In this document: positions 1 through 64,000 of the stretch, one piece after another | Layout: every line of letters starts with the position of its first letter | Numbering within the stretch: position 1 is the first letter of the stretch | Origin: Candidatus Latescibacterota bacterium | Lineage (GTDB): Bacteria; Latescibacterota; UBA2968; GCA-2709665 | DNA: 64,000 nt | NCBI GenBank assembly: GCA_965203805.1 | Contig: OZ241917.1 | Location: 2,944,001 to 3,008,000, forward strand | Direction: 5' to 3' | The notes under the pieces: model-generated | The model's database searches: none | Told to the model about the DNA's origin: nothing | What the model saw: only the letters and a program-made list of their open reading frames with translations | Program-made: the position numbers and the translations under genes

Positions 1-586
1 GAATTTCACCTCGAGCAGGCACAGAGAGATGTTCGGATATCGCGCTAAGGAGTCAGGTCTCGGCGACATCCGCGTCTTCGGCAAAGTCAATCTCGTTCAC
101 GAGCCCGTCGTGGGCACCCTGATGCTTGGCATAAAGGCGCCAACCGGGGATTTCCGCGCCGCGCCCGAGGCCATGTCCGCCGGCAACGGCCAGTGGGACG
201 TCGAAGTGGTGGCGCAAATCGGCAAGTCCTACTGGCCCATCCCGGTATACGCCAACATCGATCTGGGATATCGCCTCAGAGAGACCAACGAGACCATTCA
301 CCACAACCCGGACGACGAGTTGATCTACAATCTCGAGGTCGGCGCCAGCCCCGTCGAAATGTTGAACGTTGCCCTCAAGCTGGAAGGGATCTCGGGCGCC
401 GGCCGGCGGGTCACCTATGCGATACCCACGGTGATCGTCAGCCTGCCGCAGGGCCTCGCCCTTGAAGCCGCGGCGCGTGTGTCGGCGCTCGGCCGCGCCG
501 ACCCTGCATTGGGTGCTCCGTATACCTTCTTCGCCGGCTCCACATTCCTGTTCGGGATCTCCTATACCGGAAGCCTGATGCAATAG
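1..586 (+). CDS. Putative outer-membrane beta-barrel/transporter-like protein (5' partial)
   Basis: Frame is open from the window edge; GLGDIRV and alternating beta-strand patterns; aromatic residues near the C-terminus. Confidence 0.5.
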   Translation, partial: NFTSSRHREMFGYRAKESGLGDIRVFGKVNLVHEPVVGTLMLGIKAPTGDFRAAPEAMSAGNGQWDVEVVAQIGKSYWPIPVYANIDLGYRLRETNETIHHNPDDELIYNLEVGASPVEMLNVALKLEGISGAGRRVTYAIPTVIVSLPQGLALEAAARVSALGRADPALGAPYTFFAGSTFLFGISYTGSLMQ

Positions 587-637
587 CAGCTTCAGCGGGG
601 AACCCGCCCATCGACGGCAGTCCACGCAGGCCACATT

Positions 638-673
638 AAACGGGGGAAGGGGCGATTGCCCCTTCCCCCGTTT
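638..673 (+). terminator. Intrinsic terminator hairpin, possibly bidirectional
   Basis: Perfect 16-bp stem AAACGGGGGAAGGGGC, loop GATT, GCCCCTTCCCCCGTTT, lying between convergent genes. Confidence 0.75.
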
Positions 674-712
674 GCTCTTCTCGCATCCGGACCGTTGCGC
701 TTTCACCTCATC

Positions 713-861
713 GTCACTCCCCCCTTGAGGGGGAGTCGCAGAATCCGATCCGGACCCTGAGCCTGCCTGCATTGAGCTCGGTCCCTGAGCCGCCGCCCTG
801 AGCCTGCCGAAGGGTTCTCGAAGGATCGAAGGGCCGCCGAAGGCTGATGCGGTGGGGGGAT
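713..861. repeat. REP-like palindromic element with nested CCCTGAGC...CGAAGGG units
   Basis: Shares GTCACTCCC..TGAGGGGGAGTCGCAGAA and CGAAGGCTGAT..GGGGGGAT with 3659-3747; contains three to four nested TGAGC...CGAAGG units. Confidence 0.75.
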
Positions 862-862
862 T

Positions 863-1267
863 TCAGATAAACGGATCGACGAGTTCTATGCCGCTGGCTT
901 CGAAATCGCGGCGATTTCGTGTTGCAAGGGGTAGTCCGTGAGTCAGGGCGGTGGCGGCAATGAAGCTGTCTTTGATCGGCATCGGTTTTCCAATTGAGCG
1001 GAGATCCGCCAGCAACTCGGCCCAACGCAGTCCCGTCTCGGCGTCCCACGGGACGCAGTGGATACGGCGAGCGACTTCGTCGAACCAGCGTTCGAGCCCG
1101 CGGCGCTTCTGTCCCGCGGGCAGCAGGAGAATCCCAAATCGGACTTCACCCAGAATCACGGGATCGACTACCAGGCCGCGTTCGTTACGCGCCAGCCACT
1201 CGATCACCCCCGGATCCGGCCCAGTCTGGGTCGGTTCGCACAATACGTTGGCATCCACGAGGCACAT
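863..1267 (-). CDS. vapC: PIN-domain toxin (VapC family)
   Basis: MCLVDANVL start, ILGEVRFG, DSFIAATA, LATRNRRDF PIN motifs; ATG overlaps the antitoxin stop (TGATG). Confidence 0.92.
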   Translation of the reverse strand: MCLVDANVLCEPTQTGPDPGVIEWLARNERGLVVDPVILGEVRFGILLLPAGQKRRGLERWFDEVARRIHCVPWDAETGLRWAELLADLRSIGKPMPIKDSFIAATALTHGLPLATRNRRDFEASGIELVDPFI

Positions 1268-1509
1268 CAGGGCAGCGATCCGAGGGTGTCGGTCGACTCC
1301 GATTCGATCGGCACGAACCAGCCTTTTTCGGGACACGCGAGGAGCGCGTCCACCAGCCCGTGATTCTGCGGGGCGTCTGCAACGACAAGGCGATACTCAC
1401 CTTCGTCTACCCGTTCGACTGCAAACGACTGGCCAGGTTCCAGTTTGTCCCGATGACGAAACTCGGCCGGAATGACAATCTGACCCCGGGTTGAGAGGAC
1501 TGTTTTCAT
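1267..1509 (-). CDS. vapB: AbrB/MazE/SpoVT-family antitoxin (VapB)
   Basis: STRGQIVIPAEFR swapped-hairpin motif; directly upstream of the PIN gene. Confidence 0.9.
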   Translation of the reverse strand: MKTVLSTRGQIVIPAEFRHRDKLEPGQSFAVERVDEGEYRLVVADAPQNHGLVDALLACPEKGWFVPIESESTDTLGSLP

Positions 1510-1514
1510 AGGAC

Positions 1515-1545
1515 GTAAGATAACGTCTTACACCAGGATTGTCAA
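1515..1545 (-). promoter_or_regulatory. Sigma70-type promoter with overlapping operator palindrome for vapBC
   Basis: Minus strand TTGACA (1545-1540), 17 bp, TATCTT (1522-1517); GTAAGA-N5-TCTTAC inverted repeat at 1515-1531. Confidence 0.7.
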
Positions 1546-1701
1546 TGCCCGGCAGGTCTTCAACGGAAAGACTCGCCCTTTACTTTATCCGGTATCTTCG
1601 GTATTTTGCCTTCCCGTAAAGCTGATGGCAGGGCCGTGATCCGGATTGAGTATAATACCGATTTGCACGAGAGGGGCGCAGGGTTGACGCGGATTCGGCG
1701 G

Positions 1702-2826
1702 ATGATTGTTTTTGGTTGGCTGGTTCTTGCGAGCACAGCGGTACACGCTCACGCCCAGACCCCGGAATCGGAGGCGCCGCGTTTTACGGAAAAGCACCGC
1801 GGCGTCTGTTTCGTGGCAGGGCCCGGCCGCCCTGCGGATGCGGCCTTCGACCGTCTGGCCGCGCTGAACGTGAACTGGATTTCCCAGACGCCGTTCGGAT
1901 GGCAGCAGAGCGCCGAAACCCCTGAAGTGATCCTCGCGACTTCCGGACGGGTCTGGTGGGGAGAATCGGACGAAGGACTGGCCGAGACAGCACGGCGGGC
2001 GCGGCAGGGGGGCATCCGTACAATCCTGAAGCCCCACGTCTGGATCCGCGACCGCAGCGACGGGAGATGGCGCGGAAATATTGATTTTTCGACCCATGAA
2101 GCATGGGACCGGTGGTGGGCGAGCTACCGGCGATTCATCCTTCATTACGCCGAACTGGCGGAATCCACAGGGATGGAGGGGCTGTGTATCGGGACGGAAC
2201 TGCGCAGCGCCGTGTTGAACCGCCCGGAAGCATGGCGCGTGTTGATTGCCGACGTGCGGGAGGTGTACGGGGGCGAACTCACCTATTCAGCCAACTGGTA
2301 CCGGGAGTTCGAGGAAGTTCCGTTCTGGGACGCGCTCGACTACATCGGTATCCAGGTCTATTTTCCGCTGGCGGACACGACCGCCGGCAATTTGGCGCTC
2401 GATGAACTAAAGACGGCGTGGGCGCCCCATGTTGGGCGGATCGAGGCGCTTCAGCAGCGGGTGGGAAAGCCGGTGCTGTTTACGGAGGTGGGCTACCGGA
2501 GCACCGCGGACGCGGCCGTGGCGCCGTGGGTATGGCGGTCGGCCGCGCCGGTGGACGACGAACTGCAGGCGACGCTTTACGAAGCGATGTTCCGGACATT
2601 CTGGCGCCAGCCCTGGTTTGCGGGCACGCACGTCTGGAAGTGGTTCCCCGAGGGCAGCACGCGATTCGAAGGAAGGCGCGCGCGCCGCCGCGCACTTCAA
2701 AGGGAAAGCGGGTTCACACCGCAAGGGAAGCCGGCGGAAAAGGTGCTTGGCCGTTGGTACGGGATTATCGGGCCGCAACCGGATACCGAAACCGACGGAT
2801 CATCGCGGGAAATTCCCGGTCGGTAG
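1702..2826 (+). CDS. Secreted glycoside hydrolase, GH113-like TIM barrel
   Basis: Signal peptide (AVHAHA-Q); LKPHVW, IGTEL, TYSANW, FWDALDYIG, LFTEVGY motifs. Confidence 0.8.
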   Translation: MIVFGWLVLASTAVHAHAQTPESEAPRFTEKHRGVCFVAGPGRPADAAFDRLAALNVNWISQTPFGWQQSAETPEVILATSGRVWWGESDEGLAETARRARQGGIRTILKPHVWIRDRSDGRWRGNIDFSTHEAWDRWWASYRRFILHYAELAESTGMEGLCIGTELRSAVLNRPEAWRVLIADVREVYGGELTYSANWYREFEEVPFWDALDYIGIQVYFPLADTTAGNLALDELKTAWAPHVGRIEALQQRVGKPVLFTEVGYRSTADAAVAPWVWRSAAPVDDELQATLYEAMFRTFWRQPWFAGTHVWKWFPEGSTRFEGRRARRRALQRESGFTPQGKPAEKVLGRWYGIIGPQPDTETDGSSREIPGR

Positions 2827-3076
2827 CGCAAGGTCTGACTCTTGTCGAATGTAGCTCTTTACTTCACATCGATTGTTTCCCATATTAAACCGGGCCTTCA
2901 ACGAGTGTACTGAACCGCGTCGACGTCGGCGAAGGCCTTGAACAGCGGCACGGGGTCAGCACGATTGGTGAACGGCTGCCGCGCCGCCACGAAATCGTCT
3001 TCGGTCCTTATCCGCGTCTTCGGCCAACGACGCGGCGCCGGGAGTAACTCTACACCACGTGACAGGAGGTAGAACC

Positions 3077-3397
3077 ATGGCCAATTATATGTTCCGCACC
3101 AGGTACACGCGGTCGGGTCTCGAGGGCCTGCTCAGAGAAGGAGGCACGGGTCGACGAGAGGCTTTGAGGCAGACCATCGAAGGGATGGGCGGAAAGCTGG
3201 AGGGCTTCTACTACGCGATGGGCGATGACGATCTCATCCTGATCGCGGAGATTCCCGATCAAACCACCGCGGCAGCCATCGCGCTGAATATCGCCGCCGC
3301 AGGGGCACTGGAAGTCTCCACGACGGTCCTGGTATCGCCGGAGACCATCGACGAAGCGGTGAACAAGAGCGTGCCGTACCGCCTGCCTGGCGAGTGA
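3077..3397 (+). CDS. GYD domain-containing protein
   Basis: AGGAGG RBS; GGKLEGFYYAMGDDD pattern; ~106 aa. Confidence 0.85.
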   Translation: MANYMFRTRYTRSGLEGLLREGGTGRREALRQTIEGMGGKLEGFYYAMGDDDLILIAEIPDQTTAAAIALNIAAAGALEVSTTVLVSPETIDEAVNKSVPYRLPGE

Positions 3398-3465
3398 CGC
3401 GAGCGAAACCTCGTCGAAGACTCGTCACCATTCAGCCGTCCCTGATGCTCGGTCAGTCCGCCGCA

Positions 3466-3572
3466 TTGACGATGAAGGCCCCTTTTCGCATCTGAGAAGG
3501 GGCCGTTTTCGCGTTCGATGTCCTGGATTTGAGGTGATTTGAACGATGACAATACAGGTCGAGGGTCAGGTC
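3466..3572 (+). repeat. 107-bp direct repeat, left copy (terminator + RBS + MTIQVEGQV gene stub)
   Basis: Ungapped match to 22552-22658 with 8 mismatches by manual alignment. Confidence 0.9.
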
Positions 3573-3585
3573 GGGATACAAACTA

Positions 3586-3822
3586 CCCTGGCGCTGCTTC
3601 GCTTTGCTCAGCCGCAACCAAATACGCGCAAGTGAATGAGGGCGCTAACGACGTATTTGTCACTCCCACCATGAGGGGGAGTCGCAGAAGCCGAGCCGAT
3701 CCCTGAGCTTGTCGAAGGGCCGGCGAAGGCTGATACAGCGGGGGGATCGCACCGCCCTTTTTGTTGACTGGCAGCATGAAAAACATGAACCCATTTTGCG
3801 GAGAAGTCTTACTGTAAGACTC
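3586..3822 (+). mobile_element. Non-autonomous miniature derivative of the IS-like element at 10833-12574
   Basis: 3586-3622 matches 10831-10867 (34/37); 3792-3822 matches 12542-12572 (29/31); no transposase between the ends. Confidence 0.85.
3659..3747. repeat. REP-like element nested in the miniature element
   Basis: Homologous to 713-861; carries a single CCCTGAGCTTGTCGAAGGG unit. Confidence 0.75.
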
Positions 3823-3987
3823 CAATTGGATTGCGCCAGAAACACCCGGACAGACGATGTCGAAGTTTGGCAATTGCCCTGTTGAATATCGAATCCTGCT
3901 TTCGTAAATTCAATGACTTTTGTTTTCTTCCCTATAGCAGAATCTGCATTGGGCAAGATTCACATCACGACCACGGTTGGAGATAAA

Positions 3988-6186
3988 ATGAGTCTTGAAG
4001 CGACCGATTCTAGGAATAACAATCCGGACCAGACCTCAACTGAAACTGGCCGTGGCGCCCCGGCGGGAAAGCTGAACGTCAGCAACTTCATCTGGAGCAT
4101 TGCCGATGACGTGCTGCGGGATGTTTTCGGCAGGGGCAAATACCGGGATGTCATACTGCCCATGACGGTCATACGCCGTCTCGACTCCGTTCTGGAACCG
4201 ACGAAAGACGCGGTGCTCCAGATGAAAGCCCGGTTGGACGCGGCAGGTGTGACCAACCAGGACGCGGCGTTACGCCAGGCATCCGGCGAGGCCTTTTACA
4301 ACGCGTCACCATTCAGGCTCCGCGATCTGACCTCCCGGGCCAGGCAGCAGCAGTTAAGCGCCGACTTCGAGGCGTACCTTGACGGGTTCTCCCCCAATGT
4401 GCAGGAAGTCATCGACAGGTTCAAGTTTCGCAATCAGATCCCTGAATTGGTGGAGAACGATTTGCTCGGGTTTCTGCTTGAGAAATTCCTGGATCCGGCG
4501 ATCAACCTCAGCCCCAAACCCGTGCTGAACGCTGACGGATCCGTGCGCCTGGAACCGCTCGACAACCACGGAATGGGCACTGTGTTCGAAGAACTGATAC
4601 GGCGTTTCAACGAAGAGAATAACGAGGAAGCCGGCGAGCACTTCACGCCTCGCGACGTCGTACAACTCATGGCGCGGCTGATATTCATACCTGTTGCCGA
4701 CGAGGTCAAATCAGGCACCTACCTGGTATACGACGGCGCTTGCGGCACCGGCGGCATGTTAACCGTCGCCGAAGAGACGCTCACCCGACTTGCCGAGGAA
4801 CACGGCAAAGACGTATCGGTCCATTTGTACGGCCAGGAAATCAACCCCGAAACCTATGCCATCAGCAAGGCCGATCTTATCCTGAAGGGCGAGGGCGTCG
4901 AGGCCGACAACATGCGGTATGGCTCGACCCTATCCGCCGACGCCTTCCCCGCCAACGAATTCGACTTCATGTTGTCCAATCCTCCCTATGGCAAGAGCTG
5001 GAAAGGCGACCTGGAACGCATGGGCGGCAAGTCTGACATTCGGGACCCGCGTTTCATTGTGGACCACGGAGACGATCCGGAGCACTCGCTCATCACCCGT
5101 TCCAGCGACGGTCAGATGATGTTCCTGGCCAATATGCTGAGCAAGATGAAACAGGACACATCACTCGGAAGCCGCATTGCCGAGGTCCACAACGGAAGTT
5201 CCCTTTTCACCGGCGACGCCGGACAGGGTGAGAGCAACATCCGCCGATGGATCATTGAGAACGACTGGCTGGAAGCAATCGTCGCGCTTCCGCTCAACAT
5301 GTTCTACAACACCGGCATCGCCACATACATCTGGGTGTTGTCGAACCGCAAACCCAAGCATCGCCAGGGCAAGGTGCAACTCATAGACGCCACGCAATGG
5401 TCCAAACCGCTACGCAAAAACCTCGGCAATAAAAACTGTGAACTGTCGGACGAAGACATCCAGCGCATCTGCGATGCGTTCCTTGCCTTCGAAGAGACCG
5501 AGCAATCGAAGATATTTCCGAATGAAGCGTTCGGTTACTGGAAAGTCACCGTCGAACGTCCTTTGCGACTGAGTGTCGAGCTGACACCGGAACATCGCCA
5601 GCGCTTCCGCACAACATGCAAAGACGCGAACGAAGAACTACTCGCCGAGGTCATAGATCGCGTGGCGTCGGAACTAGGCGACGAGCCTCACGGTGACTTC
5701 AACCGGTTCCTGGAAGTCGTTGCAAAGTACGCGCCTGAGTGCGGGGTTAAACTGACAACGGGACGCAAGAAGCTGCTTCAGACCACCCTGGCATCACGCG
5801 ACGAGACCGCGGAGCCCGTTATGAAGAGGATCCATCGTTCAGGAAACGTCGAACCCGATTCAATCCACGGCCGTGTTGAAACCACCATCGACGGTAGAAA
5901 ACGCATCGTCGAGTACGAACCCGACAGCGAACTTCGCGATACCGAACAGGTGCCTTTGCTCGAAGAGGACGGTATCGAGGGCTTCCTGCGCCGTGAGGTG
6001 CTGCCTTATGCACGGGACGCCTGGTACGATCCGGCCAGCGTCAAGATCGGATACGAAATCAGCTTCACGCGCTACTTCTACAAGCCCCAACCGATGCGAA
6101 CGCTGGAAGAAATCCGGGCCGATATACTGGCTCTGGAGCGGGAAACCGAGGGACTGTTGGGAGAAATACTCGGACAGCAATGCTAA
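3988..6186 (+). CDS. hsdM: Type I restriction-modification methyltransferase subunit
   Basis: GEHFTPRDVV, YDGACGTGGM (SAM binding), SNPPYG (N6-adenine catalytic motif). Confidence 0.97.
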   Translation: MSLEATDSRNNNPDQTSTETGRGAPAGKLNVSNFIWSIADDVLRDVFGRGKYRDVILPMTVIRRLDSVLEPTKDAVLQMKARLDAAGVTNQDAALRQASGEAFYNASPFRLRDLTSRARQQQLSADFEAYLDGFSPNVQEVIDRFKFRNQIPELVENDLLGFLLEKFLDPAINLSPKPVLNADGSVRLEPLDNHGMGTVFEELIRRFNEENNEEAGEHFTPRDVVQLMARLIFIPVADEVKSGTYLVYDGACGTGGMLTVAEETLTRLAEEHGKDVSVHLYGQEINPETYAISKADLILKGEGVEADNMRYGSTLSADAFPANEFDFMLSNPPYGKSWKGDLERMGGKSDIRDPRFIVDHGDDPEHSLITRSSDGQMMFLANMLSKMKQDTSLGSRIAEVHNGSSLFTGDAGQGESNIRRWIIENDWLEAIVALPLNMFYNTGIATYIWVLSNRKPKHRQGKVQLIDATQWSKPLRKNLGNKNCELSDEDIQRICDAFLAFEETEQSKIFPNEAFGYWKVTVERPLRLSVELTPEHRQRFRTTCKDANEELLAEVIDRVASELGDEPHGDFNRFLEVVAKYAPECGVKLTTGRKKLLQTTLASRDETAEPVMKRIHRSGNVEPDSIHGRVETTIDGRKRIVEYEPDSELRDTEQVPLLEEDGIEGFLRREVLPYARDAWYDPASVKIGYEISFTRYFYKPQPMRTLEEIRADILALERETEGLLGEILGQQC

Positions 6187-6723
6187 GAATCGCCTTTATT
6201 CAACGTAGTCCTTTACAAGGACGGGATTATCCCCATATTAAAGGCAGCGTTTAACGTGGCTGACGTCGCGCGCCATAGTCAACGTAGCCTTTACTATAGG
6301 TCGAATAAACGCGCATGCAAATCGTCAGCGTTATACACCAGAAGGCCGGCGCGACCCGGCGAGCAACGGACATCGAGTCCTAGAATAACTCTGCGAACGC
6401 ACGATAATTTCGATGGGCGACATGGAGGATCTGACGGGAACCACGTACACGGAAGCCAACAATGTCCTTAACCGATTGACTCGTTGCTGCAAGTTGCATG
6501 AATTCACCTGTCAGTCGCGGAACCGTAGGTTCATTAATGGGAGCTAAGTTTACCAGTTCCACGAATCCGGCTCGAATGGTGACCAGTGATCGTCGCACAG
6601 CTGATTGATCAACCTCAGAGGGATTTAAGTGTGTGACAGTCGCAGTAAGTCCAGCGGCTCTGGCGGTGGTGCTACAATTGCGCTGACAACGTCGACGACG
6701 ATACTTAATGAGAGGTATTCACA

Positions 6724-7194
6724 ATGAATTTTCTATTATTTCGCTTATTCTCTATCATAGGATTTGTGGCTGTGGAGGTGCCCGTAGAGGCTCAGAGTCC
6801 GACTGATAAGGCCTCGATTTCCGAAAGGGCAATGGAGTCGATCACGTGGTGCCACCCCTTGACCGTGATAGAACTCGTCATCGTGATTCTTGTGTTCGTT
6901 GCAATGCCGATTTATTCGTGGTATGTGAGCAAGAACGTAAAAAGCCCAAACGACCTTCCAAAACGTAAGGGTCTCAATCTGCCCGCAGGATCCGTGAGAA
7001 GCATGATTGCGTTGTTAGTCGTCGGCTCGTTCGTGAATTTCCTGATCTTTGGGGAGTCGGTGTTGGCTACGCATTTCGATAAGATCCTCGCCGCATTCGG
7101 GACGCTAAGCGGTAGCATCATCGGCTTTTATTTTGGTAATCGTAGCGCCGAGCCCCTTCAAACGGGCGACAATTCAATTGAAAAGCCAATGTAA
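6724..7194 (+). CDS. Hypothetical membrane protein (signal-like N-terminus plus ~3 TM helices)
   Basis: GAGGT RBS; hydrophobic segments; GLNLPAGSVRSMIALL and IIGFYFG. Confidence 0.7.
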   Translation: MNFLLFRLFSIIGFVAVEVPVEAQSPTDKASISERAMESITWCHPLTVIELVIVILVFVAMPIYSWYVSKNVKSPNDLPKRKGLNLPAGSVRSMIALLVVGSFVNFLIFGESVLATHFDKILAAFGTLSGSIIGFYFGNRSAEPLQTGDNSIEKPM

Positions 7195-7307
7195 TTAAGT
7201 TTGGATCGGATTGCGTTTCCTTACGACGTAGGCCGAGAAACTCGTTGAGAACGACTGAAACGAGATACGATTACACCTGTGGCTTACCCCATCGGAGGAT
7301 GGTCGAA

Positions 7308-7790
7308 ATGAAACTGGACAGGCTCTTCAAAGACTTCAATCTACAAAAGGTGAAATTAAACCTAAAGGTAGTTCAGTTCGAAGTTTCCTTTCAACAAGCA
7401 GACAAGGATGCGGCTTGGGACCTCTATGTGGAAATGCTTACCAGAGTCGTAACTCAGGCACTTCCACGCGATGTCGGAGATGAGCTGGCGGCACTGGAAA
7501 GCGTACACTCCCTTTTTCCAGCAACGCGTGAAATCTTACGACATCACGGGCGGGCATCATTACATTTCAGTAAGGTCGCGGTTCCCGTGCTTAATCAAAT
7601 TATCCGGCCCTTCACCTCAAAGTGGCACAGGCAGAGCTTAGGCGGCGCTTTCGACCGTGAGACCGGACGTGCGGAGTTTCGAAAGGAACTAGAAAGTTTG
7701 CAGGTAGACCTACGCAGATACAACAGGATGCTTGCGGAGATTGCTAATGTGGAAGATTTGACCGACTTGGAAGAATGTAAAGGAGGATAG
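7308..7790 (+). CDS. Hypothetical alpha-helical protein adjacent to the TIR gene
   Basis: GGAGG RBS 9 nt upstream; AAWDLYVEMLTR...LNQIIRPFTSKWH; 2 nt from the next start. Confidence 0.8.
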   Translation: MKLDRLFKDFNLQKVKLNLKVVQFEVSFQQADKDAAWDLYVEMLTRVVTQALPRDVGDELAALESVHSLFPATREILRHHGRASLHFSKVAVPVLNQIIRPFTSKWHRQSLGGAFDRETGRAEFRKELESLQVDLRRYNRMLAEIANVEDLTDLEECKGG

Positions 7791-7792
7791 CA

Positions 7793-8350
7793 ATGCAGAA
7801 AGTTCCACGACACAGGGTATTTGTAAGTTTCCATCAGGAAGACGACTTCTACAAGGATCTGTTCGTACAAATGATGGAAGACGACATTGTGGACGAATCA
7901 GTTGGAGATGGTGATATAGACGATGACAATTTGGCTACCGATACAGTCCGCAGGATTATCCGTGATGGGTACATCAGAGATGCTACGGTCACGGTCGTAC
8001 TTGTCGGACCCTGCACGTGGCAGCGAAAACACGTTGACTGGGAAATAGGTTCTAGCTTGCGAGCTACCAAGCGGAATCCTAGATGTGGCCTGTTGGGGAT
8101 TCTGCTTCCGAATCATCCGAACGCAACTACTGAAAAATACAACTCTCGTTTAATACCGCCGCGTCTTGCTGACAATACTTGTGGAGAAGATCCTTACGCG
8201 CTAATCTACGATTGGACATACAAGACTTCAAGCGTTCGAAATTGGATCCATCGGGCCTTTGTTCGGAGAGATGGTACGCCACCAGACAACAGTAGGGTGC
8301 AGTTCCGATACAACAGAAGTGGATCCTGTTCGACGGGTTGGCAGAGCTAG
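7793..8350 (+). CDS. TIR-like domain protein (DUF1863/ThsB-like)
   Basis: RVFVSFH, TVTVVLVG.CTWQRKHVDWEI with the TIR catalytic Glu; AAGGAGG RBS. Confidence 0.9.
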   Translation: MQKVPRHRVFVSFHQEDDFYKDLFVQMMEDDIVDESVGDGDIDDDNLATDTVRRIIRDGYIRDATVTVVLVGPCTWQRKHVDWEIGSSLRATKRNPRCGLLGILLPNHPNATTEKYNSRLIPPRLADNTCGEDPYALIYDWTYKTSSVRNWIHRAFVRRDGTPPDNSRVQFRYNRSGSCSTGWQS

Positions 8351-8355
8351 GAGCT

Positions 8356-9660
8356 ATGACCAGCATTCCGCTTCCATACCCAGCCTACAAACCGACAGGC
8401 GTCCCGTGGCTAGGGGACTTACCGGAGCATTGGGAAATGCGCCGGGGTAAGTCCCTCCTGACCCCGGTTGATATTCGTTCCGAGACCGGGGACGAAGAGT
8501 TGTTAACAGTTTCTGCTCAGCAGGGAGTTATCCCAAGGGAATCCACCGACGTAACTATGTTTAAAGCAGAATCATACGTTGGCTACAAGCTATGTTGGCC
8601 GGGAGATCTCGTGATCAACAGTTTGTGGGCTTGGGCACACGGATTAGGCGTTTCCCAGCATTACGGCATCGTTAGTACCGCCTATGGTGTCTACCGCCCG
8701 TTGTCAAGAATACATACTCAATTTATCCATCAGTTCGTCCGCTCAATCCCATTTCAATGGGAGTTGCAAGTACGCTCAAAGGGAATATGGGTATCGCGAC
8801 TTCAATTGACCGACGAGGCATTTCTAAATGCGCCGTTCCCCGTCCCAACCGTCGCCGAACAAGCCGCCATCGTCCGCTATCTTAATCACAGTGAAGAACG
8901 AATCCAGCGCTACATAAGAGCGAAGGAGCGGTTCATCCGGCTCCTTTGGGAAGAGAAGCAGACCGTAATTCACCGCGCCGTGACCCGCGGTCTCGATCCG
9001 AACGTACCCCTCAAACCCTCAGGTGTTGAATGGCTCGGCGACATCCCGGCACATTGGCAGGTTTCCAGGGTGAAGGCTGAATTCGTCTCTTTGGACAATC
9101 GTCGCGTGCCATTGAGCGCGATCGAGCGAGGAGCAATGGAAGAGCGACGATATGACTATTATGGCGCATCTGGTGTAATTGATAAGGTTGAGGACTATAT
9201 TTTTAACGATGAAGTATTGCTAATTGCAGAAGATGGAGCAAATCTCGTTCTTCGCAATTTACCACTTGCCATCATAGCTCGCGGAAAGTTCTGGGTGAAT
9301 AACCACGCACATGTATTAAAGCCTCGACATGGCAACCTTGGCTATTTGGCGGCGGCAATGGAGAGTCTAAACTATACTCCGTGGATATCCGGGGCAGCAC
9401 AACCGAAACTCACACAAGATCGACTCTTAAACATCTCGATCGCCGTGCCACCCATAGTTGAGCAAGATCAAATCATCGCCAAGGCAGAAGAACAGACAAA
9501 CAGACTGACTTTGGCCATCACACGTGCTCGGAGACAAATCGAGTTGATGCAGGAATACCGCACGAAGTTAATTGCGGACGTGGTTACCGGCAAGCTGGAT
9601 GTGCGCGGGACGGAGGTCGATTTGCCCTTTAGATTTACTGAGACGGCACCGGCAGTATAG
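8356..9660 (+). CDS. hsdS: Type I restriction-modification specificity subunit
   Basis: Two repeats of K.SGV.WLG.IP.HW, P...EQ..I helices, C-terminal LIADVVTGKLDV. Confidence 0.96.
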   Translation: MTSIPLPYPAYKPTGVPWLGDLPEHWEMRRGKSLLTPVDIRSETGDEELLTVSAQQGVIPRESTDVTMFKAESYVGYKLCWPGDLVINSLWAWAHGLGVSQHYGIVSTAYGVYRPLSRIHTQFIHQFVRSIPFQWELQVRSKGIWVSRLQLTDEAFLNAPFPVPTVAEQAAIVRYLNHSEERIQRYIRAKERFIRLLWEEKQTVIHRAVTRGLDPNVPLKPSGVEWLGDIPAHWQVSRVKAEFVSLDNRRVPLSAIERGAMEERRYDYYGASGVIDKVEDYIFNDEVLLIAEDGANLVLRNLPLAIIARGKFWVNNHAHVLKPRHGNLGYLAAAMESLNYTPWISGAAQPKLTQDRLLNISIAVPPIVEQDQIIAKAEEQTNRLTLAITRARRQIELMQEYRTKLIADVVTGKLDVRGTEVDLPFRFTETAPAV

Positions 9661-10965
9661 TAATCCGATCGAATCTCGAAAAGTGTCACTATCTACGAAA
9701 ATGGAATGAACAATGCACCGATCTGAGGAATCTCAAGATGACGATTTTATGCGTGCCGTGAAGATCGGGGAAGAAAACGCCGAATGCCTGATGCAGATGC
9801 AGAAGTGGTGCAAGCATGTTGAAATTGAACGAACTTCGGAAGGGCTATATGCGCAATTTACAGGCCTACCTATAGCAAACCACAGCTTGGCGTGTCCGAA
9901 AGTGGAGGGTAAGGCGGAGTCTATGAATCTCCGCTGGATTTTCTCGGATTTTCTTGCAGAATACTGCGCCACCTGTCCTCATCACGCACCAAACGGGGAC
10001 ACTTCGTGGGGTAGGGAGATCATTGACAGGCGCCGGAGAGAAGCCCAAGAGCGCCAGCAAGCAAAAGAGGAGGAAGCCTCCCGAATATCCAGGCTACGCG
10101 AAGAGTTACGATCAATATCCCGTGGCATTAGTGCGGAAACAGAGCCCGAATCGCACCAAGTCCTCGGATATTTAGAAGCGATATTTTCAGAAACCGAAGA
10201 CGAACGAATCGAAGCCTTCGAAAGTTTGAAGCAATCTGCCCGCGTGGGTGCAGATCTCTTTCCGGAGGCTGCTGTCGACTTGGCCTTGACGCTTGCAGGC
10301 ACCAAGGATTTTGCCATTTTCCTGCTTCCTGTCTGTACTGAACTTGCAAAGAAGCGCTCCGATTTAGGCACAAACCTAGGTCGTATAGCAATCGACAACA
10401 TTGAGAAGGGACTATGTCCAGAATTGTCCGCTTCGGTACTTGATGCACTCGGCGACGGCATTGGGTATCCACTTAGCGAACCGTCTATTGAGAAACTGCT
10501 ACTTTCACAGGATCATGAATACCCAATCGGTGGCTGGAACGAAAGTAAACCTGAGTACCCGCATAGCACCGCAGTTATTGTACGCAGTTTTGACGCCGAT
10601 CCGTACGTGGTTCAGAGCATTGTCCGTCGCGAACTGCAGAATGAGAATCCCGCTATACGCTTCGGGTTGTGTGGAGCAGTCAGGCTTATACAAAACCAAC
10701 GCCCCGAGCTAATTCGGAACCTGCTCGATGACTTCCTTCAATCACTCGATCTTCGAGAGGTCGCACGGTCGGGCGACGGGACGCCATCGGATCAAATTAT
10801 CGGCATTCTGCAATCAGCATTTCAATATTCCCCTAGCGCGGCTTCGCTATGCTCAGCCGCAACCAAAGAGGTGGTAGTCAAGAGCAGATTGTTTTTGGGT
10901 ATGTAAAACGGCGTTCATCCCCTATGATGTTGGTACCCACCGCCATCAAGGTAAGGAGGAACGCC

Positions 10966-12528
10966 GTGAAAGACTTCGTGGACCAATATAGTGAAAAAAT
11001 CACGGGCGTGGTATCCTGTTTTGATCGGATTCTGTTCAAGGGGTATCTGCCGCTGGGATTTGGAACTGCGATGGAGCGTTTCATCAGCAATCAAGGTTTG
11101 TTGTTGAAGGATTTCAAGCGTTTTGTAACGACGCATTCCGAAACGATCAAAGCGCACGCGGAGGCGATGGCGAACAAGCGCGAGCGCCCGTTCCTCTATC
11201 TCGACCGCAACAACGTCAGGAAAGAGGATGAAGCGCGACGCATCGCCCAACGAGATGGGATCACACGCGGCCTGGTCTGTGTGTTTCGCGCCGTGGAAGG
11301 CTGTCAGAGTTTCAAGCTGGTGCCGGGGGAAGGAAGGCCTCGCCTGCGCAACGCCCAGCGGAAGTGCCTGTGTTACTACTTCTACTATATCGACCGGGAG
11401 TTCGGGTTGTTGCATGTTCGCATCCAGTCGTGGTTCCCCCTGGTGGTGCAGGTCTGTCTCAATGGCCACGAATACCTGGCGCGCAAGCTTGATAAAAACG
11501 GCATTGCCTATGACAAATCAGACAACGCGTTTCTTTGGATCGACGATGTGGCCCGGGCGCAACGGTTTGCCGATCGTTTTGTCGAGAAAAATTGGCCGCG
11601 CATTCTCTCCGCGCTTGCTGGCAGGGTCAACCCCCTGCTCAAAGACCTGCTTTCGGAAATGGACTATTACTGGGTCGTTGACCAGGCCGAGTTCGCCACC
11701 GACGTGATGTTCCAAAGCCCCCACGCCCTGAAGGTGCTGTATGAAAACCTGCTCAGACATACGGTGCTGTGCTTCTCTCCCGAGGATATCCTGACCTTCC
11801 TGGGCCTGCCTGCCGAGCATAGCCCGGCGCAGGCAGGACGCAAACTCCACGGCAACTTTCAGGGCGAAGTCCTCACGGACTTCAAGAACAAACGCCACCC
11901 CGGCGCACGGGTCAAACACCGGATGTGTGAGAACTGGATTAAAATGTACGACAAACAAGGGTGCGTACTACGCGTCGAGACAGTGATCAACCATCCAAGG
12001 CAGTTCAAGGTCCGCCGCTGGGGCATACGGCAAGGACAACGGATGATGGGCTGGTATCCCATGGCCAAAGGGGTGGCCAACCTCTACCGCTATCGGGAAA
12101 TCTCATTGACGGCCAACCAACACTATCTTCAGGCGCTGTCCGCCGCACCGAACACCGCGAAGAGCCGTCACAGCCTCACCGCACTGGCCCGACCACGCAG
12201 GCACAAGGGGCGTACCTATCGGGGCTTCAACCCTGCCGATACCAACGACCTCGCCCTCTTCACCGCCGTCTTGAAAGGCGAACACGCCCTGATGGGCTTC
12301 CGCAATCAAGACATCCGCAAACACCTCTTCAAACAACCCAGATCCCTCGACCAGCGCCGACGGCAGGCCAACGCCGTCAGCCGACTCCTCAAGCGACTAC
12401 ACGTTCGGGGCCTGATCGCTAAAATCCCTCGTTCCAGAAGATGGCGCGTCACACATTCCGGACACGTTACACTTGCTACTTCCCTGACCCTTTACGACAA
12501 CCACACAACCTCTATGCAAGCAGCGTGA
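10966..12528 (+). CDS. Putative transposase with Rep_trans-like motif and C-terminal winged HTH
   Basis: AAGGAGGA RBS + GTG; IKMYDK..VLRVET motif; C-terminal SRLLKRLHVRGLIAKIPRSRRWRVT; only long plus-strand ORF in the insertion. Confidence 0.75.
   Translation: MKDFVDQYSEKITGVVSCFDRILFKGYLPLGFGTAMERFISNQGLLLKDFKRFVTTHSETIKAHAEAMANKRERPFLYLDRNNVRKEDEARRIAQRDGITRGLVCVFRAVEGCQSFKLVPGEGRPRLRNAQRKCLCYYFYYIDREFGLLHVRIQSWFPLVVQVCLNGHEYLARKLDKNGIAYDKSDNAFLWIDDVARAQRFADRFVEKNWPRILSALAGRVNPLLKDLLSEMDYYWVVDQAEFATDVMFQSPHALKVLYENLLRHTVLCFSPEDILTFLGLPAEHSPAQAGRKLHGNFQGEVLTDFKNKRHPGARVKHRMCENWIKMYDKQGCVLRVETVINHPRQFKVRRWGIRQGQRMMGWYPMAKGVANLYRYREISLTANQHYLQALSAAPNTAKSRHSLTALARPRRHKGRTYRGFNPADTNDLALFTAVLKGEHALMGFRNQDIRKHLFKQPRSLDQRRRQANAVSRLLKRLHVRGLIAKIPRSRRWRVTHSGHVTLATSLTLYDNHTTSMQAA
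11805..11837. repeat. 33-bp palindromic insertion in frame within the transposase
   Basis: CCTGCCTGC...GCAGGCAGG 9-bp stem; encodes LPAEHSPAQAG; reverse complement is 28/33 identical to the outer element at 28569-28631. Confidence 0.75.
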
Positions 12529-13917
12529 CCAAACTTCTATGCATTTTGCGTTGAAGTCTTACTGTAAGACTCTAAGGCGGTTGATACGCACCTTGCCCGG
12601 TCAATCTCACGCGTTCGCCCGGCCGTTCAGAAAAACATCGTCAGTGTTTACGAAAGACAGTTCTTAGCTCAGAGGGATCGATGGAAAAAGAACGAAAAAG
12701 AGACTGAACGAAAAGAGGTCTCGGAATCAGAAAATGTGGCGATTCAACGCCTACTGGCTTGGGCAAAAGATGACGCACTAGAAATTGAGATTCGCCGCGA
12801 TTCGGTTCAGGCGTTGAAGTCCGCCTGCACATACGCGACTACGGCCATGCTATGCCATTTTGACTTCCTCTTAGGATATTATGCAATCGTCAGCGGTAAC
12901 GAAAAGCCACCGGATCCACCTCCGAGGATTCTGCATCCCAATCAACCACGGGACACTCAGCTTGATCAACTGCAACTATTCAGGCGCAACCAACTCTGGG
13001 GATTCTTTAAGCAAAACTTGCGTTCATGCCTGCACGAGATTTGCAAAGCAAAGCCGCTAGAGGCGTTCGATTTGGTCTGCGGCTGTTTGGAAGACTCCTC
13101 AGAACCGCTTGCGGACGATTTCAAGGCGCTCTGCGTGTCGCTTCTTGGTGAACTTGGCCGAGACTACAGGCTTCAGCCACGTGTTTTGCCTCATTTGTGG
13201 CGCGCATTGATGGACTACGAATCTGCATGGGTTCGCACCAAAGCCTTACATTCTACTGTCGAGTTGTTTTCATTGTCTTCAACCTCACCACCGGCAAACC
13301 TCGTAGACACAATGATCATCCACCTCCAAGATTCAAAGGTCGGCGTTCACCAAGCTGCCTTGCGAGTTGTGTCTACATTTCCCCGTTGGTTTGACAAGAA
13401 CCAGTCGATCGAAATTCTTAGCTGTCTCGGACGACACCTTGATGTGTACGGCGATGACAAGTACCAACTTGAAAAAATATGCACAGGAATACTGAAAATC
13501 TCTTGTCGTGATAAGCGCCTCAAGCCAGTCGCTTTGCGTATGGTTGAGTCTGTGTATCCGACAGGAGAGGAATTTGTAGATAGAGACATCGCAGAACAGC
13601 TGACTCATTTCTACAAGCCAAGCAATAGATTCGCAGATTCAGTGGCCAAGGATGTCGGTACCTATTTGGCAAGCTATGACCGAGACCGCTACAACCATTA
13701 CGGGTTTTCGGAACGTCTCCGTATGTTCAAGTGGCTGCACGAACTGCCGATAGAAACACTCCAACGTGTCGCCGATAACCTTCTTTCGTCCGCAGAAGAG
13801 ATGGCTGGGAATGATTACTGGGAATCCATGCATTTCGCAAGTCTCTTTCAACATTTGCGGATGGCTGAATACGAGCATGCCGTGTTGGATTCTGTTATAA
13901 AATCTTTACCTGAAGAA

Positions 13918-14206
13918 CACTGCTGTCCAAGAACCGTCGGATTCTCAGAGATAAGGTTCGAAATATAGCTTCAATTGGCGATTTTGGACGGGTTTGACCC
14001 GGATAATGAAAACCAGGTTGCCATCGTCTGCGCAATGCTGTCCAAGAACAAAGTGACTCATCCAGTGGCCATAATCGTGCTGTTCCCGTCTCATTAAGCC
14101 CGTGAAATAGGCACTTTTTGAAACTCACGCTACCTTGGTCGAAGCGCTGCTTCGCGGAAGTGAACCAGATGCTGTCCAAGACAGAAACCGATTTTGGACA
14201 GGTGTG
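13918..14206. mobile_element. 289-bp MITE with 9-bp target-site duplication
   Basis: CCTGAAGAA at 13909-13917 and 14207-14215; imperfect TIR CACTGCTGTCCAA / TTGGACAGGTGTG; removal restores the reading frame. Confidence 0.88.
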
Positions 14207-14340
14207 CCTGAAGAACCAAGGTTTGAGACGCTCCGTGCGGATTTATATAAGATCGCGATGATCTCTGCAGGAAATGCGTCATTACAGGCTGGTGACAAAA
14301 CGACGGCTGTAGAATTCTTCGAAAAGGGAAGGCATGGAGC

Positions 14341-15837
14341 GTGATACGGGAACCGGAATTGGATCTTAAGCATGCCGCTAATTCAGCCCGGCTTATCTAT
14401 GACATACGCGTGGTTTTGAACTCGAGTACTGAATTCAATAGGGATTGGGCTAAGGAGATCGGTTCTCTGATTGACCGTATTGACGAGATCCTGGCTAAGA
14501 CGCCAATCGCGCATGTCTCATTCGAGTGGAAAGTCATGATTGCTGGGTTTCGTGTCTTATTGGGTCAGGTAAACAGTGTGGCGATTGCCGAGGGCGGCGA
14601 AGGTGACTTGACTATCGAAAGAGAAAAACGTGATGTCCTTTTCGGCGAAATGAAACGATTGGTCACGTCAAATGCCGGCCTATTACCGATCAGCACGAAG
14701 TCATCGTGGCAATCATTGCTCAATGCAGGGACAGTTGATTCCGATAGATTACGCGAATTTCTGTCAATGGTCCCGTTATCCACGTTATATTGGCAAACGA
14801 GGGAATTTGACCTTCCAGATCGGAATGCGTTTAAAGGAACCGAAGCAAAACCGAAACCGATTGTACGGGTTGTTGTATTTCTGGATAATGCTCCGATCGC
14901 AAGCCCACAGCTCTTGCGGCCAAACATTCTATATCCGCTGAAATTTAGAGTCCATGGTGTAACTTGGCCTGTCGACGGGAAGCGCTTACGCCTTGATTTG
15001 ATGACTACACTTCCACAAGAGGAGTTCTCATTGTCCGAATACACTCTCGACGCACCATCTTGTATCAAAAATGGTGAGTACCAGGGTGAATTGGCGGGCT
15101 ATATCAAGTTCAACTCGGCGCAAAGCAGCATGTTGGATGATCTTGCATTCACAGTTCGCGGAGCATTCGATACACCTGACGGGCATCCTATCGAGGTTCC
15201 AGTTATTGGTCACAATGAGTTGCGCCTCAAAATTGTCGATGAAGTCAGTCATCCTTTGATGACGGGAAACCGACGCTTGGACAGGCACGTTGCGGAGCTT
15301 ATTTCAACTCTGATATCAGACTGTCCTGAAGTTCGAGCCGAACTACCTAGCTTGTTGGTAATGCTTCACGCTTTGACCGGCTTGTTGTCTACTTATGCAC
15401 AAGAAGCCGTTTTCAAAGGGAGAAGCGACGTTTCTGAGTCGGAATTCCAGACAAAAGTGACGGGAGATTTGCGAAGACAACTCGGACCAGACGTACAAGA
15501 ACACCCACACCAGGCGGGCGGAATCCCTGATATCAGATTTCGAGGCGTAATTGTTGAGCTAAAGGTCGAAAAAGAAAACGGGAATCGAAATCACATAGCG
15601 AAAAAATACGCGGCCCAGGCAGTTCAATACGCCAGCCCTGAGGCGCGGCAGGTAAGTATTCTCCTTGTACTGGACCTGACGGAAAAGGAAAACCCACCCG
15701 GCGACATTCGCAATGACATTATGCTTACTGATGTACCGACTCATGGGACAGTTGATAGTGCCGAAAAATTCCCGTCCAAGGCGTTTGTGTTCGTGATAAA
15801 CGGGAACATGAAGAACCCATCAAGTTACTCCGCGTAA
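14341..15837 (+). CDS. Hypothetical protein with C-terminal PD-(D/E)xK nuclease-like domain
   Basis: ESEFQ...QEH...GGIPDI....VELK...QAVQY pattern; GTG overlaps the upstream TGA. Confidence 0.75.
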   Translation: MIREPELDLKHAANSARLIYDIRVVLNSSTEFNRDWAKEIGSLIDRIDEILAKTPIAHVSFEWKVMIAGFRVLLGQVNSVAIAEGGEGDLTIEREKRDVLFGEMKRLVTSNAGLLPISTKSSWQSLLNAGTVDSDRLREFLSMVPLSTLYWQTREFDLPDRNAFKGTEAKPKPIVRVVVFLDNAPIASPQLLRPNILYPLKFRVHGVTWPVDGKRLRLDLMTTLPQEEFSLSEYTLDAPSCIKNGEYQGELAGYIKFNSAQSSMLDDLAFTVRGAFDTPDGHPIEVPVIGHNELRLKIVDEVSHPLMTGNRRLDRHVAELISTLISDCPEVRAELPSLLVMLHALTGLLSTYAQEAVFKGRSDVSESEFQTKVTGDLRRQLGPDVQEHPHQAGGIPDIRFRGVIVELKVEKENGNRNHIAKKYAAQAVQYASPEARQVSILLVLDLTEKENPPGDIRNDIMLTDVPTHGTVDSAEKFPSKAFVFVINGNMKNPSSYSA

Positions 15838-16347
15838 TGGCTTTGGCGAATTCGCGTCAAGGCCAAGGCATTTGGTGCGAATTCGTTGAAATCATCTCTA
15901 TCGTAACAATTGACTGAGATCGCCCCACCGATTCTGCGTGATACGGCATCCGATCGGACACAACGCTTTCGCCACCTATGCAACCAACGCCCGCTCGGCG
16001 ATATCAGGCGATACGGCTAATCAGGAATTGTGCCATTAAACCAGAAATAGACTCAAAAGCATAATTTCAGCACAATTGCGGCATAATGTATTTCATAGAT
16101 ATCTGTTTATTTGGATCTTATTACATTGTTCCTTTTTGACAAAGCATTATGCCTTACGCAAAAAAGTCGCAATTCATATGTTCGGTGAGCGGATCCCTCC
16201 TGATATGATGAAGACCGTGCTCGGTTTAGCCTAACCGCGATTGCCGCGCCAACTGGGAATGCTGACCGATGTCGGAGGTTGCCTGACGCTGGAACCTGAA
16301 TTTCCATTGGCCTGTAATTGACTGAGAAACGTCGGAACTACAATTGA

Positions 16348-16406
16348 ATTCTATAACCCATTAATTTTATTGAAGTTGTTTAATTGACGGGTAATTGACT
16401 GGAAAC
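16348..16406 (+). repeat. 59-bp AT-rich direct repeat, copy 1
   Basis: 57/59 identical to 18254-18312; contains two TAATTGAC units 11 bp apart. Confidence 0.9.
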
Positions 16407-16595
16407 GCCACCTGCCGACCGGCGTCCGCGCGCGATTCACCTCGGATGTGCATACCGAAAAGATACTCGTAAATGAGGCGGTGGCCAATCTGTCAGAGAA
16501 GACCGATCAGCCGCACTCCTGCGCCCCGAGGAAGCCGTGATCATCGGCAGGGCGGAGATCGCCAATGGCTTCGACCTGACGCAACAGGCCGCAAA

Positions 16596-18062
16596 ATGAC
16601 AACCAATAGAAATCGAGACTACCTGCTCGACCTGATAAGAGAATTGCGCAACCTGCCTCATGAGACCGAATGGGTCGAGTTCAAGGTAAACCACCACGAA
16701 CCGAAGACCATAGGTGAGTACGTCTCCGCACTTTCCAACGCGGGAGCCCTGCATGACAAGACTCACGGATACATCCTGTGGGGCGTTGAAGATGGAACTC
16801 ACGACATTGTTGGCACAGACTTTTTTCCGGCTGTTGCGAAGAAGGGCAGCGAACCGCTGGAGACGTGGCTACTCCAGTTATTAAAACCACGCATAGACTT
16901 CCGGTTCCACGAAGTAACGATTGACGGGAAGCGGGTCGTAATTATGGAGATTGATCGTGCCTCCCGGCACCCAGTCGCCTTCGCGGGCGTCGAGTTTATC
17001 CGTATTGGCAGCACAAAGAGAAAACTCAAAGACTATCAGGAAAAGGAACGAGAACTCTGGCGCGTTTTCGACCGGGTGAGTTTCGAAGATGGCATCGCCG
17101 CCGAGCGAGTAAGTGACGGTGACGTTCTGTCAATGATCGACTACCCTGCATACTTCGATTTGCTTGAATTGCCGCTTCCCGATGGTCGTGAAGCGATCCT
17201 TTATGCATTGCAGAGTGACCGACTCATCGCCCCCGGCGAAGCGGGCGGCTTCGACATCACCAATATGGGCGCCATTTTGTTCGCCAGGAACCTTCCCGAC
17301 TTCCCGAATCTGAAGCGCAAAGCCATGCGCGTCATACAGTATCGTGGCAATGGCCGGATAGAGACATTGAGAGAGCAGGAAGGCGTTCGCGGCTATGCGG
17401 TCGGATTCAAAGGAATTATCGACTACATCATGGCGCTCGTGCCCACGAACGAAGTGATTCAACAGGCCTTGCGAAGGACGGTGCCGATGTTTCCCGACCT
17501 GGCCGTTCGAGAACTCGTTGCCAACGCGCTCATCCACCAGGACTTTCTCGTCACGGGTGCGGGACCGATGGTAGAGATCTTCGATGACCGCATTGAGATT
17601 ACGAATCCGGGCGAGCCCCTCGTGGATACGCGACGTTTTTTGGACGCATCACCCAGGTCCCGAAACGAGGCCCTGGCCTCACTGATGCGCCGGGTTCGCA
17701 TCTGCGAGGAACGGGGCAGCGGGATCGACAAGGTTGTCCTTGAAATTGAGTCATACCATCTGCCGGCGCCGCTTTTCGAGGTTCCTCCGGATTCTACTCG
17801 CGCAGTTCTCTTCGCCCACAAGACCCTGGCTGACATGGACGGAGAGGAGCGGATAAGAGCTTGTTACCTCCATGCATGCCTCAAGTACGTGATGCGAGAT
17901 TACCTTACCAATGCATCGCTTCGAGAGAGATTTGGCATCGAAGAGAATAACAAGGCTATCGCCTCTCGCCGCATTCGCGAGGCCATGGACGCTGACATGA
18001 TCAAGCCGTTTGACGAAAATGCCTCCCGAAGAATGATGAAATACGTCCCATTCTGGGCCTGA
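16596..18062 (+). CDS. AlbA_2 (Schlafen-like) + HATPase_c_4 + wHTH protein
   Basis: ETEWVEFK, SALSN, GYILWGVED; RELVANALIHQD, RIEITNPG, EERGSGIDK. Confidence 0.88.
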   Translation: MTTNRNRDYLLDLIRELRNLPHETEWVEFKVNHHEPKTIGEYVSALSNAGALHDKTHGYILWGVEDGTHDIVGTDFFPAVAKKGSEPLETWLLQLLKPRIDFRFHEVTIDGKRVVIMEIDRASRHPVAFAGVEFIRIGSTKRKLKDYQEKERELWRVFDRVSFEDGIAAERVSDGDVLSMIDYPAYFDLLELPLPDGREAILYALQSDRLIAPGEAGGFDITNMGAILFARNLPDFPNLKRKAMRVIQYRGNGRIETLREQEGVRGYAVGFKGIIDYIMALVPTNEVIQQALRRTVPMFPDLAVRELVANALIHQDFLVTGAGPMVEIFDDRIEITNPGEPLVDTRRFLDASPRSRNEALASLMRRVRICEERGSGIDKVVLEIESYHLPAPLFEVPPDSTRAVLFAHKTLADMDGEERIRACYLHACLKYVMRDYLTNASLRERFGIEENNKAIASRRIREAMDADMIKPFDENASRRMMKYVPFWA

Positions 18063-18253
18063 TCTCAATTGGCATGGATTGATCGACGGCCCGACGTCTC
18101 ACAAACCGCCAGGCATTGTATCAATTGATGAATAGATGGTCGAACGAACCAAAAATGGTCGAATGGGCCGACATATCTTTCTTTTTTAATAAGTTACGTC
18201 ACAGAGGAGCGATGGACGGCCAATTGATCAGGAAACACCCGATAGCCGTTGGT

Positions 18254-18312
18254 ATTCTATAACCCATTAATTTTATTGCATTTGTTTAATTGACGGGTAA
18301 TTGACTGGAAAC
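18254..18312 (+). repeat. 59-bp AT-rich direct repeat, copy 2
   Basis: 57/59 identical to 16348-16406. Confidence 0.9.
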
Positions 18313-18406
18313 TTCCAATGATCGCCGACGCCACTCCGCTACGTCCGTGCCCCAACCTGCTGTATACGGTCTATGCAATGCGGCATTGAAGATTGGAAGA
18401 ACGGCC

Positions 18407-19468
18407 ATGATCGAATACAAGACCGGCGACATCCTCTCCGAGCAAGCCGAAGCCCTGGTCAATACCGTCAACTGCGTAGGAGCCATGGGACGTGGCATCG
18501 CACTTCAGTTCAAACGAGCCTTTCCTGACAATTTTAAGGCGTACGCAGAGAAATGTAAGCGAAAAGAAATACAACCAGGAAAGGTGTTTGTCTTCGAAAC
18601 TGACGAACTTTTCCATCCACGTTACATCATCAACTTCCCTACCAAACGGCATTGGAAAGGCAAGAGTCGAATGGAGGATATTGAATCCGGCCTCGCGTCT
18701 CTCGCAAAGGAAATCAGGTCACACCACATTCGCTCGATCGCCATTCCCCCGCTTGGCAGTGGGCTGGGTGGGCTAAACTGGCAGGAGGTACGTACGCGTT
18801 TGGTATCCGCTCTGGACGAATTCGAAGATGTCAGAATCGTGATATTTGAACCGGGAGGCGGACCGGCTGATACGCGCCCTAACCGTTCGCGCGATGTGCC
18901 CAGGATGACCGCCGGGCGAGCCGTTTTGGTCGAACTCATGGAACGCTACAGGTCAGGCCTTATGGATCCGTTCGTAACTCTGCTTGAAGTGCATAAGCTT
19001 ATGTATTTTATGCAGGTCGCGGGTGAGCCATTGAGGTTAGAATTCGCCAAAGGCCCTTACGGACCGTATGCAGAAAACCTTCGCCATGTGCTGAACGCAA
19101 TTGAGGGGCATATGGTGAGTGGATATGAAGATGGCGGCGACGCACCCGACAAGCAACTGGAACTGGTTCCGGGCGCGCTTGCGGACGCTCGAGCGTTTCT
19201 TGAGCACAAGGCCGAAACGCGCGCTCGTTTCAATAAGGTTTCGGATCTCGTCGACGGATTCGAGTCGTCGTTCGGTCTTGAACTGCTCACAACGGTTCAC
19301 TGGATCGTCAATGAAAAGAGGGAATTTGTCTTCGACGAGATCGTTAACGACATTTACGCATGGGACAAAAGAAAGAGACAATTCTCAAAGCGTCAGATCG
19401 GGATTGGTTACCAAGTTCTGTGTGAGAAGGGCTGGATTGATCACGTCGACATGCCGGAAACCCTATGA
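18407..19468 (+). CDS. darG: Macrodomain DNA ADP-ribosyl glycohydrolase (DarG antitoxin)
   Basis: GDIL..ALVNTVNCVGAMGRGIALQFK, IINFPTKRHW, IPPLGSGLGGL; DarG C-terminal KLMYFMQ..GPYGPYA. Confidence 0.9.
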   Translation: MIEYKTGDILSEQAEALVNTVNCVGAMGRGIALQFKRAFPDNFKAYAEKCKRKEIQPGKVFVFETDELFHPRYIINFPTKRHWKGKSRMEDIESGLASLAKEIRSHHIRSIAIPPLGSGLGGLNWQEVRTRLVSALDEFEDVRIVIFEPGGGPADTRPNRSRDVPRMTAGRAVLVELMERYRSGLMDPFVTLLEVHKLMYFMQVAGEPLRLEFAKGPYGPYAENLRHVLNAIEGHMVSGYEDGGDAPDKQLELVPGALADARAFLEHKAETRARFNKVSDLVDGFESSFGLELLTTVHWIVNEKREFVFDEIVNDIYAWDKRKRQFSKRQIGIGYQVLCEKGWIDHVDMPETL

Positions 19469-22464
19469 ACACCGACACCACCGAACGCGGTCTTGAAAGT
19501 CTCATCTGCAGGTCGCTGGCCGGCGACTCGAATGAGGCGAAGCGTCCAGGCGATTCGGGTGACAGGCCCGCCACCTATAGCGCGGGGTGGCTTCACGGAG
19601 ACCCGCACGACTATGACCGTGAATATTGTGTAGACCTGAACCAACTCTCGACGTTTCTGAACCTGACCCAGCCCGGCGTTGCAAAGGCTCTGAAACTGGG
19701 TCAGGACAACCCGATCCGACGGAAGTTCCTGGCTCGCATCCAGGGCGAGATCACCAGGCGCGGAACAATTGACGTGCTGCGCCGCGGGATTAAGCACGGG
19801 CGACATCAGGTCGATCTGTTCTACGGTGCGCCTTCGCCCGGCAACGAAACAGCCAGAGCTCGGTACGAGCATAACCGATTCAGCGTCACCCGCCAACTGC
19901 AATACAGCCGTGACAAGACCCGACTCGCACTCGATTTGTGCCTGTTCATCAACGGTCTGCCGGTCGCAACTTTCGAACTCAAGAACAGCCTTACAAAGCA
20001 AACGGTGGAGGACGCAATCGAGCAGTACAAACGCGACCGCAGCCCCTCCGAAAAGCTGTTTGAGTTCGGTCGGTGCCTCGTCCACTTTGCCGTTGATGAC
20101 CACGAAGTGCGTTTCTGTACCCATCTCAACGGCAAGGCATCCTGGTTTCTGCCGTTCAACAAAGGTTGGGACGACGGCGCGGGCAACCCGCCGAATCCGA
20201 ATGGTCTGAAGACGGACTACCTGTGGAAAGAGGTGTTAACGCGCGACGGGCTGACGGACACCATCGAAAACTACGTCCAGATCGTCCGGACGAAGGATGA
20301 CAAGACAGGGCGTGTGAAACGGGAACAAATATGGCCGCGTTACCACCAGCTTGACGTCGTGCGCAGGCTGCTGTCGGATATCTATGTGTCACGAGTCGGC
20401 AGGCGCTATCTGATCCAGCACTCGGCCGGCAGCGGGAAGTCGAACTCCATCGCATGGCTTGCCCACCAGTTGATCGGTCTTAAGGAGGGCGACGCCCCAT
20501 TGGTCGATTCGATCATTGTCGTTACCGATCGCAGGGTCCTGGACCGTCAGATAAGGGACACCGTAAAGCAGTTCGCGCAGGTCGCCTCCATCGTTGGACA
20601 CGCGGATCGATCCGCAGATCTCAGCGCCTTTCTGGCGTCGGGTAAGAAGATCATCATCACGACGGTCCAGAAATTCCCCTTTGTGCTCGACAAGATCGGC
20701 GATGAACACCAGGGACGCCGGTTCGCGATCATCATCGATGAAGCCCATTCGAGCCAGGGCGGCAAGATGTCCGCTGCGGTATCCATGGCGCTGGGTGACG
20801 CCGGCGGAGACGACGATGAGGACACGACCGAGGACAAGATCAATCGACTTATGGAATCCAGGCAGATGTTGCAGAATGCCAGCTACTTCGCGTTTACGGC
20901 GACCCCTAAAAACAAAACACTCGAGATTTTTGGGGATCCTGAAGACCGAGGGGAGAACGTCGGACACGTCCCCTTCCACAGCTATACGATGAAACAGGCG
21001 ATCCAGGAAAGCTTCATCCTGGATGTGCTTGCTCACTACACGCCGGTTGCCAGTTACTACCGTCTCATGAAAAGCGTGGATGACGATCCTCTCTTTGACA
21101 CCAGGAAGGCGCAAAGAAAGCTCCGGAGGTACGTGGAATCTCACGATCACGCCATACGCCATAAGGCGGAGATCATGGTCGATCACTTTCACGACCAGGT
21201 AATTGTACGGCGAAAAATCGGGGGTCAGGCGCGGGCGATGGTGGTCACCAGCGGAGTCGAACGCGCGATTCAGTACTTCCATGCCTTCCAGGACTATCTT
21301 GAGAAACGCAAAAGTCCCTATCGTGCCATTGTCGCCTTCTCCGGCGAGCATGAGTATGGCGGCCGTAAAGTCACCGAGGCGTCGCTGAATGCCTTTCCGT
21401 CCAATCAAATCGCTGACATGATTCAAGAAGACCCGTACCGGTTCCTGATCTGCGCCGAAAAATTCCAGACCGGATACGACGAGCCGCTTCTGCACACCAT
21501 GTACGTGGACAAAGTGCTTTCCGGCATCAAGGCGGTACAAACGCTTTCGCGTCTGAACCGTGCCCATCCGCGGAAGCACGACACCTTTGTGCTGGACTTC
21601 ATGAACGATGCAGAGGAAATCAAGACGTCTTTCGAGGATTATTACCGCACTACCATTCTGGCCGAAGAGACGGACCCGGATAAACTGCACGACCTCAAGG
21701 CGAGCCTGGACGGCTGCCAGGTTTATCGATTGGAGCAGGTCGAAGAACTGGTGTCGTTGTATCTCGACGGTGCAGACAGGGACAGGCTGGATCCGATCCT
21801 GGATGCATGTGTGGCGGTGTATCGGTCCGAACTGGACGAGGATGGGCAGGTCGAGTTCAAAGGAAACGCCAAGGCTTTTTCACGGACTTACGCGTTCCTG
21901 GCGCCGATCCTGCCGTATACCAGCGTTGAGTGGGAAAAGCTCTCGATCTTCCTGAATTTCCTTATTCCGAAACTCCCACCCCCTGTAGAAGAAGATCTCT
22001 CCAAAGGCATTCTTGAGGCGATTGACATGGACAGTTACCGCGTCGAGGTTCGGGCGACAATGAAGATCGCTCTCGCTGACGAAGACGCGGAAATCGATCC
22101 CGTGCCTGCAGGCGGCGGAACCGGTAAGCCCGAGCCCGAGATCGACCACCTCAGCAATATACTGAAGACATTTAACGAACTGTTCGGGAATATCCATTGG
22201 AAGGATTCGGATAAGATCAGAAAGGTCATTGCCGAGGAGTTGCCGGAGAAGGTCGCTGCGGATACAGCTTACCGGAACGCGATGGAGAATTCGGACGAGC
22301 AGAACGCGCGCATCGAGCACGACAAGGCACTCGAGAGGGCCGTGACCGCACTGTTATCCGATCATGCCGAACTTTTCAAACAGTTCAGCGACAACGAGTC
22401 GTTCCGGCGATGGCTTTCGGAGACCAACTTTCGGACCACGTACCGGCAAACAGAAAAGGTTTGA
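19465..22464 (+). CDS. hsdR: Type I restriction endonuclease subunit
   Basis: INGLPVATFELK nuclease motif, HSAGSGKS Walker A, DEAH, FTATP, FQTGYD, QTLSRLNR. Confidence 0.97.
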   Translation: MNTDTTERGLESLICRSLAGDSNEAKRPGDSGDRPATYSAGWLHGDPHDYDREYCVDLNQLSTFLNLTQPGVAKALKLGQDNPIRRKFLARIQGEITRRGTIDVLRRGIKHGRHQVDLFYGAPSPGNETARARYEHNRFSVTRQLQYSRDKTRLALDLCLFINGLPVATFELKNSLTKQTVEDAIEQYKRDRSPSEKLFEFGRCLVHFAVDDHEVRFCTHLNGKASWFLPFNKGWDDGAGNPPNPNGLKTDYLWKEVLTRDGLTDTIENYVQIVRTKDDKTGRVKREQIWPRYHQLDVVRRLLSDIYVSRVGRRYLIQHSAGSGKSNSIAWLAHQLIGLKEGDAPLVDSIIVVTDRRVLDRQIRDTVKQFAQVASIVGHADRSADLSAFLASGKKIIITTVQKFPFVLDKIGDEHQGRRFAIIIDEAHSSQGGKMSAAVSMALGDAGGDDDEDTTEDKINRLMESRQMLQNASYFAFTATPKNKTLEIFGDPEDRGENVGHVPFHSYTMKQAIQESFILDVLAHYTPVASYYRLMKSVDDDPLFDTRKAQRKLRRYVESHDHAIRHKAEIMVDHFHDQVIVRRKIGGQARAMVVTSGVERAIQYFHAFQDYLEKRKSPYRAIVAFSGEHEYGGRKVTEASLNAFPSNQIADMIQEDPYRFLICAEKFQTGYDEPLLHTMYVDKVLSGIKAVQTLSRLNRAHPRKHDTFVLDFMNDAEEIKTSFEDYYRTTILAEETDPDKLHDLKASLDGCQVYRLEQVEELVSLYLDGADRDRLDPILDACVAVYRSELDEDGQVEFKGNAKAFSRTYAFLAPILPYTSVEWEKLSIFLNFLIPKLPPPVEEDLSKGILEAIDMDSYRVEVRATMKIALADEDAEIDPVPAGGGTGKPEPEIDHLSNILKTFNELFGNIHWKDSDKIRKVIAEELPEKVAADTAYRNAMENSDEQNARIEHDKALERAVTALLSDHAELFKQFSDNESFRRWLSETNFRTTYRQTEKV

Positions 22465-22551
22465 AGGGTCACCGGCTTCGGGTCGTGTTTGATTGTGAGG
22501 CATCGATGCGTTCTGAGCGCCGTACCGACGACAATGGGCCGGTTCACCATT

Positions 22552-22658
22552 TTGACGATGAAGGCCCCTTTTCGCATCTGAGAAGGTGCCGTTTTTGCGT
22601 TCGATGTCCTGGATTTGAGGTGATTTGATTTATGACAATACACGTCGAAGGCCAGGTC
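22552..22658 (+). repeat. 107-bp direct repeat, right copy (includes the start of the intact gene)
   Basis: Matches 3466-3572. Confidence 0.9.
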
Positions 22659-24830
22659 CGCGACGCTGCTTCCAAACGCGGACTCGAGAATGTCCCCGTT
22701 TCCAACGGGGAGCACCTGGTGCGAACGGACGCGGCCGGGCGCTACGCCCTGCAGGTCTCGCCGGATGCGCACCGGTTTGTCTTCGTCACCGTACCCGATG
22801 GCTATCGGCCCGGTGAGGGCTTCTACCGTTCGACGCTCGGGTGGACCGGTGACCAACGCGGGGTTGATTTCGACCTCGCGAGGCTGCCGGATGGGGAAAG
22901 TGAAACCTTCTCGATGGCCCATATCAGCGACACCCACGTCGTGTTGGACGAAGACCGGACGCCGGGCAGGATGTTGTCGCAGGATCTGCGGCAACTGGTT
23001 CGCGAAGCCCGCCCGGACCTGATCGTCGCGAGCGGAGACCTGACCGACTGGGGGACGCTGGAGGAACTCGAGCAATTTCGTGACGCCATCGAGAGCGTTT
23101 CGACGCCCGTATTGCCGATGTTCGGCGGGCACGACGGGAACCAGGAGCGTTTCGGCGATTTGACTGTCGACGAGCTTGTCGCATTGAAACACAAAAGAGA
23201 GTACGCGAAGATAGAGGAGATCCTGAAGCAGCGCGAAGGCGAACCCTTCACGCGCAACTATGAACAAGTACTCGGTCCCCCGTATTCCAGTTTCGATCGC
23301 GGGCGATGGCATTTTGTCCTCTATCCGAACGAGGATAATTTCTACCCGTTGCCGGACCGGAAACGTAAGGAAGACTGGCTGTGGGCGGACCTGGCGCAGC
23401 AGCCGCGGGACCGCCGCGTCGTCGTCTTCCTTCACAAACCCCCTTCGATTCCCTTCCTCTCTGCGCTGGGCCGCTATCCTGTCAGGATCGTGATGCACGG
23501 GCATTGGCACTCCAGCAAAGTGTTCACCCACAACGGGATCACTGTCGCGGCAACGCCCCCGCTCTGTTTCGGTGGTCTGGACAACCGGCCCCGGGGCTAT
23601 CGAACCGTTGAATTTCAAGGCGCGGATTTCAGGTTTCGGCTTGAGCCGCTTTCTGACGCAACAGGCCGGTCGAACTCCTCCGCGGATAAGTCGATCCCCC
23701 TCGACGACACAGGCAAGCGCCTGCGGCTTGTCTGGACGCATCAGCTTCCGGTGGGGGTGCACCGTGCGGCGCCGGTCCGTTCCGGCGATCGGATCCTGAT
23801 AAGCCTCGCCGATGAAGGAGTTCCCGCCCAAAACGGCGTCGCGTGTCTCGACGCCGGAAGCGGCGCGCAATCGTGGCGGGTGTCTACGGACACCGCTGTG
23901 AAGAACAGCGTGGCGATCCCCCCGCCTTCCGCAGCTGCAGATAATGGGACTGATCTATGCGCCGCGGTATCCGTTGCCGGGAGATTGTACGTCGTCGAAA
24001 CGGAATCGGGACGCGTTCGCTGGAAGGCAGACCTGCCGGGATATCCGGAGCGGTGGATCTATGCTTCTCCGGTCATTGCGGGCCAGATGGTGTACGCGGG
24101 CGGCAAATCCGGCTATGGGGCGTACGATCTGACAACCGGTGAGCAACGGTGGTACACGTCGCTTGAAGGCGGCGATGGGTGGCCGTGCTACGCGAGTCCT
24201 CAGGCCTGCGGCGACCTGCTCATTCTGCTCGTCCAGCGGCGGGGGCTGATGGCGCTGGACAGGCATTACGGCAAGGTCGTCTGGGAACGGACCATGGGCG
24301 TCGAGAATCCCTACGCGCGGCCCTTGGTGGACGGCGGTGTCCTGTTCACCGGCAGCGGCGCTCCGGCGCTTCACTGGTACGGGGGCGAACCGGCGCACAT
24401 GGCGGCCCTGAACGTCCATAAAGGCGAGCTGATTTGGGACCGGCCCGTTCTTCCTTCGAGATATCCAACCGGGCTGGCGATTCGGGGCGACCGGTTCTAC
24501 GCGACCACGCCGGACGGCGAGGCGCTGTGTTTCAATCTCCACACCGGCGCGTTGCAGTGGCGATTCCGGACGGGCGAGGACCTGCTGGATATGGTACCGG
24601 CGCGCCGCGGCGTCCGATCCATCCTGGCCGCGCCAGTCTTCTACAAGGACCGTCTGCTCATCGGCGGCGATGACGGTTGCCTCTACGTACTGAATGCCGA
24701 AACCGGTGCACGCATCGGCCGCGCGGCGCTCGGATCCCCGATCGCGGCCGCTCCGTGTCTCACCAATGACGGGTTTTGCGTGGGCACGTACGACGGGCGG
24801 CTGCACTGTTTCGCTGAATGTGAGGGATAG
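22632..24830 (+). CDS. Calcineurin-like metallophosphoesterase fused to PQQ-type beta-propeller repeats
   Basis: SDTH, GDLTD, GGHD, GHWH motifs; repeated D..TG...W propeller blades. Confidence 0.88.
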   Translation: MTIHVEGQVRDAASKRGLENVPVSNGEHLVRTDAAGRYALQVSPDAHRFVFVTVPDGYRPGEGFYRSTLGWTGDQRGVDFDLARLPDGESETFSMAHISDTHVVLDEDRTPGRMLSQDLRQLVREARPDLIVASGDLTDWGTLEELEQFRDAIESVSTPVLPMFGGHDGNQERFGDLTVDELVALKHKREYAKIEEILKQREGEPFTRNYEQVLGPPYSSFDRGRWHFVLYPNEDNFYPLPDRKRKEDWLWADLAQQPRDRRVVVFLHKPPSIPFLSALGRYPVRIVMHGHWHSSKVFTHNGITVAATPPLCFGGLDNRPRGYRTVEFQGADFRFRLEPLSDATGRSNSSADKSIPLDDTGKRLRLVWTHQLPVGVHRAAPVRSGDRILISLADEGVPAQNGVACLDAGSGAQSWRVSTDTAVKNSVAIPPPSAAADNGTDLCAAVSVAGRLYVVETESGRVRWKADLPGYPERWIYASPVIAGQMVYAGGKSGYGAYDLTTGEQRWYTSLEGGDGWPCYASPQACGDLLILLVQRRGLMALDRHYGKVVWERTMGVENPYARPLVDGGVLFTGSGAPALHWYGGEPAHMAALNVHKGELIWDRPVLPSRYPTGLAIRGDRFYATTPDGEALCFNLHTGALQWRFRTGEDLLDMVPARRGVRSILAAPVFYKDRLLIGGDDGCLYVLNAETGARIGRAALGSPIAAAPCLTNDGFCVGTYDGRLHCFAECEG

Positions 24831-24956
24831 ACCTGGCGGACCCGCCCGATTCAACATCGTTTTGTTATTCGCACCGGGGCAGGATTCGACCTGACAAGCT
24901 GGCAAGTAAGTGACAAAGAACTACATACTATCTCGCTTGTTCATCAAATTTCAATA

Positions 24957-24985
24957 TTGACGAATATGCAAATAAGTAGTAGATT
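24957..24985 (+). promoter_or_regulatory. Sigma70-type promoter for the AbiEi-like gene
   Basis: TTGACG, 17 bp, TAGATT; 10 nt upstream of ATG 24996. Confidence 0.55.
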
Positions 24986-24995
24986 TGTTCTGTCT

Positions 24996-25832
24996 ATGTC
25001 CACTATTCATCAATTGAGCGGGCCGGTAAGACTCAATGAATTCCTGGCGCGGCACGCCGTGTTTACAGTTGACCAGTTGGATCGCTACCTGTCCGATCGA
25101 GGATCAGACAATCCCAGCACCCGTAAATCGCTGTTGACCTATCACCGCAAGCGAGGACGGGTCGTCCGCATTCGCCGCGGGCTTTATGCGACCGTACCTC
25201 CGGGAACGGACCCGGCGTTGGCGTCGATCGATCCGTATCTCGTCGCGGCCAGGATGACCGGGGACGCGGTGCTGGCTTACCACACGGCCCTGGAGTTCCA
25301 CGGAAGGGCCTATTCCGTCCATTGGAGATTGGTTTATGTGTCGGCGAGCAAGTCGCTTCCGCTCACGTTCCAATCCCACTTATTCCGTCGTGCCCCCGTG
25401 CCGCCTCCGCTCCGGGCCAAGGGTGAGGAATCCTTCGGTGTTACATGTCAGGAGCGCTCGGGCGTAGAAACCCGCGTTACCAACCACGAAAGAACATTCG
25501 TCGATGTGCTGGACAGGCCGGATCTGACGGGAAGCTGGGAAGAGATATGGAGGTCTCTGGAGTCGGTGGAGTTCTTCGATCTGGATCAGGTTATTGAGTA
25601 TACCCGATTGCTGGAAAACGCGACGACTGCCGCAAAGGTAGGGTTCTTCCTGGAACAACACAGGGATTCTCTAATGGTTGAAGAAGCCCACCTGGATTCC
25701 CTGCGCAAGCTCCGTCCACGACAGCCCCACTACCTTGAGCGGAAGCGATCCAGGGGCTGCCAACTGGTACGGGAATGGAACCTGATGATTCCGGGAGAAA
25801 TCCTGAATCGAGACTGGGAGGAGGCGCTGTGA
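24996..25832 (+). CDS. Type IV TA antitoxin, AbiEi-family transcriptional regulator
   Basis: VRIRRGLY, LAYHTALEFHG, VTNHERTFVDVLDRP. Confidence 0.85.
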   Translation: MSTIHQLSGPVRLNEFLARHAVFTVDQLDRYLSDRGSDNPSTRKSLLTYHRKRGRVVRIRRGLYATVPPGTDPALASIDPYLVAARMTGDAVLAYHTALEFHGRAYSVHWRLVYVSASKSLPLTFQSHLFRRAPVPPPLRAKGEESFGVTCQERSGVETRVTNHERTFVDVLDRPDLTGSWEEIWRSLESVEFFDLDQVIEYTRLLENATTAAKVGFFLEQHRDSLMVEEAHLDSLRKLRPRQPHYLERKRSRGCQLVREWNLMIPGEILNRDWEEAL

Positions 25833-25903
25833 GATTCACTGCGTCCGAGGTCCTCCCCGCAGCAAGGGCCAATGGCTTCAACGAGGAAGTGAAGGAAACG
25901 TAG
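25829..25903 (+). pseudogene. 5' stub of the probable AbiEii nucleotidyltransferase toxin (24 codons)
   Basis: GTGA coupling to AbiEi with GGAGG RBS; MRFTASEVLPAARANGFNEEV then a stop. Confidence 0.55.
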
Positions 25904-25929
25904 CACGACCCGATGCCGCCAACTCCTGA

Positions 25930-26040
25930 AGCTCGGACCTTCGGGGCAGGAACCGCTATCTGTGCCTGGTGGTGAAGAGGGAGACGTCCCACGCTTTCAT
26001 CGTCACCGCATATCTCGCCCGGAAAATCAAAGGAGAGTGA
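25930..26040 (+). pseudogene. 3' remnant of a RelE-like toxin
   Basis: NRYLCLVVKRETSHAFIVTAYLARKIKGE* ends 2 nt before the DUF2283 gene; in-frame stop upstream and no start codon. Confidence 0.55.
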
Positions 26041-26042
26041 CT

Positions 26043-26468
26043 ATGGCCAGCACGAGGGTGTCTGTCTGGTACGACGACGACGGGGACATGCTCGAGGTCT
26101 TGTGGGCGTTCAGAGAGGGGTACTTCAGCCCGACCGGCGACGAACGCATCCTCAAGCGGATGAACGACGACGGTGAGGTGATCGGATTCCTGATTCACGA
26201 CGTCAGTACGCTAAAGCAGCCGGGTCCCCTTGAGTTCGAGTTGACGTCCGAGTCCCCCGCCGATGACGTCGCCAACGTCACGGTCCGACAGGCCGCGATT
26301 CGGTTGGGCGTCTCGGAACGCCGGGTGCGGAAGCTTGCCGGCGACGGCCGTGTGAAGGGGGCGACGAAGGCCGGAGGGGAGTGGTTGATTCCCACTCCTG
26401 TAAAGGTGATTCCGGGCAGGCGCGGCCCCGCCGGTGTCGCCGGACGTGTCGGTGTAATGGAGGACTGA
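26043..26468 (+). CDS. DUF2283-type antitoxin fused to an excisionase-like HTH
   Basis: VWYDDDGDMLEV...GEVIGF; TVRQAAIRLGVSERRVRKL...GGEWLIP; AAGGAG RBS. Confidence 0.8.
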   Translation: MASTRVSVWYDDDGDMLEVLWAFREGYFSPTGDERILKRMNDDGEVIGFLIHDVSTLKQPGPLEFELTSESPADDVANVTVRQAAIRLGVSERRVRKLAGDGRVKGATKAGGEWLIPTPVKVIPGRRGPAGVAGRVGVMED

Positions 26469-26487
26469 CTGAAAACCGGGAGGTATC

Positions 26488-27489
26488 ATGGCATCGCCAT
26501 TACAATCACAGCCTTGGGAACGGCCGGACACGCCGATCTTCAGCAATTCTCCGCCGCCCCAGCCATGGATGAAATGCAATATCTACTGTCCGCGTGTCAT
26601 TTACGCCGAAGGCAAGTACCGAATGTGGTTCAGCGGGTCGGCGGTGCGCCCCACGCTGTATCGAACGTGTATCGGATACGCCGAATCGGACGACGGCCTC
26701 GCATGGACGCTCCACCCCGACAATCCGATTCTGACGGCCGACGGTCTTGCATGGGGTCAGAGCCTGCATACCCCCAGAGTGCTGTACGACGAGGACGAGC
26801 AACATTACAAGATGTGGTTCCTGAGCACGACCCACGTGGAGTATCGAGACGACGGCATCCTCGCGAAGGATATCCGGAGCGACATGGGTTACGCGACCAG
26901 CAGGGACGGAATCCGCTGGGATTTCTGGCCCGAGCCCCTGATCCGGGAATGCCGGGCGCCGTGCGTTCACAAGGAAGACGGCCGCTATCGTATGTGGCTC
27001 AACGCCAGGCCCAATCCGGAGGACTCGTGGGAAACGGCCTATGGATACGTGTATGAATACAAGTCGGAGGACGGGATCGGCTGGATCCGGCGTGAACACC
27101 CGGCGGTTCAGGCAACGGGCAACACGAAGTCGTGCGTCTATCCGGAAGTTCATAAGATCAATGGGACGTATTACATGTGGCATATCGGACATCTGAAGAA
27201 GAAGGACGGTCCGATGAATATGGTCTACCACGAGATCTTCTGCGATACGTCGACAGATGGAATTAACTGGACGCTGAATCACCAGACCCCCGCGTTTGCC
27301 GCCTCGAGGGATCTGGAACGTTTCGACTGGAAGACGGTATCGACGCCGTGCGTGGTGGATATCGGCGACAGGTTGCGGCTGTATTACGCGGGGTGCAATC
27401 TGAAGACGAATTTTAATCTGTTCGAGGGCGGTGACAACGGCGAGGGGATGCACATCGCCGTGGCGACGATGCCCAGAGACGAACTGTAG
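26488..27489 (+). CDS. Five-bladed beta-propeller glycosidase-like protein (GH32/43/130 type)
   Basis: Repeated Y.MW(F/Y)...GYA.S.DG..W blades. Confidence 0.75.
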   Translation: MASPLQSQPWERPDTPIFSNSPPPQPWMKCNIYCPRVIYAEGKYRMWFSGSAVRPTLYRTCIGYAESDDGLAWTLHPDNPILTADGLAWGQSLHTPRVLYDEDEQHYKMWFLSTTHVEYRDDGILAKDIRSDMGYATSRDGIRWDFWPEPLIRECRAPCVHKEDGRYRMWLNARPNPEDSWETAYGYVYEYKSEDGIGWIRREHPAVQATGNTKSCVYPEVHKINGTYYMWHIGHLKKKDGPMNMVYHEIFCDTSTDGINWTLNHQTPAFAASRDLERFDWKTVSTPCVVDIGDRLRLYYAGCNLKTNFNLFEGGDNGEGMHIAVATMPRDEL

Positions 27490-27546
27490 AGTCCACGCTC
27501 GGGGGAACGCCAGATCGAAAGAACGGGTGGTGCGACAGGAAACGGG

Positions 27547-28425
27547 ATGAGACGCACAATCGACCAGACATTGGATTTACTCGCGTCCGACGACATCTTT
27601 CACATTCCCGACAGAAAGAGCAGAAAGAAATGGAATGGGCCGTGGTGGCACATGGCGGCGCTGTACGAGATGGGGGAATCCGGACGAATCCCGAAGTCGG
27701 CCGTCACCAGGGCGCTGAAACTGCTGAAGGAAGGCGCCTGGCCGAGATTCGTCGTCGAACCGGCTGACGCACCGCAAGCGGATTCCGACCGGCCGAAAAT
27801 GGATTGTTGCCACTGTGAGTTGGGCGTATTTTACATGGTACTCGCGTCGTGCGGCTGCGACGTGGATACCGAACTGCCCTGGATTCGGGAGTGGTTTCTT
27901 AAACATCAGTTGCCGGACGGCGGCCTGAATTGCTCGCCGGATGCCTATCGCGACTCGAAGAAAAGCTCGATTGTCTCGACGCTTCCGCCGCTGGAAGCCG
28001 TTCTCTTCTTCACCGATCGAGACTACACGGATGCCGAGAAAGATTTCCTGTATCAGGGCGCGCGCTACCTGAACGAACATCGCCTCGTCTGCTCGAAGAC
28101 GGGTGGGAATGTCATCGACGACGCATGGCTGAAACCGCTCTTTCCCCGCTTCTTCGAATACGACGTCCTTCGAGGCATGTACTTTCTCGTGGAATGGGCG
28201 CGAAGAACGGGAGGACTACTTCCGGTTGAAGCGATCGAGTGGGGCCTCGACCGGCTCAGTCGCTACAGAGACGCTGCCGGAGTCGTCATCGGAAGACATA
28301 TCAACGATGGCAGCGGCGGATGGAATGGCAGCACGTTCCCGTTGATGGAGTCGACAGGCGCCGTCGGGACCGTTTCGCCGTACCTGACGAGGCAGTTCAA
28401 CACGGTGTTAAAGGCGGTGAGATAG
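27547..28425 (+). CDS. Hypothetical protein, prenyltransferase/alpha-alpha toroid-like
   Basis: HQLPDGGLNC repeat-type motif; FPRFFEYDVLRG. Confidence 0.6.
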   Translation: MRRTIDQTLDLLASDDIFHIPDRKSRKKWNGPWWHMAALYEMGESGRIPKSAVTRALKLLKEGAWPRFVVEPADAPQADSDRPKMDCCHCELGVFYMVLASCGCDVDTELPWIREWFLKHQLPDGGLNCSPDAYRDSKKSSIVSTLPPLEAVLFFTDRDYTDAEKDFLYQGARYLNEHRLVCSKTGGNVIDDAWLKPLFPRFFEYDVLRGMYFLVEWARRTGGLLPVEAIEWGLDRLSRYRDAAGVVIGRHINDGSGGWNGSTFPLMESTGAVGTVSPYLTRQFNTVLKAVR

Positions 28426-28427
28426 AG

Positions 28428-28462
28428 CAGCATTCAGCTGTCAGTTGTCAGCCGTCAGCTGG
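28428..28462. repeat. Five tandem 7-bp units (CAGYNNN)
   Basis: CAGCATT CAGCTGT CAGTTGT CAGCCGT CAGCTGG. Confidence 0.65.
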
Positions 28463-28568
28463 AATCAAAATCGAACATCAAATACAAAACCCCCTTTTCC
28501 CCAAATTCCCTGCCTCCGGCGGGTTCCTTTTGAAGCGACCAAAAGGAACCAAAAGTCGCCGCTGGGCG

Positions 28569-28631
28569 CCTGCCTGCGCCAAGCCCTGCCTGCCTGTGCG
28601 TGTACGCACGCAGACAGGCGCGGCAGGCAGG
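28569..28631. repeat. Nested palindromes: a 30-bp element inside a 33-bp element
   Basis: Outer CCTGCCTGC...GCAGGCAGG; inner CCTGCCTGTGCGTGTACGCACGCAGACAGG at 28589-28618. Confidence 0.75.
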
Positions 28632-29006
28632 CGGGGCCTGCAATATGCATAGCGCGAACACCCTCACAGGATGCACACGATCCTGTGCCCTGACACCTCC
28701 CGTGGCACATCGAACCGTGTCGCTGGACGGAACCGCGCGCTCTGCTCTGGTAGTCCTCCGATCGGGAATTACCTTTGCAGACTGATTGGCACCTGTATGA
28801 TGAGGAGAGCGGTTCGCTCTCAGCTTTCAGCCAAGAGCGAACCGCCCCCAGCCCCGCAAACCTCTCCCCACGTCTCCCCTCTCCCCGCCTTTCGAAAAGG
28901 GCAGTGCAAAAGGAGAATTTATGGGAGAGAATAGTCATCACGAGATGAAGACCCGGTATTCGTCCCGTGCGCAGGTCTGAAAAGCCGAAAACGGAAGGTT
29001 CCGCCC

Positions 29007-29363
29007 GTGTTGGCAACGCGGTACATTTACTTCACAGATAACGTCAAACGCATGGTTTCGTTCTACCGGGACGTGATGCGGATGGCGGTCATGATGCCAC
29101 CGGAAGCGACGGACCACGATCCCGGGGGCTGGGTCAGGTTGTCCAACGGCGGAGTGGAGATTGCCATCCATCGCGCAGGAAAACCCGGTTGCGCAGGCCG
29201 GAACAGGAACAAACTCGTCTTCGTGGTGGACGACGTCGGCGCAACGCGCCAGGCATTGCGGAAATCCGGAGTCCGCGTGGGCAAGCATCATTTCTACGCG
29301 AACTCCGAATGTTGCGACTTCAAGGATCCCGACGGCAACACGCTGCAGATTTCGAATCGGTGA
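29007..29363 (+). CDS. VOC/glyoxalase family protein
   Basis: FYRDV, LVFVVDDV, FKDPDGNTLQI. Confidence 0.85.
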   Translation: MLATRYIYFTDNVKRMVSFYRDVMRMAVMMPPEATDHDPGGWVRLSNGGVEIAIHRAGKPGCAGRNRNKLVFVVDDVGATRQALRKSGVRVGKHHFYANSECCDFKDPDGNTLQISNR

Positions 29364-29402
29364 TGGCAGGCATCGCTTCAATCGTTGAAAACAGGAGAAT
29401 CC

Positions 29403-29819
29403 ATGGAAGTCGACAGGGTCGTCCCCTTTTTCGCCGTGAGCAAAATGCAGAAGTCCCTGGAGTTCTATCTCGACGGACTCGGTTTCGAGATGGCGGGCAA
29501 GTGGGTCGATGAAGGCGTTATCAGGTGGTGTAGCCTGCGGATCGGCAACGCCGAATTGATGCTCCAGGAATTCAGGACCGAAGGCCACGATTCACGTCGA
29601 TTCAGCGAGAACAAAGGCGAAGGCGTCTCGCTGTTCTTCTTCTGCGACGACGCCGTTGCATATTATCGGGACGTCCTGTCCCGGGGAATCGACGCCTCCG
29701 AGCCGCAGGTGGGGAACGGGATGTGGGTCACCTCCATGGCCGATCCCGACGGATATAACCTGTACTTTCAAAGCGCCACGAATGTGCCTGAGGAGACGAG
29801 ATTGTCGGAAGTGGCGTGA
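29403..29819 (+). CDS. VOC/bleomycin-resistance family protein
   Basis: SLEFYLDGLGF, DPDGYNLYF; AGGAG RBS. Confidence 0.85.
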   Translation: MEVDRVVPFFAVSKMQKSLEFYLDGLGFEMAGKWVDEGVIRWCSLRIGNAELMLQEFRTEGHDSRRFSENKGEGVSLFFFCDDAVAYYRDVLSRGIDASEPQVGNGMWVTSMADPDGYNLYFQSATNVPEETRLSEVA

Positions 29820-29901
29820 TTCTCGATGGATTTCCGACGGAAGTGAACGGTCGGAGTTATGCCTTACGGAGCGAGAGGCGTTTGCAGTGGGACAGTCCGG
29901 G

Positions 29902-31140
29902 ATGACCGACGGGGAACTGGAAGCGAAGGCGATCCGGATCCAGGCCGTTGTTGAGGACAAGGTTGTACAGAACCACGGCATGGTGCCCATGCTCGTGCGC
30001 GCCGGCGATTACCAGTTGCCGTCCGAGGATGACTATCGCGGCGCGTACCGCCACCGTCACCTCCTGGGAAAGACCGAGGCCGATGTCGGCATCGCCCCCA
30101 TGCACGTCTGGCGGGCCTGGGAGAATACACCCACGGACACCGCGTGGTATCTTGGCGCAATGAGTTACCGGTACCGGTGCGATGGCGACCCAAACGTCCT
30201 GGCAATCTGCAGGCGCACCTTCGGGGCGCTCAGATATATCCACGGGCTCGGCGTCGAGAAGGGCGAACCGGGGTTCATGTGCAAACCGTACGGCGGTGTG
30301 TACAGCAACCAGGCATCCGGCGACCAGGTGCAGTGCATTCTGGTCGGGCTGGCCGCGTACCGGCCCATTGCGCCGCCCGAAGACCTCGCCGCCGTCGACG
30401 AGATCCTCGTGGACATGGCCGAATTCGACATCAAATGGAATTACGTCTCCCCCCATGGCTATTTCGGATATACCTATGAGTCTCTGGTAGAGTCTATTCT
30501 CGGTAAGAACTGGATCAATGCCGCGTGGTCCTACGCCATCATCCACACCCCCCTGCTGTACCTGGCCTGGCAGGCCACTGGAGATCCGAAGTTCCTCCGC
30601 GAGATCCACCGCTGGTACGAGGCCTGCGATACGAGCATCAGGTTCGAGCGCCCAATGGGCAGGATCACCGGCAGCCAGGGATGGCGCGCGCTTTACCTGC
30701 CGGCGCTGTTGATGGCGTTCGATCCGGCGAACCACGAACTGTGGCGAAGCCTGATGCTGCAGACCTACGATATGGTTCGATCGGGCGTGCTGGAGGACGG
30801 GACGCAGGCTTACCAATGGATTTTCGACGTGGGAAGCGGTGAACGCGAACTCCTACCCGCCAGTCTGTGGGGGGCAGGTCCCGCCGCGACCGGCAGGTCG
30901 GGCATCTTCGCCAGGGCCTGCGTGGCCGCGCAACCGTGGTTTCCGGACGAGGGGATGGCGTCTACCGCACGGCATATACTGGAGAATCTGGATCTGGATA
31001 CCTTCCGGTTTATCATGCCGCTCAAGGAAAACCAGCCGGTGCCGCCGGAGTGGAGAGTGGAGACCAGGCTGCTGGACATGGACAGCCTGACCGGGTGGTT
31101 GTGGGGCTACTGGGAGGGCCGGTGGCGCGGGTACTGGTAA
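29902..31140 (+). CDS. Hypothetical protein, possible (alpha/alpha)6 sugar-active enzyme
   Basis: GC3-biased ORF; WENT..DT..YL, SGDQ, AWQATGDPKF; start uncertain. Confidence 0.6.
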   Translation: MTDGELEAKAIRIQAVVEDKVVQNHGMVPMLVRAGDYQLPSEDDYRGAYRHRHLLGKTEADVGIAPMHVWRAWENTPTDTAWYLGAMSYRYRCDGDPNVLAICRRTFGALRYIHGLGVEKGEPGFMCKPYGGVYSNQASGDQVQCILVGLAAYRPIAPPEDLAAVDEILVDMAEFDIKWNYVSPHGYFGYTYESLVESILGKNWINAAWSYAIIHTPLLYLAWQATGDPKFLREIHRWYEACDTSIRFERPMGRITGSQGWRALYLPALLMAFDPANHELWRSLMLQTYDMVRSGVLEDGTQAYQWIFDVGSGERELLPASLWGAGPAATGRSGIFARACVAAQPWFPDEGMASTARHILENLDLDTFRFIMPLKENQPVPPEWRVETRLLDMDSLTGWLWGYWEGRWRGYW

Positions 31141-31269
31141 GTTGATCGAAGTGTAGAGCCGATTTTTCGCTATCAAGAGACCGACCGATCTGCACGAAGC
31201 CGATGATCACTCGCCTGGAGTCCGGACATTGGTGCGGGCTGCATACGGATCCGGGCACGGGAGGTTCAA

Positions 31270-33372
31270 ATGAAACCACGGAAGATACAGCGAATCGCTT
31301 TCCTGCAGGACTACAGGAACCGGCCGGAGTCGCTTGTGGACGAGATTCCCGAAGTGGCCGGCCTGGGTTACCACGAGGTTACCGTGGCGGCAGTGATCGG
31401 CCACGAAGAGGCGGTAGCGGAGGTGGCCGGAAAAGCGGAGGAATATGGCCTCGAGGTCTCCACGTTCACCGGATTCATGAAATACGCCTACCAGCATCTG
31501 GACGAGCATCCCGAGCAGAAGGCCGTGTTCAGCAAGGATGCGGACCACGAGGAACTGGGAAACCTGCCGGCCGTGTGGGGGTGTCCGTATAACAGGGTGT
31601 TCCAGAAACGGTACCTCGATTTCCTGGAAAGGCTGGCCGAGATACCGAATCTCACGGAAGTGTGGGTGAACGACGAAGCCTATTTCGGCAGGGATATCGA
31701 TCTTCTGGCGTGCTACTGCAAGACCTGCCAAGCGGATTGGGACCGAGAAATCGGCGGGAGGATCCCCATGCCGCCGTTCAGCGACATGGACGAGAAGGCG
31801 CGGCTGGTGACCTGGCGGTTCCGGCGCTGGAACGAAGTACACGGAAAAATGAAAAGGGCCCTGAACCGGAATCGCCGGATCCGGGCGGTGTTTCAGAGCG
31901 GCCCGCAGCCTTTCTGGGACATCAACCCCTGGATATGCGGCATGGACATCGACGGAATGGTCGAAGCCATCGACGGCCTCGCAGTCGACGCCTATTACAC
32001 CTGCGTGCTGCCGGCGGTGGGCAGCGGCCTGTTCACACCGCCCGAAATTTTCCTGAGCGAGTGCTGTCGTTTCATCCAGGGGATGACGCTGGGAGCGGAA
32101 AAGGTGAGCGTGATGCTGGCGCAGGGCATGTCGCACCCCGAGTTCCACCGGCCGTTGGACGAAAGGGACGGCTGGTGGCAGGCCGTGGTTCCGCCGGCCC
32201 TGGGCGTGGATCGCGTGACAGCCTATACGTACCGGCTTCAGCGGGCGTCGCCGATGCACAGGACTTTTCAGGATGCGTTTCGTCTGGACCCCTATTTCGA
32301 ACGCACCGAGCCCGTTGTTTCCGTCGCCGTCGTGGACAGCCTGGAAACCCAGTGTTACGACGAGTCCTTACCCGCCAGGGGCCGCGAGAACTGGCGCATG
32401 AGCCGGATGTTCTCCATCGGGCAGATGGCCTCGCACTACGGTCTTTCCCATGGGTATCTGCCCTCGTCGAAGCTGACTTCCGAACATCTCGAACGGTATC
32501 CGGCGGTGGTGCTGCCCAATGTCTCCTGCCTGTCCTCCGGCCAACGAGATGCCCTCCTGACGTACGTTCAGGACGGCGGCACGCTGGTGGCGGCGGGGGA
32601 AACGGCCACCCGGGACGAGATGGGACGCCCTTCGGATCTTTCGTTTCTCAGGGAGGGTTTCGGGATCTCTTCTTGCACGCCGGCAGGGGGTCCCCGCATC
32701 TTCGACGCCGTGAGCGACCACGCGGCGTTCGAAAACCTTCCATGGCCGGATGAGAGAACCGCGTGGGATCCATGGAAGGGCGCCAACCGCCCTGTCCTCG
32801 GGCTGGACCTGGCGGTGGATGTGACGTCGGAGGGCGAAGCGGATGTGCTGGCTGTGTTCGAGGAAGCGGGATCCCCGACCTCGTGTCCCGCCGTCACTTT
32901 GAAGCGCTTCGGCAGGGGGAATGCCGTATTCGTGGCGGGCATCCCGTCCAGGTGGTTGGATCTGAGGCCGGCGGGCACCACCGTTCTCAGCTTTTCCCGC
33001 CAGGTGCTAGCGCAGTTGATCCTGTCACTGGTGGGAGAGAGGTTGCCCGTGGTCGCGAAGGGATTTCCGCCGCGGGTGCCGCTGCAGGAGGCCAGACCTC
33101 TGGATATTCGATGGAAGCCGACCGTGGAAATCATGCCCTCGGTGGGCGAAGACCTGATCCTGGTGACGGTGCCGTCCTATTTCAGGGAACCCGGCGCATT
33201 CCGGATCGAAGCGAGGCTGCCGGACGGCAAAGAATGCGCCGAGGTTAGGGAACTGGTGTCGGACCAGCCCGTAGCGGAAACGAGACAGGATGGGCGATCG
33301 GTGGAAATCGACGTCGACCTGACCACCGAGGACTTCCTGAAGGTGTACGCCTTCTCCCTGACGCGCGTGTAA
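31270..33372 (+). CDS. GH42-like glycoside hydrolase with trimerisation (GATase-like) domain
   Basis: CPYN, NDEA..CYC..C, VVLPNVSCLS..YVQDGGTLVA. Confidence 0.7.
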   Translation: MKPRKIQRIAFLQDYRNRPESLVDEIPEVAGLGYHEVTVAAVIGHEEAVAEVAGKAEEYGLEVSTFTGFMKYAYQHLDEHPEQKAVFSKDADHEELGNLPAVWGCPYNRVFQKRYLDFLERLAEIPNLTEVWVNDEAYFGRDIDLLACYCKTCQADWDREIGGRIPMPPFSDMDEKARLVTWRFRRWNEVHGKMKRALNRNRRIRAVFQSGPQPFWDINPWICGMDIDGMVEAIDGLAVDAYYTCVLPAVGSGLFTPPEIFLSECCRFIQGMTLGAEKVSVMLAQGMSHPEFHRPLDERDGWWQAVVPPALGVDRVTAYTYRLQRASPMHRTFQDAFRLDPYFERTEPVVSVAVVDSLETQCYDESLPARGRENWRMSRMFSIGQMASHYGLSHGYLPSSKLTSEHLERYPAVVLPNVSCLSSGQRDALLTYVQDGGTLVAAGETATRDEMGRPSDLSFLREGFGISSCTPAGGPRIFDAVSDHAAFENLPWPDERTAWDPWKGANRPVLGLDLAVDVTSEGEADVLAVFEEAGSPTSCPAVTLKRFGRGNAVFVAGIPSRWLDLRPAGTTVLSFSRQVLAQLILSLVGERLPVVAKGFPPRVPLQEARPLDIRWKPTVEIMPSVGEDLILVTVPSYFREPGAFRIEARLPDGKECAEVRELVSDQPVAETRQDGRSVEIDVDLTTEDFLKVYAFSLTRV

Positions 33373-33419
33373 TCGGACGGACGCGCCGACACGATTTCGA
33401 GCAACGACAGCTTTGGCAA

Positions 33420-33854
33420 TCAGGAACGATTGAGTCGCGACCGGATACAGGCGTCCACACCGTACTTTCCGGAACCCACCAGCAGGAACATCACCGCGAT
33501 CGACAGATACAGAATCGCCAGTTCCTTCTCGCCGAACGGGTCGGCTCCATGCACGCCGAATGCGGCCACCAGCATCGTGAATCCCATCAGCGCCGTGCCC
33601 GGCCGCGTCAGCAGTCCCAGCGCCAGCATCAGCCCGCCCCCGAACTCCCCGAAGGCGGCCGCCCAGGCGAATAACTCCGGAAGCGGAAACCCCAGCTTTG
33701 CCGTACCGGCCACAAGTCCCGCGGAAGGCGGGAGCTTCCCTATTCCGTGCCCGAATGCCATGCTCAAACCGGCAATGACCCTCAGGATCGCCAGTCCCAG
33801 ATTCGCCTTGTCGGACTCAATCTCCGCACCGCCAAACAACAGTTCCCTGTACAT
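33420..33854 (-). CDS. DoxX family membrane protein
   Basis: LRVIAG..HG..KL, EFGGGL..LGLLTR, GSGKYGVD. Confidence 0.9.
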   Translation of the reverse strand: MYRELLFGGAEIESDKANLGLAILRVIAGLSMAFGHGIGKLPPSAGLVAGTAKLGFPLPELFAWAAAFGEFGGGLMLALGLLTRPGTALMGFTMLVAAFGVHGADPFGEKELAILYLSIAVMFLLVGSGKYGVDACIRSRLNRS

Positions 33855-33976
33855 ACGTTGCCTCCCTGTTGTGGATTGAACCTATACGCGAGCCTACCAT
33901 CTCCTTGCCGTAATCTACAAATCCGTGCAACAGTTACATCTCGAATAAAGGATCGTGCGGACCCTGGAGTCGCGTC

Positions 33977-34726
33977 CTACTCTGCGAGCGGATGAAAATC
34001 GTCGCCGGACATTGGTTTGTGCTTTTTCCAAAGAGCCTTCATCTCGATCAGGACCCGTTGCTTCGACGGAGCAGGTAATGGATTCACGCGAACCACCTCG
34101 GCACGATAATCTCCTGGCGACTCAGCCATCGCCTTAACCAGATCCTCCACCAGATATCGTGGCGCCCATCCGATCATGTGGTAATCTTCGGTCTGGATTT
34201 GCACAGCCAGACCGGTTTTCGGATTGGTCAACTCAAGCGTCACGTAAAGCTGATCGCCGGCTTCAAGGCATTCGATCCGCTTCTGTGCGGATTCATTGAC
34301 ATGCCGCCATCCGTGCAGGAAGAAGCGGCAGACGAAACTACCGTTTTTGTCCTTTTCGAGTTTAGGAAAAACCTCGTAGGAATCCGTCACGCGAGAACCG
34401 CCGCTCCTCGACAGAATCTCAATGGGATCGGCACCCTCACGCAGGTCGAGATAACTGAGATAATCGGCACGATCCGGTCGCGCCCGATTAATAACCCGGT
34501 TTTGAAAAAGTGGAAAAAGTCTCGGTGAATCATACATCTCTTTCAGGTTTGGGAACTCGATAAGAGGCGAAAATCCTACCTCTTCCTGTGCACGCTGCGC
34601 GCCTCCAATGTAGCGAAAGCGATACAACGGCCGTTTAACGTCGGCATCCAGTCGGCCCACGGGAAACCACTGCCTGCTCGATTCCTTTTTGTGCTGCCAC
34701 GCTAGATACAAAGTTCTAACACTCAC
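33977..34726 (-). CDS. HIRAN domain protein
   Basis: LYLAWQ..WFPVGRL, LFPLFQNRV..RPD, C-terminal LE..NP...AV....IGWAPRYL. Confidence 0.8.
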   Translation of the reverse strand: MSVRTLYLAWQHKKESSRQWFPVGRLDADVKRPLYRFRYIGGAQRAQEEVGFSPLIEFPNLKEMYDSPRLFPLFQNRVINRARPDRADYLSYLDLREGADPIEILSRSGGSRVTDSYEVFPKLEKDKNGSFVCRFFLHGWRHVNESAQKRIECLEAGDQLYVTLELTNPKTGLAVQIQTEDYHMIGWAPRYLVEDLVKAMAESPGDYRAEVVRVNPLPAPSKQRVLIEMKALWKKHKPMSGDDFHPLAE

Positions 34727-35625
34727 TGAACAAGCCCTCCTAACTGCTCAATACCATAGTGCATCTGTGCAATGGCGAAATCTCTCGCCGAAGGTGACAT
34801 CCAATTTTTCGGCACACGATCCACGAGTTCACTTAAGGATTTTTTGTCCAGTCTTTCGAGATTTTCGAGTGCAGGGCGGAAGATATCCGGAAAGCCGCGC
34901 GCCGCGCGCCTTACGAGTTCAAGTGGGCTAGGGCCGCGAGCGTCCTCCTCTGTCCAGTAAATCGCTCCGTGCCCTCTTTCGACATAGTTGCCTACCCTAT
35001 TCTCATCCAAAAGTCTGTCACGGCGATCGTCTCGAAGCTCTCGGCCCAACGAAGACGCATGATCGAAAGACGGTGCCAACAAACACTTCAAGTCCTCACC
35101 GGCAAGATTAAACAGAATCCCCCAGTTCTCGTGATGACGATCGGTATTGCCAATCACCGCGTCCAGAACAAGGTAATCTGCGATGCAGAGTTTCCCGTGC
35201 AACTTTGCTTCAGATTCTACGAAAACCTCGTCCATTACTTGCCAGATATTCGTCAGTGTATGACTTGACTGACCGTATTTCCTTCCCGCTTCGTAACCGT
35301 GAACAAACCATTCCAACATTTGGTTGCCATGGACGAGTTCATCTTCATCAGGCACGAACGATTCCGTTACTGATCCTTGCACACCTTCAAAAGTCGCCAA
35401 TTCAACCGTCGCGTGTCCAATATTCAGTAACTCGGCGATCTCAGCCGCGATTTTCTCTGCCCAGTGCTCTCCAGTGTCTCGTCGAGGATATTTAAAGAGC
35501 CAACTACACTCGTTTTCCCCTGGACGCTGATACCAGAACTTTTCCTTACTTCCCATTTCCTCGGGATCGAGGATCCAATCTTGTTTTACTTCCCTTACTT
35601 CAAAAAAACAAGGGGGTTTGCTCAT
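34723..35625 (-). CDS. HipA-like (CtkA-type) kinase
   Basis: GSKEKFW, LFK, EHWAEKIA, DAVIGNTDRHHENWG, APSFDHASSLG. Confidence 0.88.
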   Translation of the reverse strand: MSKPPCFFEVREVKQDWILDPEEMGSKEKFWYQRPGENECSWLFKYPRRDTGEHWAEKIAAEIAELLNIGHATVELATFEGVQGSVTESFVPDEDELVHGNQMLEWFVHGYEAGRKYGQSSHTLTNIWQVMDEVFVESEAKLHGKLCIADYLVLDAVIGNTDRHHENWGILFNLAGEDLKCLLAPSFDHASSLGRELRDDRRDRLLDENRVGNYVERGHGAIYWTEEDARGPSPLELVRRAARGFPDIFRPALENLERLDKKSLSELVDRVPKNWMSPSARDFAIAQMHYGIEQLGGLVQ

Positions 35626-36203
35626 TTTATTCTAATCAGGCGTACGGATCGAACAACATTTGGCGAATCAGTCTCTTGCGATTTACAGAAACCACGTCAT
35701 TGGACATATGCTAGACGCCCAAAGGCCGACTCAGGTTGCGGCGAACAGGTGAATACTGTGCGATTCACCGAAACGACGCTCTCATTCTCTTCAAGGGAAA
35801 GGGGCTGTTTTTTGCCAGTCTTTCGCGATCAGATGTCGGAGAAAAACTCGCGGGGTTGATTTGAATCCGTACTCCGTCACGGTGTCAATCGTGTTGCTCT
35901 TTGCATCCCATAAGCTTACCTTACACCTGAAGTGACTTCCCCCAATGCATCCCCGTGTCGGACGCTCCAGGCGCAGTTGAGACCCCTTTCCATCTTCCAA
36001 CCACAACACTGAAAGTCAGTATCGCGAAAGAGACAATGCGGTGCGGCTTCGCCTGCTGGAAACCCGTCCGTAATTCAACGCCGACAACGATTCAAGTATA
36101 GTACTTAGTCATCTGAAAAGCAAGATCGGTCGGGTGCCGTTCCCTCGCCGGGCAAGGCCCCGCGACGACTCCGTTCCTGTCGGCGATGAAAGGAGACGAT
36201 TAT

Positions 36204-37364
36204 ATGAAGATCACCGACGTAAAGGTACTGCCCATCGATCGGTATCTCTTTGTCCAGGTGCATACCGATGAGGGGATCGTGGGACTGGGTGAGTCCGGCG
36301 CGTGGGGGTACCTCGAAGCCTCCGGCGAGGTCGTAAAGAGCTTCAGGGAATACCTGATCGGAAAGGACCCGCTTCGGATCGAACACCACTGGCAGGTCCT
36401 GTACAGGTGTACGCACTTCCGGGGCGCGGCGATCATGGGCGCCCTGAGCGCAGTGGACATCGCCCTCTGGGATATCGCCGGCAAGTATTTCGGCGTGCCG
36501 AGCTATCAGCTTCTGGGCGGCAAGTGCCGCGAGAAGGCCCGGGTCTACGGCCACGTGATCGGGAGCACCAAGGAGGAGCTCTTGAGGGGCTGTGTGCAGG
36601 CAAAAGCCGAGGGATATACGGCCGTGGGCCACCTGACGCCCTTTCTGGATGAGTCGCGAAATGTCCCGTACTACAAGACCCATACGGACAAGATTCAGGA
36701 CGCGATTCAGACGGTGGCGGCGTACCGGGAGGCCGTCGGCGACGAGGTGGACCTGTGCATCGAGATCCACCGGCGGCTGGACCCGGCCGAAGCCATCGTG
36801 CTGGGCAGGGCTATCGAACCCTATCGTCCGTTTTTCTACGAGGACCCCATCCGGCCGGACAACATTGACGCCATGGCCGAAGTCGCGCAGAAGATCGCGG
36901 TCCCCATCGCCACCGGCGAACGCATCCACACGATCTACGAATTCGAAATGCTTCTCGCGCGCAACGCGGTCCAGTACGTACGGCCGGACGTCTGCATGGC
37001 CGGCGGCATCACCCATTGCAAGAAGATCGCGGCCCTCGCCGAGGCGCACTACGTGGACGTGGTGCCGCACAATCCGCTCAGCCCCGTGAGCACGGCCGCC
37101 TGCGTTCAGCTTGCCGCGTGCATTCCCAATTTCGCGCTGCAGGAGTACCCGAGGGGTGAAGGCGAACCGCCGAAGAGCGAAATCGTGTCCGGCGCGCTCA
37201 CGCTGGAAGACGGATTCCTGATCATCCCCGATGCTCCGGGGATCGGCGTGGAACTCGCAGAAGGCGCCGCGGAAAAATACCCGTTTCTTTCACACCGGCC
37301 GTTGCTGGATGAGGGCATGATGGTCACCAGGCTGCACGTCGACGGGTCGGTCGTGGACCAGTAG
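36204..37364 (+). CDS. Mandelate racemase/enolase-superfamily acid-sugar dehydratase (DgoD-like)
   Basis: TDEGIVGLGE, DIALWDIAGK, IEIH, YEDP, ATGER, PHNP. Confidence 0.9.
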   Translation: MKITDVKVLPIDRYLFVQVHTDEGIVGLGESGAWGYLEASGEVVKSFREYLIGKDPLRIEHHWQVLYRCTHFRGAAIMGALSAVDIALWDIAGKYFGVPSYQLLGGKCREKARVYGHVIGSTKEELLRGCVQAKAEGYTAVGHLTPFLDESRNVPYYKTHTDKIQDAIQTVAAYREAVGDEVDLCIEIHRRLDPAEAIVLGRAIEPYRPFFYEDPIRPDNIDAMAEVAQKIAVPIATGERIHTIYEFEMLLARNAVQYVRPDVCMAGGITHCKKIAALAEAHYVDVVPHNPLSPVSTAACVQLAACIPNFALQEYPRGEGEPPKSEIVSGALTLEDGFLIIPDAPGIGVELAEGAAEKYPFLSHRPLLDEGMMVTRLHVDGSVVDQ

Positions 37365-37442
37365 GCTGCATCAGTAGCGTTATTTTCGAGGCGGCCGGCC
37401 TTTTTCGCGGAAGCCTTATTTTAAGTCAATGGAGAACCCGAC

Positions 37443-38237
37443 ATGACAGCGCATCTCAGTGACGATCAGTGGGCGCAATTTGAGAAGGAAGGGTATGTTC
37501 GCCTTGGAAGGGCGATGGACGACGACGAACTGGCGGACCTTCAGCAGCGCATCGACGACATCATGCTCGGTAACGTCAAGGTCCACGATCAGATGTTCAT
37601 GCAACTGGACAGCGAGACGGGCGACTATTCGGAGAAGCGCATCACAACGAGAGGGCACCAGGTATCGACGTTGAATTATCGAAAGATCCAGGACCTCGAG
37701 TTCGATCCGTTGTTCCTGTCCTACATACAGAAACCCGTTTTCCGCGACATCTGCGCGAGAGCCTACGGTCCGGAGACGCCGATATCCTGCTATCGGGCCA
37801 TGTTTATGAACAAACCGGCGGGGAAGGGCACAAACCTTCCCTGGCACCAGGACCGGTTCAGCATTCTCGACGCGGATCCGATCGTAACCGTGTGGACGGC
37901 GCTGGATCGGGTGTCGGTTGAAAACGGCTGCGTCGGGGTCGTGCCCGGGTCCCACCGAAGCACCTTCGACCAGGACGACTCCGCCAGCTTCGCCTTTTTG
38001 ACAGACGATCAGGCCGCTGCCGTTCTGGAAAGGGAAGCGCATGAATACCTGGAAATGGAGGCGGGGGAAGCGGCGCTGTTACATAACTGGCTGCTCCACG
38101 GATCGGGCGTGAACCGGACCGACGCCTCCCGCCGCGGGTTCAGCGTCTGTTACATGGACGCCGTCACAAGATCCGACCAGGGGACCACCTTTTCAATCAT
38201 CTTCGGCGAGGGCGCCCTCAATCCCGAGACGCTGTAG
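37443..38237 (+). CDS. Phytanoyl-CoA dioxygenase (PhyH) family Fe(II)/2OG enzyme
   Basis: WHQD, ENGC..VPGSH, LHGSG.N...RR. Confidence 0.9.
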   Translation: MTAHLSDDQWAQFEKEGYVRLGRAMDDDELADLQQRIDDIMLGNVKVHDQMFMQLDSETGDYSEKRITTRGHQVSTLNYRKIQDLEFDPLFLSYIQKPVFRDICARAYGPETPISCYRAMFMNKPAGKGTNLPWHQDRFSILDADPIVTVWTALDRVSVENGCVGVVPGSHRSTFDQDDSASFAFLTDDQAAAVLEREAHEYLEMEAGEAALLHNWLLHGSGVNRTDASRRGFSVCYMDAVTRSDQGTTFSIIFGEGALNPETL

Positions 38238-38276
38238 GTTTCCACCAAGACACCCGCCTGTCCGAGGATTCCACAG

Positions 38277-40292
38277 GTGACAACCGAAGCTGGGACAGAC
38301 CCGAACGTCGGGATTCCGGAACCGGGCGCGGCGGCGGTCGACAGGGATGGTCTGACGCCGCGCGCGTTCGGAATCGGTCTCGTCCTGTGCGTACTCATGT
38401 GCGTGGGCCTCACCTACAACCGCATGATCACCCAGGGCTCCTTCATTGGCGGCGGGTACTACATGGACAGGGGCGCGCTGTTTGTCTTGTTCCTCCTTGT
38501 CCTGGCCGTGAATCCGCTGCTGGGCGTAATCAGGAACCGGTTCGCCCTGACGCGCGGCGAATTGCTCGCCATTTACGCCATGTTTCTCATTCTCCTGCCC
38601 GCGTGGGTGATGACGAAGCCGGTGATCCTCTATACGACCGGCGTCACATACCACGCGACGCCGGAGTTGCGTCATATCGAAGCCGTTCCCCCCCACCTGC
38701 TGCCCTGGCTGGTACCGCAGGGCGCCGGGACGGTCAAGAATCTCTACGAAGGACTTCCAAGAGGAGGTTCGATCCCGTGGCTGGGATGGGTTCTGCCCCT
38801 GTGGAGCTGGGGGTCGTTCCTTATCGTGCTCTTCATTGTGCTCATCTGCATGGGCGTGCTGATGCGCAAACAATGGGAGGAACACGAACGGTTTGCGTTC
38901 CCCCTGATGCAGGTACCGCTCGCGATGCTGGAGTCCGGAGAGGGCCGGATCGCCCCCGTGTTCCGCAGCCGGCTGATGGCCGCCGGGTTCGCGATCCCGT
39001 CTCTGGTCGGTACGCTTCGGGGGCTGAGATATTACTTTCCGAATATTCCCACTATCAACCTGGGGACGCACGTTCGGATCTTCCGGCGGACGATGGTGCT
39101 GCCTTTCAAAGTCCATTTCCTTGTACTCGCATATTCCTTTTTCATCAATCTGGACGTGAGTCTCAGCCTGTGGGTGATAAACCTGGTTACCAAGGTGATT
39201 CGCGGCACACTGGCGATGGTCGGCGCGGGCCAGACCTGGGGGGTGTCCGGTGTCGTGGGACGTTACAGTTCCCAGGGGTCCGAATTTCTGGCGTTGATGG
39301 GGATGGGGTATATTCTCGCGCTCGCCGCGTACAGCCTTTACGTTGCCAGGGGCCACCTCCGGCAGGTATGGGAACAGATCCGCGGCCGTGCATCGAGCCT
39401 GCAGGATTCGGACGAGGTCGTCTCCTACCGGTCGGCCGCGCTGGGCGTTGTTCTGGGCCTGAGTTACCTTGGACTGTGGCTCTACCAGGCGGGAATTTCG
39501 CCGCCGCTGGTTCTGTTTCTTCTCGTATCCAGTCTCATCGTCTTCTTTGTGATGGCGCGGATTGTGAGCGAAACGGGATTCGTCGCGACCTACTCCCCCC
39601 TCAATCCGTCCGAGTTCGTGGTGTGCGCGGTGGGCTCCGCCGCGTTCGGTCCGACGGGTCTCGCCACGCTGGGGATCAGCTACGTGTGGACGATGACGCG
39701 CAGAAATACGTTGATGCCGCACGCCATGGGGGCCCTTCGGCTGGCGCGCGAGATCGGAAGGAAGCGGGGGCTTGTCTGGGCAATGGGAGCGGCGCTGGTC
39801 CTGGGGCTGGTCGCCACGGGCTACACGACGTTGAGTTTCGGGTATACCCACGGCGGCGTCAATATCGACTATCCCTGGTTCAGCAACGTGAACGACGCGG
39901 CTTCGCCGTTCGACGAGTTCATCGGACGACGGCTGCTGGAACCCAGCCCGGTCTTCACGATGGGTTTCCTCTATACGGCCCTGGGTACCGGGGTTGCCGC
40001 CCTGCTGATTCTGCTCAGGATGCGTCTGCCCTGGTGGCCGTTCCATCCGGCCGCGTTACCATTGAGTACGGTGTGGTACATGGACTGGTTCGGATTCAGC
40101 GTGTTCCTGGCGTGGGGCATAAAGGCGATCGTTCTGCGGGTGGGCGGGGCGGACCTCTACCGAAAAGCGCGTCCGTTCTTTGTCGGGATGATCCTGGGCG
40201 AGGTCATCTGCTCGGGAGGTTGGTCGGTGGTAAGCGCCTTTACGGGACGGCTTAAAACCTGGCCGTTCATGGGCTACTGGAGTTCGTCGTAA
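38277..40292 (+). CDS. Multi-pass membrane transporter-like protein (DUF6785/DUF6784-like), paralogue 1
   Basis: RAFGIG, LYEGLP..IPW..W, RKQWEEHERFAFP, RIVSETG, WWPFHP, RPFFVG. Confidence 0.8.
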   Translation: MTTEAGTDPNVGIPEPGAAAVDRDGLTPRAFGIGLVLCVLMCVGLTYNRMITQGSFIGGGYYMDRGALFVLFLLVLAVNPLLGVIRNRFALTRGELLAIYAMFLILLPAWVMTKPVILYTTGVTYHATPELRHIEAVPPHLLPWLVPQGAGTVKNLYEGLPRGGSIPWLGWVLPLWSWGSFLIVLFIVLICMGVLMRKQWEEHERFAFPLMQVPLAMLESGEGRIAPVFRSRLMAAGFAIPSLVGTLRGLRYYFPNIPTINLGTHVRIFRRTMVLPFKVHFLVLAYSFFINLDVSLSLWVINLVTKVIRGTLAMVGAGQTWGVSGVVGRYSSQGSEFLALMGMGYILALAAYSLYVARGHLRQVWEQIRGRASSLQDSDEVVSYRSAALGVVLGLSYLGLWLYQAGISPPLVLFLLVSSLIVFFVMARIVSETGFVATYSPLNPSEFVVCAVGSAAFGPTGLATLGISYVWTMTRRNTLMPHAMGALRLAREIGRKRGLVWAMGAALVLGLVATGYTTLSFGYTHGGVNIDYPWFSNVNDAASPFDEFIGRRLLEPSPVFTMGFLYTALGTGVAALLILLRMRLPWWPFHPAALPLSTVWYMDWFGFSVFLAWGIKAIVLRVGGADLYRKARPFFVGMILGEVICSGGWSVVSAFTGRLKTWPFMGYWSSS

Positions 40293-40373
40293 TTCGCCCA
40301 TGGAGCTGACGCGGATCGGGCAACCCAGAGATCGAGAGATCATATTCAAGGCATACCCAAAAAGGAGAATGCA

Positions 40374-42395
40374 ATGCCAGAACGCGACCGGAATCTCCGT
40401 CGCGCCGCGCTGCTGCTTTTTCCGGACGCCGTGCTGAACGAGGCGACGCTCGACCGGATTGTCCGCGAAGGGTTCACCGACGTGGGCGCGGGAGTCACGG
40501 TCACGCCGGCGATCAAACAACAGGGCTTCTCGCTGGAACAGTCGGAGCGGCTCGCCCGGATGTGCGAGGAACGGGACCTGGGATTCATCGCCTTCACCGG
40601 GTACATAAAGTATAAAGAGCATCTGCTGGCGAAAGAACCCCACCGGCTGATGCATATGGTCGGCGATGACGGCGTACTGGACCTGGACGGGCTGCCGGTC
40701 CGGTATCTGTGTCCGTTTCGGCCCGAGAACAAGAGCCACTACCTCACCCTGCTGATGGAAATCTGCAACTGGCCCGCAGTGCGGGAAATCCACCTCAATG
40801 ACGAGGCGTGTCTCGGGTTCGGAGACGGCACGATCGGCTGTTACTGCGCGTTCTGCGAGGCTGAATTCAGCAAACGGACCGGTGTCAAGCCTCCCCGGAT
40901 TGCGGATTGGGATGACCCGTTGTGGTATACATGGCTGGAAGGCCGCTTTGAAAACTGGGACGCGGTACACTCGGAATTTCGAAGCGCCATCAAAAACGTC
41001 CGTCCCGATGTGACTGTTGGCATCCAGCACAGTCCCGCCATCCCCGAGCGGAACTACAATGCCTGGCAGACCGCCATCCTCCTCGCCCGCGACGCGCGTT
41101 CACAGGACGTCATCGCCACGGATCCCTATCACTTCAATCACGACGACCTCATCCTGCACCGGCCTCACCGCAGGATCCTCTCGGAGACCACGAGAAGTCT
41201 GATGGGCGCCTGCATGGACCGGCAGGTGGACATCTATCCCCAGGGTTTCATGCCGCCGGAACAGGCCGTGCCGATGGGCAGGCAGGACGGTCTCCTGGCC
41301 GGCGTGGTGCCATTCGCGCTGGGCGCAGACCTCGTCATGCCGTTTACCTACGAGCAGATGAAGATCATCCCGGGGTTCTTCGAAGCATTCGACGAGACCC
41401 GGCGCCTCATGCCGGTGTTTGCGTCCCACCGTCCGTACAGCTTCGCCACGATGATCATGCCCCAGCAATCCGAAATCACCGGCCACTACGATTCGAACTG
41501 GGGACATACCGGATTGATCCGGATGGTCGACATGGTCTACCGGACGGGATTGCCGTGGCGATGGTTCTGGGACGGGCGCCTGGACGACGCGGGCGACCAG
41601 CTGACGGGCCCGGTGATCCTGCCCGAGGCGCACTGCCTTACGCAGTCCCAGCTCGATTGTATCAACGCGGTTGCGGAACGCGGAGAGGGTCTCCTGTGGG
41701 TCGGCAACCGGCCAGCCGGCCCCTGGAAAGGCACCGGCGCATGCGAGCTGCCTTGGGAGATCGAGTCGGGCGCCTTTGAAGTCGACCTCTTGCGCAACCA
41801 TCCGCTCACAGAGGGCCTGGAACATCCTGTAATCCTGAACACCCGGGTGGCAGGCGGGTATCCGGACGGGCAGGTGCTGGGGACCGTGGATGGCCGTCCG
41901 GCCCTGGTGCTGGTCGAGGAAGGAGCCCGTCGGGAGGCCTGGCTGGCGGGCATGCCTGCCGTGAAATATACCGGTAACGTCCCCGGGATGTCTTTTCTGG
42001 AGGAGACATCCAACGTGGCGTTGCTGAGGAGACTGATCCTGTGGGCGGGCGGCCGACGGCCCCTGGCGCGGTTGACTCCCTTTCCGCCCGTGGACGATTA
42101 CCGAACGCTGCGGCCGACCGACAGGAGGGCCGTGCCCACGATCGAGCTGCTTCCAATGGTCAATGGCAGCGATTCCCTGCTCGCCATCGTCTTTCCATAT
42201 ACGCCGGTCAGGAGCCAGACAGCGCTGGAGATCGTCCTTCCCGAAGGAGAAAGCGCACAAGACGTCAACGAGATCTGGTCCGGCGCAAACTGGAACGACC
42301 GCGTGATATCGGCGAAGGACGGAACGATGCGCATACCGCTCGATATTCCCGGCGATTGCGACCTCCTGGCAATACACATTCAGTCCGCAGGTTGA
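40374..42395 (+). CDS. GH42-like hypothetical glycoside hydrolase, paralogue of 31270-33372
   Basis: CPF, NDEA..CYC..C, TDPY, RPTDRRAVPTIE. Confidence 0.65.
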   Translation: MPERDRNLRRAALLLFPDAVLNEATLDRIVREGFTDVGAGVTVTPAIKQQGFSLEQSERLARMCEERDLGFIAFTGYIKYKEHLLAKEPHRLMHMVGDDGVLDLDGLPVRYLCPFRPENKSHYLTLLMEICNWPAVREIHLNDEACLGFGDGTIGCYCAFCEAEFSKRTGVKPPRIADWDDPLWYTWLEGRFENWDAVHSEFRSAIKNVRPDVTVGIQHSPAIPERNYNAWQTAILLARDARSQDVIATDPYHFNHDDLILHRPHRRILSETTRSLMGACMDRQVDIYPQGFMPPEQAVPMGRQDGLLAGVVPFALGADLVMPFTYEQMKIIPGFFEAFDETRRLMPVFASHRPYSFATMIMPQQSEITGHYDSNWGHTGLIRMVDMVYRTGLPWRWFWDGRLDDAGDQLTGPVILPEAHCLTQSQLDCINAVAERGEGLLWVGNRPAGPWKGTGACELPWEIESGAFEVDLLRNHPLTEGLEHPVILNTRVAGGYPDGQVLGTVDGRPALVLVEEGARREAWLAGMPAVKYTGNVPGMSFLEETSNVALLRRLILWAGGRRPLARLTPFPPVDDYRTLRPTDRRAVPTIELLPMVNGSDSLLAIVFPYTPVRSQTALEIVLPEGESAQDVNEIWSGANWNDRVISAKDGTMRIPLDIPGDCDLLAIHIQSAG

Positions 42396-42430
42396 ATGCT
42401 CTCAAGCCGCAGTCCGGAGGTGCCCAACGA

Positions 42431-44410
42431 ATGGCTCAGGCAGCCCGAGTGGTCATGTCGGATGTCCGAAAAACGGCCGGGTCGACCGGAGACGGTCTGT
42501 CGGTCCGGGCGTTCCTGATCGGACTGGGGCTGTGCGCCTTTCTGGGGGTCTGGCTGACGTACAACCGGATGGTGGTCCAGGGGCCGTTTATGGGCTGGTA
42601 CTTCCTGGACCGGGGCGTGCTGTTCCTCTTTTTCTGTCTGGCTGTATTGATCAACCCCCTGCTCGGTCTGCTGAAACGCCGCTTCGCCCTGGGCCGGGGC
42701 GAGTTGCTGGCCATCTACGCGATGCTGCTGCTCCTTATGCCCGCATGGGCGATGTGCAAGGCATTGCTCGGGTTCATGACCGGCGTCACCTACTACGCCT
42801 CCCCGGAGATGCGCCACCTGGAGGCCGTCCTGCCCTATTCGCTGCCGTGGCTGGCGGTCCTGGACGCCGAGCCGGTCAGGTGGCTGTACGAAGGCCTGCC
42901 GAAGGGAGGTTCCGTCCCCTGGTGGGCGTGGGTGGTCCCTCTATGGAGTTGGGGGTCGTTCCTGGTCGCGCTGTTTGTGGTACTGGGTTGTGTGGCAGTC
43001 ATCCTGAGAAAGCAGTGGGAGGAACACGAGCGGTTCGCCTTCCCGATCATGCAGGTCCCACTCGCGATGGGCGAGCGTGGAGAAGGTCTGATAGGACCGC
43101 TGTTCCGCGGCCGGATGATGTGGTCGGGTTTTGCGGTTCCGCTCGGCATCGGCTCCATCAACGCACTGCACAGCTATTTCCACACGCTGCCGCGAATGAG
43201 CCTGCGGACGGTGATCTGGATCTTCAGGCGTGCGATTCCGCTGTCAATCAGGCTCAACTTCGCGCTCCTTGGCTATGCCTATTTCGTGAACCTGGACGTG
43301 AGCCTCAGCATCTGGCTCCTCAACGTCATCGCCAAATGCATAAACGGCGCGTTCGTGATGCTGGGCGCGGAACGATACGGCGTATCCGGGATGGTGGGAC
43401 GCCACAGCTCCCAGGGCTCGGAACTCCTCGCGTTCATGGGCATGGGGTACATGCTGGCCCTGGCCGGGTACAGCCTGTGGATTGCCCGCGGACATTTAAG
43501 GGCTGTGTGGGCAAAGGCGCTCGGTCGCGAATCGAGTCTGGACGATTCGGACGAGGTGCTCCCCTATCGCACGGCAGTGGCTTGTGTGGTCGCGGGGACG
43601 CTGTATCTGGGATGCTGGCTCTACCAGGCCGGGCTGCCGCCGCACGTGATCGCCCTGCTGTTTGCCGCCTGTTTCGTCGTATTCCTCGTGCTTGCGCGCA
43701 TCGTGAGCGAAACCGGCTATGCCGCAACCTATTCTCCGCTGAATCCGTCGGAGTTTGTGGTCTGCGCGGTCGGGTCCTCGGCCTTCGGTCCGATGGGGCT
43801 GGTTACGAACGGACTGAATTACGTATGGACGATGACCCGGCTCAATACGATGATGCCCCGTGCTTCCGCGGCGCTCAGACTGGCCGGGGAAATGGGAAGA
43901 ACCCGAGGCCTGATATGGGCGATGGGCGCGGCCCTGGCCGTCGGACTGGTCGTCGCCAGCCACACGACGCTGGATCTCGGGTACGCCCACGGCGGACGAA
44001 ACCTCGACTACTGGTTCCGCGACGTGAACGACGCCGCCCTGCCCTTCGACGAATACGTGGGTCGCCGCCTGCTGGATCCGAGCCCGGTCTTCTACAGGGG
44101 ATTTGCATATACAGGACTGGGCCTTGGCATTGCCCTGCTGCTCATGGTCCTGCGGATGCGCCTGCCATGGTGGCCCCTGCACCCCGTGGCGTTGCCGGTG
44201 AGTACGATCTGGATGACGGAGCACTACTATTTCAGCGTTTTTCTGGCCTGGGGGATCAAAGCGCTGGTGATGAAGTTCGGAGGGGCGTCCCTGTACCGGA
44301 AAACCAGGCCGTTCTTTGTCGGGATTATCGTGGGTGAGGCGGTTTGTTTGGGAATGTGGAGTATTATTGACTATTTTACAGGGAAAGTCGGCAATATGTC
44401 CCTGCTTTAA
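42431..44410 (+). CDS. DUF6785/DUF6784-like transporter, paralogue 2
   Basis: GGAGG RBS; same motifs as 38277-40292. Confidence 0.8.
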   Translation: MAQAARVVMSDVRKTAGSTGDGLSVRAFLIGLGLCAFLGVWLTYNRMVVQGPFMGWYFLDRGVLFLFFCLAVLINPLLGLLKRRFALGRGELLAIYAMLLLLMPAWAMCKALLGFMTGVTYYASPEMRHLEAVLPYSLPWLAVLDAEPVRWLYEGLPKGGSVPWWAWVVPLWSWGSFLVALFVVLGCVAVILRKQWEEHERFAFPIMQVPLAMGERGEGLIGPLFRGRMMWSGFAVPLGIGSINALHSYFHTLPRMSLRTVIWIFRRAIPLSIRLNFALLGYAYFVNLDVSLSIWLLNVIAKCINGAFVMLGAERYGVSGMVGRHSSQGSELLAFMGMGYMLALAGYSLWIARGHLRAVWAKALGRESSLDDSDEVLPYRTAVACVVAGTLYLGCWLYQAGLPPHVIALLFAACFVVFLVLARIVSETGYAATYSPLNPSEFVVCAVGSSAFGPMGLVTNGLNYVWTMTRLNTMMPRASAALRLAGEMGRTRGLIWAMGAALAVGLVVASHTTLDLGYAHGGRNLDYWFRDVNDAALPFDEYVGRRLLDPSPVFYRGFAYTGLGLGIALLLMVLRMRLPWWPLHPVALPVSTIWMTEHYYFSVFLAWGIKALVMKFGGASLYRKTRPFFVGIIVGEAVCLGMWSIIDYFTGKVGNMSLL

Positions 44411-44471
44411 CGAATAAAACGTCCATCGATGATCGAACGAACGATCACTCTTGCCGGAAGGAGTCGGAACC

Positions 44472-45350
44472 ATGCTTTCTCAGGCACAGGTTGATTTCTA
44501 CCAGGACAACGGCTATCTGGGCGTGGAGGACGTTCTCTCCCACGACGAGATCGCAGAACTCCGCCGGGTCACCGACGCGTTTGTCGAAGCGTCGAGGCAG
44601 GTCACCAGGACCGACAAGGTATTCGACCTGGAACCGGGCCATACGCCGGACAACCCGCAACTGCGCCGTCTCATTGATCCCTCCAGACAGCATGACGCGT
44701 ACGCCCGCGGCCTGCGCCACGAGAAGATCCTGGACATCACCGCGCAGCTCATCGGGCCCGGCATCCGGACGAATGGAGACAAACTCAATATGAAATCCGC
44801 GGAGGTGGGCAGCCCCGTGGAATGGCACCAGGACTGGGCGTTCTACCCCCACACCAACGACGATCTGCTGGCCGTCGGCGTCGCGATAGACGATATGACT
44901 CTCGAGAACGGCTGCCTGCTTGTCGTCCCGGGGTCTCACAAGGGGCGCATCCACGACCACCACCTCAACGGTCGCTTTGCCGGGGCCGTTACCGAACCCG
45001 ATTTCACCGGCGAAGGCGCAGTCCCGATCGAAATCGAGGCCGGGGGCATTTCCATCCACCACGTCCGGACGCTTCACGCATCCGCCCCGAACACTTCCGG
45101 CAAGCCCAGGCGTCTGCTCCTTTACATGTATTGTGCGGTCGATGCATGGCCCCTGGCCCAGCCCATAAACACCTGGGAGGAGTTCAACGGAAAGATTCTC
45201 CGCGGGGAACCCACACGCGAACCGCGCATGGTCAGCGTGCCGGTCCGGGTCCCGCTACCGCCGGCGGAGCGCACAGGATCCATATATGAAATTCAGACCA
45301 TCCTGGAAGAGAGTAAGATGACCCCTGTCGAAGCCGGTGCGGGAAACTGA
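44472..45350 (+). CDS. PhyH family Fe(II)/2OG dioxygenase
   Basis: VEWHQDW, ENGCL.VVPGSH, LHASAPN..RR. Confidence 0.9.
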   Translation: MLSQAQVDFYQDNGYLGVEDVLSHDEIAELRRVTDAFVEASRQVTRTDKVFDLEPGHTPDNPQLRRLIDPSRQHDAYARGLRHEKILDITAQLIGPGIRTNGDKLNMKSAEVGSPVEWHQDWAFYPHTNDDLLAVGVAIDDMTLENGCLLVVPGSHKGRIHDHHLNGRFAGAVTEPDFTGEGAVPIEIEAGGISIHHVRTLHASAPNTSGKPRRLLLYMYCAVDAWPLAQPINTWEEFNGKILRGEPTREPRMVSVPVRVPLPPAERTGSIYEIQTILEESKMTPVEAGAGN

Positions 45351-45371
45351 ATCCGCAAGGGGGGTAGGTCG

Positions 45372-47294
45372 GTGGCGGATGACACGCGGGACGGATTGAC
45401 GGGCCGGGCGTTCCTGATCGGCCTCGTTCTCTGCCTCGGCCTTGCAGTGGCAATCCCGTACAACCGCATGGTGATCCAGGGCACCTCGCTCCACTATTAT
45501 TTCGTGGACCGGGGCATCCTGTTTGTTTTTCTGTTTCTTGTCCTCATCTGTAACGTCGTCCTCAAGCCGGCGCGCTCGCTGAAGCGAGGAGAACTCCTGT
45601 GCATCTTTTCGATGTTGCTGGTGTCCATGCCCGCCCTGTGGATGGTCAAGTGGCTCATCGCCTTCCTCACCGGCGTGACCTACTACGCTTCTCCGGAGCG
45701 CCCTGACCTCCAGGCGGTGCTGCCGCATATTCTGCCGTGGACGGCGCCCGGGAACGCCGAAGCCGTGCGGGGGTTCTACGAGGGGCTTCCGCACAACGTC
45801 TCGATTCCCTGGCTCCCCTGGCTGGCCCCCCTGGCGAGTTGGGGTTCTTTTTTTCTTGTATTGTTCGTGGTTCTGGTATGCATCGCCGTGATCTTTCGCA
45901 GGCAGTGGGCGGAGTACGAGCGGTTCGCGTTCCCGATCCTGCAGGTACCGCTGGAAATGGCGGAAACGGACGGACGGCGACTCGGTCCCCTGTTCAGGAA
46001 CCGGTTGATGTGGGCTGGGTTCGCGGTTCCACTTCTGATCGGTACCATCAACGGGCTGAATCACTATTTCTATACCCTGCCGCGAATCCAGATGGGGACG
46101 ATGCTCACCATCTTTCAGGGAACCACACCGCTGCCCCTGAGACTTCACTTCGCAATTCTCGGGTATTCGTACTTCGTAAACCTGGACGTAAGCCTGAGTA
46201 TCTGGCTGTTCAACGTAATCTCAAAGGTCATCAGGGGGATGCTTGCCGTTGTGGGCGCGGAGTATTCGGACGTGTCCGGGATGGTGGGACGGTTCAGTTC
46301 GAGGGGCTCGTCGTTTCTCGCGCTGACGGGAATGGGGTATATGCTCGTGCTGGCAGCCTACAGCGCATGGACGGCGCGGGGCCACCTGCGCGGGGTGTTC
46401 GCCAGTGCCATGGGGACATCGCCGGCGGCCGACGATTCCGATGAAGTCATCTCCTACCGTGCGGCTGTATTCGGGGCCCTTGGGGGCCTGGTGTATCTCG
46501 GGTGCTGGCTCCATCAGGCGGGAATCCCGGTCGCGTTGATCCTGTTTCTGTTTTTTTCCTGCATCGTAGTCTTTTTTGTCCTGGGACGGATTGTTAGCGA
46601 GACGGGGTTCGTGGCCACGTATTCTCCGATCAACCCCGCTGAGTTTGTGGTCTGCGCGACGGGCTCGTCGACCTTCGGCCCGGCGGGGCTCGTAACGCTC
46701 GGGTTCGGTTACGCGTGGACGATGACACGCGTCAGCAATGTGATGCCCCGTGCGATGGGGGCGCTGTGGCTGTCAAGGACAATTGCGCGCAGGCGCGGCA
46801 TGATCTGGGCGATGGGCGCGGCGATGGCGGTTGGACTGCTTTGCGCGTGCGCGTTGACCCTGGACCTGGGCTACGCGCGCGGTGGACTGAACCTGGACCG
46901 GCACTTCCGCGATTACTCCCGCATTCCTTTCGACGCCTTTGTCGGTTCGCGCATGCTGGAGCCGAGTCCCGTGTTTACGAAAGGGCTGCTTTATACCGGA
47001 CTCGGGATGGGTGTCGCGGGATTGTTGACCCTGGCGAGAATGCGGCTTAAATGGTGGCCGCTCCATCCGGTGGCGCTGCCTTTAAGTACCATCTGGTACA
47101 CGGATACTTATTTCTTCAGTGTATTCCTGGCCTGGGCGATGAAAGCGATCGTCTTGAAATTCGGCGGCGCGACGCTCTACCGAAGGACCCGGCCCCTGTT
47201 CATGGGGATTATTCTGGGGGAGGCCACCGGCGCGGGTGTGTGGGTCATCGTGGACTATTTCACGGGGACGATCGCCAACAGGATCTTCATATAG
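45372..47294 (+). CDS. DUF6785/DUF6784-like transporter, paralogue 3
   Basis: Same motifs as the other two copies. Confidence 0.8.
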   Translation: MADDTRDGLTGRAFLIGLVLCLGLAVAIPYNRMVIQGTSLHYYFVDRGILFVFLFLVLICNVVLKPARSLKRGELLCIFSMLLVSMPALWMVKWLIAFLTGVTYYASPERPDLQAVLPHILPWTAPGNAEAVRGFYEGLPHNVSIPWLPWLAPLASWGSFFLVLFVVLVCIAVIFRRQWAEYERFAFPILQVPLEMAETDGRRLGPLFRNRLMWAGFAVPLLIGTINGLNHYFYTLPRIQMGTMLTIFQGTTPLPLRLHFAILGYSYFVNLDVSLSIWLFNVISKVIRGMLAVVGAEYSDVSGMVGRFSSRGSSFLALTGMGYMLVLAAYSAWTARGHLRGVFASAMGTSPAADDSDEVISYRAAVFGALGGLVYLGCWLHQAGIPVALILFLFFSCIVVFFVLGRIVSETGFVATYSPINPAEFVVCATGSSTFGPAGLVTLGFGYAWTMTRVSNVMPRAMGALWLSRTIARRRGMIWAMGAAMAVGLLCACALTLDLGYARGGLNLDRHFRDYSRIPFDAFVGSRMLEPSPVFTKGLLYTGLGMGVAGLLTLARMRLKWWPLHPVALPLSTIWYTDTYFFSVFLAWAMKAIVLKFGGATLYRRTRPLFMGIILGEATGAGVWVIVDYFTGTIANRIFI

Positions 47295-47309
47295 GCGGCC
47301 GTCGGCGAA

Positions 47310-48869
47310 ATGGGAGGCAAGATGCATATTTTCGACATGAACTGTATGTTGGGACCGACGCGCACCGACCGGGAGCCGTGTTTTCGGACACCCGAAATGC
47401 TCCTGGCGGAGATGGACAGACTGGGCATCTCGGAAGCTCTGGTTCACGCGAGCCACGGGGCAATGGGGCACCCCTCGGACGCGAACGCCAAGGTGGTGGA
47501 GGCCACGCGTTCCCACCCGCGCCTGCACCCCTGCTGGGCGGTGCTGCCGCCGGGAACGGGGGAACTGCCCGAGCCGCAGGAACTCGTGGCGCAGATGCGC
47601 ACGCATGGCGTACGGGCGGCCAGGATATTTCCCGGAGTACACGTTTTTCCGTTGCTGGAGCGAATACTGCGGCCGCTGCTTAAGGCCCTCTCCGAAGCGG
47701 GAATTCCATTGATTCTGGACCAGGGCCGCACGAGCTGGAGCCAGCTCACGGACTGGCGCGGGGTCTTCGAAATCGCAGAGGCGCACCCCAAGCTGCCGCT
47801 GGTGTTGATTCGCGAAGGAGGCGCGACCGCGCGAGCGCTGTTCGGAGTTTGGGACGCGTTTCCCAACATCCACATCGAGGCATCATACATCCAGGAGTCG
47901 CGGATCGTCGAGGAGATTACAGGACGGTTCGGACACCGCCGGCTGTTGTTCGGGACCGGGATGCCCGCCTGGGACCCGGGAGGCCCGCTGGGCCTCCTCG
48001 AGGGGGCACGCATTTCGGAGCATCAGCGGGCCGATATCGCCGGGGACACCCTCCGGCGGCTTCTGGGCCTCCCGGAGCGGGGTGCCGGGACGGCGCCGGC
48101 CTGGCCCTGCGGCGCGGGCGGCTTCCGCGTGTTCGACGTTCACGGCCACCTGGGCAGATTTCAGTCGAAGTACCACCGCGACTGGTCGGCCGAACAGATG
48201 GTGTCGCGCATGGATGAAGTGGGCGTGGAGCGGTTTGCGGTCAGCCACTTTATGGCGATCGGCGCCGACTACCGCGAAGGAAACACCCGGATCGGCGCAG
48301 GCGTTGCGGCCTTTCCGGACAGGCTCGTGGGATACGCGGTCTACAATCCGAATTACGAATCCGAGATGGCCGACGAGATGGCGCGCGGGTTCGACGAACT
48401 GGGTTGTTCGGGTATCAAACTGCACTGCGCCCTTCACGACACCTCGACCGAGGACCCACGCTACCGTCTCGCGTTTCAGACGGCGCACGATCGGAACTGT
48501 CCCATGCTGTGCCACGTCAACCGCGGGCCGTCTCCTGCCTTCCTGATGGATACGCTCGCGGCGTTCCCAAACGCGAAGTTCATTTACGCGCATATCGGCG
48601 GTGGCACTCGCGAGGAACTGAAGCCCTTTCTCGACGTCGCCCACGAGCGGCCGAATCTGTTTTTCGATCTTGGGTACTCGAAAATGGCTCGCGGCACCCT
48701 CGCCTGGCTCGTCGAACAGGCGCCGCCCGCACAGATCCTGTACGGATCGGACCATCCCGTCAACGGGTTTCCATATCAGCTCGGGCGGGTGCTCTACGCC
48801 GACATTCCCGACGTGTTGAAGCGCATGATTCTGTGGGACAACGCGGCCAGGATATTTGGCGTGCAGTGA
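47310..48869 (+). CDS. Tandem two-domain amidohydrolase (Amidohydro_2-like)
   Basis: N-domain FDMNC...LLFGTG; C-domain FDVHGH, IKLH, CH, AH, ILYGSD. Confidence 0.8.
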   Translation: MGGKMHIFDMNCMLGPTRTDREPCFRTPEMLLAEMDRLGISEALVHASHGAMGHPSDANAKVVEATRSHPRLHPCWAVLPPGTGELPEPQELVAQMRTHGVRAARIFPGVHVFPLLERILRPLLKALSEAGIPLILDQGRTSWSQLTDWRGVFEIAEAHPKLPLVLIREGGATARALFGVWDAFPNIHIEASYIQESRIVEEITGRFGHRRLLFGTGMPAWDPGGPLGLLEGARISEHQRADIAGDTLRRLLGLPERGAGTAPAWPCGAGGFRVFDVHGHLGRFQSKYHRDWSAEQMVSRMDEVGVERFAVSHFMAIGADYREGNTRIGAGVAAFPDRLVGYAVYNPNYESEMADEMARGFDELGCSGIKLHCALHDTSTEDPRYRLAFQTAHDRNCPMLCHVNRGPSPAFLMDTLAAFPNAKFIYAHIGGGTREELKPFLDVAHERPNLFFDLGYSKMARGTLAWLVEQAPPAQILYGSDHPVNGFPYQLGRVLYADIPDVLKRMILWDNAARIFGVQ

Positions 48870-48902
48870 CGGATTCTTAAGGAAATTCGGAGGTCTTCAA
48901 AC

Positions 48903-50615
48903 ATGAAAATCGGTATTCTGACCCATCCGCCGGATCTCTCGGACTACGTCGCCGAGATCTTCACAACCTGGGGGCTGGCAGCTATTGAACGTATTCATGT
49001 GGACCGCCTGGAGGGACTGCGCCCGGCGTCCACCCCCGTACTGGTCTGTCCGGCTGCCGAAAGGGATGACCGGACGGACGGATTTCTGATCGACTTTGCG
49101 CGGCGTGGCGGCACCGTCGTGACGTTTCTTCCCGGAAACATGCTGGCCGACGCCGCGGGGCTGGTCCGCGAGAGCGCCAAATCGGCGCCGCTGCGCCTTC
49201 GTCCGGCACGCTATCCGGCGGCGGGGGTTTCAGGGGAGGACTTCCCGGTTGTGGGAGACGCCGCGCACTACGCGGTACGCTCCGAAGCCGCAGCGGGCAT
49301 CGCTTATCTGTACACCCCCGGCGCGTTCGAGGGTGAATCTATCGGGATAATCGAAACCCCTGTTGACGAAGGGCGCATCCTGGCCTTTGCCTTCGACCTG
49401 CCAGCGTGCGTATTCACCCTGCGGCAGGGTGATCCGGATCAGGTCGAGAGGGCCGTGGGCGGCAACGTGCGGGCCGACGCCATAGGCATCGACCTGGGTC
49501 CGGCCGATAGCGGCCTGATGCCATTTGCCGATCTGCTGGCGCGGTGGCTGGTGGAACTGGTCTGCCGGTTCGTTCCCGCGCCCGTCCCCCTGCTCTGGCA
49601 CCTGCCTGGCGAGGCCGACGCCCTCGTGCTTTATTCAGGAGACGAAGACGGCGCGGAGATTTCCGCGACAGAGCAGGAATTCCGTGAAGTATCGGCGGCC
49701 GGCGCGCGCATGAGTCTCTACATCATTCCGATCGGGACGGATTCGACGGCCGAGGACGTTCAGAGGTATCGTCAGAACCACGACGTAGGTCCGCATCCGA
49801 ATCTCCGGGCGATGGACCGGCGGTCGATCGAGGATCGCGTCGCGGAATTCGAACGGCAGATCCGGCTGTTCGAGGAGATGTACGGGTTCAGGCCCACGAG
49901 CGTCCGCAACCACTGCCTTTCCTGGGCGGGTTACATGGAACTGGTGGAGGCACAGGCACGCCTTGGCATCCGGATGGATGCGAACTACCTGTGCTCTGCC
50001 TATATGCGGGACCGCTGCAGCAGCCCGTACCACTTGAGAGGGGCGGCGATGCCAATGCGTTTCTGTCATCCCGACGGGCGCCTGATTAACGTACTCCAGC
50101 AGCATACCCATCTGTCCGACGACGTCTGGTTCCAGGAAGACGCGCCAAAGTCCTTCCACTATTCGCCGGAGATGTATGGCGCCCTGGTGGACCGCATCCT
50201 CGACGACAGCGCCACCCGCTTCCACGTGCCTTACGGCGTGATTCTGCACCCGGGCAACTGGGTGCGGTATTCCAGGCCGCATGGTCTGGTTCTGCTCGAA
50301 AAAGCAGCGGAACGCAATATTCCCGTGTGGTCCTACGACCAGTGGTGCGATTTTTGGCTTCTGCGGGACCAGTGGCGTCTGGCGAGCCATTATTGGCAGG
50401 ACCATACGCTGAAATTCGCGGTCGAGGGGCCGCCCGACGATGGAAGTCTTCGCTGGATGATTCCCTCTGAATACGGTGGCCGGAAGCTCGTGGAAGTTCG
50501 GGTGGACGGTCAACCGACGCCGTTCGAGATCGTGACCCGATATCGCCAGGACTTCGCACAGGTGGCTATGGGCGCCGGCATAGACAGTTGCGATATCACG
50601 GCCGTTTACGGATGA
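48903..50615 (+). CDS. Polysaccharide deacetylase-like protein
   Basis: SGDED, GPHP, RNHCL, ILHP (NodB-like barrel motifs). Confidence 0.65.
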   Translation: MKIGILTHPPDLSDYVAEIFTTWGLAAIERIHVDRLEGLRPASTPVLVCPAAERDDRTDGFLIDFARRGGTVVTFLPGNMLADAAGLVRESAKSAPLRLRPARYPAAGVSGEDFPVVGDAAHYAVRSEAAAGIAYLYTPGAFEGESIGIIETPVDEGRILAFAFDLPACVFTLRQGDPDQVERAVGGNVRADAIGIDLGPADSGLMPFADLLARWLVELVCRFVPAPVPLLWHLPGEADALVLYSGDEDGAEISATEQEFREVSAAGARMSLYIIPIGTDSTAEDVQRYRQNHDVGPHPNLRAMDRRSIEDRVAEFERQIRLFEEMYGFRPTSVRNHCLSWAGYMELVEAQARLGIRMDANYLCSAYMRDRCSSPYHLRGAAMPMRFCHPDGRLINVLQQHTHLSDDVWFQEDAPKSFHYSPEMYGALVDRILDDSATRFHVPYGVILHPGNWVRYSRPHGLVLLEKAAERNIPVWSYDQWCDFWLLRDQWRLASHYWQDHTLKFAVEGPPDDGSLRWMIPSEYGGRKLVEVRVDGQPTPFEIVTRYRQDFAQVAMGAGIDSCDITAVYG

Positions 50616-50692
50616 CGGAGGCCACGTCGCCGCGTCGGGTCCGCCACGAGACGGGTTGACGACGAAAACCGCCGGGGCAAGGAGGTCGTGCA

Positions 50693-51334
50693 ATGCAAAA
50701 GCTGGTCTTCCTGGGCATTGGATCCAACAATTCGGACATTCTGGACGCCGTTCAGGAAATCAATGCCTTGAAGCCGACCTATGACGTGCTGGGATATGTG
50801 ACGCGGAACGGCAAACCCCTGAACAAGGGCGGACTGAAGCACCTGGGCGACTTCGACATGGTCCGTACCCTGCCGGAGGACGTGCAAATCACCGGCTTTA
50901 CCTTCGGTCCCGGGAGCTATCATGCCTGGCCGGGCACGGTGGCGGGGCTGGGCCTCCTGCGGGACCGGTTCGCCACCATTGTCCATCCCCACGCGTTCAT
51001 TTCGCCGCAAAGTACGGTGGGCAAGGGGTCGGTTGTCCTGGCGGGAACGACGGTGGGCGCCTTCGTAACCATCGGCGACCACGTGATCATCCTGCAGAAC
51101 GTGGGACTGTCCCACGACGACGTGATCGAAGATTATTCCTGCCTGGCGGTAGGGGTGAGCTTTTCGGGAAGCGTGCGGGTGGGACGGAACTGTTTCCTGG
51201 GAACGAACTCGACGATCATCGGCGCAACGATCGGCGAGGGAAGCATGGTGGGCGCCGGCGCCCTGATCCGGCACGACGTGCCGGCGGGCGAGGTCTGGGT
51301 GGGCAATCCGGGGAGGTTCTTGAGGAAGGTGTGA
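50693..51334 (+). CDS. NeuD/PglD-family sugar acetyltransferase
   Basis: ATIVHP, hexapeptide repeats, SHD, WVGNPGR. Confidence 0.9.
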   Translation: MQKLVFLGIGSNNSDILDAVQEINALKPTYDVLGYVTRNGKPLNKGGLKHLGDFDMVRTLPEDVQITGFTFGPGSYHAWPGTVAGLGLLRDRFATIVHPHAFISPQSTVGKGSVVLAGTTVGAFVTIGDHVIILQNVGLSHDDVIEDYSCLAVGVSFSGSVRVGRNCFLGTNSTIIGATIGEGSMVGAGALIRHDVPAGEVWVGNPGRFLRKV

Positions 51335-51368
51335 TCGTGAATTGCAAGCGACGTTGAATTCGGCCTGG

Positions 51369-52127
51369 CTATATCTCCGTTAGCTCAGGCCATTTGATTT
51401 TTTTCTCGATAGATGGATCGTGAAGTATCATCCCTCCTTGAGCCGCAATCTGTTCAAGGGTGAGTTCTGTCAAAATCGGCGCAACGTGCTGTATCAGGTC
51501 GCTGTGTGTGAATTCGAAATTACACTTTGTTTGTCGATCTATCGAGATCCTTGAGGAGGCCCAGTTCTCTTCGTGTATCTCCCGGAGTCTTTCGGCGGTT
51601 TCCGTCGCCAGACTGAATCTTTCCTGGTCATCACACATCTCGCGCTCAATGACAATCCAGGGGGTTTCAGTTCGCCATCGAGGTGGTTCTCGCGACTCGA
51701 ATAATCCAATCGCACGTTCAGCGAGGGCCTTATACTCTCGCACCTCCTGTCCCCGTAAGCCGTAAGAGATTCCGAATTTGACGACAATATCGTGCACGGA
51801 ATCTGTAAAGGGCACCTGCGTTCCTTTAAAGTGACGATCAACATCCTGTTCCTTTTGGTGAAGGAACTCGCGAATGCGCACTTTGTCGAGACCTTCCCTG
51901 CCAACGATATCGACATAGCTCAGGACAGCGTTGTTTCCCGGAACTATATCCACAGATTCGGCGATGAGTTTTCCTGGATTTTCGTTGGCGATCTGTTCGA
52001 TAATACCCTTGTCTTTGCCAATTTCTTCGGGGATCTCATGTGCGTCGTGCTGGTACAGGAATGTATTGATACCGACATTGGCCCTTTTTCCTGTTATTCT
52101 GCGAACCCGGTGAGCAGAGAGATACAT
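51369..52127 (-). CDS. Hypothetical protein
   Basis: 252-aa ORF; ATG overlaps the upstream TGA; GGAGG RBS. Confidence 0.7.
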   Translation of the reverse strand: MYLSAHRVRRITGKRANVGINTFLYQHDAHEIPEEIGKDKGIIEQIANENPGKLIAESVDIVPGNNAVLSYVDIVGREGLDKVRIREFLHQKEQDVDRHFKGTQVPFTDSVHDIVVKFGISYGLRGQEVREYKALAERAIGLFESREPPRWRTETPWIVIEREMCDDQERFSLATETAERLREIHEENWASSRISIDRQTKCNFEFTHSDLIQHVAPILTELTLEQIAAQGGMILHDPSIEKKIKWPELTEI

Positions 52128-52414
52128 CAGGCCACCTCCCTTAACGCAATAACTGACTCGCTGGAATCAGGAATTCTCTGAATTTTTCCGTCAACCCAAC
52201 CGCTATTCGAAGTCTTTTCACTGCTGTCGCGAATCAGTGACTGCGTACCTTCGCTGTACAGTAATTTCTGTTCCACTTCGCTCAGTTCGTACCAGACCTT
52301 CTCCATAGCATCCAGAATGGTTTCTTCTTCTTCCGATTCGAACCCTGCATGCTGCCATCGGATATAAACCAGGTCCCCTTCCAAATGACGATATCGCTTG
52401 AAGGCTTCACTCAT
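52127..52414 (-). CDS. Small acidic hypothetical protein (possible antitoxin/immunity protein)
   Basis: 95 aa; ESEEEETILDAMEKVWYELS; overlaps both neighbours. Confidence 0.65.
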   Translation of the reverse strand: MSEAFKRYRHLEGDLVYIRWQHAGFESEEEETILDAMEKVWYELSEVEQKLLYSEGTQSLIRDSSEKTSNSGWVDGKIQRIPDSSESVIALREVA

Positions 52415-52805
52415 GACTCTTCGTCCAATCTTCCCTTGTCCCATGTAGCTTTCGCTCATAATCCCGGAACAAGCAGCACTTCGATGGTTCAACTAACCCG
52501 TGAGTTGGTCGGTCTCTACGTAGAACCAAAGAAGAAGGCAAATCATCCACGCAAAAGGAAAAAACAGGATCCCGCCCTTCCCCGCCAAGGGATTTGGGCA
52601 GCCTTGACTTCGGTAGTTGCCCAACTGTATCCGGGGTTACGGACATCCCTCCAGTCATTGGCCGTACTTTGCAATTGTCAATCTTGATGTCGGCGAACTG
52701 TCCGCTGGTGCGAACCCCCAGTGTTCTTCCTGAACGTCCTGCGAGAGGCCTGCCATCTGCATCCTCTTTCATTGCTCGGAAGACAACCCGAGGGTTTTTC
52801 TGCAT
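52407..52805 (-). CDS. Tse2-like ADP-ribosyltransferase-fold protein
   Basis: FRAM (Arg), GGMSVTP (Ser), HGLVEP pattern; recognised by eye. Confidence 0.55.
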   Translation of the reverse strand: MQKNPRVVFRAMKEDADGRPLAGRSGRTLGVRTSGQFADIKIDNCKVRPMTGGMSVTPDTVGQLPKSRLPKSLGGEGRDPVFSFCVDDLPSSLVLRRDRPTHGLVEPSKCCLFRDYERKLHGTREDWTKSHE

Positions 52806-52968
52806 TCAGCAAGTCCTATTCGCCGGCATCTTTAATCAACTTCAGATGGGGATGGTAAGTGCGAAAAAATACCGATATTTCACAATTTGGTCAAGCAACA
52901 CGTATCGTTTTCATTCAAACGCAAATTTCACGAACTCCGACGGGACCAACGGTGTGTTGTTTTTCGTT

Positions 52969-53616
52969 TCAAAGTGTCAACCCGATCACAATATTGAAAT
53001 TCGCCGTTAATTCTCCAATTTCCGATCCGGGCAGCGGCTTGAAGGGCACCGCCAGCAGATCGTGTGACGCCCGGCCGGATCTCCGGAATATGGAGTCCCT
53101 CTCGTTGTCCGGGTTGCCCTTGACGTACATCTGCGTGGTCAGGACCCGGCGTCCGTTCCTGTTAATCGCAAAGTGGATATGGGCCGCCCGTGCTCCCGAA
53201 TATCTGACGGGCTTGATCGTCCGAAAGCGGTATTCCCCCAGGGCGCCCGTCTCGAATCGGCCGAAGCCCTGAAAGTTCCGGTCCCGCCTGTTTCTCCCGC
53301 GGGCTTCGGTATGTAAGTAGACGCCGTTGCTGTCCACCTGCCAGATTTCTACAATTGCTTTCTTAACCGGATTGCCGTTAACGTCGGTGACGCGCCCGGT
53401 CAAATGGGTAATTTCTCCCACGGCCGGCGTCATCGCGTCGTTGATGATCAATAGATCGTTATCCACGTCCAGCGGCAATCTGTCCGGATAGAAGGGGCCC
53501 TCGGTCTGCCAGGGGGTTCGCACGAGTTGTTCGGCAAAAGCCCCGGGCGTCACGATCGCCGCCGCTCCCAATGCGCCCGTATGCCATAGAAAACGCCTGC
53601 GATCAATCGACATCAC
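52969..53616 (-). CDS. Tat-exported intradiol ring-cleavage dioxygenase-like protein
   Basis: RRRFL Tat motif; EGPFYP, EIWQ...G.Y, P.RY..R..HIH. Confidence 0.88.
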   Translation of the reverse strand: MMSIDRRRFLWHTGALGAAAIVTPGAFAEQLVRTPWQTEGPFYPDRLPLDVDNDLLIINDAMTPAVGEITHLTGRVTDVNGNPVKKAIVEIWQVDSNGVYLHTEARGRNRRDRNFQGFGRFETGALGEYRFRTIKPVRYSGARAAHIHFAINRNGRRVLTTQMYVKGNPDNERDSIFRRSGRASHDLLAVPFKPLPGSEIGELTANFNIVIGLTL

Positions 53617-53669
53617 AGCCTCCCTACGGGATGATTCACATTCAATCGCTGCCCCTTAGACACCACGTC

Positions 53670-54920
53670 CTAGTGATTATAGACCAGGTGCAATTCGACA
53701 AAACTGTCTCTCCGGCTGGCGTAGGACAGGTCGCTCGCGTCGACGTCCAGAAGGGCGATCGCCTCCAAATGCAGGGAGAACCTGCCTGAAATCCGCCGGT
53801 TGAATTCGAACGTGAACACTCGCGTGGTCGTGTCGATATCGTTCATTACGCTGCCTAGCACTTCGGTGCTCTGGATGTCGTTGAATGCGAGGCGGGCGGC
53901 AATGAAGAGGTCGTTCTGAAAGATGTTCGTCGCATTCCGGCCGCGTCCGTCGTAATTCCATTCCCCGATCAGGCTCAGATCGGCCGCTGAGCCGATGAAG
54001 GAATAGAACGTATACTCGCCGCCCATCGTAGCCGCAACGTACTCCGCCTCCACGCCGCGGCGATCCCGGGCGCCGGCGCGGCCGAGCGCTTCGATCTTGA
54101 ACAGCCAGGAACCGGCGGTCAGCTGGGCATCCAGTCCGACCTGCCGGATCCGGTCGTATTCCGGTAACAGGACCGGCAGGCCGTTTCGGTCAATGTCCGG
54201 CAACAGCAGAGGGTCCCGGCTGTTGCCGTCGAATACGCTGATCCCCACGTCCATATTTCCCGCACTGCGACTGTAACGCGCGGCAACGTCCGGATGCCAC
54301 CGCCCGGCGTCACTCTCGTACGAAACCCGTTCATTGTCCACGATGAACGGGAAACGCAACCGGCCGGAACGCCCCGGAAAGGTGCGGGCGCGGTGTCCGG
54401 TCAATCCGAACAGTTCCACCGCGCCCCAGTCGCCTGACAACGTAAGATGGGCCATGGGCTGACCCAGCGTGGGCTCCTTGTACGGGTGCTCCACAAGGTC
54501 GACCTGGTTGATGATATTCACCAGCCGGCGGGATTCGGTCACGCCCCAGAATACGCGGTCGACGCCCAGGCGCATTTCCCATTCCTGATTCCCGAGCTCG
54601 CCGAAGAGCAGGAAATAGGCTTCGCGCAGATCCACGTGGGTGCGCCGATTATCCCCGGCGTCGAAGCGGAAGAACGGCGCCAGAGTGAAACTTCTGCCCC
54701 GGACGTCTTCAACGTAGATCTTCGGTTCGGCGACAACGCCGCTGCCGTGCGCGCGCTGGCCAGTGTAGGCGCCAGACTCTGGAAACCAGCGGCTTTCGAC
54801 GCTAAGGCGCCCGGACAACTCCCGAGTTTCGATCTGGGCACCGGAATTGCCGGAGAAAACCGGAGCAAGAATCCAGGCGGCAACGAGCGGCACGCAACGG
54901 AATACGATTCGGTTAGGCAT
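53670..54920 (-). CDS. Outer-membrane beta-barrel hypothetical protein
   Basis: Signal peptide; DLREAY, RLG..RVFWG; amphipathic strands. Confidence 0.75.
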   Translation of the reverse strand: MPNRIVFRCVPLVAAWILAPVFSGNSGAQIETRELSGRLSVESRWFPESGAYTGQRAHGSGVVAEPKIYVEDVRGRSFTLAPFFRFDAGDNRRTHVDLREAYFLLFGELGNQEWEMRLGVDRVFWGVTESRRLVNIINQVDLVEHPYKEPTLGQPMAHLTLSGDWGAVELFGLTGHRARTFPGRSGRLRFPFIVDNERVSYESDAGRWHPDVAARYSRSAGNMDVGISVFDGNSRDPLLLPDIDRNGLPVLLPEYDRIRQVGLDAQLTAGSWLFKIEALGRAGARDRRGVEAEYVAATMGGEYTFYSFIGSAADLSLIGEWNYDGRGRNATNIFQNDLFIAARLAFNDIQSTEVLGSVMNDIDTTTRVFTFEFNRRISGRFSLHLEAIALLDVDASDLSYASRRDSFVELHLVYNH

Positions 54921-55735
54921 CAGCGAACCCGCTTCAGCCCGGTTTTCGTGAAATCCCTGTCCTGGAGATCGGTACCGAACTGATAGTCCGTCCAGGTCAG
55001 AACCGTACTCTTTCCGGTCAGGTGATTGACCATGGTCATCACGCCCGCGCGCCAGTAACGATCCAGGTATTGCCGGTAGTTCTCCAGCGTGAGCGTTTTC
55101 AGATGCGCGTTCTTCCTGTCATAGTACTCCACTTTCCAGGCTCGAAGTTCGCCTTTGTCGCGCCAGACAACTTGACGGCTGTAGCCCGACTTCCTGTCTG
55201 TTGGCATACGTTCCGTTACCGTGCAGGTCAGATCGCCGCAGGGTTCGTCACGCAGGTAGCGGTAAGTGAATTTCTCCACGGCCTGGGCGGTCATATCTTC
55301 ATAGGCGAACTCACTGCCCATGAAGGAACCGGACCGGTTCGACGAACTGATTCGCTTGACGCGTTTCAGAGCGGGCAGGTAGAGCCACTGATCGTCCGCG
55401 CTCGCCCGGTGTGCGTGAACGAGCAGAGCCGTTCCCTTGACGTCGCGCGGCTCGTCGAATACAAACAGGCTCTTGTCGCCGTCTTCCTGTACCTCCAGCA
55501 CCTTTACGCGGAGTTGCCGCCGGCTCTCCTGTCCGTGCCTGTTACGAAGCACCATGACCTGCTGCGCTGTAAAGTTGCCGAATCCTTCCTCCCGGGCGCT
55601 GGCCTTCCTGGCGATATTCAGGCCGATTGCATCGGACTCGATGTTCTGCGAGTGAACCGGTACCGTCCCCCCGATGCCTGCCGCGACAATCAGCCATGGC
55701 GTCGAAAACGCGAGCACTTTGCGTGGATAACTCAT
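54920..55735 (-). CDS. Outer-membrane lipoprotein-sorting (LolA-like) protein
   Basis: PRDVKGTALL, DDQWLYLPALKRVKRI, FMGSEFAYED. Confidence 0.9.
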   Translation of the reverse strand: MSYPRKVLAFSTPWLIVAAGIGGTVPVHSQNIESDAIGLNIARKASAREEGFGNFTAQQVMVLRNRHGQESRRQLRVKVLEVQEDGDKSLFVFDEPRDVKGTALLVHAHRASADDQWLYLPALKRVKRISSSNRSGSFMGSEFAYEDMTAQAVEKFTYRYLRDEPCGDLTCTVTERMPTDRKSGYSRQVVWRDKGELRAWKVEYYDRKNAHLKTLTLENYRQYLDRYWRAGVMTMVNHLTGKSTVLTWTDYQFGTDLQDRDFTKTGLKRVR

Positions 55736-58035
55736 GATTTCCTCCGGTCAATGGCAATCAACAGGGTTGGCAGAAGCAGGAAATCGGCGACCAGCGCGAA
55801 TATGATCGTGATCGTGACCAGAAGGCCGAGCGCCCAACTCACCTGGAACCCCGACGTTGCGAATACCAGAAAGCCCGCCGACAATACCGCGGTTGTCGTC
55901 CACAGTGCATATCCTACCGTGCGGAACGAGTACCGAACGGCTTCGGGCACGGAGCGACCCTCGCGCCGGGCTTTCAGATACTTGCTCAGAAAATGAATCG
56001 TGTCGTCCACGACGATTCCGAAAACGACGGCGATGACCACCGACGAGGCAATGCCCACGTTTCCTACGAGATAACCCCACAGCCCAAAACTCATGATCGC
56101 GGGGATGAAGTTCGGGAGAAGACTCAGGAGGCCGATCCGTACGCTCCTGAAGATCCAGATCAGAATAAACGAAATAAGGGCCATGGCCAGGATCGTGCCT
56201 CGCAACATGCTCTTGATGTTTCGCAGTGACAGGTGGGCAAACACAATGCTGAGGCCTGTCGCCTCCTGTGCAAACGCGGGCGCGTTTGCGTGAAGCCAGG
56301 CCTGTGCTCGCTCATCGAGTTCACGCAGGTCGCGAGACCACGCGTTCCTGGTGGTGACGACCACTCGAGTAGAAGACTTTGCGACGTCGATGCGGTCATT
56401 GAGATCGCTGCCGAACGGGAGCGACAACTCGTACAGCAACAGATACTGCGCGGCGAGCTCAGGGTCTTCCGGCAGACGAAGAAAAGCCGGGTCGTCGCCG
56501 TGCATGTTCATGTTCAGACGTTTCATGACGTCCGAAAACACCTGGACGTGCGTCACTTCGGGCTGCTCCCGGTACCACCCGGCGAAAGCATCGATCTTGC
56601 GCAGATATTCGGGTTGGGTGATGCCGCCTTCCCTCCCCGAGTTCATTGAGTATTCCAGCTTGTCCAGTCCGGTCAGATTCTCGATGATGTAGTCCGTATC
56701 GCGCCGGAAGTCGTAACGGTCGTCGAAATATTGAGCCATATTGTCGCTCAGTTCGATGCGGGAGATGCCCATTGACAGGCAGGCCACCGCCGGAATGAGG
56801 ACCGCCAGCAGGAATTTGCGCCGGGCGATGACGATCCCCGCAAAACGGCCGAGCAGGTCCCTGTCTTGTGTCCTCCGGGCCGACACTCGCAGCGGCAACA
56901 GGGACAGAAGCGCCGGGAGAAGCGTGACGGAATAGACAAGTGCGCAAAGGACGCCGAACGCGACGAAGTTTCCCAGGATATGGAAGGGCGGCGAATCCGA
57001 GGCGTTCAGGCTGAGAAATCCGATCGCGGTCGTAACCGAGGTGATGAATACCGGATAGATATTGATCCGGAATGATTCGGCAATCGCCTCGTTCCTGGCA
57101 AGTCCTCGCCTCATTCCCAACAGAACGCTCGTGACAATGTGGATGGCGTCGGCCATGGCGATCACCATGACGATAATCGGTATCCCGGCGTTCGTGGGGC
57201 TGAACACCACACGGCTCCATCCGGCAAGCCCCATGGTGGTATTGATGACAAACACGATCACGGCCACGATCGCAAGTGTCCCGAAGACCGAGCGCAGAAG
57301 GACAATTGTCGCGACGATGACAATCACGAACACAATCGGCGTGAGGGTCCGCATGTCGTCCTGCGTGGCGTCGGAAAAAGTCCTGTTCATGACCACGTCG
57401 CCCGTGAGGTGGTAGGCGAACTGCGGATGCCGGGCCCGGGCCTGGTTCAGAAGCGAAACCAGATAGTCGGTAATTTCAACGACGGCCTGGTCCGGATTCT
57501 CCGGAAGAACGAAGTTTATGGCGACACCTGCCGTACGTCCGTCACGGGAAACCAGGCGTCCGGCGATTTCGACGGCGTCCAGCGCGGTCTTTTCGATTCG
57601 CGCCAGGTCGGCGTCACTCAACCCCTGCGCATCCTCCACAAGCGGCGCGACGACAAGATCATCCTCGAACGCCTCGCTGTGGGTATAGTTGGTGAGGGAG
57701 TTGACGCGGCTGGAGTACGGGGCGCGCCACACGGAATCGGTCATATCCACAACCGCGCCGAGACCTTCGCGCGTGAACACGGAGCCCTCTTCGGGGGTAA
57801 TGGCAATCAATGCCGCGTTGGAGGTGGAGTACGTGTTCTCTAACTCATCGAAAGCGAGAAGCTGCGGATTGTCTTCGCTGAAAAGTACGCGGTAGTCGTT
57901 TGTCACCGTGATAAATCGAACGCCGGCGGTCATGGCCGCCATCAGGAGCGTCGCCGCCACAAGCACAATCCACCGATAGCGTAGCACGGCATCTATGTAA
58001 CGATCCCGGAGCATAAGAATCATCGCCGCTCCCAT
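55732..58035 (-). CDS. MMPL/RND-family transporter
   Basis: Two TM bundles; IAMADAIH, TSVTTAIGF, GIVVDDTIHF; start uncertain. Confidence 0.92.
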   Translation of the reverse strand: MGAAMILMLRDRYIDAVLRYRWIVLVAATLLMAAMTAGVRFITVTNDYRVLFSEDNPQLLAFDELENTYSTSNAALIAITPEEGSVFTREGLGAVVDMTDSVWRAPYSSRVNSLTNYTHSEAFEDDLVVAPLVEDAQGLSDADLARIEKTALDAVEIAGRLVSRDGRTAGVAINFVLPENPDQAVVEITDYLVSLLNQARARHPQFAYHLTGDVVMNRTFSDATQDDMRTLTPIVFVIVIVATIVLLRSVFGTLAIVAVIVFVINTTMGLAGWSRVVFSPTNAGIPIIVMVIAMADAIHIVTSVLLGMRRGLARNEAIAESFRINIYPVFITSVTTAIGFLSLNASDSPPFHILGNFVAFGVLCALVYSVTLLPALLSLLPLRVSARRTQDRDLLGRFAGIVIARRKFLLAVLIPAVACLSMGISRIELSDNMAQYFDDRYDFRRDTDYIIENLTGLDKLEYSMNSGREGGITQPEYLRKIDAFAGWYREQPEVTHVQVFSDVMKRLNMNMHGDDPAFLRLPEDPELAAQYLLLYELSLPFGSDLNDRIDVAKSSTRVVVTTRNAWSRDLRELDERAQAWLHANAPAFAQEATGLSIVFAHLSLRNIKSMLRGTILAMALISFILIWIFRSVRIGLLSLLPNFIPAIMSFGLWGYLVGNVGIASSVVIAVVFGIVVDDTIHFLSKYLKARREGRSVPEAVRYSFRTVGYALWTTTAVLSAGFLVFATSGFQVSWALGLLVTITIIFALVADFLLLPTLLIAIDRRKS

Positions 58036-58184
58036 ACCCGTCCCGAAGCGGCGATGACCTCACTGTCATTTGCGGACGACAGCGTCAACACCGGCAGATT
58101 CAGAGGCGTTCGTTCCATTCAGTCCATCACTCTCCTGCTATCGACCCGCCGTCGGAGGGTTGTCATCCCCGGCGCCGGCATCCA

Positions 58185-59357
58185 TCAATACGGGGCTGAC
58201 TTCGATGACTGGACATGATCGGGCAACCTGTAGCTCATTCCGCCCAGGCCTGCCTCGTCGTACACCGAAATCTCGAGCATCTGCGTGAAATTCTCAGATC
58301 TGATCGACTGCTTGCTCTTCAGCAGATGTTGAAAGCGTTGCTTCAGCCGATACGCCAGAAGTACGCCGAATGTATTGGTTTTGGGGAACCGCAACTGGTC
58401 CGCCAGCTTGTTCCCGATCAGGGACCTCGAAAGGCGGTAGGCCAGGGCCTTCACGTCTCGCTGTTCGTCGGGGTCCTCGATACCCGCGGTCAGCGGAATG
58501 GCCTCGACCAGGGCGTTCGCCATCGTTGCCGAATCGTGATCCGGTTCCGGCTCGCACATCAGCGCGATTTTGAATATCTCCCTTGCATGCGCTTCATCGG
58601 TAAAGAGGATGGACTCGGGCACACCCATCACGTGACCGGCGTACCGCCAGATCCGGATGATGCTGTCTCTTTCCTCCCGGTTAAATACAGCCCCCACGGA
58701 CGTCGAGTGTTGCAGCAACCGCATGGAGAAGACGGTCATCGCGAAACCCAGGTGCGCCGCGCTTAACGGCATGCCCCACGCTCCGGTATTCCACTCATCG
58801 GAATGCGCAAGCAGGTGCCTCACCCGTGCGTGGACGAATCGAAGGCGCATGGACAGCTTCCAACCGTCCCCGTCTCTCCGCAAACCCCCCGGGAAGAACA
58901 GTTCCAGGAGATGGCGGTTATTCTGCATCAGGCGCCTTCTTGCGGTCGAACGGTTCAACACGCGCCCGGTCGTCGCGAAAGACTTGGCGATCATGGTCGC
59001 GAACCCCTCGATCAGTGTGCCCGTAACGAAACCGACAAGCATATTTGTGGTATTCAAATGAAAGGCGCGCATGCCGGATCGGAAGGACTCGTATTCGAAC
59101 CAGGGAGGATCTTCCAGATTATCGAAAAAGTCGCGCATCGACTGAGGGGCATCGCAAATGACATCTTCCTCCTGGTCGATGCCCGCCTTGATGAACCGGT
59201 GCAGTTCCTGAGGAGGCAGGGAGGCGATGTCATCCATAACCGGATCGAGCGCCGGATCGCCGACGGTGGTGTGTCGGATATAGTTGTCGGCAAGCGCCTG
59301 ATCGTATTCGCGGGCTTTCGGGTAGCCGTCAATATAAGAGGAAGGTACGGTTAAGAT
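58185..59357 (-). CDS. MpaB/Lcp-like (DUF2236) heme oxygenase-family protein
   Basis: GDP.LD, TGR....RRL, RLRFVHARVR, WRYAGHVMGV; frame stays open 40 codons above ATG 59237 to an ATC preceded by AAGGAG. Confidence 0.8.
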   Translation of the reverse strand: MLTVPSSYIDGYPKAREYDQALADNYIRHTTVGDPALDPVMDDIASLPPQELHRFIKAGIDQEEDVICDAPQSMRDFFDNLEDPPWFEYESFRSGMRAFHLNTTNMLVGFVTGTLIEGFATMIAKSFATTGRVLNRSTARRRLMQNNRHLLELFFPGGLRRDGDGWKLSMRLRFVHARVRHLLAHSDEWNTGAWGMPLSAAHLGFAMTVFSMRLLQHSTSVGAVFNREERDSIIRIWRYAGHVMGVPESILFTDEAHAREIFKIALMCEPEPDHDSATMANALVEAIPLTAGIEDPDEQRDVKALAYRLSRSLIGNKLADQLRFPKTNTFGVLLAYRLKQRFQHLLKSKQSIRSENFTQMLEISVYDEAGLGGMSYRLPDHVQSSKSAPY

Positions 59358-59946
59358 GCCGATCTCTCCTTACGATGTCCTCAAGGGAGTCCCGAACCCG
59401 CTGGCAGAATTGCCCTTTTTATCCTCAAGCCGCCGACCCCCTGGTTCAATCGGGCAATCACTTAAACTAATACTAAAGCATTGAAATATAGCCGCCGTTT
59501 GCTGCAAAGTCAACAGCATTCATTTGATCATCTCGCCTGGTTTCGGCCATGAATCGAACCATCGCCCGATGGTGAAACAAGCAGGAAGAACGTGCTGATT
59601 TCCCTGGTCAATCGCAATTCCGGTACAGGATAAGCGGGATCGAAGTCGAAACAGCATTTTCGGACGCAAAGCGAAAAGAAGACCCTGTTTCGCCAGGATC
59701 GAGAAGCGCATGAGGACATCGAACGGGCGATTCCCGGGAAACCGAAGGCCATTCGTCGCGACTGACTCCCTTGCGTTTCTGCTTGAGCATTGCGGAGAAA
59801 AACACATATCATAAGAAAGTTGGGCGCAAGGGCGTTGGAGATCCGTTCTCTCAGAAAGCGCGCCGTCATTACATGCTTCGGTTCGGCCCACGTGAAGCAG
59901 CCGGTCTAAACCATTGTGATTCACCCGATCTTCACCTCTCTAGAAT

Positions 59947-61062
59947 ATGACTCTCGTCTATTCGAATGCGGACATCGTTGAAAGGGAGCGTAGAATCGCA
60001 GAGTTTGCCGTGAGACGTTACGGTCTCGGCGCCTGCCGTCGTACGTCCCGCCTGACCGGCGGCGTCCTCAATGAGGTGTACCTTGCGGAAACGTCGCGCG
60101 GCGATTTCGTGATAAGGGTGAATCGCGTCAGACGGTCCATGGACGAGATCGAGCGGCTCTCGGACTTCCTCTCACACCTCGACCGGAGTGGAATTCCCGT
60201 TGACGGATTTGTTCGGACGGCCGGCGGACAGGTCGCCGTGGCATTCGATGACGAGCTTCTGTCTTTGCATCGATGCCTCCCGGGAACGGTTTACCCTTCT
60301 CCGGCGGACCTGACGGGCAGTCAGAAGGCGACCATGATGAGGTTCCTCGCGGACTACCACGCCGCGGCAGGTCGATACCGGACAAATCGGGGGCTCGCGA
60401 TCCGGAATGAATCGGTGCCGGTCATCTACACCGACGATCCGGACCGCCTGAAAGGACGGTTCGAAAGCCTCCCGCATACCACCCCGGTCGTAGAATCCGC
60501 CGTCAACGGCGCAATCGACCGGCTGGCCTCGTTCTTTGCCTCCGGACTGTACAAGCAACTCGGACGGACCTGGGTCCACGGCGATTACAGGTCTTGCAAC
60601 GTGGCATTCAATGGGGACCGTGTGTGCGGGCTGTTCGACTGGGACCTGCTCTGCAACGGCCCCCGTTTGTGGGACGTCGTGGTTGCGTCCGGCGACCTGG
60701 CCAGAATGGCCGGGGGTTCCCTGTCCCGCCAACCGGAAGCGTGGCGCGGCAGTTTCCTTCGGCATCTCGCAACCTACCGGAAGGAAGCACGGCGTCACGG
60801 AGCCGACATCACAGAGCCCGAGGTCAGGTCCATTCCACACCTGATGGTCGCCGACACCATTCTCAGCGGCGTATTCTTCGCATTGCACTTGCGAAGACTG
60901 CCCCTGAAGCCCGGCGAGACCGATGAGCGGCGTCGTGAGCGGTCAGAAAGTCTGTTGTCGGAGACCATAGAAGACCTCATTGCGATCGACAGTCTGGTCG
61001 CCGCCGGGACGCGCACGTTCACTTTACCCTGTCTGGACGCGGCTGAATATGGCGATACGTGA
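59947..61062 (+). CDS. APH/homoserine kinase type II-like phosphotransferase
   Basis: GGVLNEVY, VHGDYRSCN, LFDWD. Confidence 0.85.
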   Translation: MTLVYSNADIVERERRIAEFAVRRYGLGACRRTSRLTGGVLNEVYLAETSRGDFVIRVNRVRRSMDEIERLSDFLSHLDRSGIPVDGFVRTAGGQVAVAFDDELLSLHRCLPGTVYPSPADLTGSQKATMMRFLADYHAAAGRYRTNRGLAIRNESVPVIYTDDPDRLKGRFESLPHTTPVVESAVNGAIDRLASFFASGLYKQLGRTWVHGDYRSCNVAFNGDRVCGLFDWDLLCNGPRLWDVVVASGDLARMAGGSLSRQPEAWRGSFLRHLATYRKEARRHGADITEPEVRSIPHLMVADTILSGVFFALHLRRLPLKPGETDERRRERSESLLSETIEDLIAIDSLVAAGTRTFTLPCLDAAEYGDT

Positions 61063-61084
61063 TAGGCTATTTCAAAGTTGAATA

Positions 61085-61113
61085 TTGACATAGCGTGATT
61101 TATTCGTTATTTT
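61085..61113 (+). promoter_or_regulatory. Sigma70-type promoter, probably giving a leaderless transcript
   Basis: TTGACA, 17 bp, TATTTT; ATG 6 nt downstream; no RBS. Confidence 0.6.
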
Positions 61114-61119
61114 AGTAGC

Positions 61120-62328
61120 ATGATCACACGTGACCTCGCACCCATACTCAGACAGGCTGCGCGAACCTTCCCCGCCATTACGCTTACGGGTCCCCGGCAA
61201 AGCGGCAAAACGACGCTCTGCCGGACCATCTTCCCCGAACATCGATACACGACGCTCGAATCTCCCGACGTTCGCGCTTTTGCAGTAGAAGATCCACGGG
61301 GCTTCCTGGCTCAGTTTCCGGCCGGCGCCGTCATCGACGAGGTACAGCGAGCTCCAGACCTGCTTTCCTACCTGCAGGGAATTATCGACGATGACCCGCT
61401 GCCCGGACACTGGGTCCTGACGGGTTCGCAAAACCTTTCCCTGCTCGAGTCGGTCAGCCAGTCGCTGGCCGGGAGGACGGCGGTTCACCATCTGATGCCG
61501 CTGACCCGAGGGGAAATCGAGCGGTTTCCCGCATTTCCCGAGCGTCTTGAAGAAGCTCTCTTTGCAGGCTCATACCCCCGCATATTCGACCGTGGTATGG
61601 ATCCATCCGAATGGATCCGTTCTTATGTCGCCACCTATATCGAACGCGACGTGAGAACGATCGTAAACGTGGGAGATCTAGCGACATTCCAGCGATTTCT
61701 CGAATTGTGCGCCGGACGTACGGCTCAGTTGCTCAACCTCTCCGCGCTTGCAGACGACTGCGGGATATCCCAGCCAAGCGCAAGAGCCTGGCTAAGCATA
61801 CTTGAAACCAGCTTTATCGCCTTCCGGCTGCCGGCATTTCACGCCAACCTTCGCAAACGGCTGGTCAAGATGCCCAAACTGCACTTCTACGACACGGGGC
61901 TCGTCTGCTGGCTCCTCGGAATCCGCACACCTGACCAGCTACGCAATCATCCGCTTCGCGGCCCGATTTTCGAGACCTGGGTCGTATCTGAAATTGCAAA
62001 ACACCGAACCAACCACGGTGAAATGGGTGGCCTGTCATTTTACCGGGACCGGAACGGTGCCGAGGCCGACCTCATCATCGAGCACCCATCCCACATCGTG
62101 CTTGTCGAGGCCAAGTCCGCTAATACGGCGTCGTCGAGCCTGTTTGACAGCACCGGTCGCGTCCGAAAACATCTCACCCGGTTACCCCTGCCAAGTTCAG
62201 TCTTCGTTGCGTACGGGGGAAACGAACACCAGTGCCGAGCGCGGGGCACCCTTGTTCCGTGGCGCGACCTCCACGAAGCGGCGTTCCAGATCAACCGATC
62301 AGAAGGCGAGACAGCGAAGGTTCGGTGA
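61120..62328 (+). CDS. AAA_14 ATPase with DUF4143
   Basis: GPRQSGKTT, IDEVQ, LTGSQ, PKLHFYDTGL, FYRD..EAD..EAK. Confidence 0.92.
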   Translation: MITRDLAPILRQAARTFPAITLTGPRQSGKTTLCRTIFPEHRYTTLESPDVRAFAVEDPRGFLAQFPAGAVIDEVQRAPDLLSYLQGIIDDDPLPGHWVLTGSQNLSLLESVSQSLAGRTAVHHLMPLTRGEIERFPAFPERLEEALFAGSYPRIFDRGMDPSEWIRSYVATYIERDVRTIVNVGDLATFQRFLELCAGRTAQLLNLSALADDCGISQPSARAWLSILETSFIAFRLPAFHANLRKRLVKMPKLHFYDTGLVCWLLGIRTPDQLRNHPLRGPIFETWVVSEIAKHRTNHGEMGGLSFYRDRNGAEADLIIEHPSHIVLVEAKSANTASSSLFDSTGRVRKHLTRLPLPSSVFVAYGGNEHQCRARGTLVPWRDLHEAAFQINRSEGETAKVR

Positions 62329-62630
62329 CTCGTTACGACCCACGGTTTGATCATCAATAGGCCTCGGTTGATCTCCGCGGGTCGCTGCAGCGGACTGTTC
62401 TACAGTTTCAATCTGATCAAGGTACCATGTAGTAGTGCAGTCCAATGGGCTATGGCTGCAACCAAATGCGGCAATTCCCCTCCCTACATCTTTCAAAGCG
62501 GATGTATTAGTCTATTTTAATTTTCAATTTTGAATTAGCCTATTCTTATGCGTTCCGGCACCGTACAGCAGCGCGTCACAGTCCCTGGCGCAGGCGTTTC
62601 TTGATCTGATTGAGTACAGAAAGGGCGGAT

Positions 62631-63899
62631 ATGGATCTGGACCGGGTTGTCACGCAGCTGGGAATCGAGCAAAGCCGGGAGGTCCTCGAGCCGGAATGGG
62701 AGGTCTCCCGGAATGCGATGCCGGACGGCAATGTCGGTTTTCTGTCGCCTGCGTTCGTGAACGAGGCCTGCCGGGGGATTTTTCTGCCGGACGATATCGT
62801 GCAGGCTGCGGTCGCCGCGGCGGCCCGTGTCGCAGAAAGCCCCGCGATGCGCGCATTGGCCTGGCACTGCCACTGGTGCCTCTACCACGTGGACGGATAT
62901 CCCAGCCGTCAGGCCGATCACTGGCCGTGTCTGGCGGGCCCGCTCGGGGAGCTGTCAGGCTTCTTCTACCTGCTGGTTCTGCTGTCACGCGTTCCTGAGA
63001 TGCGAGCGTTACACCGGGAGCACGAAGTTCCCGAGCGGATCGTGCGCGACAGCATGGATCAGATTTACCTGAGAGGCGTCGCGTGCAGCGAAATCTTCGG
63101 CCGGTGGGGCCTGGACGGACACGGCGCCCGCTGGCTGGCCAATTTCCTTCGCGGGGATATCTACGCCCTGGGCCGGCTCGAACATCAGTTCAACGTGATG
63201 AACGACCCGTTTCGCGTCTATCGCCACCGGAAGTCGTCCGCGATCATCGCACTGAGCGAGGACGGCGTCGCGTATCGTCCGGACGGCCAACGGCAACGCG
63301 GCGGAGACCCGCCGGCGGCGTGGACCTCCCGGCTGCATGTCACGGGAGACAGGATTGCCGGTCACCCGATCCTCCCCACCGGCAGCGCCAGCGCGGAGAT
63401 GGTGACCCTTGCCGCACCCGACTGGATTCCCGTGCTCGAACCCGGAGACCCGGTCCTGTACTTTCACATTCCGGGCGGAATCCCGCTGGAGCATGCCGCG
63501 TGCGGGGATTCCTTCAGGGAGGCAATGGACTTCTTCCCCCGCCATTTTTCAGATCGCCCGTACAGAGCATTCTTCTGCGGTTCCTGGTTGCTGGACACCC
63601 AGCTGGAAGACTGGCTGCCGGCGGGGTCGAATCTGGTGCGTTTCCTGCGGGAGTTCTACCTGGTGCCCGGCGGCATTTCCCATCGGTCCATTCTGCAAAC
63701 GGTATTCGGGAACGCGGCGGACGATCTGAGCAGAGCGCCTGAAGACACGTCGCTCCAGCGGGCAATGCTGAGACATGTGTCCTCGGGCCGGCCCATCGAT
63801 CCCCGCGCCGGGAAATGCTTTATGTTCCCTGAAGACCTGGACTGGGGTCGCCAGGTGTACCGAACGTCGAAGTTTCCGTGGCATCTGGTCGGTGACTGA
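62631..63899 (+). CDS. Acyltransferase-domain (GNAT-like, DUF5596-type) hypothetical protein
   Basis: LGRLEH, FHIPGG.PL, CGSWLLDTQL. Confidence 0.7.
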   Translation: MDLDRVVTQLGIEQSREVLEPEWEVSRNAMPDGNVGFLSPAFVNEACRGIFLPDDIVQAAVAAAARVAESPAMRALAWHCHWCLYHVDGYPSRQADHWPCLAGPLGELSGFFYLLVLLSRVPEMRALHREHEVPERIVRDSMDQIYLRGVACSEIFGRWGLDGHGARWLANFLRGDIYALGRLEHQFNVMNDPFRVYRHRKSSAIIALSEDGVAYRPDGQRQRGGDPPAAWTSRLHVTGDRIAGHPILPTGSASAEMVTLAAPDWIPVLEPGDPVLYFHIPGGIPLEHAACGDSFREAMDFFPRHFSDRPYRAFFCGSWLLDTQLEDWLPAGSNLVRFLREFYLVPGGISHRSILQTVFGNAADDLSRAPEDTSLQRAMLRHVSSGRPIDPRAGKCFMFPEDLDWGRQVYRTSKFPWHLVGD

Positions 63900-63957
63900 T
63901 TTGATCTGCGCGGCGGCGTCGGCCGTGAGGCGCGAACGGAACCAAAAGGAGGTCGAA

Positions 63958-64000
63958 ATGGAGCGGTTCGGTCAGCTTGAACTGGACTACCTGGCGAGAG
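63958..64000 (+). CDS. CDS start, 3' partial, function unknown
   Basis: AAGGAGG RBS + ATG; frame open to the window end. Confidence 0.5.
   Translation, partial: MERFGQLELDYLAR

Follow-up and report, generated by a model that had tools for sequence, protein, structure and literature searches.

The short element at positions 3591 to 3822 of the 64,000-nucleotide stretch of Candidatus Latescibacterota DNA analyzed here (the window) is, in our confident assessment, an old and probably immobile MITE copy derived from an undescribed 1.7-kb insertion sequence (IS) family, and it does not form part of a composite. In itself this element, referred to below as the mini element, is an ordinary object, a decayed MITE. 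The interest lies in the partner family, which is an IS family that no database annotates and is very widespread. The coordinates of the mini element, of the full-length element found in the same window, and of the surrounding island are collected in Table 1.

Table 1. Positions in the window of the mini element, the full-length element, and the features of the island that contains them.
Feature	Position	Strand	Remarks
Left 108-bp direct repeat	3466..3573	+	bounds the island
Left junction dinucleotide of the mini element	3589..3590	+	TG, preceded by CC; TA in intact copies
Mini element proper	3591..3822	+	232 bp; decayed MITE copy; ends align to the full element
Left-end hairpin of the mini element	3593..3615	+	GCTGCT...AGCCGC, followed by AACCAAA; 5/6 pairs (full element, 6/6)
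Interior common to other mini elements	3651..3765	+	includes a REP-like palindromic unit
Residual right-end subterminal hairpin (family-wide type)	3783..3807	+	5/10 pairs (full element, 9/10)
Terminal hairpin of the mini element	3805..3821	+	AGTCTTAC-T-GTAAGACT; 8/8 pairs; subfamily-specific
Right junction dinucleotide of the mini element	3823..3824	+	CA, followed by A; TA in intact copies
ThsB-like TIR gene	7793-8350		
Full-length element	10836..12572	+	1737 bp, between TA 10834-35 and TA 12573-74
ORF of the full element	10966..12528	+	520 aa; GTG start after AAGGAGG; predicted TBP-like double domain (1-395) and winged helix (400-520)
Palindromic REP-like insertion in the ORF	11803..11835	+	33 bp; in frame; 11 extra residues
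Protein with LmuA-like C-terminus	14341-15837		
Schlafen/AlbA_2 and HATPase_c_4 protein	16473-18062		
DarG-like macro-domain protein	18347-19468		PADLOC E 8e-136
hsdR	19465-22464		outside 3586-12574
Right 108-bp direct repeat	22552..22660	+	93% identical to the left repeat; includes the first bases of the gene at 22632

The mini element and its copies in the genome and the genus

The mini element was aligned with the full element, which had initially been placed at 10833-12574. The left ends are identical at 34 of 37 positions and the right ends at 29 of 31, including AGTCTTAC-T-GTAAGACT, and both ends of the mini element have the orientation of their counterparts in the full element. These values and the common orientation were already part of the preliminary description of this DNA, and they were confirmed by the alignment and by BLAST searches of the genome. 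The start given there, 3586, includes five bases of the flank and was moved to 3591. An origin of this resemblance by chance, or from a generic REP repeat, would agree with the presence in the interior of a REP-like unit that also stands alone at dozens of sites in the genome. However, when the ends of the full element were used as BLAST queries against the 5.87-Mb genome, the mini element was found with both of them (E 2e-7 with the left end and 4e-6 with the right end), the two right-end matches were reproduced in none of 100 shuffled windows, and both ends are present together in about eight copies in this genome as well as in all 14 relatives. The genome-wide E-values, the shuffles, and the paired recurrence of the ends refute the chance or generic-repeat reading, to which we assign a negligible probability.

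An nhmmer profile built with five mini elements of the window's genome produced 42 hits in that genome. Seven of these hits cover the full profile and another one is a short copy with two ends, while the remaining hits are one-ended fragments or the lone interior REP-like unit. The mini element at 3591..3822 scored 232 bits across the entire profile. Copies of the mini element were found in all 14 other genomes of the genus, with at least 7 to 26 matches listed per genome. The full-length ORF of the partner was detected in three of the 15 genomes of the genus (1, 15, and 11 matches) and a fragment of it in a fourth; the window's genome has one full-length copy only, and in two relatives the full element is multi-copy (11-15 copies). 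Forty mini elements fetched from four other genomes have a median pairwise identity of 77%, the best within-genome pair being 96% identical, and the highest identity between the window's mini element and any of these 40 copies is 83.6%. As judged from their nucleotide sequences, the mini copies are old.

The full and mini elements have about 60 bp in common at each end. The mini element has retained both termini of an autonomous element without a change of order or orientation, its 232 bp are too short for an enzyme gene, and there are many dispersed copies with differing flanks. The proposal that it is a non-autonomous relative of the full element was thus upheld, and the copies constitute a MITE family with the same ends and the same junction. 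As is the case for the MITEs of known bacterial ISs, the mini element is short and non-coding, is present in many copies, has the ends and the junction of its autonomous partner, and persists in genomes that lack this partner. Unlike them, it has no inverted repeats at its ends, its partner falls outside the described IS families, and the copy in the window is decayed. The interior does include a REP-like repeat, as had been noticed before, but this interior, which had been called unrelated, is not a one-off sequence, as it recurs in other mini elements of the genome and of the genus. On the minus strand of the window's genome, a left end at 3541420 and a right end at 3539948 are located 1.47 kb apart in the same orientation with no recognizable transposase gene between them. 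They may belong together as a larger non-autonomous derivative, or they may be two fragments.

The junctions of the window's mini element read CC|TG...CA|A. Both TA junctions and some of the hairpin pairs have been lost, and this old copy was therefore judged very probably immobile. The lack of an exact duplication in the flanks (CTG on the left and CCA on the right) was correctly described for this copy, but it corresponds to a decayed TA/TA and is not a trait of the family. Similarly, the terminal hairpin that had been described is present and fully paired, but it is confined to one subfamily and is not found family-wide. The single-strand folding energies of the ends were unexceptional (z of -0.7 to -0.9, and +1.35 for the left end of the mini element). 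An Rfam scan of positions 3300-13000 gave zero matches, and promoter and terminator scans identified nothing near the mini element and nothing above chance in the full element. In the sponge-metagenome run X1, the right part of the mini element was found joined to hsdM (3705-4100).

Junctions, empty sites, and conserved ends

The boundaries of the full element were defined by aligning the copy in the window with 21 full copies that occur in two related genomes, and they read ...CC-TA-[A/G][C/G]GCGG ... GTAAGACTC-TA-A.... All 19 full copies in which both ends are recognizable have TA at both junctions and A at position +1, and 18 of the 19 have CC to the left. Both ends could be located in 32 of the 40 mini elements fetched from the four other genomes; TA is present at both junctions in 13 of these 32, CC at positions -2 and -1 in 27, and A at +1 in 24. 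The left and right ends, read directly from the alignments, have no inverted-repeat relation to each other.

Empty sites were available for full and mini elements. Three insertion sites of full copies are empty in the window's genome, and in the cases of L037 and L046 the flanks of the empty site in this genome overlap by exactly TA. For the full element of the window, an orthologous empty site was supplied by the genome G025, and the flanks align over a single TA. Another mini element of the window's genome, at 1375305-1375546, is also present in the genome G001, and its site is empty in five relatives; the empty site reads ...GCCG-TA-ATATAC, with TA once. For a third mini element, copy C, no clean pair of filled and empty sites was obtained. 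The use of one type of site by mini and full elements is the strongest evidence that the same machinery moves them.

The TA data would fit equally well a nick after CTA at both ends without any duplication and a 2-bp TA duplication generated by a staggered cut. One rival mechanism would be a DDE-type reaction, by cut-and-paste or copy-paste, in which TA is cut with a 2-bp stagger in the manner of IS630/Tc1-mariner elements, and the mini element would be the MITE of such an element. IS630 elements have CTAG-like targets. A DDE reaction would be in agreement with the presence of TA at both junctions and only once in the empty sites, with the existence of MITE derivatives, with a target, C-TA-A/G, that resembles those of IS630, and with the five invariant acidic residues of the partner protein. 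Nevertheless, we consider it improbable. Elements of this kind are characterized by inverted repeats and encode a DDE enzyme of about 340 amino acids, neither of which is found in the full element: there are no terminal inverted repeats, the left end being unlike the right one, and no DDE match was obtained in Pfam or NCBIfam for 46 family members or with hhalign against the genome's DDE_Tnp_1 and IS110 proteins (less than 2%). In addition, the predicted core of the protein is a TBP-like saddle and the preference for CC in the flanks is one-sided, being restricted to the left.

Conservative site-specific recombination would be another way to obtain such junctions. In this case, the logic would be that of IS110/IS1111 or of serine recombinases, with a 2-bp TA core and recombination between a circular junction and a target that mimics it. 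The target, CC-TA-A, does resemble the would-be junction, TC-TA-A/G, TA is present at both junctions, and inverted repeats are lacking. However, TA is palindromic and would not fix the orientation, the target specificity covers only about 5 bp, the non-coding left part measures only 130 bp, and the protein family has no match to DEDD (PF01548/PF02371 in Pfam), serine, or tyrosine recombinase families and no invariant serine; the hhalign comparison with the genome's own IS110 protein gave 0.1%. Recombination of this type is in our opinion quite unlikely.

The features of the ends are conserved well beyond the genus. Right ends were compared among elements whose proteins are 39-100% identical, and the terminal TCTA, preceded by AAAGA(A/C), is invariant in 34 of 34. 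A hairpin located about 17 bases upstream of this terminus has 68.5% of its cells paired as compared to 58.8% in shuffles. The observed value was reached in none of 500 shuffles, controls in which the position was slid gave 28-51%, and both sides have changed in eight of the ten pairs. On the left, the layout TA-NN-hairpin-AACCAA was present in 21 of 39 scanned loci, 17 of them with CC before the TA, and the stems of the hairpin compensate each other's changes (GCGGCC/GGCCGC, GCGGGC/GCCCGC, GTGGCC/GGCCAC, and GCGGCT/AGCCGC). These comparisons show that AAAGAMTC|TA at the right terminus and the TA-NN-hairpin-AACCAA layout at the left end have been conserved across phyla. Since the MITE family keeps about 60 bp of each end together with, in its better-preserved copies, the same CC|TA|A junction, it is plausible that the ends are the cis sites, and the earlier suggestion that the two ends are the minimal cis sites is plausible to that extent.

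Three full copies in the related genomes (L038, L041, and L044) lack one recognizable end. The last approximately 25 bases of the right end are gone in L038, L041 diverges earlier, and the left side of L044 is joined to the interior of another copy, forming a partial head-to-tail pair on contig 15 of G001. These three copies could be deletions or aberrant transposition products. The orientation of 20 full copies with respect to GC skew showed no bias (9 to 11), and that of the copies in the window's genome showed a weak bias that is not significant (15 to 6).

The restriction and defense island

In the window's genome, a type I restriction and defense island of about 19 kb (3572-22543) separates a GYD-domain gene (3059-3397) from the gene at 22632. 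In six relatives the GYD-domain gene directly precedes the other one, and the island is absent as one block. The island includes, in addition to the full element, hsdM, a ThsB-like TIR gene, hsdS, LmuA-like, Schlafen/AlbA-type, and DarG-like genes, and hsdR, as well as ORFs without a family match at 6724-7194, 7245-7790, 9713-10832, and 12736-13968. The restriction system forms a single block in which the defense-type genes (6724-19468) are enclosed by hsdM/hsdS on one side and hsdR on the other. No integrase was seen inside the 19 kb. The mini element starts about 17 bp inside the left boundary, and nothing at the right boundary resembles the right end of the element. The 108-bp direct repeats that bound the island include a terminator-like hairpin and the first approximately 29 bases of the downstream gene. 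The genome G001 has a degraded version of the island at the same site.

The preliminary description proposed that the mini element and the full element delimit a composite, 3586-12574, with which hsdM, the gene for TIR, and hsdS could be mobilized. In rolling-circle transposons, for instance IS91 and ISCR, reading through a weak terminator end is a known event. A unit extending from the left end of the mini element to the right end of the full element, whether as a composite or by read-through, would be compatible with the common orientation of these ends and with an enzyme predicted to be similar to rolling-circle initiators; the damaged subterminal right hairpin of the mini element could favor read-through, and 3 of the 21 full copies in relatives lack one recognizable end. 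However, hsdR is located outside this unit, and the island has its own limits at 3572/22543, marked by the 108-bp repeats, within which it is missing as one block in the six relatives. The left junction of the mini element is TG instead of TA, and its left hairpin is impaired. Furthermore, the unit was not found elsewhere: the gene that flanks the full element on the left was identified in 2 of 40 other genomes, and both are free of the element. In two genomes, G025 and G034, the two genes that flank the full element in the window lie next to each other and the element is absent, which indicates that the full element entered later, by a simple insertion, into a gene block that is conserved in its absence. 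The 3' end of the gene at 9713 was clipped by this insertion. These comparisons contain no indication that 3586-12574 has moved as a single unit at any time; they do not support the composite, and we regard it as highly improbable. The likeness to IS91/ISCR that was invoked for it retains some indirect plausibility from the predicted fold of the partner protein, which would be that of a rolling-circle-initiator-like nickase.

The partner protein and a proposed mechanism

The 520-amino-acid product of the full element had no family match in Pfam, NCBIfam, PHROGs, PADLOC, or the PDB sequences, with the exception of a weak C-terminal winged helix. None of 46 family members had a match to Y1_Tnp in Pfam at E <= 1, and a search of the ESM Atlas with the ORF returned unnamed clusters only. 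The protein nonetheless has numerous relatives, 7171 among the 50%-identity cluster representatives of one database and 4876 among 8000 candidates scored in a second one, where those listed are mostly on 1.7-2.3 kb contigs. They are distributed in Latescibacterota, Planctomycetota, Desulfobacterota, Acidobacteriota, Verrucomicrobiota, Chloroflexota, Armatimonadota, Pseudomonadota, and other phyla. A tblastn search of plasmids produced 15 records, none of them labeled as transposase; the homologs, found in cultured Paraburkholderia, Burkholderia, and Rhodococcus, are labeled hypothetical and, once, "ArsR family transcriptional regulator". The protein labeled ArsR is a 33%-identical homolog on plasmid pOLGA1 of Paraburkholderia phytofirmans OLGA172 (NZ_CP014580.1, 252808-254322), where it sits between two cytochrome c genes. 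This locus has the layout of the family, with CC-TA-NN-hairpin-AACCAAA at the left end and a hairpin plus GAAGACT-TA-A at the right end. A search of full-text literature, the scope of which left subscription journals and ISfinder outside, identified no paper on the family, its termini, or a Rep_trans-like IS.

The AlphaFold model of the protein has a pLDDT of 88.5 as a whole and of 90.2 for residues 1-398, and it consists of a TBP-like core and a winged helix. The best matches of this model among enzymes are the Rep_trans rolling-circle initiators (pT181 RepD/RepDE and RepSTK1; PDB 4cwc, 4cwe, and 4cij) and the MOBT relaxases. Since the scores are weak to middling, they support the fold class and not homology. 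The best 50 matches in each of the fold lists included no DDE/RNase H, HUH, tyrosine recombinase, or serine recombinase chain. When the family profile was compared by hhalign with ten proteins of the window's genome, one of IS110 and nine of DDE_Tnp_1 type, the probability was at most 1.8%. In the BFVD viral library, the matches were viral TBPs and Inoviridae proteins; one of the matched Inoviridae entries is identified as a Rep_trans initiator in PMC13107129.

Residues D20, R21, E111, Y138, Y140, W236, E242, D246, Y328, R336, and E338 are invariant in 46 diverse members of the family, and K326 and K330, which flank Y328, are 98% conserved. The alignment of these 46 members contains no invariant His and no invariant serine. 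All the invariant residues are on predicted beta strands: in the model, K326-x-Y328-x-K330 is part of strand 323-330, and D20, E111, E242/D246, and E338 are on separate strands. According to PMC4797284, in Rep_trans enzymes the metal is held by three carboxylates, each on a separate strand, a conserved tyrosine flanked by basic residues is on the TBP-like sheet, and the nick is located in a hairpin beside the binding palindrome. The TBP fold is described as common to Rep_trans enzymes in PMC13107129. The location of the invariant residues on strands, taken together with the Rep_trans layout, led to the proposal that the protein is a tyrosine nickase whose activity would depend on metal and in which each repeat would contribute one candidate tyrosine. 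From its conservation and position on the strand, we infer that Y328 may be the catalytic tyrosine.

In the mechanism that we propose, a single protein of 510-520 amino acids would bind the end hairpins through its C-terminal winged helix. A saddle formed by the TBP-like beta-sheet, carrying the tyrosine and the metal-binding carboxylates, would then act as it does in Rep_trans initiators. The candidate residues are Y328, with K326 and K330, and Y138/Y140 in the other repeat, in addition to D20, E111, E242, D246, and E338. One strand would be nicked after ...YCTA, a sequence that occurs as CCTA in the left flank and as TCTA at the right terminus, and rejoining of the strands would place the element into CCTA|A sites. 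The mini elements would be mobilized in trans.

This element shares properties with several known systems. The IS200/IS605 elements, which are mobilized by the HUH Y1 transposase TnpA, also lack inverted repeats, have differing subterminal hairpins, and give rise to small non-autonomous derivatives, and the location of CCTA on the left flank only, echoed by TCTA at the right terminus, is another point in common. In contrast to them, the protein described here exceeds theirs more than three times in size, lacks a match to Y1_Tnp as well as an invariant His pair, and has a predicted TBP-like fold, and the copies of the element show no clear replication-strand bias. IS91 and ISCR are HUH Y2 rolling-circle transposons. 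They have asymmetric ends, a short conserved flank, a single gene, and possibly the rolling-circle logic in common with the element, but the 520-amino-acid protein has no Y2_Tnp or HUH match.

In the case of the Rep_trans enzymes, the model has the TBP-like catalytic fold that characterizes them, and the TBP-like sheet, a conserved tyrosine with basic neighbors, and carboxylates on separate strands would have equivalents in the enzymes described in PMC4797284; in both cases there is a hairpin beside the binding palindrome and a separate DNA-binding domain. The differences are that the 520-amino-acid protein has no PF02486 match and would have two TBP-like repeats in one chain instead of forming a homodimer, and that its gene belongs to a chromosomal element of 1.7 kb that is present in multiple copies and has both filled and empty sites, and not to a plasmid, phage, or ICE. 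An archaeal family whose logic consists of a TBP-like core, a winged helix, and a hairpin is described in PMC13107129. This family, Rep-Arvir (DUF7845 plus a MarR-like winged helix, from archaeal viruses and plasmids), resembles the partner protein in that the TBP-like core is followed by the winged helix, the cis site is a hairpin, the family is recognizable by structure only, and the same BFVD entries are matched. On the other hand, the element described here is bacterial and is an insertion sequence rather than a replicon, and no DUF7845 was present among the 25 of 34 families listed.

Considering all these comparisons, we tentatively propose, with slightly less than even confidence, that the partner element represents a new IS class. 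Its enzyme would be a tyrosine nuclease with the TBP fold, pseudo-dimeric within a single chain and akin to the Rep_trans initiators, and would constitute a third kind of transposase that nicks single strands, beside HUH-Y1 and HUH-Y2. The class would be characterized by asymmetric ends with hairpins, a CCTA|A target, and MITEs, and it would have thousands of members in at least a dozen phyla, labeled as hypothetical or ArsR-type proteins. If Rep_trans-like chemistry is true, there would be a new transposase class, and rolling-circle replication initiators would have a connection with transposons that is separate from the one through HUH enzymes. Thousands of genes would receive a corrected annotation, and many of the 1.7-2 kb orphan contigs of metagenome assemblies would be explained.

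The full element of the window carries the 33-bp insertion in its gene. This insertion is absent from the 13 relatives displayed of a 33-sequence alignment and from a metagenome contig, and the region of the model where it is located has a low pLDDT (residues 282-297). The independent sponge-metagenome run X1 contains a stand-alone 1711-bp contig that corresponds to the element without the 33-bp insertion and has the same limits. The depth of this contig is 75, as compared to about 15 for the neighboring hsdM contigs (approximately five times), and a relative in that metagenome carries several copies of the element. Contigs from four sequencing runs were compared with the region and contained neither a circle junction nor an excision joint, structures that contigs would not be expected to reveal. 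The arms of the 33-bp palindrome, which is in frame within the sole gene of the full element, are CCTGCCTGC and GCAGGCAGG. It belongs to a separate repeat family with at least 107 units in the genome, 65 of them of exactly 33 bp and some of them inside mini elements.

Follow-up and report, generated by a model that had tools for sequence, protein, structure and literature searches.

A probable divergent long-form Olokun locus, interrupted by an insertion sequence and a MITE, in a Latescibacterota genome

Introduction

Olokun is a two-gene anti-phage family that consists of OloA and OloB. In the PfOlokun preprint, the nuclease is described as helical at its N-terminus, with a PD-(D/E)xK domain in addition, and as part of a 2:2 assembly, and Olokun is reported to degrade the DNA of T7, SECphi17, and SPO1 and to nick plasmid DNA (bioRxiv 10.1101/2025.07.10.664194). 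Two other publications, reviews or genome papers, mention Olokun only as an entry in a list, and the text of a 2022 preprint (10.1101/2022.05.11.491447) contains neither "Olokun" nor "adaptin".

Here, we analyze a pair of overlapping genes, A and B, in a window of 64,000 nucleotides, the whole stretch of DNA considered, from a Candidatus Latescibacterota genome. The locus probably belongs to a divergent, long-form branch of the Olokun family and has been inactivated in the source genome.

Results

Gene A is split by two mobile elements

The initial annotation had joined three open reading frames into one gene of 864 aa (374+448+42) by removing an insertion sequence (IS) of 1739 bp and a stretch of 298 bp made up of a MITE and one copy of its target-site duplication. 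It had further proposed that the TGA of this gene overlaps the GTG of a gene for a 498-aa protein. The features of the locus, in window coordinates, are as follows.

9713..10834, + strand: oloA-like fragment 1, 374 aa (codons 1-374), which encodes the N-terminal Cys4/His module and the first part of the predicted HEAT solenoid; 82% identity to homologue P0001
10836..12571, + strand: insertion sequence, 1736-bp core, between the duplicated CTA copies at 10833-10835 and 12572-12574
12574..13917, + strand: oloA-like fragment 2, 448 aa (codons 375-822), predicted HEAT solenoid; 79% identity to P0001
13918..14206, no strand: 289-bp MITE whose terminal inverted repeats are imperfect; its 9-bp target duplication is CCTGAAGAA, at 13909-13917 and 14207-14215
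14216..14344, + strand: oloA-like fragment 3, 42 aa (codons 823-864 at 14216-14341, then TGA at 14342-14344), which aligns with homologue C-termini
14341..15837, + strand: oloB-like gene for a predicted nuclease, intact, 498 aa, GTG start

The reconstruction holds in all these respects. Once the IS and the MITE are taken out, the three fragments are all open in frame and give 864 codons, and they tile the 864-position family profile at positions 1-376, 374-823, and 817-862. A search for homologues contiguous across both junctions found full-length proteins of 860-871 aa that span them without a gap; at the IS junction, QYSP/KAVD of gene A aligns with QYSTKAVD of a homologue, and at the MITE junction, LPEE/PRFE aligns with LPEEPRFE. 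The IS core together with one CTA copy amounts to exactly 1739 bp, and the MITE together with one CCTGAAGAA copy to 298 bp.

The IS carries a 559-aa open reading frame at 10849-12528, for which no match was found in Pfam, NCBIfam, or PADLOC. The source genome holds only this one full copy, and each of two sister genomes holds at least eight copies with 86-90% protein identity; two of the sister copies (L069 and L070) have the same ends and the same C-CTA...CTA-A flanks. Five further full-length copies of the MITE, 98-100% identical, are present in the source genome. Gene A has been struck twice in this genome: an IS went in with duplication of 3 bp, and a recently active MITE with duplication of 9 bp. 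The window copy is damaged in gene A only, and gene B and all codons of A are otherwise intact. Since gene A was struck twice, the Olokun-like system of the source genome is most likely non-functional. The initial annotation took the two insertions as a sign that the gene was costly or had become dispensable, which may be the case.

A and B form a conserved pair

The GTG at 14341 overlaps the TGA of gene A at 14342-14344 in a GTGA arrangement, and a 4-bp stop/start overlap between A and B recurs in related loci. We collected 25 such loci, and in every one that has upstream DNA (18/18), A immediately precedes B on the same strand; three of the other seven start at a contig edge, and four hold a nuclease-domain fragment only. 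Natural A-B fusion proteins of 1394 and 1357 aa also exist. The co-occurrence of the two genes, as suggested by the initial annotation, is therefore upheld, and with it the proposal of a conserved, translationally coupled module of a HEAT/ARM-like solenoid and a PD-(D/E)xK nuclease, of which the homologues give full-length examples and which two insertions have broken in the window.

Two overlapping, co-transcribed genes, one of them for a predicted nuclease, would also be expected of a toxin-antitoxin-like arrangement, with the nuclease B as the toxin and the solenoid A keeping it in check. However, A is destroyed and B intact in the window and in three of four other damaged loci (L025, L037, and L039); B alone is therefore tolerated, and we consider a toxin-antitoxin-like function extremely unlikely.

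Full-length A homologues fall into 79 clusters at 90% identity and B homologues into 221, and a search with the A profile reaches 763 clusters at E ≤ 1e-3. The clade occurs in Latescibacterota, Planctomycetota, Chloroflexota, Cyanobacteria, Gemmatimonadota, Desulfobulbales, Negativicutes, and Pseudomonadota, and its proteins are labelled "hypothetical" in nearly all records. The distribution is patchy: B was found in none of the 21 further genomes searched from this taxonomic family. A tblastn search with B gave no match in plasmid and phage collections.

Predicted architecture of A and B

Neither A nor B is named by Pfam or NCBIfam. The N-terminal Cys/His motifs of A pointed out by the initial annotation correspond to C33, C61, C85, C88, and H91, which are invariant in all 62 A sequences compared. 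The Cys4/His module is probably metal-binding. A PDB sequence search with the first 106 residues of A returned nothing meaningful. The AlphaFold2 (AF2) model of an intact homologue (P0002; pLDDT 85.7) is all-alpha from residue 98, and Foldseek ranks CAND1, SF3B1, karyopherin-beta, AP2 beta, and PP2A-A as its best matches. Weak matches to Adaptin_N were also obtained, at 0.0012 (fragment 2 of gene A, Pfam) and 0.00054. Judging from the model, A is a HEAT/adaptin-like solenoid.

The AF2 model of B (pLDDT 82.8) has three domains, laid out as a helical domain at residues 1-143 (helices at 9-143), an Ig-like beta-sandwich at about 150-300, and, after a helical linker, a PD-(D/E)xK core. A beta-rich middle, here residues 151-298, and a C-terminal nuclease motif had both been read from the sequence before, and both readings stand. 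D397, E406, and K408 are invariant in the B family, and the secondary structure around them runs alpha, beta-beta, alpha, beta; the C-terminal part of B is a predicted PD-(D/E)xK nuclease. When the whole B model was used for structure searches, all matches were of a generic kind, to helical bundles and Ig-like sandwiches, and a PDB sequence search with the B profile gave nothing meaningful.

Relationship to Olokun

Window B matches the PADLOC OloB model (PDLC03926) at 1.2e-7, with partial coverage (residues 286-453 on profile positions 212-456 of 556), and OloB is matched by all 59 B-family members tested, the best at 1.6e-11. The PADLOC OloA model (PDLC03925) matches none of the three gene A fragments in the window. 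Among the A relatives sampled against PADLOC, 6 close and 40 distant, none of the six close full-length homologues matches OloA even at E ≤ 1, and 12 of 37 distant unfused relatives match OloA and no other PADLOC family. The best of these (P0328) scores 5.9e-22 with OloA and 6.6e-44 with the A profile, and one fusion protein (P0075) matches both OloA (5.7e-9) and OloB (3e-7). Matching the OloA profile is a practical test for detection and does not alone define homology. Since the OloA model also matches generic HEAT proteins, in two control genomes and in a cyanobacterial protein of 1392 aa (2e-11), weak OloA matches are not specific.

A bridge to Olokun is provided by another pair of overlapping genes (L062; 850+480 aa), which adjoins an integrase. 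Its proteins match OloA at 3e-45 (153.6 bits) and OloB at 7.9e-51 (171.8 bits) over most of their lengths. In hhalign comparisons, A aligns with the 850-aa protein with 99.2% probability (E 7.6e-20, 593 columns, Cys/His motifs included), and B aligns with the 480-aa protein with 99.4% probability (E 4.2e-21, 347 columns). The initial annotation had not recognized the pair as a named system. That view did not hold, since the pair falls in Olokun as PADLOC defines it, by its OloB matches and through the bridging pair; A and B probably belong to an already named system and not to a new kind of system.

The strongest rival to this assignment is an independent HEAT and nuclease defence family that merely resembles Olokun, by generic HEAT similarity and by a shuffled nuclease domain that LmuA-type and other proteins also carry. 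In hhalign sequence comparisons of A or B with the three top-scoring short-form Olokun pairs, as single sequences and as 3-row alignments, no similarity was detected (probabilities ≤2.7%), and the proteins of the bridging pair gave no alignment with the short form either. What ties the pair to Olokun is therefore PADLOC's set of models, which are apparently heterogeneous. The breadth of the OloA model noted above and the modularity of the B nuclease domain, which in Pelosinus is joined to a different 576-aa body, also favor an independent family, as does a higher score with LmuA of Lamassu: window B matches PADLOC LmuA at 6.5e-18 (residues 302-497), better than OloB, and LmuA is matched by 59/59 B-family members (best 1.9e-22). 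On the other hand, the 153.6 and 171.8 bits of the bridging pair compare with at most 48 bits for generic HEAT matches, and the homology of this pair to A and B is clear, extends to the Cys/His motifs, and goes with the same gene order, overlap, and domain order. We consequently regard an independent family as quite unlikely and retain the assignment to Olokun. Membership in Lamassu itself is not supported, since the LmuA match is confined to the nuclease domain and a PADLOC scan of 10 window proteins turned up no LmuB (SMC-like) or LmuC partner.

Genomic context

The surroundings of the pair include the following genes.

3913..6186, + strand: hsdM, type I restriction-modification (R-M) methylase (Pfam N6_Mtase 4.5e-56, HsdM_N 1.7e-23)
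8338..9660, + strand: hsdS, type I R-M specificity subunit (Pfam Methylase_S 7.6e-14)
16473..18062, + strand: AlbA_2/HATPase_c_4 protein, 529 aa (Pfam SLFN_AlbA_2 4.6e-21, HATPase_c_4 3.2e-23)
18347..19468, + strand: DarG-like macrodomain antitoxin gene (PADLOC DarG 7.6e-136; NCBIfam antitoxin_DarG 2.2e-136)
19465..22464, + strand: hsdR, type I R-M restriction subunit (Pfam HSDR_N, SWI2_SNF2, ResIII, T1R_D3-like)

DarT was found nowhere in the window, and a DarT remnant was likewise not found between B and the DarG-like gene. The placement of the pair between hsdS and hsdR in the initial annotation is correct, with two other genes separating B from hsdR. The pair is cargo in a type I R-M island with the order hsdM ... 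hsdS, A-B, AlbA_2, DarG, hsdR. The defence neighborhood is also seen beyond the window: of the 12 related loci with annotation, 6 carry genes for R-M, toxin-antitoxin, or some other form of defence no more than about 6.5 kb away, so that the pair is often found among restriction and other defence genes, and transposase or relaxase genes are found in 4 more of the 12.

PrrC is a precedent for a backup effector tied to a type I R-M system. A and B might similarly be a dedicated accessory, a PrrC-like backup effector triggered by inhibition of the R-M complex, and the pair does lie between hsdS and hsdR both in the window and in a single syntenic locus from Latescibacterota, L020. However, hsd genes occur within 10 kb in only 1 of the 25 related loci, that same syntenic one, and embedding among hsd genes was rejected as a conserved feature because of this count. 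Other loci place the pair with type ISP or type IIL enzymes, transposases, or housekeeping genes, and several unrelated cargo genes (TIR, AlbA_2, and DarG) share the same hsd island. A dedicated R-M accessory is therefore very unlikely.

Discussion

If published Olokun work is a guide, A and B may form a hetero-oligomer in which the solenoid would hold the helical domain of the nuclease, and paired nuclease domains would cut invading phage DNA. The initial annotation saw the solenoid as a sensor or scaffold for activating the nuclease; this idea is in line with that work and may apply here by the same analogy. A bolder and, in our judgement, unlikely proposal is that the long-form clade makes up an Olokun subtype with a mechanism of its own, missed by current HMM tools although present in at least seven phyla, in which the Cys4/His module, not found in the short form, would bind a metal or cluster, sense the trigger, and license the nuclease.

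The window copy itself adds little beyond an example of transposon-driven decay of a defence gene, because it is itself a dead gene. The widespread clade around it appears to be a divergent Olokun form that escapes one of the two PADLOC Olokun models. It should be useful for annotation and for picking diverse Olokun representatives for work on the mechanism, for example, of the Cys4/His module.

Among the described systems, LmuA of Lamassu (PADLOC PDLC03853) resembles B in one part only, in that its C-terminal ~200 positions match the C-terminal ~200 residues of B, and the rest of B is unmatched. The short form of Olokun (578+578 aa; L059, L060, and L061) scores up to 415 bits with OloA and up to 689 bits with OloB. 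It likewise has two overlapping genes in the same order and is detected by the same two PADLOC models as the long-form pair L062, but its OloA is about 290 aa shorter than A and is without the invariant set of four Cys residues. A putative G.D...S.K-like motif can be read near the N-terminus of the short-form OloB consensus.

PfOlokun, as described in the preprint, combines an adaptin-like partner with a nuclease, which agrees with the models of A and B (bioRxiv 10.1101/2025.07.10.664194). The closest counterpart is the long-form pair L062. The window clade differs from it in being missed by PADLOC OloA, the window copy in being interrupted by an IS and a MITE, and identity between the two pairs is about 24-28% only. 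Both nevertheless have the same order of solenoid and then nuclease, an overlapping stop and start, and similar lengths, with the same N-terminal WC.H...C...C..C.H motifs in the solenoid protein and the same beta-sandwich and C-terminal D...ExK core in the nuclease protein.

Gene A is split by two mobile elements

The initial annotation had read three ORF fragments as a single gene once an insertion sequence (IS) and a MITE are removed, and every detail of its observational part was borne out by the ORF map and the sequence.

Features of the interrupted A-B locus
9713-10834, +, A fragment 1, 374 aa, open frame
10836-12571, core of the IS (first interruption of A), 1736 bp, 3-bp CTA duplication
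12574-13917, +, A fragment 2, 448 aa, open frame
13918-14206, MITE (second interruption of A), 289 bp, flanked by the 9-bp duplication CCTGAAGAA
14216-14341, +, A fragment 3, 42 aa, open frame, then TGA at 14342-14344
14341-15837, +, B, 498-aa ORF, start codon GTG at 14341

The fragments of A, an oloA-like solenoid gene, tile the 864-position family profile (positions 1-376, 374-823, and 817-862), and homologues of 860-871 aa span both junctions without a gap. The 1739 bp previously assigned to the IS equal the 1736-bp core plus one copy of the CTA duplication, and the TGA of A overlaps the GTG of B, the oloB-like nuclease gene. Since the reconstructed A contains no stop or frameshift besides the two insertions, the damage looks recent from its reading frame. 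Neither A nor B occurs a second time in the window's genome. Because A is cut by two transposons, the A-B system of the window is most likely dead, and B is still intact.

A is also truncated, frameshifted, or fragmented in four of the 17 assessable related loci: the 5' part is missing in L025 and L037, L039 has a frameshift, and in L040 A lies in several pieces and B is frameshifted as well. The preservation of B in the other three argues against the reading that A is an antitoxin restraining a lethal B. Given that A is 1.7 times as long as B, the excess of damage in A over these four loci and the window (five cases) does not reach significance.

The inserted elements and their relatives

The MITE has five other full-length copies (98-100% identity) and three partial ones in the same 5.87-Mb genome. 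The IS is single-copy there, and two sister genomes each carry at least eight near-identical copies of its 559-aa ORF (10849-12528), with 86-90% identity to the window copy. Alignment with two sister copies placed the IS ends at CCTAGCG... (left) and ...GACTCTAA (right). Since all three aligned copies share the flanks C-CTA...CTA-A, the core was set at 1736 bp with a 3-bp CTA duplication. The ends are hairpin-like, with no obvious terminal inverted repeats. The 559-aa protein matched no Pfam, NCBIfam, or PADLOC family, the Atlas clusters closest to it all bear the label "hypothetical", and it may represent an unannotated transposase family.

Elements of ~240 bp with both IS ends occur at window 3586-3825 and at G000:C1 ~1375305-1375546; since no ORF lies between the ends, they look like MITE derivatives of the IS. 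Elsewhere in the genome, seven matches resemble the left end and three the right end. A 39-nt stretch within the IS ORF (11802-11840) has 16 other genomic matches (80-91% identity), some of them clustered a few hundred bases apart.

A and B form a conserved unit

Twenty-five loci emerged when species-representative genomes were scanned with the B alignment. A lies directly upstream of B on the same strand in all 18 loci with DNA upstream of B; B begins at a contig edge in three of the 25, and four hold a B fragment or the nuclease domain only. The 4-bp stop/start overlap recurs among the related loci, and natural A-B fusion proteins of 1394 aa and 1357 aa exist. A 1355-aa protein, which matched no PADLOC family, is probably a third fusion. 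Judged from record titles and source names, the pair occurs in many phyla, and a search with B found it absent from 21 other genomes of the window's taxonomic family, a pattern that fits accessory cargo. Among 12 related loci with annotated neighbours, six (L020, L021, L026, L032, L035, and L040) carry restriction-modification, toxin-antitoxin, or other defence-type genes at a distance of up to ~6.5 kb; transposase or relaxase genes neighbour L029, L033, L039, and again L035, and the remaining loci have housekeeping flanks.

The pair was correctly placed between hsdS and hsdR of a type I restriction-modification island, whose order is hsdM, a 156-aa membrane-like ORF, a 181-aa ORF, a ThsB-like TIR gene, hsdS, the A-B pair, an AlbA_2/HATPase_c_4 gene, a DarG-like gene, and hsdR. 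L020, a Latescibacterota locus, shows DNA-level synteny with the window over hsdM, hsdS, A, B, DarG, and hsdR (66-75% nucleotide identity), with DarT-DarG following B where the window has AlbA_2 and DarG. Since L020 is the only related locus where hsd genes lie within 10 kb, we reject a conserved partnership of the pair with hsd and regard the arrangement as island co-location.

The three small genes between hsdM and hsdS (6724-8350) encode the 156-aa hydrophobic ORF, the 181-aa ORF without a family, and a 185-aa ThsB-like TIR protein (Pfam, 4.9e-16; PADLOC ThsB, 7.4e-9, and PDC-M50B, 1.6e-8), and may be a separate small TIR-based defence module. No DarT adjoins the DarG-like antitoxin gene (18347-19468). 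Where L020 has DarT, the window (15838-19468) has ~630 bp of non-coding DNA and the AlbA_2/HATPase_c_4 gene; a homologue of DarT is encoded ~890 kb from this position.

Domain structures of A and B

Searching longer proteins with A fragment 2 gave 79 clusters, nearly all of 837-873 aa, and the B search gave 221 clusters, mostly of 491-507 aa; homologues of both are named hypothetical in the source records. The N-terminal Cys/His motifs noted initially in A are strongly conserved: C33, C61, C85, C88, and H91 are invariant among 62 aligned homologues, C25 and H35 are nearly so, and the window A retains all seven. In the AF2 model of P0002, an intact A homologue (pLDDT 85.7), residues 1-95 form a small α/β head bearing these residues, followed by a long helix (98-139) and an unbroken α-solenoid up to residue 860. 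From the sequence, we infer that the Cys4/His head binds a metal. Foldseek matched this model to the HEAT solenoids CAND1, SF3B1, karyopherin-β, AP2 β, and PP2A-A (E ~1e-6, with low TM-scores).

The B model (pLDDT 82.8) consists of a helical domain (9-143), a β-sandwich (151-298), a helical linker, and a C-terminal α/β core, in which D397, E406, and K408 are invariant and form a catalytic-type motif. In PADLOC, residues 302-497 match the C-terminal 200 positions of the LmuA model (6.5e-18) and residues 286-453 match OloB (1.2e-7), and all 59 scanned B-family members match both models.

At one of the loci that retain the nuclease domain alone (L041, 8846-10576), a 576-aa Pelosinus protein carries this domain at its C-terminus (51% identity to B residues 306-497). 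Its N-terminal part is unrelated to that of B, and a PDC-M36A-like gene lies nearby.

Comparison with Olokun

The PADLOC OloA model matched neither the window A fragments nor six close A homologues. It matched 12 of 37 distant unfused A relatives sampled from a 763-cluster superfamily (best 5.9e-22), and the A-B fusion P0075 matched OloA (5.7e-9) and OloB (3e-7). Since generic HEAT proteins in control genomes also match the OloA model, weak OloA matches are unsafe.

An OloA-model search of 400 genomes from another class found three short-form pairs (578+578 aa; OloA 290-416 bits, OloB 603-689 bits), plus a single long-form pair, L062, whose overlapping genes (850+480 aa) lie beside an integrase (OloA 153.6 bits, 3e-45; OloB 171.8 bits, 7.9e-51). 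By hhalign, the 593 columns aligned between A and the 850-aa protein take in WC.H, the CP/CD site, and HC..C.H (99.2%, E 7.6e-20), and the 347 columns aligned between B and the 480-aa protein take in the β-sandwich and the D...ELK core (99.4%, E 4.2e-21). On these alignments the L062 proteins are clearly homologous to A and B. Since hhalign detected no similarity of the three short-form pairs to A, B, or the L062 proteins, the two PADLOC Olokun models appear to cover two deeply divergent types, and profile comparison places the window clade with the long type of Olokun as PADLOC defines it.

We are fairly confident that the window locus is a divergent long-form Olokun pair, inactivated here. 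The kind of system proposed initially, a two-gene solenoid and nuclease defence module, stands, and its novelty does not: the OloB matches in 59 of 59 B-family members and the homology with L062 link it to a named system. "Olokun" as now modelled seems to include two forms without detectable mutual similarity; the window clade escapes one standard model (OloA) and carries an invariant Cys4/His head.

According to a preprint (bioRxiv 10.1101/2025.07.10.664194), PfOlokun is a 2:2 complex of ~278 kDa that degrades T7, SECphi17, and SPO1 DNA, nicks plasmid, and spares E. coli genomic DNA. It pairs an adaptin-like protein with a nuclease that has a helical N-terminal domain and a PD-(D/E)xK domain, and the window pair shows the same domain architecture. 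By analogy, A and B would assemble, with A holding the helical domain of B, and the paired nuclease domains would cut phage DNA.
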